Shown one piece after another: positions 1 to 57,255 of a stretch of DNA of 57,255 nt (the first letter of the stretch is position 1; each line of letters starts with the position of its first letter). Below the pieces are notes generated by a model. That model saw nothing but the letters and a program-made list of their open reading frames with translations, made no database searches and was not told the DNA's origin. The position numbers and the translations under genes were made by a program. This DNA comes from a virus (lineage: Duplodnaviria; Caudoviricetes), in the IMG/VR virus record IMGVR_UViG_3300049489_000428, positions 1 to 57,255 of that record. One strand, given 5' to 3'.

Positions 1-59
1 GCAATTACAGTGGGGTTGCCGCTACCTACCCAAAGCAACACGATTAGAACATAGATCAT
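1..59 (-). CDS. partial small exported/membrane protein (runs off the window)
   Basis: ATG at 59 with GAGGA SD; reads MIYVLIVLLWVGSGNPTVI. Confidence 0.45.
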   Translation of the reverse strand, partial: MIYVLIVLLWVGSGNPTVI

Positions 60-67
60 TTTTATCC

Positions 68-196
68 TCAATAGTAGATTCGAACATTCTTGAATGGTTG
101 CACAAATTTTCCGTTGTGCTCGAATATTTCGCAATTGCGTTTTGCAAACCATTCGATAAAAAACAGCGGCAGAATTTTACACCATGATCGCAACAT
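68..196 (-). CDS. 42-aa hypothetical protein (not in ORF track)
   Basis: Hand translation MLRSWCKILPLFFIEWFAKRNCEIFEHNGKFVQPFKNVRIYY*; tiles tightly between neighbours. Confidence 0.5.
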   Translation of the reverse strand: MLRSWCKILPLFFIEWFAKRNCEIFEHNGKFVQPFKNVRIYY

Positions 197-197
197 A

Positions 198-401
198 TTA
201 AACCCCTAGCGCGACTTGTTGATTAGGCTGCCAGAAAATCACGATATACCGATAACCCTTTTTGATCTGCGGCAGATCACGATTCGACAGATAGGGACCG
301 TTGATAATCTTGAAATCCTTGCCCGCGTTCCAATCATTCAATGCTTGTTGCTGCGAATGATAGTTGCGACCATAAGCGGGACGAATAAAAAGAGTGCTCA
401 T
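198..401 (-). CDS. hypothetical phage protein
   Basis: PAYGR..W..GKDF pattern; AAGG SD; tiled operon. Confidence 0.7.
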   Translation of the reverse strand: MSTLFIRPAYGRNYHSQQQALNDWNAGKDFKIINGPYLSNRDLPQIKKGYRYIVIFWQPNQQVALGV

Positions 402-410
402 GTTAACCTT

Positions 411-566
411 TCAGGAGTTAGCAGTTTCAAAAGCCTGACGAAGCAAATTCAACACACGTTCTTGCCTTCGCAGGTTTTCTAGATCGATTTCCGTGTCGCG
501 GATCATCTCTTGCGTAATTCGCAATTCTTGCTCAATCTGTTCAAGTGGGGGGAGCAAATGTCGCAT
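411..566 (-). CDS. small coiled-coil protein
   Basis: Start trimmed to MRHLL, just after the upstream stop; heptad-like E/Q/L/R-rich sequence. Confidence 0.6.
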   Translation of the reverse strand: MRHLLPPLEQIEQELRITQEMIRDTEIDLENLRRQERVLNLLRQAFETANS

Positions 567-568
567 GA

Positions 569-817
569 TTAACCTTTCAGAAAAATGACGATGAGAAGTG
601 CAAATTGGCCGATGATTCCGATTACTGATCCGACAACGTATGCCCAAAGTTTAACATAAATTTCCTGAATTAGGCAAGCGACCAGACCAATAAGAAGCAG
701 AATAACGGAGGCAGCAGGAGCAGTTTCACCAGTTTGCAATGCTTGAATGATCGCAGGAACCGCGCTCACCTGCAAGCAAACTGTACCCAGGAACCCGGCA
801 AATTTTGCGTGTTTCAT
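569..817 (-). CDS. 3-TM membrane protein, SemiSWEET/PQ-loop-like
   Basis: 82 aa, three hydrophobic helices, G..GT.....SAVPAIIQALQTG resembles PQ-loop helix 1. Confidence 0.55.
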   Translation of the reverse strand: MKHAKFAGFLGTVCLQVSAVPAIIQALQTGETAPAASVILLLIGLVACLIQEIYVKLWAYVVGSVIGIIGQFALLIVIFLKG

Positions 818-969
818 TGTATTCTACCCTTGAGCAGCAGATAAACAATGGTTGCAAGAGAAATTGCAAAGCCTAGCAGGCCAAATTTGGCAAGTGTGAG
901 TAAACACCTATTCCAAAAATCCTCAACCCCCCAAACGGCGTAACCTATTAATTTTGTGTGTTTTGACAT
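814..969 (-). CDS. small membrane protein, probably leaderless
   Basis: MSKHTKLIG...; ATG lies 6 nt downstream of the -10 box; ATGA overlap with next gene. Confidence 0.6.
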   Translation of the reverse strand: MSKHTKLIGYAVWGVEDFWNRCLLTLAKFGLLGFAISLATIVYLLLKGRIQ

Positions 970-975
970 GAGCCT

Positions 976-1004
976 ATTATGTGCGCACCCTAGAATCCTG
1001 TCAA
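976..1004 (-). promoter_or_regulatory. sigma70 promoter
   Basis: TTGACA-17-CATAAT. Confidence 0.75.
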
Positions 1005-1014
1005 TAGACTTTGC

Positions 1015-1028
1015 TTGATCTAGATCAA
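1015..1028. promoter_or_regulatory. FNR/Anr-type box
   Basis: TTGATCTAGATCAA matches TTGAT-N4-ATCAA. Confidence 0.65.
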
Positions 1029-1069
1029 ATATCTTTTTGCAAAAACCGTTGACACCCCAATTTTTGGTG

Positions 1070-1133
1070 GGTACGCTACGCGGCGCGTAAGTCATTGATT
1101 TTAAAGGGTTTTTTCTTTGTGGTCATCTATATG
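1070..1133. repeat. 64-bp intercassette repeat, copy 1 (IHF site 1088-1114)
   Basis: GGTACGCTACGCGGCGCGTAAGTCATTGATTTTAAAGGGTTTTTT..GGTCATCTATATG. Confidence 0.95.
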
Positions 1134-1141
1134 ACTGCGAG

Positions 1142-1153
1142 CCGACGAACGGT
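1142..1153 (-). promoter_or_regulatory. AlgR-like (LytTR) box
   Basis: ACCGTTCGTCGG on the minus strand; recurs six times in the region. Confidence 0.5.
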
Positions 1154-1168
1154 AGTTGACAAATACAA

Positions 1169-1196
1169 GAGCCCGCGGTAGCTACTCCGCGGGCTC
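1169..1196 (-). terminator. intrinsic terminator
   Basis: GAGCCCGCGG/CCGCGGGCTC stem, U-rich tail on the minus strand. Confidence 0.75.
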
Positions 1197-1211
1197 AGGG
1201 GTCACTAACGA

Positions 1212-1274
1212 TTACCATTCGGGCCGTTCAGGTCTTAGGCCATTCCACCTCAGTTTAGCTGCGAGGTTCAGCAT
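1212..1274 (-). CDS. possible 20-aa peptide MLNLAAKLRWNGLRPERPEW
   Basis: Fills the gap between the upstream stop and the terminator; weak SD. Confidence 0.3.
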   Translation of the reverse strand: MLNLAAKLRWNGLRPERPEW

Positions 1275-1281
1275 CGCGATT

Positions 1282-1566
1282 CTACATAAACCCGTAACGC
1301 ACGATGTAAGCGAAAATCACAACCAGAATGCACCGCATGAAACCTGTAACAAGCGAGAATGTATAATCTTGATCCGCTTTAGTCGCTTTGAATGTGAGAA
1401 CGGCAACAAGCGTTGACCCTACGTAGGCTTGCAACATCGTGACTCTAGGAACGCCATAAAGGTCTGGCATAATCAGATTCCACGAGTGAGCCGCCGCCCA
1501 GGCCCAAAAGAAAACCAGAATGACGGTAAAAACGATTCCAAGAACAATCTTAATGGTCTTTTCCAT
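1282..1566 (-). CDS. 3-TM membrane protein
   Basis: Three hydrophobic segments; tiled in operon. Confidence 0.7.
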   Translation of the reverse strand: MEKTIKIVLGIVFTVILVFFWAWAAAHSWNLIMPDLYGVPRVTMLQAYVGSTLVAVLTFKATKADQDYTFSLVTGFMRCILVVIFAYIVRYGFM

Positions 1567-1568
1567 GA

Positions 1569-1694
1569 TTACCAGACCTTGCTAATGAAGTGCCAAGCGA
1601 CGTAGACAAGGCCACCCAGAATTGCAAGTTTGACAACGATAGCGACAACGATGATGAGTTCGACGACGGTAAAGCCCGATTGAAAACGCTTCAT
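1569..1694 (-). CDS. 41-aa type IV prepilin-like mini protein (not in ORF track)
   Basis: MKRFQSG|FTVVELIIVVAIVVKLAILGGLVYVAWHFISKVW*; class III signal G|FTxxE; AGGGGA SD; coupled to upstream stop. Confidence 0.8.
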   Translation of the reverse strand: MKRFQSGFTVVELIIVVAIVVKLAILGGLVYVAWHFISKVW

Positions 1695-1695
1695 T

Positions 1696-1881
1696 TTACT
1701 TTCCCCTGTTAGTGGAACGACGAGCCTTGATGTCGCGGTTCGCTTGCGCGCGAGCCGCAGCGTTGGATGCTTGTTGCCGAAGCGTACCGTTCGCCCGCGC
1801 TTTCGCGGTCTTACCGGAACCGGACAGGGGTTCCAAACCCTGAGCGATACGCCATGCGTTGATCTGTTCTTGCTTGGTCAT
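1696..1881 (-). CDS. small basic protein
   Basis: Start trimmed to MTKQEQ with AAGGA SD; R/K/A-rich. Confidence 0.7.
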   Translation of the reverse strand: MTKQEQINAWRIAQGLEPLSGSGKTAKARANGTLRQQASNAAARAQANRDIKARRSTNRGK

Positions 1882-2062
1882 TTCGGTTTCCTTTAGGTGG
1901 AGTGTTGTAAAGCCTAGGCTATCTTCGCAGCTCAATCGTCTGGTCTAGATCCGAGGATCGAAGGGCGGGAGAGTGGAAGTTAGCCTAGGTTACTCAATCG
2001 GCCATCGCGGTTTCCCATGTTCGCCTAAGCGGCTTTTGTCGGGGGAATGTGCTTAACCGATA
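1882..2062 (-). ncRNA. candidate structured 5' leader RNA
   Basis: About 180 nt between promoter and first ATG, with nested inverted repeats. Confidence 0.35.
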
Positions 2063-2068
2063 AGTTGA

Positions 2069-2110
2069 ATTATACGCGCGCCCACAAAATCGTCAATGAC
2101 CGTTCGTCGG
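2069..2110 (-). promoter_or_regulatory. sigma70 promoter with adjacent AlgR-like box
   Basis: CCGACGAACGGT-CA-TTGACG-16-TATAAT. Confidence 0.7.
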
Positions 2111-2154
2111 CTGACACCTAGCCGACAGACGGTAGTTGTTTTTTTGGCCAGCCC

Positions 2155-2218
2155 GGTACGCTCCGCGGCGCGTAAGTCCTTGATTTTAAAGGGTTTTTTC
2201 TGTCAAGTCATCTATATG
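2155..2218. repeat. 64-bp repeat, copy 2
   Basis: Aligns to copy 1 without gaps. Confidence 0.95.
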
Positions 2219-2264
2219 AATTTATTTGACAGTAAATGCGTCTCATTCTCATTTACAGGTAAAG

Positions 2265-2288
2265 CTATGGCCCCTTGCGGGGCCATAG
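2265..2288 (-). terminator. intrinsic terminator after A2
   Basis: CTATGGCCCC/GGGGCCATAG stem. Confidence 0.7.
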
Positions 2289-2305
2289 TCCTAAGTTATT
2301 ACAGG

Positions 2306-2701
2306 TTACACGGGGATCATGCCGTCCGTGTCGACCGTTTCCGGCTCCACCGGCTCACCGACCGGCTCAGCTTCGAACGCGAGAGCCGCAAGAATCAGCT
2401 TAAGCGCATTCTTGGGAGCCGCTTCGAGGCCGTCGAGCTTGTCGGAAGTGACGCCGATTTCATCGGCAATCTTTTGCACAAGTGCATTCTTGTGCACGAC
2501 CGGCGAACCATCCTTCGCCTTACGCTCGGCCTTCTTATAGACGCCTTCGCGCACGAGCTTGGCCACGACCGACTTAGTGGTCTTGCCGAACTTCGCCGCC
2601 ATCGCTTCCACGGTGGCCTTTTCGGGAGCCGCAGTGTAAGCGGCGACGAGTGCGGAAGTCTGTTCCGCGGTATAATTCACAACCTTAGCTTTTTCAGCCA
2701 T
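2306..2701 (-). CDS. A2: T5 A2-like pre-early DNA-binding protein
   Basis: NYT.E.T...Y, SVVAKL..EGVY.K, K..LV..IA, L..LE.A motifs and length match the T5 A2 family as recalled. Confidence 0.8.
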   Translation of the reverse strand: MAEKAKVVNYTAEQTSALVAAYTAAPEKATVEAMAAKFGKTTKSVVAKLVREGVYKKAERKAKDGSPVVHKNALVQKIADEIGVTSDKLDGLEAAPKNALKLILAALAFEAEPVGEPVEPETVDTDGMIPV

Positions 2702-2804
2702 TTTGTTTCCCTTTACAGGTAATTAGACGCTAGGGGAACAGTCGCATCGCGCTAGGCATCCCTGCCTCCAGACCCCATCGAATGTCATCCATCCGATAAT
2801 TTGA

Positions 2805-2856
2805 ATTATACGCTGTTCCGCCAGTCTGTCAACACACAAACATTGATTTAGATCAA
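2805..2856 (-). promoter_or_regulatory. sigma70 promoter plus FNR-type box (2843-2856)
   Basis: TTGACA-16-TATAAT; TTGATTTAGATCAA. Confidence 0.7.
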
Positions 2857-2897
2857 AAAAGATTTCGGCCAAACTGTTGCTATTCCATTTTCAAACG

Positions 2898-2961
2898 GGT
2901 ACGCTACGCGGCGCGTAAGTCATTGATTTTAAAGGGTTTTTTCTCGGAGGTCATCTATATG
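2898..2961. repeat. 64-bp repeat, copy 3
   Basis: Gap-free alignment to copy 1. Confidence 0.95.
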
Positions 2962-2966
2962 AGTGG

Positions 2967-2983
2967 AATGAGAATCATTCTCA
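2967..2983. promoter_or_regulatory. Fur-type box
   Basis: AATGAGAATCATTCTCA, 7-1-7 dyad. Confidence 0.6.
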
Positions 2984-2992
2984 CCTATAAGC

Positions 2993-3021
2993 AAAAATTA
3001 TCGCGGCTCGCGCCGCGATAA
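2993..3021 (-). terminator. intrinsic terminator
   Basis: TTATCGCGGC/GCCGCGATAA stem with T-run on the minus strand. Confidence 0.75.
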
Positions 3022-3022
3022 C

Positions 3023-3499
3023 TTAGGCCAACCGCGCATTTGCCTTGTGCGCGTTAATGCAAGTGATTCCCATTTGCCTCATGGTTCGCAACACGGGGGC
3101 AGCGTCGTCGAACATAATGAAATGCGCTTTCACAAACTGTTTTAGGTTTCGCAACGGAGCTAGCCATTTCCTTTTATATTCGCCGTCGCCGGATTTGTAA
3201 TGCTTCACGCCGCGGCATTGGTCGCGCGACATTATCTTAGCTGCGGTCAGACCATGATCGCGCAAGAAATCATAATCACATTTCTTCATATCGCGCGCGG
3301 TCAGAATCCAAACCTTTTCACCGCGAGCGATCAGATCGCGCATAACATCGGCGAGAGGTAGCAGAGTGTCGAGTGCTACATTCTCCGGCGTATGGCGTTC
3401 AATGTATGCGGCCAGGTTTAGCGTGCCGTCTGGATTGTTCGGCGTGCGATGTTTCGAGTTAATGACAGTCTCATCGAGATCAAAAATAAAAACGCGCAT
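3023..3499 (-). CDS. HAD-superfamily phosphatase
   Basis: FDLDET motif I, LTAR motif II, K, MFDD motif IV; start MRVFIF with GGAGG SD. Confidence 0.85.
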   Translation of the reverse strand: MRVFIFDLDETVINSKHRTPNNPDGTLNLAAYIERHTPENVALDTLLPLADVMRDLIARGEKVWILTARDMKKCDYDFLRDHGLTAAKIMSRDQCRGVKHYKSGDGEYKRKWLAPLRNLKQFVKAHFIMFDDAAPVLRTMRQMGITCINAHKANARLA

Positions 3500-4176
3500 T
3501 ATTTCCTCCGTTGAACAAGTTGCCACGGCATAGCATGGATTTTATTAGTCAATCGTTTTTGCTTGCGACGAATCACGCGAGCAAGAATCGCGCATTCGAT
3601 TTCGCAATCCTCAATTGCCGTATGCGATTCTGCGAACGTCGGATTTTGCGTCAGATAAGCATAAACAGATTCCGCGCTAGTGCGAACATTGCCGGCGGGT
3701 GAGACAAATCCGTTAGCTTCGCACCATGCGCGATATTTGTTAGTATTCACCAGATCAACGCAAGCCGATAGCCACAAATCCACAAATGCGATTTTGTGTT
3801 GCAAAAATTTATCGGTCATTCCGCAATAGTGCATTGTCTCCGTTAGTGCGTTGCGATCAAATGCGATGTTGTACGCTGCGACAGTGCGAACATTGTGTGA
3901 GTCGATCAGTGCATTAAAGTCGCGGCGAATTTCCGAGAATGATTGCAGTTTAATGCTACCATCGGCAAGCGAGGGAATGTAATGCGTGAAAGTCTTTTTC
4001 GAGTAGTATGCGCCAAGCATCAAATCGGGATTAGTGATAACTTCGCGCACGGCAAAAGACCTGCGGTCGATTTCATTTCCCTTACGGTCGCAAATGATGA
4101 CGCCGAAATCATAAACGAGTTTAGGCGAAATGCCGATTGTCTCAGTGTCAAAAACTGCAAAATTCTGTTGCCTCAT
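3499..4176 (-). CDS. DEDDh 3'-5' exonuclease
   Basis: FDTET, AYNIAFD, HTAIED motifs. Confidence 0.9.
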   Translation of the reverse strand: MRQQNFAVFDTETIGISPKLVYDFGVIICDRKGNEIDRRSFAVREVITNPDLMLGAYYSKKTFTHYIPSLADGSIKLQSFSEIRRDFNALIDSHNVRTVAAYNIAFDRNALTETMHYCGMTDKFLQHKIAFVDLWLSACVDLVNTNKYRAWCEANGFVSPAGNVRTSAESVYAYLTQNPTFAESHTAIEDCEIECAILARVIRRKQKRLTNKIHAMPWQLVQRRK

Positions 4177-4526
4177 TTTACCAATGCTCCCGAATAGGCG
4201 TAGCCGAAAATTCTAATATGGTGGCGTTGAAAAAATCGCCCGTGCTGTTCGCGTTGTGTGCGTTTCGATTTTTGAATCGCTTGCAATTGGTGGATCATTT
4301 CATGCAAGATTAATTCGCGCAAATCAGAATCGGGACAAGCTAGGTTAATGGTTATGCGATGTTTTCCATCCTTGCAAATGTCCCAATAGCCGGCGAAATC
4401 GGAATCGGGCATCGTGGTAAAATAGAACCTCGGTTTCGGCAAACGCGATTCAAAGAATCGGATGTTAGCCAATTCCCAGATACCCTGAATGTAGAGCCGC
4501 ATGGCCCTTGTGTTGTGCGTTCCCAT
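4173..4526 (-). CDS. SprT-like zinc metalloprotease
   Basis: LHEMIH ... HGRFF; N.RFF...LP pattern. Confidence 0.85.
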   Translation of the reverse strand: MGTHNTRAMRLYIQGIWELANIRFFESRLPKPRFYFTTMPDSDFAGYWDICKDGKHRITINLACPDSDLRELILHEMIHQLQAIQKSKRTQREQHGRFFQRHHIRIFGYAYSGALVK

Positions 4527-4533
4527 AAGTTGA

Positions 4534-4575
4534 ATTATACGCGCCCCAGTTAGCTTGTGAAGTACCGTTCGTCAG
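4534..4575 (-). promoter_or_regulatory. sigma70 promoter with adjacent AlgR-like box
   Basis: CTGACGAACGGT-AC-TTCACA-16-TATAAT. Confidence 0.65.
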
Positions 4576-4697
4576 TTCGTTAAGTATATGATTTCATTAC
4601 ATATTCACCCAGTAGACCTAGCTCACACACAAAAGACCTTTTAGAATCATAGAGTTAGCGAGCCGACGAACGGTAGTTGCACCCGCCATTTTGGGCG

Positions 4698-4761
4698 GGT
4701 ACGCTACGCGGCGCCTAACCCCTTGATTTATAAGGAGTTTTTCCTCACGGTCATCTATATG
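4698..4761. repeat. 64-bp repeat, copy 4
   Basis: Gap-free alignment; IHF core AATCAAGGGGTTA on the minus strand. Confidence 0.9.
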
Positions 4762-4828
4762 TGTTTGCATACGTTAACGTATACGTAGATTGCAATCAAC
4801 GTATACGTTGCGATGCGAACGATTATCA

Positions 4829-5050
4829 TTACATTAACCATTGTGTGATACCGTATATATTTGCGGTTGCGAAAACGCTATTAAGCAAAAGAAGCGGAGT
4901 GTTCTTAATCCGCCAAGAATGGATAACGTAAGCGGCGGCACCAATTAAGAAGGGAATATAACCGAACCCGGACACGCCAGTATGCGAGGCCACCATAAAA
5001 GCGCCAAGCATTCCGAAGCAAGCGCCTATCCATTCTAGTGTGCTCCCCAT
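4829..5050 (-). CDS. small 3-TM membrane protein
   Basis: Start MGSTLEWIG coupled by TAATG; hydrophobic. Confidence 0.7.
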   Translation of the reverse strand: MGSTLEWIGACFGMLGAFMVASHTGVSGFGYIPFLIGAAAYVIHSWRIKNTPLLLLNSVFATANIYGITQWLM

Positions 5051-5250
5051 TATGCTACCTTCCGCATTTCGGCGGCAATCTTCAGCAGGCATTCGTTTAC
5101 AGTCTTGGCACCGTGCCGTGCGAGAATCAATCCCTTAATGCGGGAGATACGGCTGCGAGTATTGAAATCGGTAGGATTAACCAAAGTTGCAATGTTCCGC
5201 GTAATCATGCCGAGGGTCTTTGCATCCATCAGAAGTTGGAATTTGTCCAT
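5050..5250 (-). CDS. hypothetical protein
   Basis: MDKFQLL start follows the upstream stop. Confidence 0.6.
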   Translation of the reverse strand: MDKFQLLMDAKTLGMITRNIATLVNPTDFNTRSRISRIKGLILARHGAKTVNECLLKIAAEMRKVA

Positions 5251-5252
5251 GT

Positions 5253-5429
5253 TTACCATCCCATGCGGAAGTTAATCAGTTCGACGGTATATTCTACCGA
5301 TTCATTGGCATTGAAGCAAGCGCCGAGAGTCTTACGAACAAGCGAATTTCCAAACAGGTCGGGATTGAATTCGCCCATCGTGAAAACGTCATTTACGAAC
5401 AGGTCGAACAGCGGATTGGTATTGAGCAT
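5253..5429 (-). CDS. 58-aa hypothetical protein (not in ORF track)
   Basis: MLNTNPLFDLFVNDVFTMGEFNPDLFGNSLVRKTLGACFNANESVEYTVELINFRMGW*; first gene after the promoter. Confidence 0.6.
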   Translation of the reverse strand: MLNTNPLFDLFVNDVFTMGEFNPDLFGNSLVRKTLGACFNANESVEYTVELINFRMGW

Positions 5430-5454
5430 TTGTGTTCTCGCTTGGTATGATTGA

Positions 5455-5517
5455 ATTATGATCGCGTTGTGCTAGTGTGTCAAGCGTTTCGCGTGACATT
5501 TATTTGATCTAGATCAA
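5455..5517 (-). promoter_or_regulatory. sigma70 promoter plus FNR-type box (5504-5517)
   Basis: TTGACA-17-CATAAT; TTGATCTAGATCAA. Confidence 0.7.
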
Positions 5518-5558
5518 AAAAGATTTTGTCCAAGCTATTGCATTACGCGCTGCGCGCG

Positions 5559-5622
5559 GGTACCCTGCGGGGCGCGTAAGCCCTTGATTCCCAAGGGATT
5601 TTCTTACGCGGTCATCTATATG
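5559..5622. repeat. 64-bp repeat, copy 5
   Basis: Most diverged copy; same length; IHF core and GGTCATCTATATG retained. Confidence 0.9.
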
Positions 5623-5624
5623 AG

Positions 5625-5858
5625 TTAAAAGCTATCGTCACCGTAGTAACCATAATCTTCGTCTGTCCCCCATCCGGCCGAGCGCAGGACGTCTGCATCA
5701 GCCTCGGCGTCAGAGTTAAATTGATCCTGCTCATCATCCCCATCATAGAGGTCGAGGTCTACACCACCACATTCCGGGCATTCATCCGATACATTGTGCA
5801 GATCAGTAACGTCGCGCTGGAATACTTCACCACATTCGAGGCATATCAAGGTCGCCAT
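5625..5858 (-). CDS. zinc-ribbon protein with very acidic C-terminus
   Basis: CLEC...CPEC; D/E-rich tail; AGGAG SD. Confidence 0.75.
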   Translation of the reverse strand: MATLICLECGEVFQRDVTDLHNVSDECPECGGVDLDLYDGDDEQDQFNSDAEADADVLRSAGWGTDEDYGYYGDDSF

Positions 5859-5885
5859 TTGTTTTCTCCTGTTGTGATAGGTGTA

Positions 5886-5953
5886 AGTATATATGCTATG
5901 AGTTATAGGTCAACTACCGTTCGTCGGTTAGTTAATGATAATCATTATCATTA
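5886..5953 (-). promoter_or_regulatory. promoter, AlgR-like box and perfect Fur-type box
   Basis: TTGACC-16-TATACT; ACCGTTCGTCGG at 5916-5927; TAATGATAATCATTATCATTA at 5933-5953. Confidence 0.7.
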
Positions 5954-6031
5954 GGGGAGGGCGGTTAGTTGACCTGGTGGTATGGCATAGCTACAGGACC
6001 AACTTTCGCGAAAAATTTATAAAAATTTCTG

Positions 6032-6136
6032 ACCCTAAATTGCAAAGGGCCGCATGGGCCGCATGGGCCGCATGGGCCGCATGGGCCGCATGGATTTATT
6101 ACCCTAAATTGCAGAGGGCCGCATGGATTTATTACC
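6032..6136. repeat. (GGGCCGCAT)x5 tandem array nested in a ~35-bp duplication
   Basis: 9-mer array at 6047-6091; ACCCTAAATTGCA.AGGGCCGCAT..GGATTTATTACC occurs twice. Confidence 0.9.
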
Positions 6137-6180
6137 ACCCACACTTATTTCATATAATTCAACCAAGCATAAAAATATAC

Positions 6181-6209
6181 TTGATTTCGTTAATCTTATG
6201 ACGTATAAT
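6181..6209 (+). promoter_or_regulatory. late promoter
   Basis: TTGATT-17-TATAAT. Confidence 0.7.
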
Positions 6210-6215
6210 AAAAGA

Positions 6216-6680
6216 ATGGGAACTAATATTACACCAATCACACCAGAGTATATTCCAATCTCTCCAGAATCATTGGAAATAGCCAATACATATCTTCAAT
6301 GTCAAGATGTGTCAGAAACAGCTAAACTTCTAGGATTACCTCTAGATCAAGTAGCTGCATATCTGGCAAAGCCTGACGTCAAAGAATATGTCACCGCAGT
6401 GTATTTAGATTCTGGATATAGAAATAGATTCAAACTAGGGAAAATCCTAGATGAAGTAATAGATAAAAAACTAATAGAAATGCAAGAAGCGGATATCGGT
6501 TCATCCAAAGATATTCTAGATATTTTAGCGATGGTTCATAAGATGCGAATGGATGAACTCGCAGCTATAACTGCGCTAGAAAAAGCTAGAAGTGCTGGAC
6601 CGAAGAAACAGACTAATATTCAAATAAATAATCCAGCTGGATCTATTTTTGAAAAGTTGATGGATAATGATGAATTGTAA
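6216..6680 (+). CDS. terS: terminase small subunit
   Basis: T5-like SPE.L.IAN.YL, D.GY.N, SSKDI.D.L...HKM; start trimmed to MGTN. Confidence 0.85.
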   Translation: MGTNITPITPEYIPISPESLEIANTYLQCQDVSETAKLLGLPLDQVAAYLAKPDVKEYVTAVYLDSGYRNRFKLGKILDEVIDKKLIEMQEADIGSSKDILDILAMVHKMRMDELAAITALEKARSAGPKKQTNIQINNPAGSIFEKLMDNDEL

Positions 6681-7909
6681 TGCCCCAAAATATATTTAAA
6701 GATCCCACAACAGGGAATGAGATCAAAGTACCAAAAGTAACAAAAAAACTAATTAAAGCAAATCAGAAGTTTGATACTTTATACAATTTAGGAACAATGG
6801 AATTAAATGCTGGTAGGCATAGTACAGCATTCGACTGTTTTAAAGCAGCACTAGAGCTTGGTGTCTCAAAGGAATGCCTGCTAAATATGTCCACCTGTTA
6901 TAAAGTTCTAGAGAACGAAGGTAAAGCTAAAGAGATTCTAGCTAGCATAATTAAAAACTATCCAGAATTTCCACTAGCGTATAACAATTACGGACTTATT
7001 AGATATGATGATGGTGAATTCGATGAAGCTATCGGGCACTATAATAAAGCTATCTCCTTATGGCCGGAATATGCTGACGCTCACTGGAATCACGCCTTAG
7101 CGTTACTTATTAAACGTTTTGATACTGGAGTACCAAATCCTTTAGCATATCAAGAGTTTGAATGGAGATTTAAAAAATCAAACGCTGTTGCGTTAGCTGA
7201 TGTAACTTCTCCGCGCTGGAATGGTGAGTCGCTTCATGGTAAAAAGCTGCTATTTATGTGTGAGCAAGGATTTGGTGATATGTTCATGTTTATGAGATAT
7301 CTCGAATTGTTACCTATGGATTCCGTATATGTGCACTTTCCTAAAGAGGTTAAAGATTTTCTAGGAGCGTATCAGTATGTGGAGTTTAGTAATATTCCGC
7401 ATGACTATCATATTCCAATTATGTCTTTGCCTAATGTTATGGGCGAGTATTTTCCTTCAGAGCCTTACCTCGATTTTTCTTCGAGTGCATGGAACTTCGG
7501 CGGTGGTAAAAACATTGGTATAGTATGGAAAGGTAATCGCGCTCACGCAAATGATAGAAATCGCTCTATGCATTTTAGAGATTTCTTCCCACTATTTGGT
7601 TTAGGAAAGGTTTGGTCTTTGCAGTATGGAGTTCCTGTTCAGCGACATGCAAAGGATATTCATGAATTGGAAATCCGTAGTTTTATTGATACTGCCAACT
7701 ATATTGCTGGGTTAGATCTAGTGGTTACTGTAGATACTTCTGTAGCTCACTTAGCTGGAGCAATGGGTAAGCCTGTGTTAGTGGTAATGCCAACTCGTGG
7801 GTTGGATTGGAGATGGGGTTCTACAGGTGATAAAACGCCTTGGTATCCTACGATGAGACTTTGTAGGGATAGAGGTCAGATGATTAAGATGGCGTCGGAG
7901 ATGTTATGA
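6680..7909 (+). CDS. TPR-domain GT9-family glycosyltransferase
   Basis: TPRs (AYNNYG, AHWNHA); EQGFGD, IGIVWKG, DLVVTVDTSVAHLAGAMG, WRW...TPWYP. Confidence 0.9.
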   Translation: MPQNIFKDPTTGNEIKVPKVTKKLIKANQKFDTLYNLGTMELNAGRHSTAFDCFKAALELGVSKECLLNMSTCYKVLENEGKAKEILASIIKNYPEFPLAYNNYGLIRYDDGEFDEAIGHYNKAISLWPEYADAHWNHALALLIKRFDTGVPNPLAYQEFEWRFKKSNAVALADVTSPRWNGESLHGKKLLFMCEQGFGDMFMFMRYLELLPMDSVYVHFPKEVKDFLGAYQYVEFSNIPHDYHIPIMSLPNVMGEYFPSEPYLDFSSSAWNFGGGKNIGIVWKGNRAHANDRNRSMHFRDFFPLFGLGKVWSLQYGVPVQRHAKDIHELEIRSFIDTANYIAGLDLVVTVDTSVAHLAGAMGKPVLVVMPTRGLDWRWGSTGDKTPWYPTMRLCRDRGQMIKMASEML

Positions 7910-8457
7910 GTTACGAAGCTTCGAAAGCAATGGCTCGCCGGGGCTCCGAGTTTCGGAAATTCTTTAAAGGTAGCGGAATTGACGTAGGTTGTGGTCCAGA
8001 TTCGGTAGCGCGCTGGAAGAAAAAATTCCCTATACGAAACGTACGAGAATGGGATTTAGCTGATGGTGATGGAGAATTGTTAGCGTCGGTTCCAGATTGC
8101 TCAGTTAATTGGGTTCACTCCTCCCATTCTCTAGAACATATGAGGTCTTGGCAGCGTGCTTTAGAGAACTGGACAAGAGTATGTATCAGAGGTGGCTATG
8201 TCATATGCAGTGTGCCTTCGTGGGAGATGTATGAACATCGCACTTGGCCTTCTCGCTTTAATAGCGACCATAAGCACGCATTTTCACTGGTGGAAAGCGG
8301 CGGACCCGTTGTACTTCTTAGTGAGAAAGTGCTAAATGAGTTTGGATCTGTGATTTTGTTAAGAGAAATTACTGACGGATATGATCCATCTGATTATAGT
8401 GATCAAACTCAAGGACCTGCAGAATGCTGCATAGAATTTGTATTGAGGACTAGATGA
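7906..8457 (+). CDS. class I SAM-dependent methyltransferase
   Basis: GIDVGCG and SSHSLEH motifs. Confidence 0.85.
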   Translation: MSYEASKAMARRGSEFRKFFKGSGIDVGCGPDSVARWKKKFPIRNVREWDLADGDGELLASVPDCSVNWVHSSHSLEHMRSWQRALENWTRVCIRGGYVICSVPSWEMYEHRTWPSRFNSDHKHAFSLVESGGPVVLLSEKVLNEFGSVILLREITDGYDPSDYSDQTQGPAECCIEFVLRTR

Positions 8458-8642
8458 AGTTACAAGAATTTTTAAATAATGGATTTAATCTAGGATGTGT
8501 TGAGTATCATTTGAATGTGCACTGCACGCCGCATGGATTAACAAAAGTGTCTATTCGTGGTAGCAGTCATTACGATTTAGAATGTGATGGAGTAATTGTT
8601 GGTGGAGAGGTTACTTTATTCGACAATCCCAAGGTTGAATAA
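8454..8642 (+). CDS. hypothetical protein
   Basis: Translationally coupled on both sides. Confidence 0.6.
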   Translation: MKLQEFLNNGFNLGCVEYHLNVHCTPHGLTKVSIRGSSHYDLECDGVIVGGEVTLFDNPKVE

Positions 8643-9943
8643 TGCTTGAGATTTCTCGTAGTGATGTATCAGCTACTGAATATCAAGTGTTTCCAGCGGA
8701 TAAGAAGTTTATTAAGTTATCGGTTGAGAAGTATTTGAAGTTTGGAGATAAAGTAGCTAATAAACCACAAATTGCCATTATCAACGCTCTGCAAAATCCA
8801 AAATACAGATTTGTTACTGCAGCTATTAGTCGCAGACTTGGAAAGACTTACATTGCCAATATTATTGGGCATCTAGTAGCGCTTATGCCTGGAGCATCTG
8901 TACTGGTTATGTCTCCTAATTACTCGCTATCTGCAATTAGTTTTGATCTTCAGGTTGAGTTTGCTAAGAATACTGGTATTGAGATTACACGAAATAATGT
9001 TAAAGACAGAATACTTGAATTATCCAACGGTTCCTCGATACGTCTGGGTTCGGTTATGCAAGCAGATTCCGTCGTTGGTCGCAGCTACGATTTTATCATC
9101 TTTGACGAAGCGGCCCTTGCGGCTGAGGGTGAAAATGCCTTTCAAATTCAGCTTAGACCAACAATGGATAGACCAAATTCAAAAGCGCTATTCATCAGCA
9201 CACCTAGAGGTAAAAATAACTGGTTTGCAAAGTTCTTTTATCGTGGATATAGTACCGACTTTAAAGAGTGGTGCTCCATCAAAGCCGATTATAGAGAGAA
9301 CCCTAGAATTTTAGAGGCCGATGTTGAAGAGGCTCGTAGGTCAATGTCATCTGCGATGTTTAGGCAGGAATATGAAGCTGACTTCGCAGTGTTTGAGGGA
9401 CAGATTTTTAGATTCAATCAGGAATGTGTTGAGAATTTAAAGTTTATGGTTCCTCAGGAATTAGACGTATTTGCAGGAATTGACGTTGGTTTTAGAGATC
9501 CAACAGCTGTTATAATTTTAGGGTATGAGTTTAGTACGGGAAAATATTATGCACTAGAAGAATATCAAAATGCTGAGTCTACTACTAGTGGTCATGCTGA
9601 GGAAGTTCTAAAGTTAATAGAGAAGTATGGAATTTCTGCACTTTATATTGACCATGCGGCTGCGCAGACTAGAATGGACTGGGCATATGATTTTAATATT
9701 CAGACTTTGCCTGCTAAAAAATCTGTTTTAGATGGAATTGCTTTTGTACAAAATATAATTGAAAGAGACTTACTAATTGTAGATGAACATTGCAACAATC
9801 TTCTAGCTACATTAGATCAATACAGATGGGATCCTAATCCCAATTTAATAATGCAGAAACCTGAGCATGACCAATATTCGCATATGGCCGACGCTTTAAG
9901 GTACGGATTATATAGCTATAGTACTAGCACGGGGGTATATTGA
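8642..9943 (+). CDS. terL: terminase large subunit
   Basis: SRRLGKT Walker A, IIFDEAA, ISTPRG, GIDVG..D, H.ADALRY. Confidence 0.95.
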   Translation: MLEISRSDVSATEYQVFPADKKFIKLSVEKYLKFGDKVANKPQIAIINALQNPKYRFVTAAISRRLGKTYIANIIGHLVALMPGASVLVMSPNYSLSAISFDLQVEFAKNTGIEITRNNVKDRILELSNGSSIRLGSVMQADSVVGRSYDFIIFDEAALAAEGENAFQIQLRPTMDRPNSKALFISTPRGKNNWFAKFFYRGYSTDFKEWCSIKADYRENPRILEADVEEARRSMSSAMFRQEYEADFAVFEGQIFRFNQECVENLKFMVPQELDVFAGIDVGFRDPTAVIILGYEFSTGKYYALEEYQNAESTTSGHAEEVLKLIEKYGISALYIDHAAAQTRMDWAYDFNIQTLPAKKSVLDGIAFVQNIIERDLLIVDEHCNNLLATLDQYRWDPNPNLIMQKPEHDQYSHMADALRYGLYSYSTSTGVY

Positions 9944-10368
9944 AGTATATATTAATAGGATTACTGTTGTTCACCTTTGCTGTTTCAGCTACAGATTATC
10001 GATGGAAAATTAATCGCGTAATTGACGGTGATACAATTGCAGTTACAATTACAGAACTTCCACTTAATGTTATGCCTTCTATGGTTCGTATTGGAGGAAT
10101 TGATACTCCAGAATTAGATGGTAGAGCTAAATGTGAAAAAGAACGATTATTGGGTCAAGCAGCTGCAAAATTTACTAGTGACTTTTTGAAGAATGCTATG
10201 TATGAAAATAAGAATATTTCTTTCACTAACATTAAACGTGATAAGTATTCTTCTAGAGTAGTTGGAGATGTTAAAGTTGATGGTCAGGATTTAGGGAAGT
10301 TATTACTAGAGAAAGGTTTTGCTAAGCCTTACGATGGTAAAAGTAAAAAACCAGATTGGTGTTCATGA
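9940..10368 (+). CDS. thermonuclease (SNase) with signal peptide
   Basis: RVIDGDTI, RIGGIDTPEL, RDKY.R; hydrophobic N-terminus ending AVSA. Confidence 0.9.
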   Translation: MKYILIGLLLFTFAVSATDYRWKINRVIDGDTIAVTITELPLNVMPSMVRIGGIDTPELDGRAKCEKERLLGQAAAKFTSDFLKNAMYENKNISFTNIKRDKYSSRVVGDVKVDGQDLGKLLLEKGFAKPYDGKSKKPDWCS

Positions 10369-10373
10369 GAATC

Positions 10374-10406
10374 AGCCCGCATAGTTAAGCACTATGCGGG
10401 CTTTTT
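10374..10406 (+). terminator. intrinsic terminator
   Basis: AGCCCGCATAGT/ACTATGCGGGCT stem plus T-run. Confidence 0.85.
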
Positions 10407-10435
10407 GTTGTCGAAAGAGGATAAAAATTTTGCAC

Positions 10436-10465
10436 TTGCGTGTCGCTATCCTTTGGTAGTATAAT
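10436..10465 (+). promoter_or_regulatory. late promoter
   Basis: TTGCGT-18-TATAAT in the intergenic gap. Confidence 0.55.
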
Positions 10466-10515
10466 AGAAGAATAGAAATTTCAAGTGCGAAAATGTAAAC
10501 CTGGAACACAAAATA

Positions 10516-10965
10516 ATGGCAAATATTAATAGAGCACGATTACCTGTAAAATGGATTCGTGATATGAACAAGACTCGCTACCAAAAGGGCGACACTTGTG
10601 CAATATGTGGTACGAAAGAGGATATTGAATTTCACCACTACTACTCCTTAACATTGCTCTTTGAGAAGTGGTTAAAAGTTAACAATTTAACCATCAACAA
10701 CGATGACGATGTGCTTAACATTCGTGAACAGTTCAGTAATGAACATAAGCGAGAGTTATTTGGAGAAGTGGTAGATTTATGTAAAGCTCACCATGCCAGA
10801 TTGCACGACATCTACGGAGTTACTCCCATGTTGCATACTGCAGAAAAGCAGAAGCGCTGGGTTGGAATTCAGGCAGAAAAGCATGGGATAACTTATGAGT
10901 TTGTGGAACGACACGAAGATGTGGCTGAGCGAAAAATTAAACCCCGTTCAACCCATTATATCTGA
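10516..10965 (+). CDS. T5-like HNH nicking endonuclease
   Basis: CAICG..FHHY..LC..HH..LH..YG; syntenic between TerL and portal. Confidence 0.85.
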   Translation: MANINRARLPVKWIRDMNKTRYQKGDTCAICGTKEDIEFHHYYSLTLLFEKWLKVNNLTINNDDDVLNIREQFSNEHKRELFGEVVDLCKAHHARLHDIYGVTPMLHTAEKQKRWVGIQAEKHGITYEFVERHEDVAERKIKPRSTHYI

Positions 10966-12103
10966 GGAAGCTGGTACATCAATTACCAATAACAATAATA
11001 CTTTGTATTATTTAAAAGCTTACCAAGAATTAGATATTGTTAGACGCGGTGTAGACATGATTGTAAATGCTACTGCGTCTTTCGATTATGACGTACAAGA
11101 GCAGTTAGCTGGAGTAACTCCAGTTGTTGGTGGAATGAGAGTTAAGAAGTTAAATGTACTTCTAAACTACCAACCAAACCCGTTTCAAGATATTAGTACT
11201 TTTAGAAGATTGATTGTAATGGATCTTATTCTAGAAGGTAATGCATTCATTTACTTTGATGGCGTTGATATTTACCATTTGCCGGCCTGTAATATAGAGA
11301 TTCTTACAGACCCTAAAACGCTGGTTTCGGGATATCGTTACAGTTCATCAAAGACTGTATTTGAACCAAAAGAAATTATACATATTCAGGATAACGCAGG
11401 TTCTACAATTTATCGTGGAGAACCTAGACTTAAAGCTGCTGAGACGAGCATTCGTACAATTATTACAATGCTCCAATTTCAGGAGAATTTCTTTAAGAAT
11501 GGTGCAGTTCCTGGACTAATTATCACCTCACCAAATCCTTTGGGAGATAAAATTAAAGAACGTATGCTGGCCGTGTGGTCACAACGTTACAACCCTAAGA
11601 ATGGTGGAAAACGTCCGCTCATACTTGATGGTGGAGCAGATGTCAAAAATTTAGGGCAAGGTAATTTTCAAGAACTTGACTTTGAAAACTCTATTGGCTC
11701 TAAAGAGCGTTCAATTCTAAAAGCTTTAGGCGTACCTCCAATTCTATTAGACGGAGGAAATAATGCAAATATTGCACCAAATCTTAAATTATTCTATTTA
11801 GAAACCATACTGCCTATTGCTAAAGCTATTTCCTCCGCTTTCGAACGTTTCTTTGGATATAACCTAGACCCTGAAACTGGAAGAATTTCGGCACTTCAAC
11901 CTCAGATGGGCGAAGCAGCCGCTTACTACTCTACGTTAGTAAATGGTGGTATTATTTCACCAAATGAAGCTCGTGAAGAACTAAGATACGAAACAAGACC
12001 AGAATTAGAAGATGTTAGAGTACCGCAAAATATTGCTGGTTCAGCAGTAAATCCATCACAAGGTGGGAAGCCACCAGCACCAACAAAGGATATAAATGAG
12101 TAA
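10895..12103 (+). CDS. portal protein (pb7-like)
   Basis: EKLNP, PNPFQ, GNAFIY, FFKNGAVPG, ISPNEAR. Confidence 0.95.
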   Translation: MSLWNDTKMWLSEKLNPVQPIISEEAGTSITNNNNTLYYLKAYQELDIVRRGVDMIVNATASFDYDVQEQLAGVTPVVGGMRVKKLNVLLNYQPNPFQDISTFRRLIVMDLILEGNAFIYFDGVDIYHLPACNIEILTDPKTLVSGYRYSSSKTVFEPKEIIHIQDNAGSTIYRGEPRLKAAETSIRTIITMLQFQENFFKNGAVPGLIITSPNPLGDKIKERMLAVWSQRYNPKNGGKRPLILDGGADVKNLGQGNFQELDFENSIGSKERSILKALGVPPILLDGGNNANIAPNLKLFYLETILPIAKAISSAFERFFGYNLDPETGRISALQPQMGEAAAYYSTLVNGGIISPNEAREELRYETRPELEDVRVPQNIAGSAVNPSQGGKPPAPTKDINE

Positions 12104-13988
12104 GAAAGTATTTACACTTTCTGCTCCACTACTTAAAGTCGAAAAGGCCTCACAGTCTGACGACTCAACGGATAAACCGTCTATATTTATTGAAGGGTAT
12201 GCAAATACTATTAATAAAGATAGAGTTGGTGATGTAATTGTCGCGGAGGCCTGGACAAAGGGTGCTCTTACCAATTATTTAAAGAATCCAATTATCTTAG
12301 GGTTCCACGATCACTCAAATCCAATTGGAGTAGCAGAGCAGGTATCCGTTGATCCAAACGGATTAAAAGTTAGAGCAAGAATAAGTCCCGCAGCTGAGGA
12401 TGAGTACAATTTAATCGCCGATGGAGTTTTAAAGGCGTTTTCAGTCGGCTTCACTATTAAAGATGCCGAATATGATTCAGAAACAGACATTTTTTTAATT
12501 AAGGATGTAGAGCTATACGAGATTAGTGTAGTTTCGGTTCCTGCAAATCAAGACTGTATTTTCGAAATGGCTAAGTCATTTGAAAATTCGGCAGAATATC
12601 AAGATTTTAAGAAATCTTTTAGTAAAAAGTCCGTGGAGCCATCCACACAACAAGTTTCAAAGGAGAAAAAGTTAATGGATCCTAAAGATCTAGAACAGCT
12701 AATGAAGCAAACCGCAGAGAGCACAGCAAAAGCTGTTGCAGACGCAATTGCTCAAAAAGCTGCTGAAGAAAAAGCCGCTGCTGATGCGAAGGCTGCAGAA
12801 GAAGCGCAAAAACAAGAATTGATTAAGCTTGGTCAAAGTGGAGCTGAAAAGATTGTAGCAGAAGCTGAGAAGCGCATTGCTGAAGCCAATGGCGAAGCAG
12901 TTGGTAAGCTTCTAGGTGATCTTAAGAGCGAAATGCAAGCTCAGATTGATGAAGTCAAGAAGGCTGCTCAATCTAAGATGAATTTCAATGACAAGGGTGG
13001 AAACACAAATGAGCCCAGCATGGCTGAAAAGACCAGTGCTGTTCTTATGGCGAAAGCTCTTGGCGTTCCTATTACCGAAACTAAGTTCGGTAAGGAATTG
13101 ATTGAAAAGGCTGGACCTCACGTTGCTTCAGCTTATTGGGAAGATCAAGTATCTACCAACATGCAAGAAGAAATTCGCAGGCTTCTAGTTGTTGCTCCCC
13201 TGTTTAACACGATGCAGATGCCTTCAAGCATTCTTCGTCTACCAGTAAATCCTGAAGCCGGTTACGGTACATGGGTTGCTGCTTCTTCATTCGGTACTAC
13301 ATCATCTTCTGGTGCTGCTGGTACGCATGTATTGAAGGAATTAACACTTACCGCTTACAAACTAGCGACTAAGGAATTCCTGACATACGAAGAAGAAGAC
13401 GATACCTTCCTGGCGATTATGCCTATCGTACGTAACGCACTAGTGCGTCGTATGGCGAAGTCAACTGACCTAGCACTTCTACGTGGTGCTGGTAGCGGCG
13501 GCGACCCACTTAAGGGTCTCGGCGCTTGGGCAGCTGCCTCTGATGGTGTAACCGTTACTAACACAGCTAAGGCAACCGTTGCTAACCTAGCATCAGTTCG
13601 TCGTAAGCTTAATGTTTGGGGTATGAATCCTTCAGACCTAGTATTCATCGTTTCAACTGATGTTTACTTTGACCTTCTTGAAGATGCGGATTTCCGTACA
13701 TGGGATAAGGTAGGCGACAAAGCCACTATTCTTAACGGAGCAATCGGTCAAGTAAGTGGAACTAACGTTATTGTATCTGGCGAGTTTGCAGCCCGCGCTG
13801 CAGCCGCGGTTGGAGCAATCTGCGTTAATGCACGTAACTTCATTTTTGGACGTTATAAGAATCTACGTCTAGAAAGCGATACATTCGTCGAATCACAGAA
13901 TAAGATTCTGGTTGCGACTGAGCGTATGGCGTTCCAACAACTAAGCACTGTTGACGGTAATGCTGTTAGCAAGCTTGTTTGGAGCTAA
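12096..13988 (+). CDS. prohead protease fused in frame to HK97-fold major capsid protein
   Basis: IEGYAN, HDH..PIG, FSVGF, EISVVSVPAN, then coiled-coil delta domain and capsid body; internal SD and ATG at 12675. Confidence 0.92.
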   Translation: MSKKVFTLSAPLLKVEKASQSDDSTDKPSIFIEGYANTINKDRVGDVIVAEAWTKGALTNYLKNPIILGFHDHSNPIGVAEQVSVDPNGLKVRARISPAAEDEYNLIADGVLKAFSVGFTIKDAEYDSETDIFLIKDVELYEISVVSVPANQDCIFEMAKSFENSAEYQDFKKSFSKKSVEPSTQQVSKEKKLMDPKDLEQLMKQTAESTAKAVADAIAQKAAEEKAAADAKAAEEAQKQELIKLGQSGAEKIVAEAEKRIAEANGEAVGKLLGDLKSEMQAQIDEVKKAAQSKMNFNDKGGNTNEPSMAEKTSAVLMAKALGVPITETKFGKELIEKAGPHVASAYWEDQVSTNMQEEIRRLLVVAPLFNTMQMPSSILRLPVNPEAGYGTWVAASSFGTTSSSGAAGTHVLKELTLTAYKLATKEFLTYEEEDDTFLAIMPIVRNALVRRMAKSTDLALLRGAGSGGDPLKGLGAWAAASDGVTVTNTAKATVANLASVRRKLNVWGMNPSDLVFIVSTDVYFDLLEDADFRTWDKVGDKATILNGAIGQVSGTNVIVSGEFAARAAAAVGAICVNARNFIFGRYKNLRLESDTFVESQNKILVATERMAFQQLSTVDGNAVSKLVWS

Positions 13989-14002
13989 TCAGTAATTAAA
14001 CT

Positions 14003-14032
14003 AATGGGCGGGTCTAAAAGCCCGCCCATTTT
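14003..14032 (+). terminator. intrinsic terminator
   Basis: AATGGGCGGG/CCCGCCCATT stem plus TT. Confidence 0.8.
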
Positions 14033-14052
14033 CACAAGGGAATATATAATAA

Positions 14053-14616
14053 ATGGCTACACCATTAGTAACATTAGAAGAATACAAGACGTTTGCGCAA
14101 ATCAGTAGTAATCAGCAAGATGACCGTATTACTCAGCTTATTCCTATGGTATCTTTCTTTGTGAAAAATTATTGTAATCGCAAATTTGTTGACTACTACA
14201 ATACAGCAAAAACAGAATATTGGAGTGAGGGTGGGCCCTACTTCTTTACAGACGAACAACCTATTAGGGAAGTTACTTCTGTAGAAATTAAGACCTCGCC
14301 CTCCGGAGATTATGTATTAGCTACAGAGAATGTAGACTATTCATGGGATAGGGCGGTAGATTGTATAACCGCTCTTAATACAGACGGATTTCCGGTAATC
14401 CCTAACGCAGTTAAAATTATATATAAAGGCGGATATTCAGACATTCCAGAAGATCTAAAACTTGGTGTTATGGATCTTATTACTTACTATATGAAAGGTG
14501 AAAGTTCTCCTAGAAAATCACTTAATAGTAATCAGATTTCTGTTGAGTACGTAACTTCTGCTGATCTTCCACACCACATCAAACGCGTGTTTGATCTTTA
14601 TAGGATTATAGTTTAA
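14053..14616 (+). CDS. head completion/head-tail connector (p144-like)
   Basis: LVTLEEYK, Y.GGY..IPEDLKL, P.HIKRV.DLYR; synteny. Confidence 0.85.
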   Translation: MATPLVTLEEYKTFAQISSNQQDDRITQLIPMVSFFVKNYCNRKFVDYYNTAKTEYWSEGGPYFFTDEQPIREVTSVEIKTSPSGDYVLATENVDYSWDRAVDCITALNTDGFPVIPNAVKIIYKGGYSDIPEDLKLGVMDLITYYMKGESSPRKSLNSNQISVEYVTSADLPHHIKRVFDLYRIIV

Positions 14617-16322
14617 TGTCTAAACCTGTCCTAGAAAAGCTGGTTCAGCAACTATTTATGCCTGCTCAGAATTCTAAAGCACTCGGATTAACTGCTGCTG
14701 AATTCGAAACCAATAAGGCTAGAGTAGAGGCCTTCAAACGCGATATTACAAAAATAGGTGAGGATTTTAGAAAATACTCCGCCTATGCAATACATGAGTT
14801 TGATATAAGTCAAACTACTATCGAAGGATTATTACGACAGGTATTAAAAGATGCTAAATTAATAGAATCAGATACTATTACTGCATCTAGAATAGAACAA
14901 AAATTTGGGGATGTAATTCCAAAATTAGCAGAATATATTAGATTACAACTAATAGAAGAAGTGAAAAGATCTGGTGCTAGTAAAAGAGCCACTAATATTG
15001 TTAAACTTGGTAATGGAGGTAATTCGATTATTTTTGGTACCAGAGATAGCACATCTGATAATTTCGCGGCTATTTCCAGTCTCTTCATTCGAGCATCTGG
15101 ATTGAGAACCAAGAGCCATAATCTAGCCTTTAGAAAGCTGATTTATGATTTTATTGGTGGTATAACTGATGAGGTAGACAGCAAGAACAGACCTATATAT
15201 GAAGATAAGCAACTTGAGCTCCAGGTTCGTAAACAATTAAATAGATCTAATGCTCAGTTTGACAAAGGGCATGACTCTTTAAGTTCTAATATTCAACAAG
15301 CTATCGGTGCAATGATTTTCAATAACGTTCATACTATGAACGTATTTGACCTTTCACCGACAGACCCTAAGCGTTTAGCGGTTGCAAAAGAGTTAGAAAA
15401 TATTGAGCAGGGATTTACTCAGTTAGTAAAAAATCCTAAATTTAAAAGAGATCTCAAATCGTATCTACTCGGAGAACCTGGAGTTGCTGCCGCCGTAATT
15501 CAGACCAGTTTAGGTTTTATCAGACGAATGGTCTCTGGAGAAATAGCTGCCGTAGTTAATGAACAAACTAGACTTAACGATGAAGTAATTAAGAAAGTAG
15601 CACGAGATATAACCGTTCATATATATCCGCAGTATTCAAAGGAGAACAGATCCGCTGGTGGAGCTTTAGAGGCCCAAATTGGGGAACACTTTAGATCTAA
15701 ACAATCAAATATTGGACAACTGCTCTATATGTATCTAAACGGCACCTTTTCCGCCCCAGGATTACCGGATCCAAAACAGTTAGGTGGCAGCCCTAGTATT
15801 CAAGATATGTCGGCTAAAGTAATATATGATTCTTTGGCTAAAGGAACCACCACTAAACAATCTTTTGAGGGTTCTGCATCTTCTAAAAGAGCTAGTTATA
15901 GTTCCGGACTTCCGGCTCCGAATACTAAAAAAACCTCGGCACGTAAACTTCCCAAAGTACCTATTCCAAAGATAGAACCAATAAAAATTCGTTCTCAGGC
16001 AGGCAAATTCGTATCTTTAGTAAATGTAGTCAATTTAATAAATATGCAGTTAGCTGACAAGATCCGACAAAATATGGGTTCCCCCAGACTTAACTATAGA
16101 ACTGGTAGGTTTGCACAGTCTGCTCAAGTACTTCCAGCATCCATAGATAAAGATGGGGCAGTACGTCTTCCATATACATATTTGAAGAAACCGTACCAAA
16201 CTTTCGAAGTTGGGTATAATCAGGGATCACCTTCTAGAGATCCAAGAGTAGTAATCTCTGAGAGTATTAGAGAATTGGCAATTAAACAAGTAACTGCCAA
16301 GTTAAGGATAGTTAGAGTATGA
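14616..16322 (+). CDS. tail completion protein (p143-like) with long N-terminal extension
   Basis: C-terminal LNYRTGRFA.S, YTY.K.PY.TFE, RDPR..I..SIR.LA; synteny. Confidence 0.75.
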   Translation: MSKPVLEKLVQQLFMPAQNSKALGLTAAEFETNKARVEAFKRDITKIGEDFRKYSAYAIHEFDISQTTIEGLLRQVLKDAKLIESDTITASRIEQKFGDVIPKLAEYIRLQLIEEVKRSGASKRATNIVKLGNGGNSIIFGTRDSTSDNFAAISSLFIRASGLRTKSHNLAFRKLIYDFIGGITDEVDSKNRPIYEDKQLELQVRKQLNRSNAQFDKGHDSLSSNIQQAIGAMIFNNVHTMNVFDLSPTDPKRLAVAKELENIEQGFTQLVKNPKFKRDLKSYLLGEPGVAAAVIQTSLGFIRRMVSGEIAAVVNEQTRLNDEVIKKVARDITVHIYPQYSKENRSAGGALEAQIGEHFRSKQSNIGQLLYMYLNGTFSAPGLPDPKQLGGSPSIQDMSAKVIYDSLAKGTTTKQSFEGSASSKRASYSSGLPAPNTKKTSARKLPKVPIPKIEPIKIRSQAGKFVSLVNVVNLINMQLADKIRQNMGSPRLNYRTGRFAQSAQVLPASIDKDGAVRLPYTYLKKPYQTFEVGYNQGSPSRDPRVVISESIRELAIKQVTAKLRIVRV

Positions 16323-16771
16323 GTAACCGTTCATCTATAGTAGACGCACTAGTTACTAAATTAAAGACGATAGATGGAACAGGAAAGTTTAAGTCGTCTC
16401 TAGCTGGTAATGTATTTCCAGTATTAAAGTTTTTTGATGAGGTAAATGACTTTCCACATGTCTGTGTAGTTGCCGGATATGAAAATAGAGAATACTTACC
16501 TAGTGATTTCCGATGGGGGTATTTAAATATCTCAATCAAGGTTTATGTACAAAGCGAGTTCGCCCAACAAGAGTTGGAAAAAGTTCTTGCTGATATTGAA
16601 TATGTAGTTTCAGAAAATGAGCAACTAAGATATGGAAGTGATGTTCAGGCACTGACTACAGAAATACTAATAAATTCAATTCAAACTGACGAGGGAGTTT
16701 TATCACCTCTAGGGGTTGGAGAAATCAATCTGGTAGCTCGCTATCAAGTTATATCTCATAACCCAACTTGA
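16319..16771 (+). CDS. tail terminator (p142-like)
   Basis: R.SIV.AL, DFP......E.R.YLPS, TDEG.L.P.G. Confidence 0.85.
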   Translation: MSNRSSIVDALVTKLKTIDGTGKFKSSLAGNVFPVLKFFDEVNDFPHVCVVAGYENREYLPSDFRWGYLNISIKVYVQSEFAQQELEKVLADIEYVVSENEQLRYGSDVQALTTEILINSIQTDEGVLSPLGVGEINLVARYQVISHNPT

Positions 16772-16845
16772 AGTAACGTAATCGATTCATCGTTAGTAAA
16801 TACTAAACAAGATGAGATTACAAAGAAATAGGAGATCAATTCTCA

Positions 16846-18243
16846 ATGGCCGTTAATCTATCCCGTAATACGCGAGTTTATTACACCAACCTAGCGTTGA
16901 CTACACAAACAACCGGTTACGATAATACTAATACGTGGGAAATTCAGGTTCTGAATGGATATCAATTCAGCCAGAATACTGAACAACAAACAATTCAGAT
17001 CATGGAAGCTGGACAAGTTCCAAATCGTGGTCAACGCTCTTTCAATACTAAACTAAATCCCGTGGAGTGGAGCTTTGGTACTTATGTACGTCCTAAGAAA
17101 TTTACAGCTACAAGTACTATTTCTTCAACTACAAGTAATTCACAAACTGCGGGTGTAGCAACTATTACTACGACTGCGGCTCACAGCTTAACCAACGGTG
17201 ACTATGTATCTATTGCCAATGGTACTACGACTGCAACAGGTTGGAATACTCTTTCAAATTCACCAGTTCCTGTACAGTGGGTATCGTCAACAGTAATTAA
17301 AGTGCCTGTTAGTGTAACAGCATCGGCTGTATGTTCACAAGCTCTAGCCATCACTAAAGTTGCTAGAACTACATCACCCGAAAAATATCTATGGAACGCT
17401 GCGTTATCAAAACGTGATCTATACGATTATGACGGTTATACAGCAGATACTAAGACACCGGCTTGGACAGAAGTTGCAGGTTCAGCATCTCTAGTATCAA
17501 CAAATGCTGATGCCCACCAACTTGCGCCGTTCGCGCTGATCTTTAAGGTAGACAATGTTTACTACAAGATTTGCCAGTGCGCGGTTAACCAAGCTGAAAT
17601 TCAATTTGGTCTAGATCAGATTGCGCAGATTAATTGGAGTGGTTTTGGTACTGTTATTCAGCAATTCGATACTACAGCAGCTCAAGCGACTTCTTTGGCC
17701 AACTTGACTGCGGCTGACGTAACTGCACAATTTATTACAAATAAATTGTCTACTATTCAGCTAGCGGATAATATTAATGTAGCGACTACCTCAGCTACTT
17801 CACAATATATCGTGCCTATCACTGGTGGAACGCTGACAATTAATAATAACCTTCAATATCTAACTCCAGAAATCCTTGGAACAGTTAATTTCCCTGTAGG
17901 TTACTTTACAGGAACACGAGCTATTTCAGGAAATCTAACTGCATATCTGAAGACCGGATCTAACACCGATACCGGAGCTCTGATGAGTACGATTATTACG
18001 CAGGCTTCTGCAGCTGGTGGTTCAGAGAATAAATTTAGCGCAACACTACATTTAGGCGGACAAACAAGTAATACTAGGGTAGAGTTTGACCTACCAGCTA
18101 TTATGATTCAGGTTCCGTCTATCGAAATTCAAGACGTTGTTTCTACAACACTCAATTTCACGGCCCAAAAGTGGACAGGCTCGAACTACGACCTAGACGC
18201 TGCAAATCCGAACGAATTGACAGTAAATTACTTCTCAGCCTAA
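16846..18243 (+). CDS. major tail tube protein (pb6-like)
   Basis: LSRNTRVY, WEIQVL.GY.FSQ, P.RG...FN..LNPVEWSF.TY.RP, GTRAISG.LT.YL. Confidence 0.9.
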   Translation: MAVNLSRNTRVYYTNLALTTQTTGYDNTNTWEIQVLNGYQFSQNTEQQTIQIMEAGQVPNRGQRSFNTKLNPVEWSFGTYVRPKKFTATSTISSTTSNSQTAGVATITTTAAHSLTNGDYVSIANGTTTATGWNTLSNSPVPVQWVSSTVIKVPVSVTASAVCSQALAITKVARTTSPEKYLWNAALSKRDLYDYDGYTADTKTPAWTEVAGSASLVSTNADAHQLAPFALIFKVDNVYYKICQCAVNQAEIQFGLDQIAQINWSGFGTVIQQFDTTAAQATSLANLTAADVTAQFITNKLSTIQLADNINVATTSATSQYIVPITGGTLTINNNLQYLTPEILGTVNFPVGYFTGTRAISGNLTAYLKTGSNTDTGALMSTIITQASAAGGSENKFSATLHLGGQTSNTRVEFDLPAIMIQVPSIEIQDVVSTTLNFTAQKWTGSNYDLDAANPNELTVNYFSA

Positions 18244-18257
18244 ACTGAGTAAGCTCA

Positions 18258-18285
18258 AGGGCGGGGGCAACCCCGCCCTATATTT
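18258..18285 (+). terminator. intrinsic terminator
   Basis: AGGGCGGGG/CCCCGCCCT stem, weak T tail. Confidence 0.65.
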
Positions 18286-18300
18286 CCAGGAGAAATATTT

Positions 18301-18732
18301 ATGGTATCATTAGACTCGTTGATGGTTCCCAATAAGGAAACAGAAGTTGAATTTCCGGGAATCGATGGTTTCAAAGTTAAACTAGCTTTTCAATCACGCG
18401 AAGCATTAATTGCAATTCGCAAGAAAGCTACTAATAAAAAGTTTACTCGTTCATCGCGAGAAATTACCGAAGAAGTTGATGATCAACTCTTCCTAGAATT
18501 GTATGTAAAAGCAGTGGTTAAGGGCTGGGCTGGCTTAAAACTTAAACATCTAGATAAGCTACTGCTTGTTGATCTTAGCGATCAGAAAGATTTAGAGGTA
18601 GAACTTCCGTATTCACCTGATGAAGCACTTAAGCTGATGAAGGCTAGTGTTATTTTTGACCAGTTTGTTAGCGATACGGTGTCAGACTTGTCAAATTTTC
18701 CGAAGAGCAGTTCGCCCGCATTAAAGACTTAA
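18301..18732 (+). CDS. tail assembly chaperone (G-like)
   Basis: Position before the TMP; VKGW.GLK motif. Confidence 0.85.
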   Translation: MVSLDSLMVPNKETEVEFPGIDGFKVKLAFQSREALIAIRKKATNKKFTRSSREITEEVDDQLFLELYVKAVVKGWAGLKLKHLDKLLLVDLSDQKDLEVELPYSPDEALKLMKASVIFDQFVSDTVSDLSNFPKSSSPALKT

Positions 18733-19079
18733 TTTATAGGTACTATCAAAATGCTGAAGTCGGAATGACTAAGGAACAGTATTTCGAGATGTGCGAAGCT
18801 ATAGGTGCTGAGCCCAACGAGGCCGAGGTACCTATAGACTTCAATGACTTTCCGGAAGATGTTCATCTAGCATTTAGTCTTTATTCAAAAATACCAGACA
18901 GGTGGGAAGGTATGTCCGGTACGTATATGGGTAAAGATATGAGTTGTGCGGAGTTCATTATGACAACTTTGGGTACCGAAGATAAGCGTACTGCTTTAGA
19001 ATTTATATTTATGATAGATTCTGTACGGCAGCAGTTTCTTTTAGAGAGACAAAAGAGACAGTCAAAGGAAAAGAAGTAA
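18699..19079 (+). CDS. tail assembly chaperone T part, reached by -1 frameshift
   Basis: Slippery A-AAT-TTT at 18693-18699; the -1 frame is open to 19079. Confidence 0.75.
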   Translation, partial: SEEQFARIKDLIYRYYQNAEVGMTKEQYFEMCEAIGAEPNEAEVPIDFNDFPEDVHLAFSLYSKIPDRWEGMSGTYMGKDMSCAEFIMTTLGTEDKRTALEFIFMIDSVRQQFLLERQKRQSKEKK

Positions 19080-22000
19080 ATGGCATCATACAACTCAGGA
19101 CCTATTGTATTTAAAGTTACAACCGAAGGTTTAGTACAAGCAGCCGCGGCCGCACAGTCTGTCAATAAAGACATGACTGCTGCGGCCGCAGCCGCTGGCA
19201 GAATGGGAAAAGCGGCATCCGGCGCGCTCAAGCAGTCTCAGTCTGGACTCTTTGCTGAAAACAGAGAGTACGGACAGGCTCGCGGTGTGACTGGAATGAC
19301 TGGCGCCGGTGGCCGAGATTTTGCCAAACAGGCTGAAGGTTTGGGTGGACTGGTACGTTTATATGCTACATTTGCTGCTAACATTTTTGCGGTGAGTATG
19401 GCATTCGAAGCACTGAAGCGTTCGTTTCAATTTGAACAATTGCAACGCGCTTCAGATGCTTTTGCTGTAACAACTGGTAAGAATTTATCTTACGTTGCTC
19501 AGCAAATGAAAGAGCTTTCACAGGGAGCTCTAACAGATAAAGCAGCACAATCTTATGCCAACTATGGTGCGTCGGCAGGGTTTACTGCGGACCAAATGAA
19601 GCGACTCGTAGTAGTCGCTAAAGGTGCTTCTCAAGCGCTTGGCCGCGACATGGGCGATTCAATAGACCGTTTGATTCGCGGTACTGGTAAATTAGAACCA
19701 GAACTTTTAGACGAATTAGGTTTACTAACTCGTACTAAACAAGCTGGTATTGAATATGGTAAATCAATTGGTAAAACTTTTGAACAGTTAACCCAATTTG
19801 AAAAGACACAAGCGTTCGTAAACGCTGTGCTAAAAGAAGGTGAGCAAAAATTTGGTGCAGTAGCTGCTGCAGTGAATGTTTCGCCTTTCGAACGACTACA
19901 AGCAGCCGTTGTTAATGCTGGAACGTCTATACTAAATGTTTTAAATAAAGCTATTGCGCCTTTAGCCAGTTTTCTAGCTAATAACAGTTCCGCATTATAT
20001 GGTGGTATTATTGCAGCTATTCTATACTTAGCAAAAACAGCATTACCTATGCTTAACAAAGCTTCAGATGAAGCTAACTTAAAAGCTATTGCTAATTCTA
20101 AAAAAGAGCTGGAATATCATAAAACTAAACGTACGGAATTGGCTGAGCAGATGAAAATTCAGCAACAATACGCCTCTACCACTACAAGACAATATGATGA
20201 ACAGATTGCTGCATATCGCAAGGAGGCAGATTCTTACATAAAAGAGATGACTAGAAAAATGGATGCGAACTCGGCATTCAGAAAGGCCGCGGCTACTCCA
20301 GGTTTTACATCTCAGACTAAGTTTGGAAAAGATAATCTTACATCAGAACAGTATCTAACTCAATTAAGGGATAGACAAATAAAAATAGCCCAACAGTTAG
20401 AGGGAGTAGATGCTCGCAGAGCCGCACACGCGGAACTATTGGCCGCCAGATATGATAAACAGGTAACAGCCGCTAGAAACCTACAGGCTGCAGAACAGTT
20501 ATTGGTAGAATTACACAAAGAGCGTGGTCAGGAATTAGCCGTAGTTAAACAAGCAGAAGCGGAGATTGCTAGACTTAAGAAGGATAGTGTAGCCGAGCAA
20601 AAACTTTTTATCTCAGACCTGAAAAAAGGCGCTCTAGTAAATATTGGATCCATTACCCAAATGGATGGAATAAAAGCCGGTTTTTCAACCTTCAAAAGTG
20701 AGTTTGCAGGAATTAAAACAGCTGCCGCAGAAGCCGGAACTAGTATATCCAAATTAGGTATGGCTGGATTTGCTGCTAGCTCAATGATAAAGATAGGTAT
20801 TAATGGTATCATTGGTTCAATGGGCAAATTGATGGCCGCATTCGGATGGATCTCATTCGCCATTGTAATGTTTGATACGTTAGCCTCAGCATTTGGCGGA
20901 TATAACAAAGGTATTGATAAGTTAATTGAGTCGCAGTCAACATTTGATAAGGTACTTCAGAATTCGGCAGGTCAAATTGGCATATTTCAAAAAATGGCCA
21001 GTGGTGTGGATGGAACCACAGCCTCTTTTATAAAATTAAAAGAATACTCTGGTAATGTATTAACCGGAATTGCTGAAGGTATTTCTGAAATTAGTAAGGC
21101 TTTTAATACTTTTAATAATGAATCGGGGCCAGTAACTGCTATAAAAGAACGTGCACTAAAGATTTTTGATGCAGATGCTACTACAAAACAAGCGGAACAG
21201 TTAAAAACAAGCATTATTACAGCACTAGCCACTGTTACTCCAGAGGACAAGAAGAAAGTTGAATCTGCGGTACTTTCTGCAATACCAAACGCAAAAACAA
21301 TGAATGACGCACTATCCATTATTGGCTCAAGCAGCGCTAATGCACTAGCTGGAATAGGGAATTCTTTAGCCATCAGTTTCACCCAATTAGATCTAGTATT
21401 AAAAAATCAAAACTCTAGTCTCAAGCAGGCCAAAGAAGCTTGGAAAAATCTTGGTGATGAAATGACGAAGCTTGGAGAAAAAGAGATTGTAAAAAATCCT
21501 AAGCTTAAGGGAGTAGCACAGGCTTTAGATAGTATAATACAATCACTAGATAGTGCTGATACTTCTAAGGCCCAAGAGATGTTTGCATCCTTGGGAGAAG
21601 ATAATTTTGTACAACTAATAGCTCTTGGAGAAAAATATAAAGTTGATATGACGGAGGTAACAGCAGCAGTATACGCCGCTAGGGATGCGGAGCTACAACG
21701 TGCCGCAGCAATAAGGTTAGCTGCATCAGAAGAAGAAGCTGCAGCCAAAAAACGCGCTGAACGTATACTTACTGTGGCTGATCACTTTAACAGGATAGGA
21801 TCGAAACAAGATAGTTTTAATGCTCAAGATAAGAATTTAGACGAAGATAATCTCACCTCAGGCGGTGCAACCTCAATATTAAAGAAAATGGCTGAAGAGA
21901 AAGAAGCTCTTATGGAGCTCAAAAAGGATATTCTATCAGATAAACAATTTAAAGAAGATCCTGCCGCTGCTGCTGCCGCTGCCAAAAGTATAGATGCTAT

Positions 22001-25000
22001 TTTACTGGCTATGGAGGAAAGAATTGTCTATCGCCAAAAATCTATGCTTGAAAGATTTAGTGATTTTGGAAAATCTATAGCGATAGCGGTTACTTCTGGC
22101 GCCTCACAGTTGGAGAATAAAATACCAGAGGTTCCAGGGAAAATTAAAGATGACGGACGCCCACAAAGAGTACCTGGGGCGACAGCTGCTGAAATAGAAG
22201 CCTATCAAAATAGAAATAATAAACCAAACAATGCTGGAACAACTCTTAAAACCTTATATGACAAGATAGCAAACGCTAAATCAGGCGAGGGTTCTTCCGC
22301 TAAGCTGTCTAAAGAATATGAGTATACTATTCAATTATTAAAGGCTCAGCTGGCTATTGTTAAGGAAATCTCTTCAATTCAACAAGATTTAATTGGCTAT
22401 GTCACTGCGGAGACTAGGGCACGCTCCGAGGCTTATGGTTATGCGTTAGCTCAAGCTAACTATTTAAAACAGATGGCTGAGTTAGATAATAGTGATAAAA
22501 AGGCTAATGGAGATAAGGCTGGTGCAGCGGCGGCTACTAAGGAGGCTAACAAACAAGCTCGAATCGTAGCTGAACAACTACGAGAGGAGTCCAACCGTGC
22601 GGTTTTACTAGAAAGATTGCGTAATGATATTGCTGCCGAAAAGGTACGTATTGAACAGGAGTATTATTACTATCTAGAGGAATCCTTAAAGATACAGGGC
22701 ACAATAGTGTCTTTTGCCAAAGAATTTAATCTTATGAGCTCGGCAAACTCTAGTATAGCTACCGCATCTTTAGCAGCAGAAAAAGAATTATTATCAATAC
22801 AGAAACAGCGTGAATTACAAGAACTAAAAATCTTTCAGATAAGGGAAGCAATATCAAAGGCCCAAGCACTGGGGGATACCAAAACCGCAAGCGAGCTTGA
22901 AGCAATGCTGCGCTCGTCAGAAAGTGCGTTAGCCAATCAAGAGAAACAGAAAAAGCTAACTGAAGAGAGAATTAGATTAGAACAGCAACTAACCGTAGAA
23001 CTAGCAAAACAGAAACAAATGTGGGATCAGATGGCCGCGGTAGGAGAAGCTCTGAGTTCAATTATAGAGTTTCAACTTAGCACTCAATCCAGTATTGTTA
23101 GTTATAGTCAAGTTTCTTATGCTAATGCACAACAAGAAGCAATTCTTATTATGCAGGCTACAAAGGCCCTTCGTGAAAAATTAACCCTACTCGGATTGAG
23201 TATGGAAAGTGAAGAAGGTCAAATAATTGCTCTATCAGAACAATTAAAAATATCTCAACAAATTTACGACAATAGAAGAAAGATCTGGGAATTAGCATCC
23301 AAAGATAATTCTGGAGCAGACTTCGGTAAAACTCTAGCACAAGGTTTTCATTATGCAGTTGAGGACTTTAGAAAGAATATGTCCTCGGCAATTACTACGA
23401 TTATTGGTGCCACTATGTCCGGTATTGACGCCTCTGTAGACTATATCATTAAGAATCTTAAAGATGGTGTACAATCTACACTCAAAGGAATGGCTAAGGC
23501 ATTTGGACAAACTGCTAAAGACGTTTTACTACAGTATATTGGAGATAAGGTTAAATTAGCACTTAAGCAAATTATTACTAATATGTTTAGTGATAAGGCT
23601 GAAAGTTTAGAAGATATAAACCGCAAAGTTGCCGAATCTATGAATACTGCAAGTAAGACACTTGCTGACGTAGACATCACTAATAAACAGTTAATAAACG
23701 CTTTAGGCAGTTTGGAACAAGCTATTAGAAATACTGCTGCTGCAAGCCCATCTTCAGGATATTCTGCAAATAACAATATTGATATTGCTCCAATGCAAGA
23801 CGCTATTTCCGATCTAAGCTCCAGTATGGATAAAGCTGGTGGAGATATGGATACCGTGACTAGTTCTATGGTATCTGGCTCTTCAACAATAGAGACTGCT
23901 ACTCAGGCCGCGGGTGGAAGTATGTTACAAACTGCTGGCTGGTTCGCAAAAGGTATAAGTGGTACTATGAATGCAATTAAAGGCATTCTAGGATCTTTTG
24001 GAGTTAAAGTTGGTGGTACCGCCGGTGCTGTAATGGATACAGTGTCTGGTTTTGGTAATATGCTTGGTAGCGTCGCGTCTATTGGCACAAATGCTAGTAC
24101 TGCACTCGGGTTATTAAGTTCGGCTTCTACTGCATCTTCAGGAGCCATGTTTAGTGCCTTAACAAGTACTACCGGACAAATGCTGGGCTTATCCACAGCT
24201 ATGGAGAGTGGAGCTTTTGCAATGTCTGGGGTAGCCGATGCCCTAATGGGTCTGGCTGCAGCCGCACCATATATTGCTGCCATCGCGATAGCAATTTTTG
24301 CCGCATATAAGATCTTTGGTAAAAAACGTGGTGGAGATAAATATGAAGGCTATGGTGGTGCTGGTGTTAATGATAAAGGCATTATAGAGGCATCAGATAC
24401 TATTAAATCCGGAGATCGCGGATTTAAGTCAGAAAATGAAGGTAAGAGTTTTGCAGAAGAATGGAGCAAAGGTGTTCTTAGTGGTGCAAAAGGCATCATG
24501 GATTCAATGGGAAGAAAATTATCCCAATCTGTGGAGGCTGGTCTAGGTTTTGAAATAGACGTCGCTAAAAATGCTACAGGGGATTCCAAAGGTATTGGTA
24601 CCGTTAAAAAGGATGGGCAGGTAGTTTATAGCAGTCTAGAAGGAGGTGCACCACATGGAGACGAAGAAGGTTTCCAAAAGTGGTTAGCGGATGAAGCCAA
24701 ACGTACTATGTTCGCAACACTAAAGGCTCAGGATGATCTACCCCAGAATGTTGCTAAATACTTTGAAACCATTGCTTATGATGCTATTAAAACTCTGTCA
24801 CCAGAAGAAATAACAGCTAAATTAGATTTTGTATCGGTACTAGCATATATTGACACCAATAACGCTAAGCTTACAAAACTTTTCGGTGAAAGTATCTATG
24901 ATATTACTGAAGAAGGATTGCAGGCACTACAGTTACAAGGTGAAAAATATTCAGAAACATTAGCTAGACTTTCTAATACTTTCGAAATTACTAATAAGTT

Positions 25001-26276
25001 TGCTTCCGTACTTGGTGTAGGTATTGACAAAGCTTTTGACAAAGTTGGTCTAGCTGGGTATGATATGCGTAACAAACTTATTAAAGCTGCTGGCGGACTA
25101 GAAGCATTTACCAATAAGTTTAATTTCTACTTTGAGAATTTCTACTCTGAATCGCAGCGTGGTGCTATGGCAATGAGTGAAGCACAAGGTGTAGTAGTTA
25201 GTGCATTTGCTGCCATGGGTCGTGAGATTCCAACAACTCGTCAGGGATTTAATGATTTAATGACTGAGTTTCTTGGAATGGGAGAAGCTGGACAAACGTT
25301 AGTAGCTCAACTACTTGATGTAGCTCCTGCCTTCGATATGATTCATGATGCTATTGAGGGTGCTCTACAAGTTATTGAAAGCGCACTTGACAGCATTCAG
25401 GCCAAAGCGTCTGATTTTAGAGAACAAATACTTGACGATACTCAATCAGATGAAGAGCGTTGGAAGAGAATTAAAGGTCAAGTTGACAAGAATGTGGATG
25501 TATTAGATACGATTAGTGGAATCAGCAGTGAAGATCTCGGTGCCCTCAGTGTCGCAGATATTGTAAAGAAAACTACTGAAGTACAAACTAATACTGAAGC
25601 TGCGATTGGCGGAGTTCAAAAACTTTGGGATAGTTTATCCGAGGATGAGAAGAAGATCCGCGGACCAGAATTTTTAAGATGGATAGATACTATTGAGTCT
25701 AATAGCGCTACCATTTTAGCAAGACTTGGTCAAGCTGCTCTAGCAAAAGGTGGGGACGTGGATGAAAACGGGGTACCCGTAACTAAACCCTCTACAACGC
25801 CAGAAACCACTAATGCTCTTCTAGAAGGTCTTCCTGAAAGTCTAGCAACCAAATTAGATGCAAGTTTTGTAACTGGAGCTAATCTAATTGCGACCAGCCT
25901 ACAAGGGGTATTTAATGGTTTTGCCACTACGTTAACTGATGCACTATATGGAACTCCTTCTGCATTGACGGATATGGGAGAGTTACCTGCGGCGGAAGGA
26001 CAACCGGAAATTGATACTTTCAAAGTCTCAATGGAGCTGCTAGATACTATCCAACAAAAATCAAGACAAAATCAAGAAGACTTAATGGCCCAGCAACAGC
26101 AGGCCTTTGACAGAATAGCGGCAGAACTCCTGGATGCTGCTAGAACAATGGTAAATGCTGCTGCTGGCCAACAATCCGCTGCTAACACAATGCATCAAGC
26201 TGCTAATGCAATTCCAAGCAAGTTTGAGATCAAAGTGGAGCAGGAAAAAACTTCAGGTAATTCAATTGGAGTGTAA
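19080..26276 (+). CDS. tape measure protein, 2398 aa
   Basis: T5 pb2-like N-terminus (GGLV..YA..AAN.FA, KLEPELLDELG); Ala-rich helical. Confidence 0.92.
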   Translation: MASYNSGPIVFKVTTEGLVQAAAAAQSVNKDMTAAAAAAGRMGKAASGALKQSQSGLFAENREYGQARGVTGMTGAGGRDFAKQAEGLGGLVRLYATFAANIFAVSMAFEALKRSFQFEQLQRASDAFAVTTGKNLSYVAQQMKELSQGALTDKAAQSYANYGASAGFTADQMKRLVVVAKGASQALGRDMGDSIDRLIRGTGKLEPELLDELGLLTRTKQAGIEYGKSIGKTFEQLTQFEKTQAFVNAVLKEGEQKFGAVAAAVNVSPFERLQAAVVNAGTSILNVLNKAIAPLASFLANNSSALYGGIIAAILYLAKTALPMLNKASDEANLKAIANSKKELEYHKTKRTELAEQMKIQQQYASTTTRQYDEQIAAYRKEADSYIKEMTRKMDANSAFRKAAATPGFTSQTKFGKDNLTSEQYLTQLRDRQIKIAQQLEGVDARRAAHAELLAARYDKQVTAARNLQAAEQLLVELHKERGQELAVVKQAEAEIARLKKDSVAEQKLFISDLKKGALVNIGSITQMDGIKAGFSTFKSEFAGIKTAAAEAGTSISKLGMAGFAASSMIKIGINGIIGSMGKLMAAFGWISFAIVMFDTLASAFGGYNKGIDKLIESQSTFDKVLQNSAGQIGIFQKMASGVDGTTASFIKLKEYSGNVLTGIAEGISEISKAFNTFNNESGPVTAIKERALKIFDADATTKQAEQLKTSIITALATVTPEDKKKVESAVLSAIPNAKTMNDALSIIGSSSANALAGIGNSLAISFTQLDLVLKNQNSSLKQAKEAWKNLGDEMTKLGEKEIVKNPKLKGVAQALDSIIQSLDSADTSKAQEMFASLGEDNFVQLIALGEKYKVDMTEVTAAVYAARDAELQRAAAIRLAASEEEAAAKKRAERILTVADHFNRIGSKQDSFNAQDKNLDEDNLTSGGATSILKKMAEEKEALMELKKDILSDKQFKEDPAAAAAAAKSIDAILLAMEERIVYRQKSMLERFSDFGKSIAIAVTSGASQLENKIPEVPGKIKDDGRPQRVPGATAAEIEAYQNRNNKPNNAGTTLKTLYDKIANAKSGEGSSAKLSKEYEYTIQLLKAQLAIVKEISSIQQDLIGYVTAETRARSEAYGYALAQANYLKQMAELDNSDKKANGDKAGAAAATKEANKQARIVAEQLREESNRAVLLERLRNDIAAEKVRIEQEYYYYLEESLKIQGTIVSFAKEFNLMSSANSSIATASLAAEKELLSIQKQRELQELKIFQIREAISKAQALGDTKTASELEAMLRSSESALANQEKQKKLTEERIRLEQQLTVELAKQKQMWDQMAAVGEALSSIIEFQLSTQSSIVSYSQVSYANAQQEAILIMQATKALREKLTLLGLSMESEEGQIIALSEQLKISQQIYDNRRKIWELASKDNSGADFGKTLAQGFHYAVEDFRKNMSSAITTIIGATMSGIDASVDYIIKNLKDGVQSTLKGMAKAFGQTAKDVLLQYIGDKVKLALKQIITNMFSDKAESLEDINRKVAESMNTASKTLADVDITNKQLINALGSLEQAIRNTAAASPSSGYSANNNIDIAPMQDAISDLSSSMDKAGGDMDTVTSSMVSGSSTIETATQAAGGSMLQTAGWFAKGISGTMNAIKGILGSFGVKVGGTAGAVMDTVSGFGNMLGSVASIGTNASTALGLLSSASTASSGAMFSALTSTTGQMLGLSTAMESGAFAMSGVADALMGLAAAAPYIAAIAIAIFAAYKIFGKKRGGDKYEGYGGAGVNDKGIIEASDTIKSGDRGFKSENEGKSFAEEWSKGVLSGAKGIMDSMGRKLSQSVEAGLGFEIDVAKNATGDSKGIGTVKKDGQVVYSSLEGGAPHGDEEGFQKWLADEAKRTMFATLKAQDDLPQNVAKYFETIAYDAIKTLSPEEITAKLDFVSVLAYIDTNNAKLTKLFGESIYDITEEGLQALQLQGEKYSETLARLSNTFEITNKFASVLGVGIDKAFDKVGLAGYDMRNKLIKAAGGLEAFTNKFNFYFENFYSESQRGAMAMSEAQGVVVSAFAAMGREIPTTRQGFNDLMTEFLGMGEAGQTLVAQLLDVAPAFDMIHDAIEGALQVIESALDSIQAKASDFREQILDDTQSDEERWKRIKGQVDKNVDVLDTISGISSEDLGALSVADIVKKTTEVQTNTEAAIGGVQKLWDSLSEDEKKIRGPEFLRWIDTIESNSATILARLGQAALAKGGDVDENGVPVTKPSTTPETTNALLEGLPESLATKLDASFVTGANLIATSLQGVFNGFATTLTDALYGTPSALTDMGELPAAEGQPEIDTFKVSMELLDTIQQKSRQNQEDLMAQQQQAFDRIAAELLDAARTMVNAAAGQQSAANTMHQAANAIPSKFEIKVEQEKTSGNSIGV

Positions 26277-26279
26277 TTA

Positions 26280-27035
26280 ATGAGAGACTTAACGGCTTCG
26301 TTAAGTAATCAGATAGCTGGGCGTTTCGTACGCCCAGCTTATTTGGTTAAACTTAAGTACAATGCAGTACAATATTTTCGCTGGTGTACTGGCGAAAACA
26401 CTATTGATTGGGCCGGGGATAGTTTAGACTACACTTCTCAGGGACTTGATATAAAGAATCTCGGCTGGGATCTAAACACTACTGGAAGAATCACTATAAC
26501 GGTACAGAATTTAGATAATGTAATTGGGCAAACTATATTAGCTAACGATTTAGCCGGTATGCCTGCTCAGGTGTGGATGATTTATCTATATGATAAGTTA
26601 ATTCTATACTCAGCAACTAGTCACGCTTCTGGAGCGACTACTTTTAGTATAACGGAAGCAATCCCCAAAGATATACCAAGTACAGGTACTTTATATCTAT
26701 CCAATACTCAATCATTTACATACTCAGCAATAAATGGTAGGTCTTTTGCCTGTTCTTCACTTCCTAGAGTTATTAATAGTGGAGAGCCAGTATATATCAA
26801 TAGAACTGGTCAATACGCAGTTTCTGATGCGATTCAGGTATTTGATGGAATTATTGATGATGCCGAAATAACAGAAAAACAGTGCGTTATTAATTGTGTA
26901 CCGGACAGCTTTTTAACCCAGTATACACCACGACGCAGAATAAATAAAGATAATGGTTTTAATGTTTTACCTCAGACAGGATTAAAGATACAATGGGGTA
27001 GCGAGTTGTTTGTTTTAGAGAAGGCGGATTATTAA
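26280..27035 (+). CDS. baseplate/minor tail protein (gpL/DUF2163-like)
   Basis: MR.LT, FDGIID, PRRRI, I.WG pattern; position. Confidence 0.6.
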   Translation: MRDLTASLSNQIAGRFVRPAYLVKLKYNAVQYFRWCTGENTIDWAGDSLDYTSQGLDIKNLGWDLNTTGRITITVQNLDNVIGQTILANDLAGMPAQVWMIYLYDKLILYSATSHASGATTFSITEAIPKDIPSTGTLYLSNTQSFTYSAINGRSFACSSLPRVINSGEPVYINRTGQYAVSDAIQVFDGIIDDAEITEKQCVINCVPDSFLTQYTPRRRINKDNGFNVLPQTGLKIQWGSELFVLEKADY

Positions 27036-27376
27036 TGGCTAGCACATATTCTACATCATATAGTCAGGCTGTAGAATCGGAAGAATCTTTATACGATGAA
27101 ATTATCGTAGATAGAACTGTGGCCGGGCTTATTAAGACTAGGGTATTGATTCCGACTTCTAATATTAAACTACAGTTTAAAGTAGTTCATCCGGTACTTA
27201 CACAAGCACAGAAAGATGCGGTAATTACCTTCTATAAAGATAATAGAGATATTGATTTTTACTTTACTTGGAAAGCAAATAATACTCAGTATCTCGTAAG
27301 ATATACGAGTGTTCCTATAGTTAGCATTATTGGTGGTGGATTTTATAAAGTAGAATTCACGGTAGCGGAGGTATAG
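27035..27376 (+). CDS. distal tail protein (gpM/Dit-like)
   Basis: 113 aa; FY......FYFTW, final F...EV. Confidence 0.6.
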   Translation: MASTYSTSYSQAVESEESLYDEIIVDRTVAGLIKTRVLIPTSNIKLQFKVVHPVLTQAQKDAVITFYKDNRDIDFYFTWKANNTQYLVRYTSVPIVSIIGGGFYKVEFTVAEV

Positions 27377-27377
27377 T

Positions 27378-30300
27378 ATGGGTACTGTAGCTTATGTAGA
27401 GAAAAATTACGCTCCAGGATACGTCTATACTCCAGATCCACCGAGAGAGACTATGAACAAATCCGATAGTAAATCGGATAAACGACAAACGATGTTTAAC
27501 GCTGAGGGGGGAGTAATTCCTGTTATCTACGGTACTCAGCGTGTAGGTGGAAAGATATTTGCAATACGACATGCATTTAATTCTCTACATATCGGAGTTA
27601 TTTTTTGCGAAGGACCCGTAGATAGCTTCGTATCCTTAGAGGTAAATGATAAACCTGTTTCTGAATATACATCTATTACGTATCAAACATTCACAGGTAC
27701 ACAGTCCACTTCCTCTTCGCTATTAGTAGCGGCATTCTCTCATGCGCCTACTACAACATATACAGACGTTCTACCCAATGTTTGTTATGCAGTACTAAAA
27801 CTTAAACCAAGTGAAGACTCTTCCGGATTTCCACGAATTACCGCAGTTATTAAAGGTAAGAAAGTATATGATCCTAGAGATTCTACTCAGACAATTGGAG
27901 ACACATCCACCTATAAATTTTCTAATAATCCGTCACTATGTTTAGCGGATCTAATACGTTCAGGAGTTTATGGACTTGGAAAAGAGTTTACTACTGAGGG
28001 TTGGAACTCTGTAGTTGAATGTGCTAATCTTGATGACTCATTAATTGGATCACCAACAGAAGTTAGACGTACTTTAGATATTGTAGTTGATAGAGAGCAG
28101 GAAACTAGAGCCTGGATTGAGACATTGAGGGGATATGCCTCATGCTTCGTCGTACCTGAAAATACTGGATCTTTAAAATTAATTCCAGATAAAATAATTA
28201 GTTATGCTTATAACTTAGATGGTAATGCTACTTCCTATGCCTCATTAACGGCTACGCCAACTATGCCCATCACTAATGGATTCTCGTTTGATGTATCCAT
28301 TAGACCTGATGCAACTATTTCTGCTAATGCGGTTATATTTGCAAAGGGAGCTTCGGCTTCCTCGGCTACAGATTACCTAGTAACTTACTCTCATGGAGCT
28401 AATAGTAGCTTTAGTATTAGTTTCAATAATACTGGTGGTACAAAAACATATACTGTTACTACCGGTGTACAATTATCAACAACTACTTTTTCGACATTAA
28501 GTTTTTCACTAGATAAAAATGGTGTATCTCGCGCACTTCTTACTACCGATACAGAAAGCCTTGGCCCACAAATAACTGTTTTGACGGTTACTAATCCTGG
28601 AGCCTATACGTATGCGCCAGTTAATACACCAACCTATGATTTCAGAGTTGGCTATCAAAACAGCTTAGTACCTTTTAAAGGACAAATAGATGAACTTCGA
28701 GTATGGTCACGAGATAGACTTGAAACGGAAATAAGAAAGTATGTAAGAATACCTCTGATTAAAAACTATGATGCATCTCTAGCAGTATGGTTACCATTTA
28801 ATGAAGGATATGTATCTAAATCATATAGTGGAAGTTGGACCAGTTCTAATAAGACTAGAGATCTAGTATCTGGTAATTGGGCGGTTATAAATGGACCAGT
28901 AACTCCTTGGTTTACTCCAACGGTTGCTGCACAGGTAAGACTATTCGCCCTGTATGATTTTATTAATTTTGATGGTAATAACATATTAGATAAGTCCGTA
29001 AAATTTAAGAAACGCGGTGTACTGAATGTTCCAAACATGGTGGAGATTGGATATACAGATAAGTCTGTAACTCCATGGATTGAGAATTATGCAAAGGTAG
29101 ATCAGTCAACTACAAGTAATTATAAGCCCTCTCGCATATCTATGCCTGGTATCGTTAGGTATTCACAAGCATTAAGAGAGGCTACTGAGAGATATAATAC
29201 AGCATTCTCAGATACAGTAATTACTTTTGGAACGTTTGATGAAACTCTATCATTAAATGTAGGTGATGGAATTCAGTTTCATCATCCACTGCTAGAAACT
29301 CCTGGGACTGTGTTTTTTAAACCATATAGAATAACTGGAATTCAACAAACTGGATACGGAAAATATAATTTATCTGCAATAGAGTATGAGCCGGCCGTGT
29401 ATTCTGAGACAGTAGCAACATCACCTACTTTCTCTGATACTAATTTACCTTCTGTTAACTCACCGGTTTCAATTACTGCTGGATTAATAGCCTCCACAAA
29501 TACGGGAGGTACGTCAGTAGCTGAAGAAGTTTATAAAAATCAGTATGGTATTTATACTTCCAGAATTAGAGCTATCTTTGCTCCTGCGGATTATCCATAT
29601 ACTTCCGAATATCATGTAGAACTATATAAAGCCGACGGAGTTACGAAACTAGAAGAAATTCGAATTCCTGCTGCGGCCACATTTACATATTCTAATCCAT
29701 ATGTTGGAAACGAGCCAAGATATAATTACGTAAGCTCTTCTAGTGTGAATCTATTAGAGAGTAATAATGCATATACAACTTACATATTAAAGATTTACAC
29801 TGTATCAATTTCTAGAACTCGTAGCACTCCAGTAACATTATCCGTTAGTACATCTGGTAAGAATATTGCTCCACCAAACGTATCCGATTTCAATGGTTAT
29901 GAAATTGGTGGCAGAGTATATTTATCTTGGAGTGAAGCGGCAGATATTGATATTGTAGATTATGAAATCAAATACGGTGATAAGGCCACATTAGCCGCAC
30001 TTAGTACAGATACTAATGTGCAGTATACGGCGGCAACACTATTAGATAGGACTGACACTCTTAGGTATAATTCAGCTAACATAGCTTCTGGAGAAAGACG
30101 TTTTTATATAAAAGCTAGAGACTCTGTAGGTAATGTATCTGCCAGCCCGTCAATTAAGGATATTGCTGTAACTAAAGATTCTAACAGTTTTAATGTTGGA
30201 ACTGCAGCGGTTACCGGTGGCACAGTATCTTCTAATGCCACTACTAATATGACGTCTTGGACTATGCGTCCGGATCCACAGAAGTGGTGGATTACTGATA

Positions 30301-31520
30301 TGGGTGATACATTTGCTAATGGTGGACAATCTCTGACCGCTGTAATTTCCGCATCTCCGACACTGTCATTCCAAAATCCACACACCAGCGGTAAGGCTGT
30401 TTGGTGTTCTGAGGTGGTAGATTTTGGAGCCTATGCGGTTGGTGGTAGTACCGGGTATTATACAGGTAACCTATCCTGTATTGTTTATCCAACTGCTATG
30501 CACGGTTCGTATACAGTATATATGGATTATTCTAGTACCAATGGCAATTTCTTAGCCTCTGCAAAAAATACAGACTGGTTTGAGACACTAGGTACGTCCG
30601 CAGTTGCTACATTACGTTGGGCTAGAATTAGAATAGAGAGTCAGAACAATACTACAGATGTTTTAATTGTAAGAGATAGTGCTACACTAAGCTTTGACGT
30701 TAACACTAAGGAAGAAGGTGGAATAGCTACTATTACTAATGGAACTACTGGTATGGTTAAAGTACAACTTACCAATAACTATAGTAAGGGAAAGAGTCTT
30801 ATTCTAACTCCGCAAGGAACTGGAGCAACACCACTAAGTGCAGTGTTTGATAAACTAGCAGTTGCTTCTGGAGCTCGAGATGGTACATTAGTACAATGTG
30901 ATAAAACCAGTACTGCTACAGAAACTAGTTGGTTTGGACTGACCAAAACAGGATTAGGAATAGCACTTCTGTCTACAGACTATATTGAATATGAGGTTTA
31001 TATTCAGCCTGGAAGTCCTGGTGAGTTTGGTAATATCGGGTACATGGATGCCGTAGCTACCGATGCAACGTGGATTGGTGCTGGTAGCTGGCTAGATCAA
31101 ACTGGTATTAATTCTGCTAATCCAAATGCTTATGGTACAACGGCGCAAGGCAGAGCATCTGGAGCTTGGTTTAAACGCAGCTTTAGTCTAAACTCCTGGG
31201 GAACAGCTGGTAAAAGTTTAAATACGTTATACTTTCCAGGAAGTAATTGGGGTACTAGTAATTTCACTGGCCAGGTAAGATATGGAATTCGCAATATAAG
31301 GATTACGAATGGTCAATTTGGCACAGAGCGTATAGCAATCTATACTACTGCATCACATAATGGTGTGGCAACTGATTATGGATGGACCACAATGACGGGT
31401 TCTAATACAATTGCTAATTTAATACTTCAGGCGCCTAACTGTTTCGATGTTTATTTATTAAATGCGTCGTCTGGTGCAAAATTAACTGGACAAGTTTCAT
31501 GGGTATTTAGAGGGATGTAA
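27378..31520 (+). CDS. central tail fibre/tip attachment protein (gpJ-like) with LamG and FN3-like domains
   Basis: IPVIYG..RVGG, KGKKVYDPR, SNNPSLCLAD; FKGQIDELRVW (LamG); L.W......I..YEI..G (FN3). Confidence 0.85.
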   Translation: MGTVAYVEKNYAPGYVYTPDPPRETMNKSDSKSDKRQTMFNAEGGVIPVIYGTQRVGGKIFAIRHAFNSLHIGVIFCEGPVDSFVSLEVNDKPVSEYTSITYQTFTGTQSTSSSLLVAAFSHAPTTTYTDVLPNVCYAVLKLKPSEDSSGFPRITAVIKGKKVYDPRDSTQTIGDTSTYKFSNNPSLCLADLIRSGVYGLGKEFTTEGWNSVVECANLDDSLIGSPTEVRRTLDIVVDREQETRAWIETLRGYASCFVVPENTGSLKLIPDKIISYAYNLDGNATSYASLTATPTMPITNGFSFDVSIRPDATISANAVIFAKGASASSATDYLVTYSHGANSSFSISFNNTGGTKTYTVTTGVQLSTTTFSTLSFSLDKNGVSRALLTTDTESLGPQITVLTVTNPGAYTYAPVNTPTYDFRVGYQNSLVPFKGQIDELRVWSRDRLETEIRKYVRIPLIKNYDASLAVWLPFNEGYVSKSYSGSWTSSNKTRDLVSGNWAVINGPVTPWFTPTVAAQVRLFALYDFINFDGNNILDKSVKFKKRGVLNVPNMVEIGYTDKSVTPWIENYAKVDQSTTSNYKPSRISMPGIVRYSQALREATERYNTAFSDTVITFGTFDETLSLNVGDGIQFHHPLLETPGTVFFKPYRITGIQQTGYGKYNLSAIEYEPAVYSETVATSPTFSDTNLPSVNSPVSITAGLIASTNTGGTSVAEEVYKNQYGIYTSRIRAIFAPADYPYTSEYHVELYKADGVTKLEEIRIPAAATFTYSNPYVGNEPRYNYVSSSSVNLLESNNAYTTYILKIYTVSISRTRSTPVTLSVSTSGKNIAPPNVSDFNGYEIGGRVYLSWSEAADIDIVDYEIKYGDKATLAALSTDTNVQYTAATLLDRTDTLRYNSANIASGERRFYIKARDSVGNVSASPSIKDIAVTKDSNSFNVGTAAVTGGTVSSNATTNMTSWTMRPDPQKWWITDMGDTFANGGQSLTAVISASPTLSFQNPHTSGKAVWCSEVVDFGAYAVGGSTGYYTGNLSCIVYPTAMHGSYTVYMDYSSTNGNFLASAKNTDWFETLGTSAVATLRWARIRIESQNNTTDVLIVRDSATLSFDVNTKEEGGIATITNGTTGMVKVQLTNNYSKGKSLILTPQGTGATPLSAVFDKLAVASGARDGTLVQCDKTSTATETSWFGLTKTGLGIALLSTDYIEYEVYIQPGSPGEFGNIGYMDAVATDATWIGAGSWLDQTGINSANPNAYGTTAQGRASGAWFKRSFSLNSWGTAGKSLNTLYFPGSNWGTSNFTGQVRYGIRNIRITNGQFGTERIAIYTTASHNGVATDYGWTTMTGSNTIANLILQAPNCFDVYLLNASSGAKLTGQVSWVFRGM

Positions 31521-31993
31521 TGGCTTATACACAATTTAATACGTCTCAGCCCAACCAGTCGCAACAGCGTGGGCAGGAGATAGATACAACAAGAACTAAT
31601 TTAATGGCGTTGCGAGATTCCATTATTATAGGAATGGCAGCAGGCTGGTCTCTTAGTATTTTTGATGGGCCCGGTGCTGGAACAGCAATTGCTGGAACAA
31701 CAATGACCGAATCGGTTTCTGGTTATCCCACTATTGCTACCGTAGTATCCACAGCCCCGGCTGTTCCGGCACAACCAACTCTACTATATCACAGAACTAC
31801 TGCAATTAACACCCCCGGAGAAAGATTTTTAATGAGAATGGGGTGGAATGTAAACGGGTATCCAGATAAAATCAGATATTATTATACCCCCAACTATTCT
31901 ACTACAGCCTTAGATTTTATAGGCAGAGAATCTATCACATACGACGGTAATTACAATGTTACTTTAGTTACATGGGATAGCACGGACAGTTAA
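31520..31993 (+). CDS. putative tail tip protein
   Basis: Coupled ORF within the tail module. Confidence 0.55.
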   Translation: MAYTQFNTSQPNQSQQRGQEIDTTRTNLMALRDSIIIGMAAGWSLSIFDGPGAGTAIAGTTMTESVSGYPTIATVVSTAPAVPAQPTLLYHRTTAINTPGERFLMRMGWNVNGYPDKIRYYYTPNYSTTALDFIGRESITYDGNYNVTLVTWDSTDS

Positions 31994-31994
31994 T

Positions 31995-32924
31995 ATGAGT
32001 GCACATTGGCTGCTGGGCTTACCAGCAAAAATTAAAGAAATTAATGATAAAATTAGTGGTACTATTACTGGTTCTAAACTAGACGCAATCCATACGGGCT
32101 TAACGGCCGGTACTAGAATGGCTAATTTAGATTACTTAGATGGTAGTATCAGTAGTTTGGCAAAATCCAAATCTACTCTTTATACTTCTGGAAGTGCTAA
32201 TTTTACAGTACCAACAGGTATTTATTGCCTTGATGTAATATGTCAGGGCGGTGGTGGTGGTGGTGGTTCCGGCGGTAATAACGGTGGTTCCTCCTGTGGG
32301 GGTGGAGGTGGTGGTGGAAGTGGTGCATGCTCTCGCGGACTAGTATATGTAACACCCGGACAGGTATTAACCTACGCGGTAGGAGCAGCTGGAACGGCTG
32401 GAGCAACACAAAGTACCGCCAGTACAGATGGTAACGCTGGTGGGGCTGGTGCGGCTTCAACATTTAGCTGGATTACGGCTTGGGGTGGTGGTGGCGGAAG
32501 TGGTGGTAAATATGCCGGAAATGGTGGGGCCGGAGGTAGTGGTGGCGGTTGGGGCGGAGGTGCGGGTGGTGCCGGCTCTATTACTACCACTGATGGTGGT
32601 AATGGTGGTGGTCCCGGAATAGCAACAACACTATTTATAGGTGGTTCTGGTGGTGGTGGTGGTGGTTCTGGTACTAGCAGTGGGGATGCTGGATGGGCGG
32701 GCTCTATTGGTTCTGCCTCCTCGACACCAAGAACCTATAGAGGGGGCGGACAGGGTGGTGGAACATACTGGGGTGCTGGGGGTCTTGGGGGTTTGGCGGC
32801 TAACGCTGGAGTAGCACCTTCGGCAGGAGCCTACGGTGCTGGCGGTGGTGGTGGGGGTGGTAATAGCGGACATGTTGGCGGGGCAGGTTTAGGCGGTTTC
32901 GTTTTAATCGCCTGGAATGGATAA
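31995..32924 (+). CDS. glycine-rich tail fibre/receptor-binding protein 1
   Basis: FTVP.G......GGGGGG, VTPGQ.....VG.AG and final G..G.V.I.W pattern of the Gly-rich domain. Confidence 0.8.
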   Translation: MSAHWLLGLPAKIKEINDKISGTITGSKLDAIHTGLTAGTRMANLDYLDGSISSLAKSKSTLYTSGSANFTVPTGIYCLDVICQGGGGGGGSGGNNGGSSCGGGGGGGSGACSRGLVYVTPGQVLTYAVGAAGTAGATQSTASTDGNAGGAGAASTFSWITAWGGGGGSGGKYAGNGGAGGSGGGWGGGAGGAGSITTTDGGNGGGPGIATTLFIGGSGGGGGGSGTSSGDAGWAGSIGSASSTPRTYRGGGQGGGTYWGAGGLGGLAANAGVAPSAGAYGAGGGGGGGNSGHVGGAGLGGFVLIAWNG

Positions 32925-32927
32925 TAT

Positions 32928-33889
32928 ATGCAACCGCATTGGTTAGTAAGTTTACCTTCTAAGGTAATTCAGATTTCGGCAAAAATAGTAGGTACAGTTA
33001 CCGGGTCCAAACTGGGTACTCGGGATTAACCGCCGGAACAAGAATGACAAATTTAGATAATTTAAACTTAAATATATCAACTACTGGTAAATTAAAAAGT
33101 CAAATATTTACAGCAAGTGGCTCCTTTACTGTTCCAGCCGGTGTAACAAGAATTGATGTTTTGGCACAAGGTGGTGGGGGTGGTGGAGGTAGTGGAGGGG
33201 TATGCACTTCTACCTCTTACTATAGTGGTGCTGGCGGTGGTGGTAGTGGGGCCATTAGCCGAGGTATGATGCCAGTAACTTCCGGTCAAGTCTTAACAGT
33301 TACCGTAGGGGCTGCGGGGGTAGGAGCGACAGCAGTAACCTCCAACTCACCTTTTGACGGGTTAACTGGCGGGACAGGGGGAACTTCTTCTGTAGACTGG
33401 ATTAAAGCGGCGGGTGGTGGTGGTGGTAAGGGTAGCTTTGGTAATATATCGGCCGTATATGGCGGTAGTGGTGGAGATGGTGGAGGATGGGGCGGCGGAG
33501 CTGGGGCTATGAATAATGCTACACCCCAATCCGCTGCATCACCTTACTACCAAACAGCACTATATACTGGAGGTGCGGGTGGTGGATCCGGAGGTTCAAG
33601 TCTAACCTCTAAGCTAGTTACTCAATATCAGGGGGCCGGCTATGGGTTTGGACCGGGTACCGTTGGTACAGCCTACTCTGATGCAGGCGCAGGAGCTGGG
33701 AGTTACTTCGGTCAAGGCGGGAATGGTGGAAAAACGGGGTTAGTAAATGGTTCTAGCCCCTCCGCTACAGCGTATGGGGCCGGCGGAGGTGGTTCAAAAG
33801 CGGTGGCAGCGTCTAGTGGTACCAGTGCTAGCACAAATGCTGGATCTAGTGGAGCTCAGGGGATGGTAATAATTTCTTGGTTATCATAA
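32928..33889 (+). pseudogene. glycine-rich tail protein 2, frameshifted near its 5' end
   Basis: 32928-33029 MQPHWLVSLPSK..GSKL and the other-frame GLTAGTRMTNLD both match paralog 1; 7 nt missing near 33015. Confidence 0.7.
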
Positions 33890-34026
33890 TGGAACTATTT
33901 TTAATTTTATTTATATTGTTTGGTACAGCTTTCTACATTGCCCTAAAGTGGGCAAAGTCGTCCAAACCGGAAGAATACGCGAAAGCGGTGGAGGATATTA
34001 AGCATGGGCTTAAAAACAAAGTTTGA
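33889..34026 (+). CDS. 45-aa single-TM protein (not in ORF track)
   Basis: MELFLILFILFGTAFYIALKWAKSSKPEEYAKAVEDIKHGLKNKV*; TAATG coupling. Confidence 0.55.
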   Translation: MELFLILFILFGTAFYIALKWAKSSKPEEYAKAVEDIKHGLKNKV

Positions 34027-34291
34027 GGGAATATTCAAAGAAAAGCCCGAAGACGAGGGTTATAGTTCCAGTAAATTATGGTTCAATACCTTTAATCTAG
34101 TGGCTACCGTAATTTATGCTATGTTAGGTTGGGCCGCAGCTCATGCAAATCCTCTACCACTAGAATCCTTCGCTTGGCTAACTCTAGTGATGGCAGGTGT
34201 TATTACTACCAATAAGTTTGCTAATAAGTTCCTAGAGTACAAATATGGCCAAACCACAACTGTAACGGTATCACCTACAGGAGCTAAATAA
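34004..34291 (+). CDS. putative holin (2 TM)
   Basis: S.SKLW.N motif, two TM segments, GGAGG SD, lysis context. Confidence 0.65.
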   Translation: MGLKTKFEGIFKEKPEDEGYSSSKLWFNTFNLVATVIYAMLGWAAAHANPLPLESFAWLTLVMAGVITTNKFANKFLEYKYGQTTTVTVSPTGAK

Positions 34292-34693
34292 ATGCCATTA
34301 CCTTTAGCACTACTTCCAGTTATGAGCTTTGCTAAAACATTCTGGAAGCCTATAGCTGCTATTGTTGCGTTTGCTATTCTCCAATTTTTCGTCTGGAATC
34401 ACGGACGAAATTTTGGAGAAGAACACTGTATTGCAAAATACGAACAGCAAATACGAGAACGAGATGAGGCTATAAATGAAAAGGTTTCAGAGCTGAATGA
34501 CTCATCCAATAAACTAGCAGTTAATCAAAAAGCTGATACGCAGAAATTACGAAAAGATTTACAACTAATTCTAGCACAGGTAAAAGAAGGTAAACAACCT
34601 GTTGTTATTGTAAAAGATGGAAAATGTTTGCCTTCCGAAACTTTTGTAGAAACTGTTAATAAGATTAATCGGAGGGTAAATGAGACTCCTTAG
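34292..34693 (+). CDS. i-spanin (Rz-like)
   Basis: N-terminal TM plus coiled coil, Cys near C-terminus. Confidence 0.75.
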   Translation: MPLPLALLPVMSFAKTFWKPIAAIVAFAILQFFVWNHGRNFGEEHCIAKYEQQIRERDEAINEKVSELNDSSNKLAVNQKADTQKLRKDLQLILAQVKEGKQPVVIVKDGKCLPSETFVETVNKINRRVNETP

Positions 34694-34964
34694 TCTAATA
34701 TTATTAATGTTACTGGTTGCGTGTTCTACACCAGAGGTTAGGCCTGTCGATCCTACGACTCAAGCTCCTAAAGTAGAATTTAAAATTAATCCTGAAATTA
34801 TGAAGGATTGCGCTCCTTTAGTTAATCTAGATAATGGTGTAACATTCGACGATGTTTTAGTGTGGTATTCGAAAAATGCAGAATTATACGGAGAATGCAA
34901 ATCATTAAATAGTAAAAAACTGAAGATGATTAAGGAGCTAACAGGTAATGAGGGACAGAAATAA
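34680..34964 (+). CDS. o-spanin lipoprotein (Rz1-like)
   Basis: LVAC lipobox; N..LY.EC; overlaps the i-spanin. Confidence 0.8.
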   Translation: MRLLSLILLMLLVACSTPEVRPVDPTTQAPKVEFKINPEIMKDCAPLVNLDNGVTFDDVLVWYSKNAELYGECKSLNSKKLKMIKELTGNEGQK

Positions 34965-35445
34965 ACTACTTCCTCAGGTAAAAAATAAACTAGAGGAACT
35001 AGAAAACCTAGCGGAACAAGTAGGTTTACACTTCATTGTTACACAAACACTTAGGTCCAACGACGAACAAGTAGCTTATTACGCTCAAGGGAGACAACCA
35101 TTAGATGAGGTTAACCGTTTACGAAAGATTGCTAAACTTCCTTCTATTTCAGAAGAAGAAAACAAACACGTTATCACTAGAGCCAAAACAGTGTGGGATT
35201 CCTTCCACGCCTATGGCAGGGCTTTTGATGTTGCTGTAGTTAGTGTTGACGGCAAAGTAGATTGGTCAGAGAGTATAGACTGGGATTCTGATGGTGTCTC
35301 CGATTGGATTGAGCTCGGTAAGTTGGGTGAGTCTATCGGGCTGGAGTGGGGTGGTAACTTCTCTTCACTAAGAGATTTGCCACACTTTCAGTTCCGCGAA
35401 GGAAAAAGTATTGCAGATTTAAAAAGAGAGGTCGGCGCGGGATGA
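34948..35445 (+). CDS. endolysin, M15 L-Ala-D-Glu peptidase
   Basis: T.RS..EQ...YAQGR, S.H.YG.AFD, LEWGG.F....D.PHFQ. Confidence 0.92.
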   Translation: MRDRNKLLPQVKNKLEELENLAEQVGLHFIVTQTLRSNDEQVAYYAQGRQPLDEVNRLRKIAKLPSISEEENKHVITRAKTVWDSFHAYGRAFDVAVVSVDGKVDWSESIDWDSDGVSDWIELGKLGESIGLEWGGNFSSLRDLPHFQFREGKSIADLKREVGAG

Positions 35446-35915
35446 CAACTATTACCTACTTAAAAGATCGGATATTTTGCAAGGATTGTCTTGTAAGAGC
35501 TTTTGGACGGTTTATTATAGGAGGATTTAAAAACGCTTTCATTACTGATACTAAGTCCGCCGAGATACTATCTTCAATGGTCTTATTAAGTATAGGTGTC
35601 GCGTTATTATTACCTGCCCACTTCTCTACAGATGAAGCGTTTAGTATTGTACTGTATAATACGGTACTACAAACTCTACCCAACTACTCGTGGGGATTAT
35701 TCTACTTAATAGTTGGATTTATAAACCTTGGAGTTACCATCTATGGTAATCTCCAACAACGAAGATGCATAGCACTTATTTGTATATATTTATGGCTATG
35801 TCTAATTTTTTATCTAGAAAAATATTCAGAAGTAATAATTGACTTATCGATCATACCGTATGTATGGCTAGGGTTTACTTCTATATTTACCTATCTAGCC
35901 CTGTGGAGACGATAA
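35442..35915 (+). CDS. 4-TM membrane protein
   Basis: Four hydrophobic segments. Confidence 0.65.
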   Translation: MTTITYLKDRIFCKDCLVRAFGRFIIGGFKNAFITDTKSAEILSSMVLLSIGVALLLPAHFSTDEAFSIVLYNTVLQTLPNYSWGLFYLIVGFINLGVTIYGNLQQRRCIALICIYLWLCLIFYLEKYSEVIIDLSIIPYVWLGFTSIFTYLALWRR

Positions 35916-36299
35916 TTGGATACTATTACTACTGCTCCAATATTTGCTCTTCTAGGTGTGGGTTTAACAGTTATAACTAACTACTTAATACAGAGAAAGA
36001 AAAGTCAATCAGATACTTTGTCTACGGAACGAGAGGTTCTGAGTAAAGATCAACAAGACTTTAAATTATCTATATTACTGCAATTGAAAGAGTGTAAAGA
36101 CTCTGTGGATAAAATCCATAAGGAAAATGAACAGTTGCATGAGAAGTTGTTAGAGACTCAGGAAAAGAAACTTCTACTAGTAGAAGAAATTATTGGCCTG
36201 AAGCAGGAAATAAATATTCTAAGGGAAAGGATAAGAGGACTTGAAAACTCAAACAGCGAAAAAATCAAACACGAGACAGGATCGGAAACACAGCCGTAG
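35916..36299 (+). CDS. single-TM coiled-coil protein (lysis-associated?)
   Basis: N-terminal TM and long heptad region. Confidence 0.65.
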   Translation: MDTITTAPIFALLGVGLTVITNYLIQRKKSQSDTLSTEREVLSKDQQDFKLSILLQLKECKDSVDKIHKENEQLHEKLLETQEKKLLLVEEIIGLKQEINILRERIRGLENSNSEKIKHETGSETQP

Positions 36300-36969
36300 A
36301 GAAAGTGACGATCCGGTAGGACGAATTGAGTTTAAGGAGATAGCCCCAAAAACACCCAATCAAGACAAGTATATGAATGCAATTAGAAATTTCAAAGTTG
36401 TATTCGCTACTGGTCCAGCTGGAACTGGTAAAACTTTTCTAGCTACAGCCATGGCTGCCAAACAAATAAATGATCAAAATATAAAAAAGTTGATTATTAC
36501 TAGGCCGGCTATTGAGGTTGGAGAAAAGTTGGGATACTTACCCGGAGAACTGGATGAGAAATTCGAACCATATTTGAGACCTTATAAGGACGTACTGTAT
36601 GAGTTATTTGGGGAATCCTTCACAGAGTATTTAATTAAAACTGGAAAAATCGAAGCCGCACCACTAGCATATCTTAGAGGAAGAACTTTTAAGGATTGCT
36701 GGGTTATCTTAGATGAAGCACAGAATACTACTCCAATGCAGATGAAGATGTTTGTTACTCGTTTTGGAGTAAATTGCAAGATGATTATTAATGGAGATTT
36801 GTCACAGAAGGACATTCGTGAAAAATCGGGATTAGATGATGCAATTGACAAGTTAGCGTATATTCCAGCAGTGAAAATTATTAATTTCACTAGAGAAGAT
36901 ACTGTTAGATCTGGATTAGTTGCGGAATTTATCCAAGCATATGAGGTAAATAATGGCAGCAGTACATAA
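36241..36969 (+). CDS. phoH: PhoH-like ATPase
   Basis: GPAGTGKT, ITRP, LGYLPG, RGRTF, ILDEAQN, GD..Q.D. Confidence 0.95.
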   Translation: MKTQTAKKSNTRQDRKHSRRESDDPVGRIEFKEIAPKTPNQDKYMNAIRNFKVVFATGPAGTGKTFLATAMAAKQINDQNIKKLIITRPAIEVGEKLGYLPGELDEKFEPYLRPYKDVLYELFGESFTEYLIKTGKIEAAPLAYLRGRTFKDCWVILDEAQNTTPMQMKMFVTRFGVNCKMIINGDLSQKDIREKSGLDDAIDKLAYIPAVKIINFTREDTVRSGLVAEFIQAYEVNNGSST

Positions 36970-37312
36970 TTTAGTAATAAGACCTGGAGTTACCTTTGTA
37001 AAGACCTTTAATTGGTACACTAAGGATAGTGTTACTTTAGTAAAGACTCCAGTCAATCTTACAGGTTATACCGCTCGAATGGATATTAGGGAGAATATTG
37101 GAGACGTTGCTGCTGTGCTTACCTGCACTACAGAGAACGGAAGAATAGCTCTCAATGCTAGTGGAGAAATTAGAATTACTATCAATGCAGCAACTACAGC
37201 GCTCTATACTACTGAGTTGGGTGTATATGATATTCTGCTAATTTCACCCGGTGGTGAGGTAACTGAGTTTATCTCCGGCAGCGTTACCCTAAAGCGCGGC
37301 GTAACAGCATAA
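36953..37312 (+). CDS. p132/BppU-like tail-associated protein
   Basis: G.TF......, PVNLTGYTARM.IR, GVYDI.L pattern. Confidence 0.6.
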   Translation: MAAVHNLVIRPGVTFVKTFNWYTKDSVTLVKTPVNLTGYTARMDIRENIGDVAAVLTCTTENGRIALNASGEIRITINAATTALYTTELGVYDILLISPGGEVTEFISGSVTLKRGVTA

Positions 37313-37314
37313 AG

Positions 37315-37351
37315 AAAAAGCCCCAACGACTCCCATCGTTGGGGCTTTTTT
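37315..37351. terminator. bidirectional terminator at the convergence of late and early operons
   Basis: AAAAAGCCCCAACGA/TCGTTGGGGCTTTTT. Confidence 0.9.
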
Positions 37352-37352
37352 G

Positions 37353-37940
37353 TTACCTAATTGGACATACTCCAGTAGCGCAGTTCTCATCAATCAATTC
37401 GTCGAAGCTATTGCTTCCGTCTAAATCAATTGGTTGCACTTTTGCTACATAATCTTCATACGCTTGTTTAGTTACTACTTCTTGTGGTAGATATGGGTAT
37501 CCCAAGTCTGCGGCAGTTTTGGTCGGGTCATTTCGGAACAGGAACGATACAGCAACGTAGCTATCCCAATTAGTATACAACCAATCAATGATGTCTTTTG
37601 TTTCCGATGGATCGTAAGATATTGTGCAGGATACATTTTGTTGACAGTAGTTATCCATAAGCATCTTGTAGCGGTTTAACTGAGAAACAGCACTTTCAAG
37701 ATTAACTTCTTTTCCATCAACAATGTCGAACTCCACATTCTCGTACTTTACTGGGAAAGTTACTAGAGTTGCTGCATTATCATACGGATGGTTAAAGACC
37801 CTATAACCGGCGTTCTTAAGTTTTTCAATAAGTGGATCGTACTTAGAGAATGCTACGTTATTGAAAATGTACTTGCCCATAGGCTTGTGCATACCTTCTG
37901 TAGTGTCGAATATCTTTCCGACTGTTCCGTCAGGTTTATT
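37353..37940 (-). CDS. nrdJ: class II ribonucleotide reductase, exon 2
   Basis: NKPDGTVGKIFDTTEGMH ... QQNVSCTI, YLPQE, C-terminal CATGVCPIR. Confidence 0.9.
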   Translation of the reverse strand, partial: NKPDGTVGKIFDTTEGMHKPMGKYIFNNVAFSKYDPLIEKLKNAGYRVFNHPYDNAATLVTFPVKYENVEFDIVDGKEVNLESAVSQLNRYKMLMDNYCQQNVSCTISYDPSETKDIIDWLYTNWDSYVAVSFLFRNDPTKTAADLGYPYLPQEVVTKQAYEDYVAKVQPIDLDGSNSFDELIDENCATGVCPIR

Positions 37941-38087
37941 CAGTAATGTTACGTAATACTCGATTCCAGTATCACTCTGTATATTTCTATACAGCTCAGA
38001 CTATATCATCAACTCATTGAGTTGTTGCCCGCTTCGACCGATCTATCGGCCTACGTCTTTCGACTAGTCGTTGAACTTTCCACTGTT

Positions 38088-39020
38088 CTAGTGGCTTAGC
38101 TGCTGGTTGTCTGTTAGTCCAAGTTGCTTTTCTACATCATTTAATGTCCCCATCAAATGGTATGGAACTTGGCTCTTGAGAGTTTCTAGCAATTCAAGCA
38201 ATTTTTCATATTGAGTCGCCTCAATAAGGACCTTTATACTATTATTACATGCATGTAGGGTACCGTGACAATGTTGGCAAAGAGTTATCAAATTTATTAA
38301 TTGATGTGCTTCTGCAGGATTATTAAATAAATGGTAGTTTATAATGTGGTGAACGACTAAATTTTCCTCAGTACCACATTCTGCACAGTTATTATTTTGT
38401 TTAATAAAATCATTTCTAAACTTAGTCCAACCACCTAATTTAGGTCGTAGACACTGACCATGTTTAAAGGCCGGATTATTTTCACCTCGTTTAGATTTGC
38501 TTTTATATTCCGCAGCAGAAACACACTTTAGATTTTCTGGGAGTAGATTAGTGTAGTCTCCATCTTCTGGCACTATCCAACAATTTTCCGGAACATATTG
38601 TTTATTGTATAATTCCCATGCTACAATATGAGCTTTTACTTGACCACTATCTACATTAGATTTAGGGTGGTTTGGAAAAGATACTACGCATCTAATACTA
38701 CCGTCTGCGTAATTATAAGTTGGATTATTTAACCTATCCTCTAACATTGCTGTAATATATGTATTATTCCAGTAATCTTTTTGCTTATCATACTGTAATA
38801 AAAACTTTCTAACAACTTGTTTAATTTTAGGATATGGTAGGGAATCTATTCCTAAATAATCATAAATTCTATAATATACTGAAGCACTCAATCGATTTTC
38901 AGAATTACTTAACTTTAAAAACTTATGTAAGTCTATCTGTGTTGGTCCTTCACTAAATATATAGTTTAATACATTCTCTTTACCTATTGCATCAATATTT
39001 TTTTCTACATGATATGTCAT
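38088..39020 (-). CDS. intron-encoded HNH homing endonuclease
   Basis: HNH_3-like segment, GENNP motif, CAECG..VHHI..NLITLC..CH...H. Confidence 0.88.
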   Translation of the reverse strand: MTYHVEKNIDAIGKENVLNYIFSEGPTQIDLHKFLKLSNSENRLSASVYYRIYDYLGIDSLPYPKIKQVVRKFLLQYDKQKDYWNNTYITAMLEDRLNNPTYNYADGSIRCVVSFPNHPKSNVDSGQVKAHIVAWELYNKQYVPENCWIVPEDGDYTNLLPENLKCVSAAEYKSKSKRGENNPAFKHGQCLRPKLGGWTKFRNDFIKQNNNCAECGTEENLVVHHIINYHLFNNPAEAHQLINLITLCQHCHGTLHACNNSIKVLIEATQYEKLLELLETLKSQVPYHLMGTLNDVEKQLGLTDNQQLSH

Positions 39021-39025
39021 TTTTG

Positions 39026-39071
39026 TTACCTCCTATTTTACAATTATAACATAGGAGGTAATAAAATTCAA
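39026..39071 (-). promoter_or_regulatory. intron-internal promoter overlapping an RBS-sequestering hairpin
   Basis: TTGAAT-17-TATAAT; 11-bp inverted repeat TTACCTCCTAT/ATAGGAGGTAA. Confidence 0.8.
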
Positions 39072-39086
39072 GTATATTTTTACTTT

Positions 39087-40529
39087 AGTCGTTATGTTCT
39101 TCGGATACGCAGTTCCTAATTCTTCGGCCATGCTATATGCTGAGGCTGTAATAGTACGCTCAAGTCGTCTGTAATCGAAAGCCTGCATTTCCGGTACGGC
39201 TGCGACACCCGCTAACGATACACCACATAAATGTAGGAAATCGTTATTTAAGTGCCACTTTTCTTGCAATATTCCATCTCTGAAATCGACAACTGTTTGA
39301 CGGTAGTTGGCCCTCGCGATAAGATTTGCAGCCTTGTAAAGACCCAAAGTGTCGTCTTTAAATTTCTGTAAGTCGATCGTAACCAAGCAGCAAAACCCGC
39401 CTGACGGTGGCAGTAAGATCTCACCACATGGATTAGTAAGAGTTGCCCAGGGGGCTCTTCTCCGCATGGCCTCCCCATTGATAATGCCGGGCTCGCCGTT
39501 ACCACCTGCGTTGACGAGACCGAATATGTACTCCAACTCACTGCGGCTAGGTTTAACGCGGAAGAAAAGGGAGTTGTTACTTTGGCTTCTGTGTGATTTT
39601 CCATTTTCCCATATTCCTACTTTCGATGTCGCAAATGCTTGCCATTCAGGATCTCCATAATCGTATACTGCAATTTGAGCGCTGCGACGTGTTGATAAAA
39701 CTGTACCTAACAGGTTAATAATGTCTAGAATATCTATTGCTGTAAGTAGACTATCTGCCCTTTTATTTAGTATATGAAAGATTTTTTCATATGCAGCAGA
39801 AATGCCGACGTCGCCTTGACTAATCCATCCATAGTTGCGAAGTCGCAAACCTGGAGCACGAATATCTGAGAAGTCCAATACTAGAGTTTTAGCGGCGTAT
39901 TTCCCAGCAACAAGTTTACCTACGCTCTTTGCCCACGCTTCTGCGGAATCACCAACTTTAATTGTCCACACTCTTGTAATTGGGTCGTAACTCTCCGTAT
40001 TATTTTCCGGACCCTTTTCTGTACTATTTTTAGATCTGATTATCTTTAGCTCATTAATATGCTTCTTAAAGCCGTTTAAGGTTCCAGGTACTGGCCTAAA
40101 GCCTACCCCCGCTCCTTGCAGCAATAACCAGAAGGCATCTACTACGTCATAAATAGTTTGAATATCCAAAGCGGAACAGTTAAAGTTAGAAGCTTCTCTA
40201 GTTTTGCCAACTTCCGTACCGCCTAACCATAGTGTACGCCCCGAAGGAGTAACTTTACGCTCTAGTATTAGTTGTCTTAACTCCTGTAGTTCAAGTTCTT
40301 GATCATAATTTAATTTAATCCATTGTATATTTGGATTATCTTCTGTAATAAATCGTAATTCAAATTCTGTATTTTCTTGATGAGTTAGAGCTCGTTCCCA
40401 TAACCAACGCTGATGTTTAATTACTCTATCGACTGTTTCGGCCCAAGTTTCAAACTCAGTCCCCTCAATATTCTTAGCTCTGTTATATGTTCTTCGTGTA
40501 ATAATAGCGGCGCGTGCTGATACTGTCAT
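39087..40529 (-). CDS. nrdJ: class II ribonucleotide reductase, exon 1
   Basis: RRTY.R, PSGRTLW, FNCS, G.GVGF, TNPCGEI. Confidence 0.92.
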
Positions 40530-40978
40530 TTTCCAGTTGATCCAAATCCCTTGTCGCCTCTTTCGGACGACTTACTAAATTCATTTACTATCCTAAACTT
40601 AGGAGTTACAACAGGTATAATGACCAGTTGAGCAATTCTATCTCCAATATTTACGGTTTGAGGTTTTAACCAGTCTGCATTATCATTATACAAATAAACC
40701 ATAATTTCGCCCTGATAACCAGAATCAATTACTCCTACGCAATTTCCGAGACGCATATTGCGTTTAGCCATTCCACTTCTAGAAAACACTAGACCAACAT
40801 ATCCGGGTGGAATATCAACAGCCACTCCAGTTTTTACCAATACAGAGCACTGGGACATAATAGTTACGTTCTCTGCAGCTAATAGATCTGCTCCGGCGTC
40901 TATTAGATGTGCTCGATAAGGGATCCAATCTTCTACATTTTTATCTTGTGTTATAACTTTTAAATCAATAGATTCCAT
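40526..40978 (-). CDS. dut: dUTPase
   Basis: AGADL, SRSG, GVIDSGYQG, RIAQL, RGDKGFGSTG. Confidence 0.95.
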   Translation of the reverse strand: MESIDLKVITQDKNVEDWIPYRAHLIDAGADLLAAENVTIMSQCSVLVKTGVAVDIPPGYVGLVFSRSGMAKRNMRLGNCVGVIDSGYQGEIMVYLYNDNADWLKPQTVNIGDRIAQLVIIPVVTPKFRIVNEFSKSSERGDKGFGSTGK

Positions 40979-40987
40979 TTTATTCTC

Positions 40988-42205
40988 TTAACTTTTCACT
41001 AGGTATAGACTACCGGGTGGAGGAAGGATTGATGATTCTTGTCTGAAATTAGCCACTATTGCGGCACCAACATTAATGACTCTAGTATTATCTGATGTGG
41101 CAACTGTGCCCATAGGTGTTGAGCCATACAACTTATTTGGGTTAGAGAAATATGCCAGACGTGTGCAACTTGTTCCAGCAGCGGCACATACGTTATTATA
41201 GGCCATGACTGTTCTCCATTTCTCGATAGGGACAGCATATCCATGACCATAGGCATATGGGGATGTGCTTGGATCAACGTATGGATCATGAAGGGCTCCA
41301 AAATTATGACCTAGTTCGTGTGCGAAACTTAAATTGCTAACCGCACATCCCCTATTAACTGTAGTAAAAGCATAGCTACTATATGGACCAATCCACCCTA
41401 AACCGCAGTATTGTCCGTTCTCAATAATCATACTAACCATGTCGGCTTTGTATGTATTACGTAAAGTATGTATCTCATCCAGATACCCGTCCGCAGTACT
41501 GGTTAGTCTATTTAGATCTGTATTAAAATCCCCACTCTCAACATAACTGCTCACATACGTATATACTAAACGTAATCTTGGGAGTACTCCACTGTTGTAG
41601 TAGGCATTATTAACTGAGTCTATAGCCTGTTGCGCAAATGATTGAGCAGCAGAACCAATAGCTATTCCAGAGTTTGATGAGTAGACTACCATTACATCAA
41701 TTATAGTTCCGGAATCTGCGGATACGTCGGCATAGTTCGGTGGAAGCTTATAGGCAGAATTATCTGGATGATCTTCCTGAAATCCCTCAGGTAGTACTTC
41801 TTTAAGACTGTACGATCCATAATTGTTTGGTAAGATTTCATATATCTGTGCTTCATTAGTTATATTATCTAGTAGCCGTATATTACCAACTAGAGTACCA
41901 TTCGTATAGGTTAGAATAGCTTGACTTTTTCCGTGCGTTGGAATTTTTCCATAAAGTGTAAAATCATCATTAGTACGAATATCTTTATTAGTTACTATAA
42001 TATCAAAACTATTAGAGTCGAACGTATCAACGGTAATGGATCGCGATTGAAGTGCTCGCATATTCAAGGATACCGAGCGTTCCAGTGATCCTCGATTATC
42101 CATTCTTACTACTTTTTCATTTTCTACATTAAATAAGGGTTCGGCAGAAAGGTTAGTAGATATTACTAGTAAACTAAGTATTCCTACTAATATAGCTTTA
42201 TACAC
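40988..42205 (-). CDS. secreted reprolysin-like (M12) metzincin
   Basis: Signal peptide; IDVMVVY, CGLGW, HELGHNFGALHD, Met-turn TVMAY, FSNP. Confidence 0.88.
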   Translation of the reverse strand: MYKAILVGILSLLVISTNLSAEPLFNVENEKVVRMDNRGSLERSVSLNMRALQSRSITVDTFDSNSFDIIVTNKDIRTNDDFTLYGKIPTHGKSQAILTYTNGTLVGNIRLLDNITNEAQIYEILPNNYGSYSLKEVLPEGFQEDHPDNSAYKLPPNYADVSADSGTIIDVMVVYSSNSGIAIGSAAQSFAQQAIDSVNNAYYNSGVLPRLRLVYTYVSSYVESGDFNTDLNRLTSTADGYLDEIHTLRNTYKADMVSMIIENGQYCGLGWIGPYSSYAFTTVNRGCAVSNLSFAHELGHNFGALHDPYVDPSTSPYAYGHGYAVPIEKWRTVMAYNNVCAAAGTSCTRLAYFSNPNKLYGSTPMGTVATSDNTRVINVGAAIVANFRQESSILPPPGSLYLVKS

Positions 42206-43079
42206 CTATATATTCCTCCAATTTGTTCTTTAAATCTTTTAGATTATCTTCACCTATGGCTTCTTCACAGAAACTTTTTAGATCCATTAATCTATAATTT
42301 AGAATTATTAATTCTGGTTGCTCATTTAGTTTCTTGATATAAACATACTTACTGTTTATTGGGAGTGCGTCGTAAATATCTAGTGCAGAACCATACTGTT
42401 CCACTAGTTGTTGTGCGCGTTTAGGACCAACTCCCTCAACACCTTTTACGCTATCTCCAGAATCACCTTGTAGACACTTAATACTGATGTAGTCCTCAAT
42501 AGAAAACTCATAGTGCTCATTCCAGTTCTCTTTAGTATATTCTTTTCTAGTCACATAAGAGAATTGTGAGACATTGTCGTCTATCAGTAGATTCCAGTCC
42601 TTATCACTAGAAGCTAGCCAGACCTTGATGCCCCACTCTTTACTTTTGTTGGAGATATAGGCGGCAATATCGTCAGCTTCAACTCCCTTATATTTTAACA
42701 ACAACCAGCTAGGTTTACGCTTACTAATGTATTCCATAGTCTGATTGAATTCTGTTAGAAAGTCCTGAAATGCTTTATTCTCTTCATCAGTAGCCTCTGC
42801 ATATTTTAATCTACGAGCCTCTTTGTAACTTGGGGATAATTTTAGTCGATAATCATATCCCCCATCACAGGCAATTATAATCTTGCCGGCATCATAAGAT
42901 TTTGCTAGAGATTCGATCACTCCTATATAATCTAGTGTGAAAGATTTCTGTTCTGGAATGTCCGTACTACCGCTCTTAGGGCGTGGTTTATATCTAAAAG
43001 CAAGGTTGAGAGCATCCACTACTAGTATTGTTTTTAAATCACCTCTTTGTGTGTTTAATTCTTCAAAGGTTTTAGCCAT
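42198..43079 (-). CDS. D15: flap endonuclease / 5'-3' exonuclease
   Basis: VDALNLAFR, GVEADD, SSDKDW, GDSGD.V.GV.G.G.KRA. Confidence 0.93.
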   Translation of the reverse strand: MAKTFEELNTQRGDLKTILVVDALNLAFRYKPRPKSGSTDIPEQKSFTLDYIGVIESLAKSYDAGKIIIACDGGYDYRLKLSPSYKEARRLKYAEATDEENKAFQDFLTEFNQTMEYISKRKPSWLLLKYKGVEADDIAAYISNKSKEWGIKVWLASSDKDWNLLIDDNVSQFSYVTRKEYTKENWNEHYEFSIEDYISIKCLQGDSGDSVKGVEGVGPKRAQQLVEQYGSALDIYDALPINSKYVYIKKLNEQPELIILNYRLMDLKSFCEEAIGEDNLKDLKNKLEEYIGV

Positions 43080-43519
43080 TGTGGTTTTTCATAATTAATC
43101 CAATCATTCAATAAACTTACACTGAATGAATATCCATCGACATTAATATGAGTATAGTTATAGTTTACGGTAGGTAAAGTATCGAAAGCTACAAATATCT
43201 TAGATCTGTCAAATTTAAAAATAAGTAAGGGATCTTTGTCCACTTCGGCTGCCTCTCTTACTGTCTGTTCCCACCATTGAATAAGTTGTGGGTTTTTACT
43301 TGTTAGTAGTTTGCTGGTGAAATGATCCTCTGCATAATTCTTAACCTCTACACAGTATTTCATGGGCATCTCCGGCAGATATAAATCACCCTTTAATTTA
43401 TGGGTTGGGGCAAGGGCGCCAGACATGGGCACCCTTTCCCACTGTAAACCTGTTAATTCTCTTAGGAGATCTCGTACTACCGTTTCACCGCGCGCACCTT
43501 TTGCTCGCGAATCTGTCAT
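43055..43519 (-). CDS. D14: Holliday-junction resolvase-like nuclease
   Basis: DSRAKGARGE, RVP.SGA, KGD, EVK, WWEQ. Confidence 0.9.
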   Translation of the reverse strand: MTDSRAKGARGETVVRDLLRELTGLQWERVPMSGALAPTHKLKGDLYLPEMPMKYCVEVKNYAEDHFTSKLLTSKNPQLIQWWEQTVREAAEVDKDPLLIFKFDRSKIFVAFDTLPTVNYNYTHINVDGYSFSVSLLNDWINYEKPQWLKPLKN

Positions 43520-45315
43520 TGTAATTCTAACCTACTCATTCCGCCAGTCTTAATGACTGATATTTTATTCAGTAGAGGATGTGAAAATGAGTGCGATACT
43601 AGAAAGGTATTCAAATTCTCTTCCTTCAGCAGCACTTCGATTAAGCGTTCTCTACCTTCATCATCTAGAGTATCACACACTTCATCTAGAACTAGAAGAT
43701 TGATTCTAGACTTAGCAATTGTAGCCATCAGTTTTCTAATAGCTAGCAGAGTCGCTGTAGTAACTCTAGCTAACTCTCCAGCAGATAAAGCCACTATATC
43801 GACAGAAGCTCCATTATCGTTAATAACAATATTTAATTTATCATTATTTATGATGAAGAATAGCTGAAACCTACCATCTGATAATTCTTCTAGATATGTG
43901 TTAGTCGCTGACTCTAGATCTTTTACTGAATTTTCTATTTTATATGCTAATAGTCCGTTTGTGCTAAAAGCATTTTTTAGAATCTCTAAATCTTTATATA
44001 AAGCAGTATTTAGTTCTAGGGCTTTTTTACTTGTGGCTAACTTTTCGGAGAACTCAGTATATTGCTTCGCAATTAATTCTCTTCGAGCATTCTCCTCAAT
44101 AGCCTGCTTATTGTGGCGTTTAACCGCAGCTATTTGCTCCTCTATACTAGCTATTCTCGTTTTCAGCTCTTTAGCTTTAACGTTTAAGTCTTCCAGTACC
44201 GGAGCCTCTATAGGCAATTTTTTATCATACAGAGAGGAGTATTTTTCAAACGACTCAATATTATCTAGATGTACCTTAACTGCAGCATTCTGCTCTTTTA
44301 GATAATTGAGAAGTGCCACTAAGCTCTTTGTAGCGTCTTTTAACTCCTTAATTTTTGTAGTACGCTCTTCGATATACTCTTCTTTAAAGTCTGGATTTAC
44401 TTCCTGCGTACACGTGGGGCAGAGCTCATGCAGTTTACTAATATTAGCAACTTCTTTTTCTAGAATCTTAATAGTATTTTCATTAATATTAATATTCTTT
44501 GTTATTGGGGCGGTATCCTCATACTGCCAATTTCCAGTTAGAGATTCGATTGGGATGGCATCAAGTATTGATTTATACTGATTATTCTTTTCTATGTTAG
44601 CACGAATAGAACTAATATTAGAGATAGTACTTGTAAGAGTATTATACTCGTTAGCAAGTTCCGTTGGATATTCTATCTCTTCTAAGATAGGCAGAGGTTC
44701 AAAAACTGGAGACTTACCTTTAAGCCAAGATTCGTAGGTGGTACACTCCCCCTCTTGACTCTTAATTATAAGAGATATATTTTTTAATGCCGCTTTAACC
44801 TTCTCATGTTTTTCAACATAGCGTTCAAGGTTTAATAGATCAATTAGAAATTTTTTGCGATTGGTGTCTGTGGCTGTGAGAAACTGTAATGAAGAATTAA
44901 GATTTTGGTAAACAAGCTGACTTATAATTTTAACGTCTGTGGCAAACATATCCTCAATGAGTTTATAAGTTGCCGTAGCGGTATGTTGTGATATGTCGTC
45001 GCCATTTCTCTCCAAAATTACTTTTTGAGAAGTTGGAGTGCGTTTAACTATTACCCTATATTCGTCGTTATTTACCTTCCATCTGACACTTCCACCAAAA
45101 TCCTTACGTCCTGCATAGCGGTTTAGTAGATCGGCTTTCTTGTACCCCTTTGAATTTTTATTAAACAGTAACTCTTCTAGGATATATGGAATACTGCTTT
45201 TACCATGACCATTCTTACCCACTAATTGAGTTAATCTATTATCTACAAAACTAATATAGTTATCTTCGCCGTAAGATAACATATTGTACCACGACATATC
45301 AATTAATGTAATCAT
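43516..45315 (-). CDS. D13: SbcC/Rad50-like ATPase
   Basis: GKNGHGKSS, CPTC hook, LSAGE, LDE. Confidence 0.93.
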   Translation of the reverse strand: MITLIDMSWYNMLSYGEDNYISFVDNRLTQLVGKNGHGKSSIPYILEELLFNKNSKGYKKADLLNRYAGRKDFGGSVRWKVNNDEYRVIVKRTPTSQKVILERNGDDISQHTATATYKLIEDMFATDVKIISQLVYQNLNSSLQFLTATDTNRKKFLIDLLNLERYVEKHEKVKAALKNISLIIKSQEGECTTYESWLKGKSPVFEPLPILEEIEYPTELANEYNTLTSTISNISSIRANIEKNNQYKSILDAIPIESLTGNWQYEDTAPITKNININENTIKILEKEVANISKLHELCPTCTQEVNPDFKEEYIEERTTKIKELKDATKSLVALLNYLKEQNAAVKVHLDNIESFEKYSSLYDKKLPIEAPVLEDLNVKAKELKTRIASIEEQIAAVKRHNKQAIEENARRELIAKQYTEFSEKLATSKKALELNTALYKDLEILKNAFSTNGLLAYKIENSVKDLESATNTYLEELSDGRFQLFFIINNDKLNIVINDNGASVDIVALSAGELARVTTATLLAIRKLMATIAKSRINLLVLDEVCDTLDDEGRERLIEVLLKEENLNTFLVSHSFSHPLLNKISVIKTGGMSRLELQ

Positions 45316-46240
45316 GATATACTTTTAATAATTCCTTGACCTTGTTTGGTTCTATCTCCATGATGTAATTTAGAAACTCTGATAATTCTTCCTCCATACT
45401 CATATCATCTGTAAGTATTAGAGTTGCTTCACTACTATTACGTTTTAACTTTTTATCTAGTAGTTCAGAGTTCTCTATCTTATTCAAGTCATCCACATTA
45501 CTCGTAATTTCATATATCGTATGATGGAAATCGGTTTTTACCATTTCACTAACATCTGTAATAGTTTTACGTAGTAACTGTGGCATTTGTAAATCAAGCC
45601 ACTCATACTCCATCATGTCAGTATCAATAATAATACAACCGTTTTGTACCTCGGCGCGGTGAAAACTTGTAGTTAACGGAGATCCTGGGTAAACAATGTT
45701 TCTTTGACTGTTGTCATTACTATGTAAGTCGCCAGCAAAGACGATACTCCAACCATTAAATAGGTCGAGATTAACTTCTGGAGTAACGTGTGGGGGGATC
45801 TCCCCTCGAACATGTGTGAATAAAATCTTATTTTGGAAATCATAATCCCTTGGGTTATCTGCCCACTCTTTTAAACGGTTATATGGAATAATATCAAATT
45901 CGTCAGTGCTGTATATTTCATCGATAATTTTTACGTGATTCGATAGTCCGGTTACTAGAGGTTTTAGTTTAGTTAGAAATGTTGTGTACTTGCTAATAGC
46001 TTCATGATTTCCAGAATAGACTAGTGTTGGTTTATTGCAGGTATTTACAAATTCAATAAATATTCCTAGCTCATCTAGAGTAGGCACTCTGTCAAAAATG
46101 TCTCCACCTACAATGTGTAGATCGCACGGTATGTTATTCAACTTCGCTATTAGCTCTTTATATCTATTCAACTGCCACTCTGTTGGAACGTTCTTCTGCC
46201 CAAGTTTAATATGCCAGTCTGCGGAGAAAAGTATTTTCAT
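45299..46240 (-). CDS. D12: SbcD/Mre11-like nuclease
   Basis: ADWH, GGDIFD, GNHE, GDLH, YPGSP. Confidence 0.93.
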   Translation of the reverse strand: MKILFSADWHIKLGQKNVPTEWQLNRYKELIAKLNNIPCDLHIVGGDIFDRVPTLDELGIFIEFVNTCNKPTLVYSGNHEAISKYTTFLTKLKPLVTGLSNHVKIIDEIYSTDEFDIIPYNRLKEWADNPRDYDFQNKILFTHVRGEIPPHVTPEVNLDLFNGWSIVFAGDLHSNDNSQRNIVYPGSPLTTSFHRAEVQNGCIIIDTDMMEYEWLDLQMPQLLRKTITDVSEMVKTDFHHTIYEITSNVDDLNKIENSELLDKKLKRNSSEATLILTDDMSMEEELSEFLNYIMEIEPNKVKELLKVYHDYIN

Positions 46241-46248
46241 AGAAAATT

Positions 46249-46275
46249 AAAGCCCGCGATACAACCGCGGGCTTT
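46249..46275 (-). terminator. intrinsic terminator
   Basis: AAAGCCCGCG/CGCGGGCTTT stem. Confidence 0.75.
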
Positions 46276-46280
46276 GGTCC

Positions 46281-46922
46281 TTACTGCGGTAGGTCGTCAG
46301 TACTTCCAACCTTAGTTTCAGCTGGATGTTCGGCTTCAGACGAAGTACCTTGTTTTGATAGAAATGTCAGTTGCTGCTCTGGCGTTGGACGTGGGACAAT
46401 TTCTTCAATAGGCTTCAAGTCCTTGATTAGTTCACGTTCCTCGGCTGTAAGAGCGCGAGGCTTCAGACGTAGAACCTGGAGCGTGTATTCCACATTGAAT
46501 GGAAGCGGTCCGGTCTTTTCTTTCTTAAAGTGAATATCGTAACCAGTATCAGGATTGGTAGGATCTCCAAGATCCTCCGCTGCGCTCTTGATTTGTTGGA
46601 AAAGCTTTTTCTTGAGATTAACAAGAACCACTTTCTTTTCCGTAGGATCAATAGCCTGAACTACATACGACCATGTGCACTTAGCGTCTGGATAGAATTC
46701 ACGGACATGGTCCGGTTCTACATTTGTAAACTTCTCTAGGTTCCTATCAAAGGCTAGGCATTCAAGCGGAATATCTTTGTTATTCTCACCCTTTAGCCAA
46801 TATACATATCTTGGGAGAACCTCTCCCACGAAACGAAGAACGTTATCTCCGTCCTTAAACTTATATTGATTCTCAATGCCTTTCTTAGCACTGCCCTTAA
46901 CGTCACCGAATGCAATTCCCAT
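46281..46922 (-). CDS. D11: ssDNA-binding protein
   Basis: RYVYW, LKKK.F.QI, DPT....G.D, KTGP..FNVEY.L. Confidence 0.88.
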   Translation of the reverse strand: MGIAFGDVKGSAKKGIENQYKFKDGDNVLRFVGEVLPRYVYWLKGENNKDIPLECLAFDRNLEKFTNVEPDHVREFYPDAKCTWSYVVQAIDPTEKKVVLVNLKKKLFQQIKSAAEDLGDPTNPDTGYDIHFKKEKTGPLPFNVEYTLQVLRLKPRALTAEERELIKDLKPIEEIVPRPTPEQQLTFLSKQGTSSEAEHPAETKVGSTDDLPQ

Positions 46923-46926
46923 ATTT

Positions 46927-47280
46927 TTAATCCTCGTGTATAAAGTATATTAGTCGTTGTTTAGCGTCTAATCTTAAAAGTCTGTTTAGCCTTAATATTG
47001 GTTCACTGACACCACAGAAGTCCATGTACGTTGCCCTAAAACCATTAAACCAATAGTTAAAATGGTTACGTTGTGAGGCAAGTTTAAGTGCTTCTATCTT
47101 CTCGTCATCAGTAATCGTTCTTAAAGCCAAAAACGTTTTTGGTTTTAGTAAATAACTTTTCCCACTATAAATAGGAGAAGCCTCTACAGTAAGCCTTTCA
47201 ATTATTTTTAGAATGTTTCTGTTTGTCTTAGCGTCTTTAATTATCGCTTTCCAATTGTAAAATAAGATCGAATTACTCAC
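46927..47280 (-). CDS. conserved T5-like hypothetical protein
   Basis: Syntenic between D10 and D11; LAS.RN, N.LL motifs; own promoter at 47291-47320. Confidence 0.7.
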   Translation of the reverse strand: MSNSILFYNWKAIIKDAKTNRNILKIIERLTVEASPIYSGKSYLLKPKTFLALRTITDDEKIEALKLASQRNHFNYWFNGFRATYMDFCGVSEPILRLNRLLRLDAKQRLIYFIHED

Positions 47281-47322
47281 TGTATTTATTATTATAGCAC
47301 ACTGACGAAAACATTTTCAAAT

Positions 47323-48636
47323 CTATTTTTCATCAAGCGTGAATATCTTATAACCCTTGCTTATATAATAAGCCTTTCTCATTGAAGCTTGATTCTTAGA
47401 AATATTGTCTGCTAGATTTAGATCAATAACTAAGGGTGTGCGCTTTCCTTCCACAATACGCTGTATTCGTCCAATCAATTGCTCTAGATTAAGGACATTA
47501 TTGATAGGGCACGCTAGAATTAAGCATGATAGCTCGTTAAGGGAGATACCCTCTGAAAAGATAGCTCGAGATCCGTATAGAATGTCATATGTATTATTTC
47601 GTATCCCATCCATTAAAACTGTGCGCTCTTGAAAATCTTTTACATTACCTGTAATCACACATGCACGATCTCCGGAGCGTCTAGCACAAGACTCTAGAAA
47701 GTTTACTCTATCTGAAACTACTAGTACCTTATGACCCTTATCAGCCATAGTATCGGCTAGTCTGTGCACTAGGTTTCGATAATCTTCATTATTTCCTAGT
47801 TCAGTCATAGATTCTGCCCAGTGATTTCCAGCAAGGATTCTTAGCTTCGACTTCACTACTAGAACATTGGGGTTAACTCTATTTTCTGCTTCTGGTTGAT
47901 AAATGACGTTTCCAAAAAAGTCTCTGAATAAAACATGTTTTTTATCTTTACGTTGTATAGTTCCGGAAAGACCTATTCTGTAGCGAGCCCAAAGTTTATC
48001 AAGAACATCAGAAAAGGTTGTTGCTGGAATATGATGCATCTCATCCAAGATAACCAATCCAAACATTTTATGGATGCGATCTACGTCCTTTCTAAGTGTT
48101 TGAATATTGGCAACTATAATAGGTTTATCCAACCCATCCCACTTTCCGGCACCAATAATACCTGGAGTAATATTTAATACTTTTTCTATATCACTGATCC
48201 ACTGATCCCTCAGTGCTGTAGTATGTGTAATAACTAATGTCTTTTGAGCAAACTTACTGGCTATAGCTATTCCGGTGTAAGTTTTACCCCAACTTACAGG
48301 AGCATTAATAATACAACTATCGCTGATATGGTCATAGATAGCCTGTTGACTTGGTCTCAGTACTAAGGTATGCTTGGGGAAGTCCACTAGCACACTAGTA
48401 CGATTATCTTCAATCTGATAGTCGTCTGGAATTAAGTCAAATCTGCCTTGCGGGATAGAAAAGTATCCTTTAGGAAATCTAATATAATTTTTAATTACTT
48501 CGGCAACTTCTCGCTGCTTAATTCGGGTCATATATTCGTCCTCTAACTTGTATGTTAGAGAATGTATAAGAGCTTCCTCGTGAGCCCTGTCTTTTACCGG
48601 CAGCATAATCCTACTAGTTACAACAGCTTTATTCAT
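47323..48636 (-). CDS. D10: SF2 helicase
   Basis: SWGKT, DEMHH, LSGT..RKD, EGIS, QLIGRIQR. Confidence 0.92.
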   Translation of the reverse strand: MNKAVVTSRIMLPVKDRAHEEALIHSLTYKLEDEYMTRIKQREVAEVIKNYIRFPKGYFSIPQGRFDLIPDDYQIEDNRTSVLVDFPKHTLVLRPSQQAIYDHISDSCIINAPVSWGKTYTGIAIASKFAQKTLVITHTTALRDQWISDIEKVLNITPGIIGAGKWDGLDKPIIVANIQTLRKDVDRIHKMFGLVILDEMHHIPATTFSDVLDKLWARYRIGLSGTIQRKDKKHVLFRDFFGNVIYQPEAENRVNPNVLVVKSKLRILAGNHWAESMTELGNNEDYRNLVHRLADTMADKGHKVLVVSDRVNFLESCARRSGDRACVITGNVKDFQERTVLMDGIRNNTYDILYGSRAIFSEGISLNELSCLILACPINNVLNLEQLIGRIQRIVEGKRTPLVIDLNLADNISKNQASMRKAYYISKGYKIFTLDEK

Positions 48637-49148
48637 ATTTTAATTTTAGATTTTCTAAGATAAGGAGTACGTGACATTCCTAATAGGATGTATCCTTTTT
48701 CTACTAACGCTACTATGGCGTATTCTTCCTCCAATTTTATTGGACGATATAATATGATCGGACAGTGACAATTCTCTAGTACCAATACCGTAGCATTTTT
48801 ATACGGAAAGTGTCTCTCAACCTTTTTAGTAATTACCGGTACTAGAGTTTGTCTTTTGTATGTGAATAACCTACCTGTAGAATCTATAAAGTATGTATAA
48901 ATTCTAGCAAATACAACTAGACTACCTAATGTTAAAACAGCTTTTTTCAATGGAAGAATTTTTAGATCTTCCATTGATTGTAACGCCACTCTTCTGATTG
49001 GAAAGGTTCCCGGAAGACTAACGTCGTCTACTATGTATGGATTACCCGATTTAGTATAGTATACTAGTCTATATTCCTCAGACTTTATTGTCCCCTGCTT
49101 CGGAATTGGATAAACAGGAAATTTGATACTGTTTAAAGTTTTCTGCAT
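48633..49148 (-). CDS. conserved T5-like hypothetical protein
   Basis: FPVY, VDD....G....RR, FIDS.G..F.Y; start trimmed to MQKT. Confidence 0.7.
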   Translation of the reverse strand: MQKTLNSIKFPVYPIPKQGTIKSEEYRLVYYTKSGNPYIVDDVSLPGTFPIRRVALQSMEDLKILPLKKAVLTLGSLVVFARIYTYFIDSTGRLFTYKRQTLVPVITKKVERHFPYKNATVLVLENCHCPIILYRPIKLEEEYAIVALVEKGYILLGMSRTPYLRKSKIKI

Positions 49149-51405
49149 GTTTCTCTTCCCATTTACCAAACGAGTAGTCATCACCAATTTCTTGATCTAC
49201 TCCAATAGGGCAATTCTTGATACTTACTCCGCGATCTTTCTGGGTACACATCTTTAGAAGTTTACAGAATTCTTCTACGTCTTCTTCTTTCACAACAGCA
49301 ACGATAGAGTCATGTACCAACATGATAATCTGAGCATCCAACACCTTAGCAGAAGTCTTCAGTATATTATTCATATCAATCGCTGCGAGTAGATTAATAT
49401 CCGAAGCAACTGATTGAACAAGGAAATTAATCCCTGAACGCACTTCATGACCAGCAATACCCTTATCGGGGCTGGACACATTCTTCAGCCTACGTTTACG
49501 ACCTAAAGCAGAGTAGATATATGCGTGTTCCTTAATATAGCTCTGACAGTTATTTAACCACTTCCTCAATTTAGGGAAGGTCTCAAAATACTCATCAATA
49601 GTATTGACGGCTTCTTCAATTGAGAAGTTACCACCTTCCTTGTTAACTGTGGTTGCTACCTTTTCTGGCCCGCTTCCGTACAAAATGCCAAATGATATGG
49701 CCTTGGCCGCCTGTCTTTCTATCTTATAGAGCTTTTTAAGATCCTCAACAAGACAGTCTAACTTAAAGACCTTCTTCGCGATAGAGCTATGGAAATCCTT
49801 ACCAGTAATGAATACATCCTGCAGATTCTTATCACCAGATAGAACCGCTGCTACGTACATCTCAGCGGTAACCAAGTCTTGACTTACAATTTTATAACCG
49901 GGTGGGGCTTTAATACTGCCCTTAACTACTGGGTTATCTCTAGGCAATTGTTGAGCATTAAACTTGCCACTACTAGACAACCTGCCGGATGTGGTACTAG
50001 TAAGATTAAAGTTGGTTCTAATTCTACCATCCATATCAATGACACCCTTAAGTGCATCAATATAGGTATTCTTAATCTTACTTAGCTGTCTAATAGTCAT
50101 CAAATGCTTGACTACTGGATGGCTGGATTCTAGTTCTTCGAGGACTTCCGCATCGGTAGAGAGTTGACCGGTTCCTGTCTTTTTTCCAGGCGATTTAAGT
50201 CCAATGTAGTCGAAGAGGAGTTTCCGTAGTTGAGTTGGAGAGTTTGGATTAAATTCCGCACCTTGGAGTCGCTGAAATTCTTGAACTTCTTTAAGCCCAT
50301 ACAGATACTGTTTTGCATTTGTTAGGTCATCCGTCAAAATCCTGTCTGCGTATTCCAGACGTTCTTTGTCAAACGGGATACCATTTCCCTCCATTTCTGC
50401 TAGGAAGAATATTCCAGGTATCATAATATTTTCGTAAGCTCCTCGTATCTGTGAGGAAGAATCGGCATACAAATACTTACGAAATAGTTTGTATAATTCA
50501 AATGTTACTGCCGTATCACAGGCAGCATACTTATACATAATCTCAAACGGAATAACGTCGTAGGTAAAGTCGGCTTCTAGTATATGATTACGTTTGCAAT
50601 AGTCTTTCTTAAAATCGTCTAGATCCTTATCGTACTCACCGTAGTCAGTATATTTTAGTGCCAATTCCTTTAGGCCGTGACTACCGACAGTCTCGTCCAG
50701 CATATAATGCATTACTAGGGTATCGTGCGTATGTTTTGGATCAAACTTTAGGCCAAAATGGTAGCTAAGCATCTGCATATCAAACTTGGCATTATGAAAT
50801 ACGATTGTCTTATTGTTAATAATATCCTGAAGAAGCTCCGTGTTGTAATCACTCATAGCATCAGAGGATATATACGCGCCCTCTCTGATACCATTAGAAA
50901 TAGAGATACCCAGAACGTTACAGTTTCTAGCATAAAGCCCACTAGTTTCTGTATCAAGAGATACAGTAGCCTCCCCACTTTCTCTTATCTTAGTAAGATA
51001 CGCTAGAGCTTCTTCTTCGTCTTGAATTCCTACAAATTCTCCATGCGTCTTTACTACTAAATCCCCAGAAATATTACGATGCAATTTCTTAATGGCTTCC
51101 TCGAAAGGAGCCTTAGCTTCCGGCTTAAATGCAAGAATTGCTGGATTCATAATTGGAATATACTTCTCCTCAATTATATGTCCGGCCTTCTCCCCAATAG
51201 CCGTTTTACCCGTGTAATACTTCAATGCTTCAGACCCAACTAGAATTACAAAGTCATAACCCGTGGGATCAAAATCAGTATCGACATCCTTCTTCAGAAG
51301 TTTTTCTACACGTACTGAAGATAGGTGGTAGTGGTCAAAATCGAACTTAAGATACTGCTTGTAGTTTGTTTTGCTCGGTTGTTTATCAATTAGCGCTATG
51401 TTCAT
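49078..51405 (-). CDS. pol: family A DNA polymerase with 3'-5' exonuclease
   Basis: LDTET, HNAKFD, YAACD, TSGRLSS, RQAAKAISFGILYG, VHDS. Confidence 0.95.
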   Translation of the reverse strand: MNIALIDKQPSKTNYKQYLKFDFDHYHLSSVRVEKLLKKDVDTDFDPTGYDFVILVGSEALKYYTGKTAIGEKAGHIIEEKYIPIMNPAILAFKPEAKAPFEEAIKKLHRNISGDLVVKTHGEFVGIQDEEEALAYLTKIRESGEATVSLDTETSGLYARNCNVLGISISNGIREGAYISSDAMSDYNTELLQDIINNKTIVFHNAKFDMQMLSYHFGLKFDPKHTHDTLVMHYMLDETVGSHGLKELALKYTDYGEYDKDLDDFKKDYCKRNHILEADFTYDVIPFEIMYKYAACDTAVTFELYKLFRKYLYADSSSQIRGAYENIMIPGIFFLAEMEGNGIPFDKERLEYADRILTDDLTNAKQYLYGLKEVQEFQRLQGAEFNPNSPTQLRKLLFDYIGLKSPGKKTGTGQLSTDAEVLEELESSHPVVKHLMTIRQLSKIKNTYIDALKGVIDMDGRIRTNFNLTSTTSGRLSSSGKFNAQQLPRDNPVVKGSIKAPPGYKIVSQDLVTAEMYVAAVLSGDKNLQDVFITGKDFHSSIAKKVFKLDCLVEDLKKLYKIERQAAKAISFGILYGSGPEKVATTVNKEGGNFSIEEAVNTIDEYFETFPKLRKWLNNCQSYIKEHAYIYSALGRKRRLKNVSSPDKGIAGHEVRSGINFLVQSVASDINLLAAIDMNNILKTSAKVLDAQIIMLVHDSIVAVVKEEDVEEFCKLLKMCTQKDRGVSIKNCPIGVDQEIGDDYSFGKWEEKHAENFKQYQISCLSNSEAGDNKV

Positions 51406-52244
51406 GTAATAAGTTCCTTTAAGTGCTTTATATCATCCGGATCCATCATTCCAGGATCTGCGTCATCTGCTAAGTCTATTTTCTTGCAGAGAAATCCTAG
51501 ATTATTTATAACTGGTTCCAGTTTACCAGCTGCGTCCTTGCCAGGAGCATCACCGTCAAATAGAATGTATATTTTATTGCAGCCCATTAATCTGTAATTA
51601 TTCAGTTTATGGCCGGTATCTTTAGTTATACCCTGAGTACCCATAACCGAAATAACATTAGTTATTCCATTATCAATGAGATTAAGAGCATCGAAAATAC
51701 CCTCTACTAGTATTAATGATCCATTAACAATATTGGGATTGTGTGGAAAGAAAGGAACTGGAACGCCCGAAGGTTTAATATCATAACGCTTACCAACATT
51801 GGAGAACATATGGCGTCCAATGAATACTTTAATCTTCCCTAAACCGTCGCGAAGAGGAAATACAATTCTATTCTCAAAATCCTTATGTGTAAAAGCCTCA
51901 TACTTTCTAAGAGTTTCTACGGATATACCTCGAAAAGGTTTATCGAATAGGGAGTATCCAAAAGGCATTTCCAGCCCTATTGATTCTGAGAATACTGCTT
52001 GTATCTTATTTTTAATCCTCATCACTTCTGCACTTTGCATATTCTGTACAATGCCAAAGTGCTTAAAAATGTTCCCCTTAAACCCGCAGGAGAAGCAATG
52101 AAGCATTCCAGTAAGTTTATCCACCCTAAGTGATGGATTCTTATCTGGATGCTCTGGATTTAAACAACGAATCAGTAGATCGTGTCCACTGAAGTTGAAG
52201 GGTATTCCCTTCTCTTTAAGTAGTGCTTCTACATCGTTAGACAT
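51402..52244 (-). CDS. DNA primase
   Basis: C..P.H.D.NPS, CFSCG, VEGIFD, FDGD (TOPRIM). Confidence 0.92.
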   Translation of the reverse strand: MSNDVEALLKEKGIPFNFSGHDLLIRCLNPEHPDKNPSLRVDKLTGMLHCFSCGFKGNIFKHFGIVQNMQSAEVMRIKNKIQAVFSESIGLEMPFGYSLFDKPFRGISVETLRKYEAFTHKDFENRIVFPLRDGLGKIKVFIGRHMFSNVGKRYDIKPSGVPVPFFPHNPNIVNGSLILVEGIFDALNLIDNGITNVISVMGTQGITKDTGHKLNNYRLMGCNKIYILFDGDAPGKDAAGKLEPVINNLGFLCKKIDLADDADPGMMDPDDIKHLKELIT

Positions 52245-52246
52245 AT

Positions 52247-53611
52247 CTAAAATGGCAATTCGCCTTCAACGGCCTTAGTTTCACCAACAGTGGGCACATG
52301 CCCCTTCTTCTCTTTCTTCTCGTCTCTAGGCATCTCAGTAGGATCAATTGTTAAAGTGTCCCAATTCATTCCAACCCTAAAGTGGGCAGCTGGTCCACTT
52401 CTAATCTTTGTATTTTCAAAGTCCATGTACCCATCGCCGCGTCCAAGTTTAAATGAATAGTCAGCCGAGTCTAGGATACCTTTAGCAAATCTGGCTTCTC
52501 CACTAGAGTCAATCTGAAACGCACTGACAACTAGAAGGTCATACTTTGGGCCAAACGCTTTTAGATGAGAAGATACATCAATCTGAGCCTTCCAATCAAA
52601 TTTATCTGTTTTAGAGGTTGTAGTGGTGATTTGGTTAATATAGTCAATAACAGCCACTTTTAGTTTATCACCAAACTTGGCTTTAAGTTTTTGTAAGTGC
52701 ACATCTATACTAGTAATAGATAGTGCAGGATCATCTATGATTACCAGCTGATTGTCCTTCTTAAGAGAGCAATTTTTTACTAGCTGACTTTCAAATCTGT
52801 ATCTATCCTTGTGTTCTAAAAATTCTCTGTAAGCATCGTCACCATCAGCAAACATATCTGCGCGCACTTTAGCAATCTTTCTAACCTGCTCTTCTGTAAG
52901 CTTATTATGACGAATATGCATTACAGGTACTCCGGAGAGAATTGAAATATGTCTTTCAAATATCTCGTGGGCGCGCATTTCGATTGTGAAGTAAACGCCC
53001 ACATCACCAGCAATATACTGGTTAGCGGCGATATTACTACATACAACCGACTTTCCTTTTCCTCTTTCTCCACCGAAGATCATATACTCTGTTCGACGAG
53101 CCCCTTGCTCTGAATCAAACAGATTACTGATACCTAGAGACACTCTCTTGTGTGCAACTGTATCTTCTGGTTGGAAAATAGTAATTTGGTCCGAGTTTAC
53201 TACTGTAGTACTAGTATGTGTCTTTTCGTCTAGAGTTAGAGCAATCTCAGAAATGCTAGTCTTAATCTGCTCACTGTCCATCACAGTGATTTCATCAATG
53301 AATCTGTCCATTGACTTTAATGCTTCATTCTGGGTATACTCATTTACTAGAGAATCAATAGCAATATCCAGCTCTACGTCTGGAATATCTAGAGAGGCTA
53401 GAGCCTTTAGATTTTGTTTTGTAACTGGGTCACGTACAAATAGATCTAACTCGGCGAAATCTGGAACAGAATTATATTTGTTGTAATACTTGCTGATTGC
53501 GGAATATACAGAGCTGTAGGCTACATTAAAGAAAGACAGTTTAATTCTAGACCAACCGTCTAAGCTTTTATCTGCGATAATTTTGTGGAGAACTACAGCA
53601 CCAATATCCAT
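52247..53611 (-). CDS. D6: replicative DnaB-like helicase
   Basis: GGERGKGKS, FTIEM, IDYINQ, ARFAKGILD. Confidence 0.9.
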   Translation of the reverse strand: MDIGAVVLHKIIADKSLDGWSRIKLSFFNVAYSSVYSAISKYYNKYNSVPDFAELDLFVRDPVTKQNLKALASLDIPDVELDIAIDSLVNEYTQNEALKSMDRFIDEITVMDSEQIKTSISEIALTLDEKTHTSTTVVNSDQITIFQPEDTVAHKRVSLGISNLFDSEQGARRTEYMIFGGERGKGKSVVCSNIAANQYIAGDVGVYFTIEMRAHEIFERHISILSGVPVMHIRHNKLTEEQVRKIAKVRADMFADGDDAYREFLEHKDRYRFESQLVKNCSLKKDNQLVIIDDPALSITSIDVHLQKLKAKFGDKLKVAVIDYINQITTTTSKTDKFDWKAQIDVSSHLKAFGPKYDLLVVSAFQIDSSGEARFAKGILDSADYSFKLGRGDGYMDFENTKIRSGPAAHFRVGMNWDTLTIDPTEMPRDEKKEKKGHVPTVGETKAVEGELPF

Positions 53612-53931
53612 TATTCTTTAAACTTACATTCATTTGCATGGATTATTGAGTTTAATTCATCCTCAATCTTAGCCATGATCTCTTCTTTTAGTAGAATAAT
53701 TTTACTACTATAATTATAGGATGAATCATGTAATAAACATAACTGGTCGTAACCAATCATTTGCTGCAATACAAATCTTAAAATGTCCTCTACGGAGTTT
53801 GTTTCCGGATGTACCTCTACGGTAACAGACTTACCTAGCAGAGTTTTCATCCGGTCTATAGCCTCTTCTCTAGTAAAAGAGTCTAAATCACTAAATTCTA
53901 CATTTACTTTCATCTTTCCTCCTGTCACCAA
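53611..53931 (-). CDS. hypothetical protein (true start may be MKVNV at 53913)
   Basis: Coupled to the helicase start; GGAGG precedes the second ATG. Confidence 0.6.
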   Translation of the reverse strand: MVTGGKMKVNVEFSDLDSFTREEAIDRMKTLLGKSVTVEVHPETNSVEDILRFVLQQMIGYDQLCLLHDSSYNYSSKIILLKEEIMAKIEDELNSIIHANECKFKE

Positions 53932-53965
53932 TATTCACTAACCAATATAATAAATATTGGTAACA

Positions 53966-53997
53966 AAAAGGCGAGGTAGTTACCCACCTCGCCTTTT
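53966..53997 (-). terminator. intrinsic terminator after D5
   Basis: AAAAGGCGAGGT/ACCTCGCCTTTT. Confidence 0.8.
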
Positions 53998-54012
53998 ATT
54001 TGGTTACAGCGA

Positions 54013-54744
54013 TTAGGCTGTAGCTTCTGCCTTCTTCGCTTTCTTAGCTGCGCCGTCATAGTCAGCGCAAGTAAGTCCGCGGCGAGTAAGCATTGTCTTA
54101 ACACCACGATCAGTCTTTTCAAGAGCCGTCGCGATTTCAGCAACCTTCATGCCGGGAATCTTAGCCAGAATTTCTTCAACTGGGTCAACGTTGTCAACCT
54201 TAGTTGCTTGCTTGGGAAGAGCAGTCAGCTCACCACTGCGAAGATAGCTAAGAGCCTTACCACGAATTGAGGGAACGCTCTTACCAAGAGCCTTCGCCAT
54301 ATCTTCAACACTGGCACCTGACTTGGCCATGCTAAGGAATACGGTTTCCTGTTCGGGGGTAAAGGTACGAGGCTCAACAGCCTTCTCAGTTTTCTTAACC
54401 GCGGCGGTCAGATCAAGGCTAAGAACCTTACCTTGAATAACCTTAGGCTCATACTTACCTTCTAGGAAGTTCGCAGCAATTTCTGCATAAGTATACTTAC
54501 CTTCGTTTTCGGATACGAAAGTCTTAAGGGCTTCGGTATCTCCTGGCGAAAACTTAGGTTCGCGGACCTTCGCCATACTGGCCACTTCGTGGCCCAGCTT
54601 GCGCAGCTTAGCTGCTACTGAACGAGAAGTCGTTCCCAGTTGTTCCGCCGCTGCTGCAACTGCATCACCCGAAACTGGGGAGGCTGTTCCAACGAGAGTA
54701 AGAAGTTGGGCGGTTACTTCATCATTCCACTTAAAAGTGCTCAT
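54013..54744 (-). CDS. D5: D5 DNA-binding protein
   Basis: RSVAAKLRKLG, IQGK.LS..LT, SIRGKALS, RGVKTMLTRRGL.C.DYDG. Confidence 0.92.
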   Translation of the reverse strand: MSTFKWNDEVTAQLLTLVGTASPVSGDAVAAAAEQLGTTSRSVAAKLRKLGHEVASMAKVREPKFSPGDTEALKTFVSENEGKYTYAEIAANFLEGKYEPKVIQGKVLSLDLTAAVKKTEKAVEPRTFTPEQETVFLSMAKSGASVEDMAKALGKSVPSIRGKALSYLRSGELTALPKQATKVDNVDPVEEILAKIPGMKVAEIATALEKTDRGVKTMLTRRGLTCADYDGAAKKAKKAEATA

Positions 54745-55508
54745 ACTTTTATATACCTTTCAATAAGCTGTTTAATCGTTAATATTGGAATATTTAACTT
54801 AAGCGCTTTATCTTTTTTTGTTGATTCTCGATCGTCCTCTTTTACAAGAACGTTAACCTTTGCGGTTAGATTGTCTACTACTTCAAAACCCAAACCTTTT
54901 AAATAGGTCTGAGCCTCTGTACGATTTTTATAATCGTTTAACAAACCGGTAATGCACACTACTACTGCTTGCTCCAGTTTAGCCGTAGAACTTTCTTTCT
55001 TCTTAGTTCTAAATGAAAACGGAAGCTGCATAACATCATCTTTGTTTACTTCCCACCACAGCATCAATTTCTCAGTAACTACGTTTCCTAACCCTGCTTC
55101 CTTACATTTTTCAATAGTTAGGTCTGGCAGATAGTGTAAGACTTTACATAGCTTTTGAGCCGCAACTGTTCCAAAACTTGGAATAGCTAATGCGGGTAGC
55201 AATTCCTCTAAGTCCGCATTACGCGACTGCTTGATGAATTCGATAATCTTAGTGGCCGTGGCATCTCCAAGAATATCTTTATACACACTAGGAGGCGTTG
55301 TATAAATCTCATTGACTGAGTTAAGATCCAATTTTTCAATTGTCTTTTCACCCAGACCCTTAATTTTCAAAACCTTAGCAAAATGTGCAATAGTCTTACT
55401 AACTTTAGCTGAGCAGTCAGCATTTCTACAAAATAATTGTCCATTAACTTCTTCGAGAGAAGATTCACAACACGGACACACACTCGGTATAATTATCTCG
55501 TTATTCAT
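54741..55508 (-). CDS. ligB: NAD-dependent DNA ligase subunit B
   Basis: CPCC..C....C zinc finger, IKGLG HhH, BRCT (VCITG, KA). Confidence 0.9.
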   Translation of the reverse strand: MNNEIIIPSVCPCCESSLEEVNGQLFCRNADCSAKVSKTIAHFAKVLKIKGLGEKTIEKLDLNSVNEIYTTPPSVYKDILGDATATKIIEFIKQSRNADLEELLPALAIPSFGTVAAQKLCKVLHYLPDLTIEKCKEAGLGNVVTEKLMLWWEVNKDDVMQLPFSFRTKKKESSTAKLEQAVVVCITGLLNDYKNRTEAQTYLKGLGFEVVDNLTAKVNVLVKEDDRESTKKDKALKLNIPILTIKQLIERYIKV

Positions 55509-55528
55509 TGATCTCTCAGCATTTATAT

Positions 55529-55557
55529 ATTATAGCACCAGAGCTTTACAAATTCAA
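55529..55557 (-). promoter_or_regulatory. early promoter between the ligase subunits
   Basis: TTGAAT-17-TATAAT with extended TG. Confidence 0.7.
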
Positions 55558-55567
55558 ACATAAAATT

Positions 55568-56551
55568 CTAACGCTTACTAACAATACACGGAATAATATC
55601 GCCACTCCGTATGACTTCGACTTCGTCTCCAATATGAAGATCCAGCGCTTTAATAAAAGCTACATTATTGAGTGTGGCCTTTGTAATAGTAGCATCATCA
55701 ATTACTACCGGGTCTAGAATAGCTACTGGTGTAACTCGACCACTTTTACCAACCTGCCATACTACATTTCGAAGTGTGGTAAAGATTCCAGACTTACGCT
55801 GTTTGACAGCGATAGCTCCACGTGGATGATGCGCTGTACATCCTAGACTGTTAAAGTATTTGTTATTGTTTATTCTAAATACTTTTCCATCCGCCCTATA
55901 CTTAGATTCATCTACGGTAAATACAGTTTCAAAACCTAGGGTGGCTAACTTACATAGATCATTGTGATACGTTTCCTCTAAAGCCGGCTGCACTCCATAT
56001 GCATAGAAATGCAAATCCTCGTCTCGAGAATTAAATTCATCCAGAGACTTTAGAGCAAGTGCTCCAGATACATAATTTCTAGAGTTGCTTACTTCCTTAG
56101 CTACCACAACTTCGCCGGAAACCTGGATAATATTTTGTCCCTTAAACGGTACGGTATTGAGCGGAGGAATGCCTTTAATTGTGCTAATTTTGTCCGTAAT
56201 GAGTTGCCCGACATCACCATCTCCTCTAGTAGTCGCATATGCAAACATACCATTAATATAGGTAAGTTCAATTGCGGCTCCGTCCAATTTTGGGGTTTTA
56301 ACTAAGTGGGAAGTATTTTCAAACTTATCTAGGGGTGGCGGCAGTCCTCCTTCGTTCTCGTAGTGTTTTCTAAGAGAATACATCGGAAATACGTGTCGCT
56401 TCGTATTATCTTTTAGTTTGGCACCCACCGTTTCGTGCTTGACCATATCGCTTAAACGATCATACTGGTCATCAGATAGAAGAAGATCCTTACCCCCGTA
56501 GTAGGCTTTGGAAGCATTCTCCAATAGTTCTAGTAAAATGGACTTATCCAT
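55568..56551 (-). CDS. ligA: NAD-dependent DNA ligase subunit A
   Basis: MYSL.K, PKLDG, TRGDG, WQVG.SGRVTPVA, RSGDIIP. Confidence 0.93.
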   Translation of the reverse strand: MDKSILLELLENASKAYYGGKDLLLSDDQYDRLSDMVKHETVGAKLKDNTKRHVFPMYSLRKHYENEGGLPPPLDKFENTSHLVKTPKLDGAAIELTYINGMFAYATTRGDGDVGQLITDKISTIKGIPPLNTVPFKGQNIIQVSGEVVVAKEVSNSRNYVSGALALKSLDEFNSRDEDLHFYAYGVQPALEETYHNDLCKLATLGFETVFTVDESKYRADGKVFRINNNKYFNSLGCTAHHPRGAIAVKQRKSGIFTTLRNVVWQVGKSGRVTPVAILDPVVIDDATITKATLNNVAFIKALDLHIGDEVEVIRSGDIIPCIVSKR

Positions 56552-56835
56552 TAAAAAGGTATCTCCTCTTCTTTATCAATCTGCAATAGTTTATCTTTTA
56601 ACTCTTGAGCTTCGGCAGTAGATAGTAGCTCATACAGACCAGTAAAGAGTCTGTATGTTGAGTCTATGGTAAGGGGGAACGTGGCCCCTTCCTTTGTTGG
56701 AGCATAGTCTCCCTCAAAAGTTAGAAAATACTTTCTAATATGAAGATACTGAACTCCACGAAATTCTGATACTGTAAGCCTCCATTGAAGGTCTTTAGCA
56801 TCATCTTCATACAAAACTTTTGAGTAGAGATCCAT
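56551..56835 (-). CDS. PC4/p15-like ssDNA-binding protein
   Basis: RLTVSEFRG..YLHIRKY......PTKEG. Confidence 0.85.
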   Translation of the reverse strand: MDLYSKVLYEDDAKDLQWRLTVSEFRGVQYLHIRKYFLTFEGDYAPTKEGATFPLTIDSTYRLFTGLYELLSTAEAQELKDKLLQIDKEEEIPF

Positions 56836-57137
56836 TAGAAATTATTCCTTAGTACATCCGACAGTGGTTCTACAGCTGTAACTGTTTCACAGTCAATAGC
56901 CTTGAAATCATTTAGATCCCAACAAAATGCAACCACCAAATTTTCTTTAGCTTTTCTAACCGAACTAAGAGTTGGAGGCTCTTTTCGATACTTGGCGAAA
57001 TACAAGTCCCTAATATACTGTGTTTTGAAATCTAGCGTACAAACGTAGTATTTCTGTTTATTAGATACCTTACTGTTATAGTACACATATGCGTCGCCAT
57101 GAGTAACTAGAAGGTTTACAAAAGCTTTGCGATTCAT
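56835..57137 (-). CDS. conserved T5-like hypothetical protein
   Basis: GDA, KY.VCT.DF...YI, FCWD, PLS.VL. Confidence 0.8.
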   Translation of the reverse strand: MNRKAFVNLLVTHGDAYVYYNSKVSNKQKYYVCTLDFKTQYIRDLYFAKYRKEPPTLSSVRKAKENLVVAFCWDLNDFKAIDCETVTAVEPLSDVLRNNF

Positions 57138-57255
57138 TTAAAAGTAACTCCGTATTTTGATAGATAAGACAAATCGCAGAGTTCCCACGGTGGTTGATAT
57201 GCACAATGCTGCAATGGTTCGTCCATTAGAAAAATATTGTACACCACCTGATTCT
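57134..57255 (-). CDS. D3: C-terminus of a D3-like protein (partial)
   Basis: ...YNIFLMDEPLQHCAYQPPWELCDLSYLSKYGVTFK*; ATGA overlap; synteny. Confidence 0.55.
   Translation of the reverse strand, partial: NQVVYNIFLMDEPLQHCAYQPPWELCDLSYLSKYGVTFK

Follow-up and report, generated by a model that had tools for sequence, protein, structure and literature searches.

The window that we analysed, a stretch of 57,255 nucleotides, comes from a distant T5-like phage: in protein comparisons its TerL is about 50% identical to that of Demerecviridae, and its DNA polymerase is about 46% identical to those of T5-like phages. A cassette array on the minus strand meets terS at a run of tandem decamers. The main genes and transcription signals of the array are as follows.

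2306–2701, minus strand: cassette gene for a putative DNA-binding protein of 131 aa, with a match in 4 of 4 compared relatives
3023–3502, minus strand: cassette gene homologous to dmp, a T5 pre-early gene (HAD phosphatase; 33% identity to T5 Dmp, 175 aa, E 3e-20)
6047–6095, unstranded: tandem decamers (GGGCCGCATG)n at the border between cassette array and terS
976–1004, 2069–2096, 2805–2832, 4534–4561, 5455–5483 and 5886–5913, minus strand: inward (cassette) sigma70 promoters, 10–12 of 12 consensus positions in the promoter scan
1169–1196, minus strand: intrinsic terminator of the cassette upstream of copy 1 of the repeated element (terminator scan)
2995–3024, minus strand: intrinsic terminator upstream of copy 3 (terminator scan)

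The dmp homologue suggests a pre-early-like character for this region, and the gene at 2306–2701 was the sole cassette gene matched in all of the relatives L145, L146, L006 and L007. Between the cassettes lies a repeated element, of which a repeat search recovered five ungapped copies of 65 nt each, all on the plus strand and 78–100% identical to copy 1. A degenerate pattern of the element matched five times forward and never in reverse in the window, and a backwards-pattern control gave no matches. The initial annotation had described five copies of 64 bp without indels; the number and the absence of indels in the window were borne out, and the length is 65 nt by the repeat search, with an A in column 65 in four of the five copies.

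1070–1134, plus strand: element copy 1, with −10 TACGCT at 1072–1077, IHF core at 1088–1100, T-tract at 1109–1114 and box GGTCATCTATATGA at 1121–1134
2155–2219, plus strand: element copy 2, with −10 at 2157–2162 and IHF core at 2173–2185
2898–2962, plus strand: element copy 3, with −10 at 2900–2905 and IHF core at 2916–2928
4698–4762, plus strand: element copy 4, with −10 at 4700–4705, IHF core at 4716–4728 and an A5 tract; the last letter of the box is T, not A
5559–5623, plus strand: element copy 5, with −10 TACCCT at 5561–5566 and IHF core at 5577–5589

Each copy runs from a putative outward −10 and a GC-rich stretch through a canonical predicted IHF site to a 13-nt dyad box. With up to two mismatches, the box GGTCATCTATATGA was found five times at the element's right end against 0.40 expected, and none of 100 shuffles reached five. 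It is the best-conserved part of the element and is present in this phage only.

The copies occupy comparable positions in the array. Copies 1 and 3 have a terminator on one side (1196–1169 and 3024–2995) and a near-consensus inward promoter on the other (1004–976 and 2832–2805), copies 2 and 4 have a gene end on one side and an inward promoter (2096–2069 and 4561–4534) on the other, and a single base separates the end of copy 5 at 5623 from the stop codon (5625–5627) of the minus-strand ORF 5625–5858. This is the layout claimed previously, and the order of motifs given with it also agrees with the regulator boxes that we mapped.

1015–1028, 2843–2856 and 5504–5517, unstranded: FNR/CRP-family consensus palindrome TTGATCTAGATCAA, 3 found against 0.14 expected
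1142–1158, plus strand: AlgR-type box joined to a −35 (CCGACGAACGGTAGTTG; pattern search)
2094–2110 (minus), 2122–2138 (plus, degenerate), 4559–4575 (minus), 4663–4679 (plus) and 5911–5927 (minus): further AlgR-type boxes (pattern search)
2969–2983, unstranded: 7-1-7 perfect palindrome TGAGAATCATTCTCA, Fur-family-like, in the variable slot to the right of copy 3
2235–2254: degenerate box related to TGAGAATCATTCTCA

Both the FNR-type and the AlgR-type boxes of the initial annotation proved to be exact consensus matches, far above chance: the FNR-type motif TTGATNNNNATCAA occurs three times (0.14 expected), and the AlgR-type motif CCGTTCGTC, for which we used the consensus in the part of PMC4787818 available to us, occurs five times (0.13 expected), always within positions 1–6000. 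In all three modules that carry it, the FNR-type box stands 20 nt to the left of the outward −35; its distance to the inward −35 is 11, 11 and 21 nt (boxes at 1015–1028, 2843–2856 and 5504–5517, respectively). Along the array, the inward promoters switch alternately between AlgR-type and FNR-type. Upstream of the first promoter, the 19-mer at 5931–5949 has one mismatch to what we take to be the Fur-box consensus and is presumably a near-consensus Fur box. Judged by their sequence, the FNR, AlgR-type and Fur-like boxes near the element are genuine consensus matches.

The predicted IHF site is the centre of the element. All five copies carry WATCAANNNNTTR on the minus strand, and five of the six sites of this type in the window that passed an A-tract filter lie inside the element. 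Its geometry (A4–6, 8 nt, WATCAA, N4, TTR, where a TT precedes the AA of WATCAA by nine bp) is that of the lambda attP stretch used for comparison, which we take to be H′. Every one of the four IHF consensus elements listed in the accessible portion of PMC1874591 is present. We aligned 11 module copies from three phages and found that TAA, TTGATT, AAGG and TTTT are invariant, whereas the N4 and loop columns vary. These invariant columns appear to coincide exactly with the IHF consensus positions, including the TT kink step inside AAGG and the T/A tract, so that the earlier call of an IHF site is a strong one as far as sequence goes; the kink step accounts only partly for the conservation of AAGG. 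N4 reads nGAC in 62 of the 120 viral matches to the core pattern, a bias that the IHF consensus does not explain and that may reflect another protein or common descent. Other phages and plasmids also carry the core; a near-identical version lies beside the iterons of the Pseudomonas putida pND6-2 oriV, and another, with 31 identical nt, in a Vibrio plasmid. The core is a generic site that is not specific to this array. A search for HU/IHF-family genes detected none in the window and none in two relatives (86% and 100% complete); as a control, it recovered the family in 9 of 14 genomes. The predicted IHF site lies at about −126, −133, −134, −144 and −204 from the inward start sites, and this lack of a fixed distance argues against a single looping geometry.

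The −10 at the start of the element belongs to a putative sigma70-type promoter, which is directed away from the next cassette and has its −35 TTG outside the repeat.

1049–1054, plus strand: outward −35 of copy 1, TTGACA, 17 nt from the −10
2877–2882 (TTGCTA), 4677–4682 (TTGCAC) and 5538–5543 (TTGCAT), plus strand: equivalent outward −35 hexamers
2136–2141, plus strand: outward −35 of copy 2, TTGTTT, 15 nt from the −10, the sole off-spaced copy

Across the three phages, 9 of 11 copies have TTG at a distance of exactly 17 nt from the −10, with one TTT and one 15-nt spacing as the exceptions; at other offsets TTG occurs in at most 3 of 11. The spacers are 33% identical among these copies, against 94% for GG plus the −10. 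A further element copy, present only in source-run contigs, likewise has TTGACA 17 nt from its −10. The promoter scan did not list the outward promoter because TACGCT matches only three of the six consensus positions.

Related phages retain the module but not the genes. G001 has the layout of the window (minus-strand cassettes, then terS, a 409-aa ORF and terL), with three full module copies and one cut at the contig start, and G002 has three copies. The promoter-plus-IHF module is common to these two phages and stands between almost entirely different cassettes: structural genes gave 42–62% in tblastx, and only 2306–2701 and 4832–4972 were matched among the window's cassette genes. This fits the earlier suggestion that the repeat offers homology for cassette shuffling. 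In the relatives, 9 nt separate the −10 from the IHF core, against 10 in the window, and a second IHF-like unit takes the place of the 13-nt dyad box; the FNR-type, AlgR-type and dyad boxes are absent from their modules. Freedom from indels therefore holds among the window's five copies and does not extend to the relatives, and the reading of the fixed length as a sign of one helically phased complex is weakened.

The array extends beyond the window. A contig from the source run reaches 202 nt to the left of position 1, and at least 69 of these nucleotides repeat the stretch ending at 3001 (element tail and Fur-like box); at least one further copy therefore lies just left of the window. In a second source-run contig, the left flank of the element copy is different. 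In run X1, read depth was 39–46 in contigs over 1–6076 and 27.5–28.4 beyond, a 1.5-fold step that coincides with the tandem decamers at 6047–6095. Neither of the other runs showed it: depth was 2.4–5.6 over 1–6076 and 4.3–7.2 beyond in X2, and 3.9–8.3 and 4.1–14 in X3. The claim that the array is a terminal repeat and the first DNA to enter the host is thus left unsupported.

In the explanation to which we give about even chances, the 65-nt repeat forms the conserved core of a composite cassette with a regulatory role. This module would be a pair of divergent promoters capped by IHF, used again from one boundary to the next and offering homology through which cassettes turn over. The array would consist of early genes read by host RNA polymerase, with the repeat reused at every boundary and a pair of divergent promoters in each intergenic region. 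The stronger of the two, of sigma70 type, would face inward and serve the next cassette, and a weaker outward promoter (TTGnnn, 17 nt, TACGCT and a GC-rich discriminator) would point back at the previous one, the two sharing or mirroring a box for an activator, which is an FNR-type palindrome in some modules and an AlgR-type 9-mer in others. The repeat starts at the putative outward −10, and the predicted IHF site at its centre extends from about −3 to about +31 of that promoter. Assuming that the host has IHF, FNR and AlgR homologues, host IHF would bind there and make a U-turn, occluding the outward promoter and channelling activator and polymerase into the inward one; the bend may also draw the distal box closer to the promoters, together with the variable slot and the Fur-like or other sites that it holds. 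Since the module is nearly identical at every boundary, it would also give cassettes a stretch of homology through which they can be gained, lost or duplicated. The repeat, its motifs, their selective conservation, the homologous modules of the relatives and the turnover of cassettes are observations; IHF binding, outward promoter activity, occlusion and recombination at the repeats belong to the proposed mechanism.

An unlikely alternative is a small or antisense RNA gene, in which the outward promoter would produce a short RNA (about 30 nt to the T-run, or 100–160 nt to the next terminator) that acts by pairing, for example with the 3′ end of the preceding cassette, and the core would be an RNA hairpin or weak terminator and not a protein site. 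The conserved outward −35 and −10 are consistent with such a gene, as are the T-run after a potential plus-strand hairpin (terminator-like in copy 5, with a fold of −18.4 kcal/mol) and, about 160 nt past the outward unit in G001, a hairpin preceded by an A-run and followed by a T-run; in addition, 58 of the 120 viral matches to the core pattern form true hairpins in which a change on one arm is matched on the other. However, neither folding of the five copies nor covariation in the 11-copy alignment revealed a conserved RNA structure. The five copies fold at −1.9 to −18.4 kcal/mol into differing structures, only copy 5 having a stable hairpin, and the nGAC class, which includes copies 1–3, folds at −3.6 kcal/mol against −2.3 for shuffles. 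Hairpin covariation was 0.087 against 0.067 when shuffled, a value reached by 131 of 500 shuffles; 79% of cells pair in the hairpin itself, and 75% still do so when the partner is shifted by −1. No Rfam family reached threshold, and the core also occurs in a plasmid oriV.

The docking platforms of the initial annotation, on which host IHF, FNR/Anr, Fur and AlgR would load onto the first-entering DNA to sense host state, be titrated, or pace or shield entry, seem less probable still. They would suit the consensus sites for four host regulators within 6 kb, the pre-early-like region marked by dmp, the alternation of AlgR-type and FNR-type promoters, the depth step in X1 and a comparable proposal for T5 (see below). 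Yet the sites sit at ordinary promoter-proximal positions, where plain transcriptional regulation suffices, five to seven of them are too few to titrate abundant proteins such as IHF, and the depth step is absent from X2 and X3; nor is the platform conserved as a whole, because relatives lack the FNR-type, AlgR-type and dyad boxes. That the repeats are functionless remnants of serial duplication of one intergenic region is something we consider quite improbable. Longer repeat families (140 nt and 52 nt) surround the element and paralogous cassettes exist, in G001 and in source-run contigs, but columns 45–53 and the −35/−10 spacer are at background divergence while the consensus positions are invariant, and the promoter-plus-IHF part is kept in relatives whose TerL is only about 60% identical to that of the window. 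Least probable of all, and very doubtful, is a dedicated integron-like or att-like site at which a phage recombinase with IHF as cofactor actively moves cassettes. Such sites typically carry canonical IHF sites, an Escherichia coli copy of the core adjoins an integrase gene, and there is one element per cassette with all cassettes in one orientation; against this, ten cassette ORFs scanned gave no match to recombinase families, the element has no inverted core-type repeats, and its copies are all direct, with boundaries that coincide with promoter parts.

The initial annotation knew of no description of this architecture; two known systems, as far as the portions of the sources available to us go, come close to it. 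Promoter-early stem-loops (PeSLs) are repeated promoter/terminator cassettes flanking early ORFans in T4-like phages (PMC2839356, Arbiol et al. 2010; PMC4122927, Comeau et al. 2014). Like the element, PeSLs are described there as short composite motifs that recur among early genes, most of them orphans, which host RNA polymerase reads from sigma70-type promoters; the flanked genes differ among related phages, and modular shuffling by homologous recombination has been proposed. In those accounts a PeSL joins a terminator stem-loop to an early promoter facing the downstream gene, whereas the core of the element, from a T5-like phage, is a predicted IHF site with a −10 facing backwards, its stem-loop is weak and unconserved, and neither the terminators nor the inward promoters are part of the repeat. 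In the reading that we favour, the element would resemble the PeSLs of T4-like phages in offering homology by which cassettes turn over, a likeness of sequence layout and not of mini-circles or recombinant junctions. For T5 itself, DnaA boxes at a fixed 52-bp spacing on the first-step-transfer DNA were proposed to bind host protein on the incoming DNA (Davison, bioRxiv 10.1101/866236). Both cases involve the pre-early region of a T5-like lineage with dense untranslated repeats and palindromes; the T5 repeats are reported as clustered in three untranslated regions, whereas the element stands at each cassette boundary. The host protein proposed for T5 is DnaA and the candidate here is IHF, and the two repeats have no sequence similarity. 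A strict scan found no A-tract IHF site in T5 1–11500.

In bacteria, too, transcription units can end in extragenic repeats built around a central IHF site, namely RIP/BIME-1 in E. coli and Correia elements in Neisseria. These repeats belong to the host genome and are bordered by palindromic units or inverted repeats; they have no sequence similarity to the element, whose pattern gave only chance matches in one genome per species. Lambda H′ shares the whole arrangement of A-tract, 8 nt, WATCAA, N4 and TTR over 34 bp, with TT/AA kink steps 9 bp apart, but it serves site-specific recombination, whereas the predicted IHF site of the element is repeated at least five times beside promoters. At lambda pL, with its competing pL2, and at Mu Pe/Pc, an upstream IHF site stimulates a strong early promoter and occludes or represses a second one. 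Those are single sites in temperate phages; in the element, the competitor is divergent and is conserved together with the predicted IHF site as one repeated unit.

A 65-nt element recurs in the window in five ungapped copies, at 1070, 2155, 2898, 4698 and 5559, all on the + strand and 78–100% identical to copy 1. A degenerate pattern of the element returned these five forward matches and none in the control, and its right-hand box occurs five times versus 0.40 expected; a chance origin of the five copies is excluded. Columns 1–44 and 53–64 are nearly invariant among the window copies, and columns 45–52 are of unrelated sequence but constant length. The copies are placed among the genes, promoters and terminators in the way the initial annotation described, and most of its motif calls hold when judged by pattern counts and comparison with consensus sequences. 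We also aligned 11 copies from the window and from G001 and G002, two viral records of related phages, leaving out one spurious row (G002_rc12666); in this alignment the motif positions are better conserved than neighbouring bases. The fixed length that had been proposed is exact within the window genome but not across the lineage, as the relatives show one 1-nt indel and a replaced right block; they have 9 rather than 10 nt between the -10 hexamer and TAA. At the DNA level, positions 1–6200 had no match among 50,697 phage records, and two element patterns each gave no matches over viral contigs. A looser pattern matched five times in metagenome contigs and five times in a set of one genome per species; these matches lack the left block and were dismissed as AT-rich chance hits.

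The window comprises the whole of an IMG/VR virus record (57,255 bases), which is classified as linear, has a CheckV completeness of 51% and was assembled from a freshwater sediment metagenome. Its TerL is about 50% identical, and its DNA polymerase about 46% identical, to those of T5-like phages (Demerecviridae) of enterobacteria; comparisons of these two proteins found no named relative closer than Demerecviridae. Positions 1–6000 carry only short minus-strand genes and have a G+C content of 44–51%, against 34–51% (mostly 36–42%) elsewhere. To the right of the array, the + strand encodes terS (6123), a 409-aa TPR protein, terL, portal, a protease/capsid ORF and tail genes; replication genes follow these structural genes on the minus strand. 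The ORF at 3023–3502 is homologous to T5 Dmp, with 33% identity across 175 residues (E = 3e-20); in T5, dmp comes first among the pre-early genes of the terminal repeat. Given this homologue and its setting, it is reasonable to label the putative genes of 1–6000 as pre-early-type cassettes of a T5-like phage, although the cassettes run opposite to terS, unlike the T5 pre-early genes. Most cassette ORFs have no family match. The 131-aa cassette protein does not resemble T5 A2, 1–6000 contains no A1-sized ORF (the array extends past the contig end), and no loci related to the exonuclease gene were found. The 409-aa ORF (6680–7909) between terS and terL has TPR repeats and a weak glycosyltransferase-9 match, and G001 has an ORF of equal length at the equivalent place. 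A 630-aa ORF (12096–13988) has matches to two families, head maturation protease and major head protein, and may be a fusion of the two. The tail region includes a 2,398-aa ORF (19080–26276).

The element begins with GG and TACGCT (TACCCT in copy 5), which we read as the -10 hexamer of an outward promoter, facing back towards the previous cassette. In four copies a -35 hexamer (TTGACA, TTGCTA, TTGCAC or TTGCAT) lies exactly 17 nt to the left of the -10, outside the repeat; copy 2 has TTGTTT at a 15-nt spacing, and an extra element copy from sequencing-run contigs has TTGACA at 17 nt. Among the 11 aligned copies, the 17-nt offset holds TTG in nine and TTT in one, and one copy is off by 2 nt; any other offset accounts for at most three copies. 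Identity is 33% in the promoter spacers and 94% in GG plus the -10. A conserved TTG at 17 nt combined with a diverged spacer is the signature of a selected sigma70-type promoter, and we infer such a promoter, active on the + strand and pointing away from the next cassette. It is omitted from a promoter scan because TACGCT retains only T1, A2 and T6 of the -10 consensus. A GC-rich stretch, ACGCGGCGCG, follows the outward -10. In G001 (L145 2935–2963 and 4377–4405), a perfect TTGACA-17-TATAAT promoter lies on the outward strand about 100 nt before the outward TACGCT promoter, so that the outward direction there has two tandem promoters.

The element appears to be centred on a canonical IHF site. 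The available text of PMC1874591 describes a 34-bp site defined by WATCAA, a TTR four bp further on, a pair of AA steps at nine bp and, in the 5' half, an A-tract of 4–6; all four of these consensus features are present in the element. On the minus strand, AATCAA (WATCAA) is found in all five window copies and in 11 of 11 copies from the three phages; TTA (TTR) follows four bp 3' in every one, across an intervening N4 that takes seven different tetramers. All 11 have an invariant CCTT whose TT precedes the AA of ATCAA by 9 bp. The A-tract is A6 in copies 1–3, A5 in copy 4 and A4 in copy 5, each 8–9 nt before WATCAA. Across the alignment the invariant columns are TAA, TTGATT, AAGG and TTTT, and the variable ones are N4 and the three bases after TTGATT. 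The same spacing is found in a stretch of lambda attP, AAAAAA-8-TATCAA-4-TTG, which we take to be H' and in which TT occupies the same position. The pattern WATCAANNNNTTR has 11 matches in the window versus 5.0 expected, five of which are the element copies; with an A-tract filter the copies are five of six. No HU/IHF-family gene was found in the window, G001 or a 100%-complete relative (three records), and a host protein is therefore the candidate binder.

Cores of this kind are found well beyond these phages.

Occurrence of the widespread IHF-like core.
Viral contigs L026–L144: IHF-like core
L151, 1203–1233: IHF-like core
L150, 1501–1527: IHF-like core

A core pattern with 18 fixed bases matches in at least 119 viral contigs. 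Among the 120 distinct matches listed, 58 are ordinary hairpins whose arms change together and 62 are non-hairpin sites with nGAC in N4, before TTA. Near-identical cores lie beside the iterons of the P. putida pND6-2 oriV, and a core after ssb in a Vibrio parahaemolyticus plasmid is identical to copy 1 over 31 nt (compared by eye). Further examples are in Burkholderia, Variovorax and Ralstonia phages and beside an integrase in E. coli. The predicted IHF-like core is thus generic among mobile DNA of Proteobacteria, and the IHF consensus alone is insufficient for the nGAC preference of the non-hairpin cores and for the 31-nt Vibrio identity. Two or three tandem copies of a 27-nt IHF-like unit occur in L036 and L055 (near contig ends), L026, L126 and L127; a 27-nt period leaves no room for independent 34-bp IHF sites.

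To the right of the IHF site, the 13-nt box GGTCATCTATATGA is the best-conserved part of the element within the window phage. The conserved 131-aa DNA-binding protein is a candidate partner of this box. The box is absent from G001 and G002; in both, the first IHF-like unit is followed by a second at a distance of 34 nt. The variable slots beyond the box differ in content: a perfect 7-1-7 palindrome, TGAGAATCATTCTCA (2969–2983), or a degenerate version of it; ACGTATACGT palindromes; an AlgR-type box; or a stop codon. At the same place G001 has Fur-like palindromes of like kind, then a hairpin preceded by an A-run and followed by a T-run. Palindromes of this Fur-family-like 7-1-7 type (TGAGAATCATTCTCA and its variants) occur in the window at 2969–2983 and 5931–5949 and recur in corresponding regions of related phages: in G001 (L145 1425–1478 and 3144–3207), in T5 (L025 9653–9722), where they sit in the injection-stop region, and in two other records (L010 and L065); they may be a shared feature of T5-like terminal regions.

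The inward promoters, on the minus strand, are much closer to consensus: six match 10–12 of 12 positions. According to the available text of PMC4787818, the 9-mer CCGTTCGTC is the consensus of AlgR (LytTR). This predicted AlgR site has five exact matches in the window versus 0.13 expected, each 3 nt from a -35 hexamer. At the inward promoters at 5913, 4561 and 2096 it is on the opposite strand and 3 nt upstream of their -35 hexamers; it also precedes the outward -35 of copy 4, is degenerate before that of copy 2, and occurs again just to the right of copy 1. The inward promoters at 5483, 2832 and 1004 instead carry a perfect TTGAT-N4-ATCAA palindrome, a predicted FNR/CRP-family site (three versus 0.14 expected), 21, 11 and 11 nt, respectively, from the inward -35 and 20 nt from the outward -35 in all three. 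By our count its centre is at about -62.5 from the inferred outward start in all three, and at about -52, -52 and -62.5 from the inward starts, which fits a class I or II position. Across 976–5927 the AlgR-type (5913, 4561 and 2096) and FNR-type (5483, 2832 and 1004) promoters alternate strictly; both box types are candidate sites by consensus match. From these paired promoters and boxes, each intergenic region is predicted to be a divergent promoter unit with a shared or mirrored candidate activator box. Two inward promoters end 6–7 nt before the ATG of the first gene (CATAAT-6-ATG and TATAAT-7-ATG; 967–981 and 4524–4539, minus strand), so those early mRNAs would be leaderless or nearly so.

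RNA-level and peptide readings of the element were considered as alternatives. As an intrinsic + strand terminator it would need a GC-rich hairpin followed by a T-run, and copy 5 alone passes a scan for these; single folds of the five copies range from -1.9 to -18.4 kcal/mol, but four of them reach only -1.9 to -4.2 and fail the scan, and the real terminators lie outside the repeat. Nor is there a conserved structure: hairpin covariation was 0.087 versus 0.067 for shuffled alignments, and 131 of 500 shuffles reached the observed value. At a permissive threshold, Rfam gave only sub-threshold chance matches, none recurring at other copies or in relatives; one such match, anti-hemB over copy 4, scored 16.7 bits against a gathering score of 49.5. 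A short peptide on the + strand of the element was rejected, as frames and ends differ among copies. A sigma54 promoter (GG-N10-GC upstream of TTGC) was absent by eye.

The relatives bear on how the module is reused. G001 (90 kb, 86% complete) has minus-strand cassettes, terS, a 409-aa ORF and terL arranged as in the window, and true homologues of the outward-promoter part are present in G001 and G002. In tblastx comparisons with these and two further relatives, structural genes were 42–62% identical, and the only window cassette genes with matches were that of the 131-aa DNA-binding protein (2306–2701) and that of a small membrane protein (4832–4972). In G001 and G002 the promoter-plus-IHF module is accompanied by other cassette contents: the module is retained, and the genes that separate its copies are replaced. 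G001 has paralogous cassettes; contigs of the source run likewise contain a paralogous cassette, together with extra element copies, and show no junction that would prove exchange between copies.

The nearest known system is that of the promoter-early stem-loops (PeSLs) of T4-like phages, described in the available text of PMC2839356 and PMC4122927 as composite promoter/terminator motifs that flank early orphan genes and are proposed to recombine. As far as that text goes, PeSLs resemble the window system in two respects: a motif bearing a sigma70 early promoter is repeated among early orphan genes, and related phages differ by motif-flanked cassettes. They differ in having a stable terminating stem-loop within the motif, whereas the hairpin of the window repeat is weak and unconserved and its terminators lie outside; a PeSL is a terminator plus a promoter, and the window architecture is a divergent promoter capped by a predicted IHF site. 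A literature search of main texts found no work joining T5-like phages, repeated intergenic elements and integration host factor. The sole work found to treat phage T5, IHF and pre-early together was the Davison preprint (bioRxiv 10.1101/866236).

With an outward start about 7 nt after TACGCT, the 34-bp IHF site would span roughly -3 to +31 of the outward promoter. Our reading is therefore that the element forms one arm, the outward one, of a bidirectional promoter module, with a putative IHF cap. IHF and an open complex at the outward promoter would be mutually exclusive, so that IHF would silence the outward arm and favour the inward early promoter, and bending by IHF may draw the distal box, and with it the slot, closer to the promoter region. 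Among known systems, the nearest precedents are lambda pL/pL2 and Mu Pe/Pc, both with IHF. The IHF site and the inward start are not a constant distance apart (about -126 to -204 by our count), and we therefore do not claim a single looping geometry. Judged from its sequence, the element is most likely a building block for regulation and recombination, with a canonical IHF site at its centre. The interpretation in the initial annotation is partly supported, and a special docking platform for DNA entry is at most a candidate role. It is possible, but we think it improbable, that the region is a pre-early switchboard wired to the physiological state of the host, in which alternating AlgR- and FNR-type bidirectional units, IHF-capped on the outward side and with Fur-family palindromes beyond, would choose takeover cassettes on the first DNA in the cell, and IHF bends might shape or pace the incoming DNA. 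If the building-block reading holds, modular regulatory cassettes extend past T4-like phages to the T5-like pre-early region, and the first phage promoters are perhaps conditioned by host IHF and by FNR/Anr-type, LytTR-type and Fur-type regulators, unlike the usual picture of virulent T5-like phages. The module would then also offer a sequence handle for locating, in metagenomic relatives, the fast-evolving cassettes for takeover and anti-defence.

The window does not contain the whole array. In X1, a sequencing run that is the possible source sample, a contig extends 202 nt to the left of position 1, and at least 69 of these letters repeat the stretch ending at 3001; another run contig has a new left flank joined to an element copy. 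The array must therefore comprise six copies or more, and the contig end cuts it short. Assembler unitigs end precisely at element copies. Contig depths in X1 were 46.3, 39.1, 41.7 and 41.9 over 1–6076 and 28.4 and 27.5 over 6064–9000, a ratio of 1.5, as a possible terminal repeat would give; molecule ends are invisible to contig data. In runs X2 and X3 depths were alike on both sides (2.4–5.6 versus 4.3–7.2, and 3.9–8.3 versus 4.1–14; ratio of about 1). Tandem arrays of 8–10-mers lie just upstream of terS (6025–6136, unit (GGGCCGCATG)n), and run contigs have variant units at 6049–6090. Relatives have such arrays upstream of terS as well (L007 5829–6089 and 8659–8818; L006 6168–6401 and 8837–9055; L036/L055), with a unit sequence that differs in every one. 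These arrays resemble the DRD repeats found where the T5 terminal repeat ends, and could mark a repeat boundary or a terminase site.

Follow-up and report, generated by a model that had tools for sequence, protein, structure and literature searches.

A family of phage micro-proteins with an invariant aromatic C-terminus and, in a large minority, a predicted type IV prepilin signal

To our knowledge, the phage inhibitors of type IV pili described so far, Tip, Aqs1, PfsE, PlzR and P-FimU, were discovered one at a time and nearly all in Pseudomonas phages. Type IV filament systems have been described as occurring almost everywhere among prokaryotes (PMC10191384), and a class III signal is defined in the same source as a hydrophilic leader ending in Gly or Ala, followed by 20–25 mainly hydrophobic residues, often with Glu at position +5. 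According to Sztanko et al. 2026 (PMC12952977), prophage-encoded FimU mimics (P-FimU) become part of the pilus and block phages, and six virulent Pseudomonas phages encode PilA N-terminal fragments of ~60 residues that might incorporate into pili or inhibit them; of these two kinds, only P-FimU has been tested experimentally. The 30-residue PfsE protein of phage Pf4 binds PilC via the aromatic sequence YAWGW, which leads to a block of the type IV pilus and to superinfection exclusion (Schmidt et al. 2022, PMC8764522). In the Geobacter split pilin, the stick and the head are made as two proteins (PMC10191384).

Here we analyse a 41-residue micro-protein encoded by 57,255 nucleotides of phage DNA (the window, meaning the whole stretch of DNA that was analysed, a complete linear IMG/VR virus record that CheckV rates as ~51% of a genome), together with the HFISKFW micro-protein family to which it belongs. 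This family is previously undescribed; a literature search found no paper with ‘WHFISK’ and no description of the family. Like type IV pilins (PF07963, TIGR02532, IPR012902), the window protein has a leader ending in Gly, Phe at +1, Thr at +2, Glu at +5 and ~20–25 hydrophobic residues corresponding to α1N. Unlike them, it has neither α1C nor a head, and many members of its family lack the signal altogether. The truncated phage PilA proteins, as described in PMC12952977, are likewise phage-encoded, headless and pilin-like, and come from virulent phages; by that description they are set apart by their ~60 residues, compared with 31–50 residues and a tail motif of its own in the HFISKFW family. 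PfsE, also compared by description only, is another tiny phage protein with a conserved aromatic cluster, but its motif is different and internal, the description used here mentions no prepilin signal, and its phage is a chronic inovirus whereas those considered here are tailed. By analogy, PfsE would be the best functional analogue for family members without a prepilin signal, which we call plain members. The Geobacter split pilin, as reported, provides a natural example of a type IV pilin stick made without its head; it differs in being a cellular structural subunit with a separate head protein, and no such partner was identified for the micro-protein.

The phage, the operon and the 41-residue protein

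The window represents an uncultured, distantly T5-like siphovirus. Its DNA polymerase is 46% identical to that of Demerecviridae, the best match among cultured phages, its large terminase and major tail protein share 50–51% and 37–38% identity, respectively, with their best cultured-phage matches, and a megablast search of positions 1–8000 against cultured phages gave no match. The GC content is 47% in the first 5 kb, 37–44% elsewhere and ~40% overall, and no tRNA genes were found in the window. The left 6 kb, in which small minus-strand genes stand behind repeated near-consensus sigma-70 promoters and beside a HAD-type phosphatase-like gene, an exonuclease-like ORF and a SprT-like gene, has the layout of an early region. 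This region is rich in other small hydrophobic ORFs. PADLOC gave no match for eight early ORFs of the window, an Rfam search of positions 1–6500 returned only a chance-level microRNA row, and no IMG/VR loci related via the 94-residue protein described below or a 225-residue exonuclease-like protein were found. The DNA runs containing the stretch are labelled freshwater sediment and freshwater, runs with a small share of it having been left out of this habitat inference. A first-pass annotation of this DNA, made from the sequence alone, had suggested superinfection exclusion in case the receptor is a type IV pilus, and had drawn on AlgR of Pseudomonas aeruginosa; a GC content of ~40%, distant cultured relatives and freshwater runs offer no pointer to such a receptor or to a Pseudomonas host.

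The micro-protein gene stands second of three in an operon that has a near-consensus promoter and a terminator and consists of the following elements.

2069..2096, minus strand: sigma-70-type promoter, TTGACG and TATAAT with a 16-nt spacer, 11 of 12 consensus positions (from a scan and the sequence)
1696..1881, minus strand: operon gene 1, encoding a very basic, soluble 61-residue protein without a family match
1569..1694, minus strand, stop codon included: gene for the 41-residue micro-protein, with the 7-residue leader MKRFQSG, the class III signal and helix from FTVVE, and the C-terminal family motif
1572..1604, minus strand: codons for YVAWHFISKVW, the terminal 11 residues; this motif defines the family, is its most conserved part and always stands at the very C-terminus
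1282..1566, minus strand: operon gene 3, encoding a hydrophobic 94-residue protein that matches phrog_2169 ‘membrane protein’ (E 4.5e-7)
1169..1196, minus strand: intrinsic terminator at the operon end, a 10-bp stem, 9 of its pairs G-C, and then a T-rich tail

The promoter is a member of a repeat family, D3, comprising three such promoters, and the operon is identical in contigs of a second freshwater study, with zero differences over positions 1304–1979. The 61-residue ORF (1881..1696, minus strand), whose product matched nothing in Pfam, PHROG or PADLOC, stops with a TAA 1 nt before the ATG of the micro-protein gene, and the 94-residue ORF (1566..1282, minus strand) begins 2 nt past the micro-protein TAA. 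The ORF between them (1569..1694, minus strand) translates into the 41 residues MKRFQSGFTVVELIIVVAIVVKLAILGGLVYVAWHFISKVW and is preceded by a Shine-Dalgarno sequence, AGGGGAAAG, located 5–13 nt 5′ of its ATG on the minus strand. Translation, ribosome-binding site and tight coupling to the neighbours are all as the first-pass annotation had given them. Its description of the ORF as hidden does not hold, since the source record already annotates the gene as a called protein (P0001, the label of the window micro-protein in our protein collection). A 41-residue homologue with 83% identity is labelled ‘Tfp pilus assembly protein PilE’ in one source.

The gene is real and conserved and has a single-helix product. 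Using a 64-row alignment (A2, described below), AlphaFold2 predicts one helix covering residues 10–40 (pLDDT 91), a lone helix in a 41-residue protein and hence no globular head. Both the missing head and a Lys interrupting the helix had been anticipated; the Lys lies at +15 of FTVVELIIVVAIVVKLAILGGLVYVAW, which has its Glu at +5, and is common only to a small sub-lineage formed by P0002, P0044, P0055 and P0075. A homo-tetramer prediction, run without controls, reached a score of 0.10 where 0.42 was the mark, and is neutral as to oligomerization. From its hydrophobicity and charge, we infer that the micro-protein resides in a membrane. Early expression of the operon is plausible in view of its coupled genes, its 11/12 sigma-70 promoter and its place in an early-type region of a distantly T5-like phage.

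The type IV prepilin signal of the micro-protein is genuine by the cut-offs of curated models. It scores 21.5 bits against PF07963 N_methyl (cut-off 21.2, E 1.6e-4) and 17.9 bits against TIGR02532 (cut-off 16.3), so that the proposed signal passed both curated cut-offs, narrowly, with margins of 0.3 and 1.6 bits, respectively. In a six-frame scan of the whole 57-kb record, this was the lone prepilin site (E 2.2e-5; 21.1 bits, just under the cut-off). The leader MKRFQSG, with two basic residues and Gly at −1, is hydrophilic as the class III definition prescribes, and FTVVELIIVVAIVVKLAILGGLVYVAW supplies the 20–25 mainly hydrophobic residues and the Glu at +5, with one Lys at +15. Removal of the leader is predicted to leave a mature protein of 34 residues. 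The lollipop architecture of type IV pilins, in which an α1 helix of ~50 residues is joined to a head, is absent from this 41-residue protein with its single predicted helix, and scores with equivalog pilin models fall far short of the cut-offs (for example, 18.8 versus 158 bits).

A family with a conserved tail

The more interesting result of this analysis is the family itself, which is abundant and unannotated: its phage micro-proteins share an invariant aromatic C-terminus, and a canonical prepilin signal is present in a large minority of them. Members have 31–60 residues, a single hydrophobic helix and, at the very C-terminus, the motif Y-V-A-x-H-F-I-[ST]-K-x-W, a description that the window protein fits. 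No entry in Pfam, PHROG, NCBIfam, PADLOC or the PDB covers this C-terminal motif. PHROGs 27437, 13280, 10597, 11263, 3433 (‘pilin’) and 11596 match only the pilin-like N-terminus; two of these are short pilin-like families that match the N-terminus of the window protein (phrog_13280, 67 positions; phrog_11263, 72 positions), and neither covers the tail motif. A PDB profile search gave nothing below E 0.18, its top rows being pilin N-termini, and an all-length search found no YVAWHFISKFW motif in pilins at E ≤ 1e-3. The ESM Atlas gave no usable match for P0001; for the plain member P0158, matches scoring at most 0.80, all to unnamed clusters, serve as leads only.

Two candidate homes for the family were rejected. 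DUF7248 (PF23906) matches 1 of 37 members, at E 0.0086. A DUF7248 match is precomputed on one family member, and the same model matches the 94-residue operon neighbour weakly (E 0.017). The G-G pair of the tail recalls GlyGly-CTERM-type sorting signals, which are marked by a basic cluster; NCBIfam gave no support for this assignment, and the tail has no such cluster. An additional candidate from a metagenome scan, the 149-residue protein L002, has only GGLVYVAW within a helix in common with the family and was set aside as probably a chance match.

A HMMER scan of 1.84 billion representatives with the window protein as the only query and no length limit, a search biased toward the N-terminus of that protein, returned 77 matches at E ≤ 1e-3, of which 69 have 36–50 residues, 74 end in HFxx[KRM]xW and 64 contain G[FYWML]TxxE. 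One match of 651 residues is spurious, and in the few longer matches the unit stands at the C-terminus after an internal Met, so that they look like mis-called starts. Alignment A2 comprises 64 rows chosen for having the signal (P0001, P0002 and 62 of the 77 matches) and leaves out 15 rows, namely the spurious match, the long forms and rows without the signal. Across A2, Thr+2, Phe36 and Trp41 are invariant, and Gly−1, Glu+5, His35 and Lys39 are each present in at least 90% of rows. In an alignment whose rows were chosen for the signal, this pattern points to purifying selection on the peptidase/assembly signal within the signal-bearing subgroup.

Because a query-only search favours the shared N-terminus, we drew samples that were blind to it. 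First, a DNA pattern encoding HFI-x-KFW plus a stop codon gave 35 IMG/VR loci, 4 of which were set aside for having only 13–17 open codons. The remaining 31 family-like loci span a GC content of 24–62% and lie on contigs of up to 429 kb, jumbo phages included; 6 have the canonical signal (Gly at −1 followed by [FY]TxxE) and 1 has a degenerate one. Second, the pattern VAWHFIS(K) gave 10 viral loci and 2 on metagenome-assembled genomes (MAGs), with a canonical signal in 0 of the 12 and a degenerate one in ~5. Decayed signals include G/FTIVG, G/ITLVA and A/YTLVD, in which the slash separates −1 from +1; Asn or Ala at −1, or Gly, Ala or Asp at +5, are examples of such decay. Finally, a mixed profile, A5, was built from the window protein and 36 IMG/VR members; of 1925 candidates, 573 clusters matched it at E ≤ 0.1. 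Among the best 120 of these 573 clusters, 119 end in HFxx[KR]xW, 42 have a canonical signal and 78 do not; 50 fit a loose pattern. The window protein itself matches A5 at E 1.1e-16 over positions 1–40, a match that serves mainly as a positive control, as A5 includes this protein.

Signal-bearing and plain members have in common the core L-A-x-x-G-G-x-x-Y-V-A-W-H-F-I-S-K-F-W-COOH. In both, a short and mostly basic N-terminus precedes, on average, ~21 uncharged residues, and the mean net charge of the N-terminal flank is +0.88 in signal-bearing and +0.83 in plain members, fitting an N-in/C-out topology for both kinds. When members are compared by their last 22 residues, an average of 50% of the nearest neighbours of signal-bearing members are signal-bearing, versus 14% for plain members; the nearest kin of the window protein by this measure are P0003 (plain) and P0002 (signal-bearing), followed by plain members. 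With the tail constant, the two types intermixed and some signals decayed, the pilin signal is an N-terminal module that is interchangeable or has repeatedly been lost; intact copies of it are well conserved. The C-terminal aromatic motif is therefore the conserved core of the family and the pilin signal an interchangeable anchor, one that appears in its canonical type IVa class III form in a large minority of members. A headless-pilin identity therefore cannot be the whole mechanism, as only 6 of 31 blind-sampled members are canonical and the near relative P0003 has no signal. The first-pass reading of the protein as a headless pilin mimic survives in part: the signal, the missing head and the operon are there, but the core of the family is its tail and most blind-sampled members have no signal. 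Jamming of the pilus is one plausible function.

The family is mainly phage-borne, and mostly in uncultured phages. It is nearly absent from cellular genomes: when 185,579 species genomes were scanned for the exact pattern, 2 loci were confirmed, each of them on a MAG contig. A profile search of five cultured T5-like genomes (T5, VCPH, DU_PP_V, KKP_3711 and pVp-1), with the window as positive control, found it in 0 of 5. A tblastn search of the micro-protein against cultured phages, a check suggested at the outset, likewise gave 0 matches even at E 10, a count from which the low-complexity filter may hide some. Many members have good Shine-Dalgarno sites upstream, and their source labels read ‘hypothetical’, ‘prepilin-type...’, ‘PilE’, ‘PulG’ or, wrongly, ‘FliL’. 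The annotated neighbours of family members are early or replication-type genes: 140 neighbour ORFs from 36 phage loci include AAA_24, ERF, YqaJ, endonuclease VII, helicases, homing endonucleases and terminases, and Pfam found no lysozyme, endolysin, holin, spanin or pilus family among them. Five phage records that contain a signal-bearing member were compared; in four, N_methyl matches nothing but the micro-protein itself. Three of these four are complete genomes, one of 353 kb and one classed as a provirus. The fifth record, a 22%-complete fragment, has no N_methyl match.

Possible targets of the micro-protein

Our working proposal, which we hold tentatively, is that the window protein is processed by prepilin peptidase into a headless α1N stick that acts on the inner-membrane type IV filament machinery. 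Once inserted, the micro-protein would have its N-terminus facing the cytoplasm and its C-terminus exposed on the other side. The host prepilin peptidase would cut off MKRFQSG and might methylate Phe+1, yielding a 34-residue headless α1N stick with Glu+5 in the inner leaflet and the aromatic tail at the periplasmic face. From the inner-membrane pilin pool, this stick could engage the pilin/pseudopilin pool, the platform protein or the peptidase, and pilus or pseudopilus function would be disturbed early in infection. The active part would be the conserved C-terminal motif, with the pilin-type anchor delivering it to the filament machinery. The near-universal distribution of that machinery would fit the spread of the family over phages of 24–62% GC. 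This pilus reading is favoured by the maintenance of Gly−1, Thr+2 and Glu+5 across dozens of diverged clusters and by the PfsE precedent; it is weakened by the blind samples, most of whose members have no signal, by the plain near kin of the window protein, and because plain members were found without a pilus link. The decayed signals, the narrow HMM margins and the lack of a second N_methyl match in the five phage records count against it as well.

The main rival reading, which we consider just as likely, is that the protein is an effector anchored in the membrane whose target has nothing to do with type IV filaments, its tail binding some other conserved protein or lipid at the outer face of the inner membrane. 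Such an effector could block the entry of superinfecting DNA or take over a host membrane function, and its class III signal would in that case be just one among several interchangeable anchors with N-in/C-out topology, perhaps acquired from a host pilin gene. The invariance of the tail beside an N-terminus free to vary (6 of 31 blind-sampled members canonical, 78 of the best 120 clusters non-canonical) speaks for this reading, and the nearest neighbours of signal-bearing members, on average half of them plain, agree with it, as do decayed signals taken as relaxed selection in many lineages. The absence of pilus genes from the 140 neighbour ORFs and the abundance of small hydrophobic ORFs in the early region of the window also count in its favour. 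However, 64 clusters mostly <60% identical to the query keep Gly−1, Thr+2 and Glu+5, of which Glu+5 would be superfluous in a mere anchor, and no result indicates an alternative target.

More broadly, our proposal of an α1N stick acting on filament machinery could be extended from the window protein to all its relatives. The HFISKFW family as a whole would then serve phages near-universally to inhibit type IV filament machines (pili, type II secretion, competence pseudopili), with the tail binding a component that bacteria have in common (pilin α1N/Glu5, the platform protein or the prepilin peptidase), and with signal-bearing members as ‘Trojan-horse’ versions that the peptidase processes into the pilin pool. 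We consider this extension unlikely. If the target is indeed the type IV filament machinery, the family would offer peptides of general use for probing or inhibiting pili, type II secretion and competence, and its two kinds of member would amount to a natural experiment on how much the class III signal contributes and how much Glu+5 does. With a target elsewhere, the family still represents an unannotated and very widespread early phage function. In either case, it is abundant, with hundreds of clusters in very different phages, its members are small enough for chemical synthesis, and its modular design, a constant aromatic tail on an anchor that is plain or a canonical prepilin signal, is easy to test. 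Gene callers and family databases now miss these proteins or mislabel them ‘PilE’ or ‘PulG’.

Two further readings are much harder to maintain. In one, the protein is a true mini-pilin, polymerized into host pili or pseudopili as a minor subunit that alters the surface or stability of the filament, in the manner of the prophage FimU mimics, instead of blocking the machine within the membrane. Mature Flp/Tad pilins have only ~40–50 residues, a size that speaks for this idea, as does the canonical type IVa signal with Glu+5, but the protein does not belong to the Flp/Tad type by PF16982 Flp1_like, which gives 16.6 bits against a cut-off of 33.5. Incorporation has been proposed for the 60-residue phage PilA fragments (PMC12952977). 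By contrast, the 34 mature residues here correspond roughly to α1N alone and lack the part of a pilin that is packed in the outer filament layer, and plain members keep the same C-terminus yet could not be polymerized, leaving this reading very improbable. In the other, the protein oligomerizes in the membrane and either times lysis or forms pores, like a holin, antiholin or viroporin. A small, aromatic-rich single helix, with G-G residues that could pack helices, and the product of the adjoining 94-residue gene, another membrane protein, would suit such a role. Nevertheless, no lysis Pfam family occurs among the 140 neighbour ORFs of the 36 loci or the operon partners, and the operon in the window has an early-type sigma-70 promoter among nucleotide-metabolism and nuclease-like genes, so we give little credence to a function in lysis.

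That the ORF is a chance or untranslated stretch between real genes, as its very short and hydrophobic product, HMM scores barely over the cut-offs and the lack of an RNA run among those listed as containing the stretch might suggest, can be dismissed as exceedingly improbable, given hundreds of clusters of same-size, full-length homologues in which a stop codon immediately follows the invariant Trp, Shine-Dalgarno sites before many of these homologues, and an ORF that exactly fills the gap between its two neighbours.

Promoter modules of the early region

The operon promoter has a 9-mer, CCGTTCGTC, at 2100–2108, 3 nt upstream of the −35 hexamer, and this sequence is the same as the AlgR core consensus as printed in PMC4064291. 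The window contains 5 copies of CCGTTCGTC, compared with 0.13 expected. At the operon promoter, it forms part of the following element.

2098..2138, no strand assigned: imperfect inverted repeat adjoining the −35 hexamer, the promoter-proximal arm of which holds CCGTTCGTC

The GACGAACGG box adjoins the −35 hexamer at three promoters, near 2050, 4515 and 5870, and three other promoters in the window have a TTGATCTAGATCAA palindrome at that same place. The CCGTTCGTC box belongs to a phage promoter module that recurs in the window. The first-pass annotation had noted an AlgR-like box here, and the exact match to the consensus 9-mer bears it out on that point; the link to AlgR itself appears unsupported, as the box belongs to a phage promoter module and nothing points to a Pseudomonas host. 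In a freshwater phage of 40% GC, there is no reason to invoke the AlgR of Pseudomonas. The occurrence of two box types at the −35 position suggests that the window has two classes of regulated early promoters.

Early promoters and the strand switch

Six early promoter modules lie upstream of minus-strand genes in the window, and five of the six carry a conserved upstream element of ~65 nt (78-95% identity), in which a small hairpin with compensatory changes is followed by a T-run on the plus strand.

Early promoter modules, each driving minus-strand genes
990-1165, early promoter module
2050-2225, early promoter module
2786-2970, early promoter module
4515-4770, early promoter module
5440-5630, early promoter module
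5870-5960, early promoter module

The sequence adjoining the -35 divides these modules into two classes, three with the GACGAACGG box (the AlgR-like box; the promoter of the micro-protein operon is one of these three) and three with a TTGATCTAGATCAA palindrome. The presence of two sequence types at this position suggests that two regulators or two temporal classes lie behind the two promoter classes.

Short direct repeats, comprising two copies of GGGCCGCATGGATTTATTACC and additional 33-nt repeats, occupy 5935-6201, where the minus-strand early genes change to plus-strand genes. This segment may have a regulatory role or resemble an origin. An ORF with a WAAWAAW repeat is a spurious product of these direct repeats.

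A contig junction that skips the micro-protein operon

In contigs of two sequencing runs, X1 and X3, positions 1158-1160 are joined to 2896-2898, linking the promoter module near 1160 with that near 2898 and omitting 1737 nt, which correspond to the operon of the micro-protein plus the gene that follows it. The flanks of this junction are just 22-24 nt long and fall within repeats, and 16 other letters stand between its two sides. Instead of a deletion variant, these contigs may represent a related phage, or the junction may have arisen in assembly.

Early-region composition, small hydrophobic ORFs and a probable head gene

The early region that contains the gene for the micro-protein, the 41-aa product with a pilin-type N-terminal signal, is unlike the rest of the phage in composition, with a GC content of 47% in positions 1-5000 versus 37-44% in the remaining bins. 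Several more small hydrophobic ORFs are found in this same early region, within 198-1095 and at 4829-5092, and the phage seems to produce a group of small membrane proteins at an early stage.

Small hydrophobic ORFs and probable head gene
569-817, small hydrophobic ORF, 82 aa
4829-5092, small hydrophobic ORF, 87 aa; sub-threshold NMN_transporter match (E 4.9e-5, under the cut-off)
12096-13988, plus strand, 630-aa protein; matches PHROGs phrog_80, phrog_617 and phrog_4523

The PHROG matches of the 630-aa protein are of two kinds, head-maturation protease and major head protein, and its gene looks like a fusion of a protease gene with a capsid gene.

Family members in other phages

Members of the micro-protein family also occur in jumbo-phage-sized contigs, one of which has a GC content of 24%; the host range of the family must therefore be very wide.

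Jumbo-phage-sized contigs with a family member
L032, 353 kb
L034, 429 kb
L017, 197 kb
L045, 172 kb

In one viral contig, L003, a 69-aa ORF (5486-5692) lies upstream of the family member, at a distance of ~300 nt, and has an N-terminus resembling a lipoprotein signal that ends at Cys, which deserves mention because the exclusion proteins known from T5-like phages are lipoproteins.
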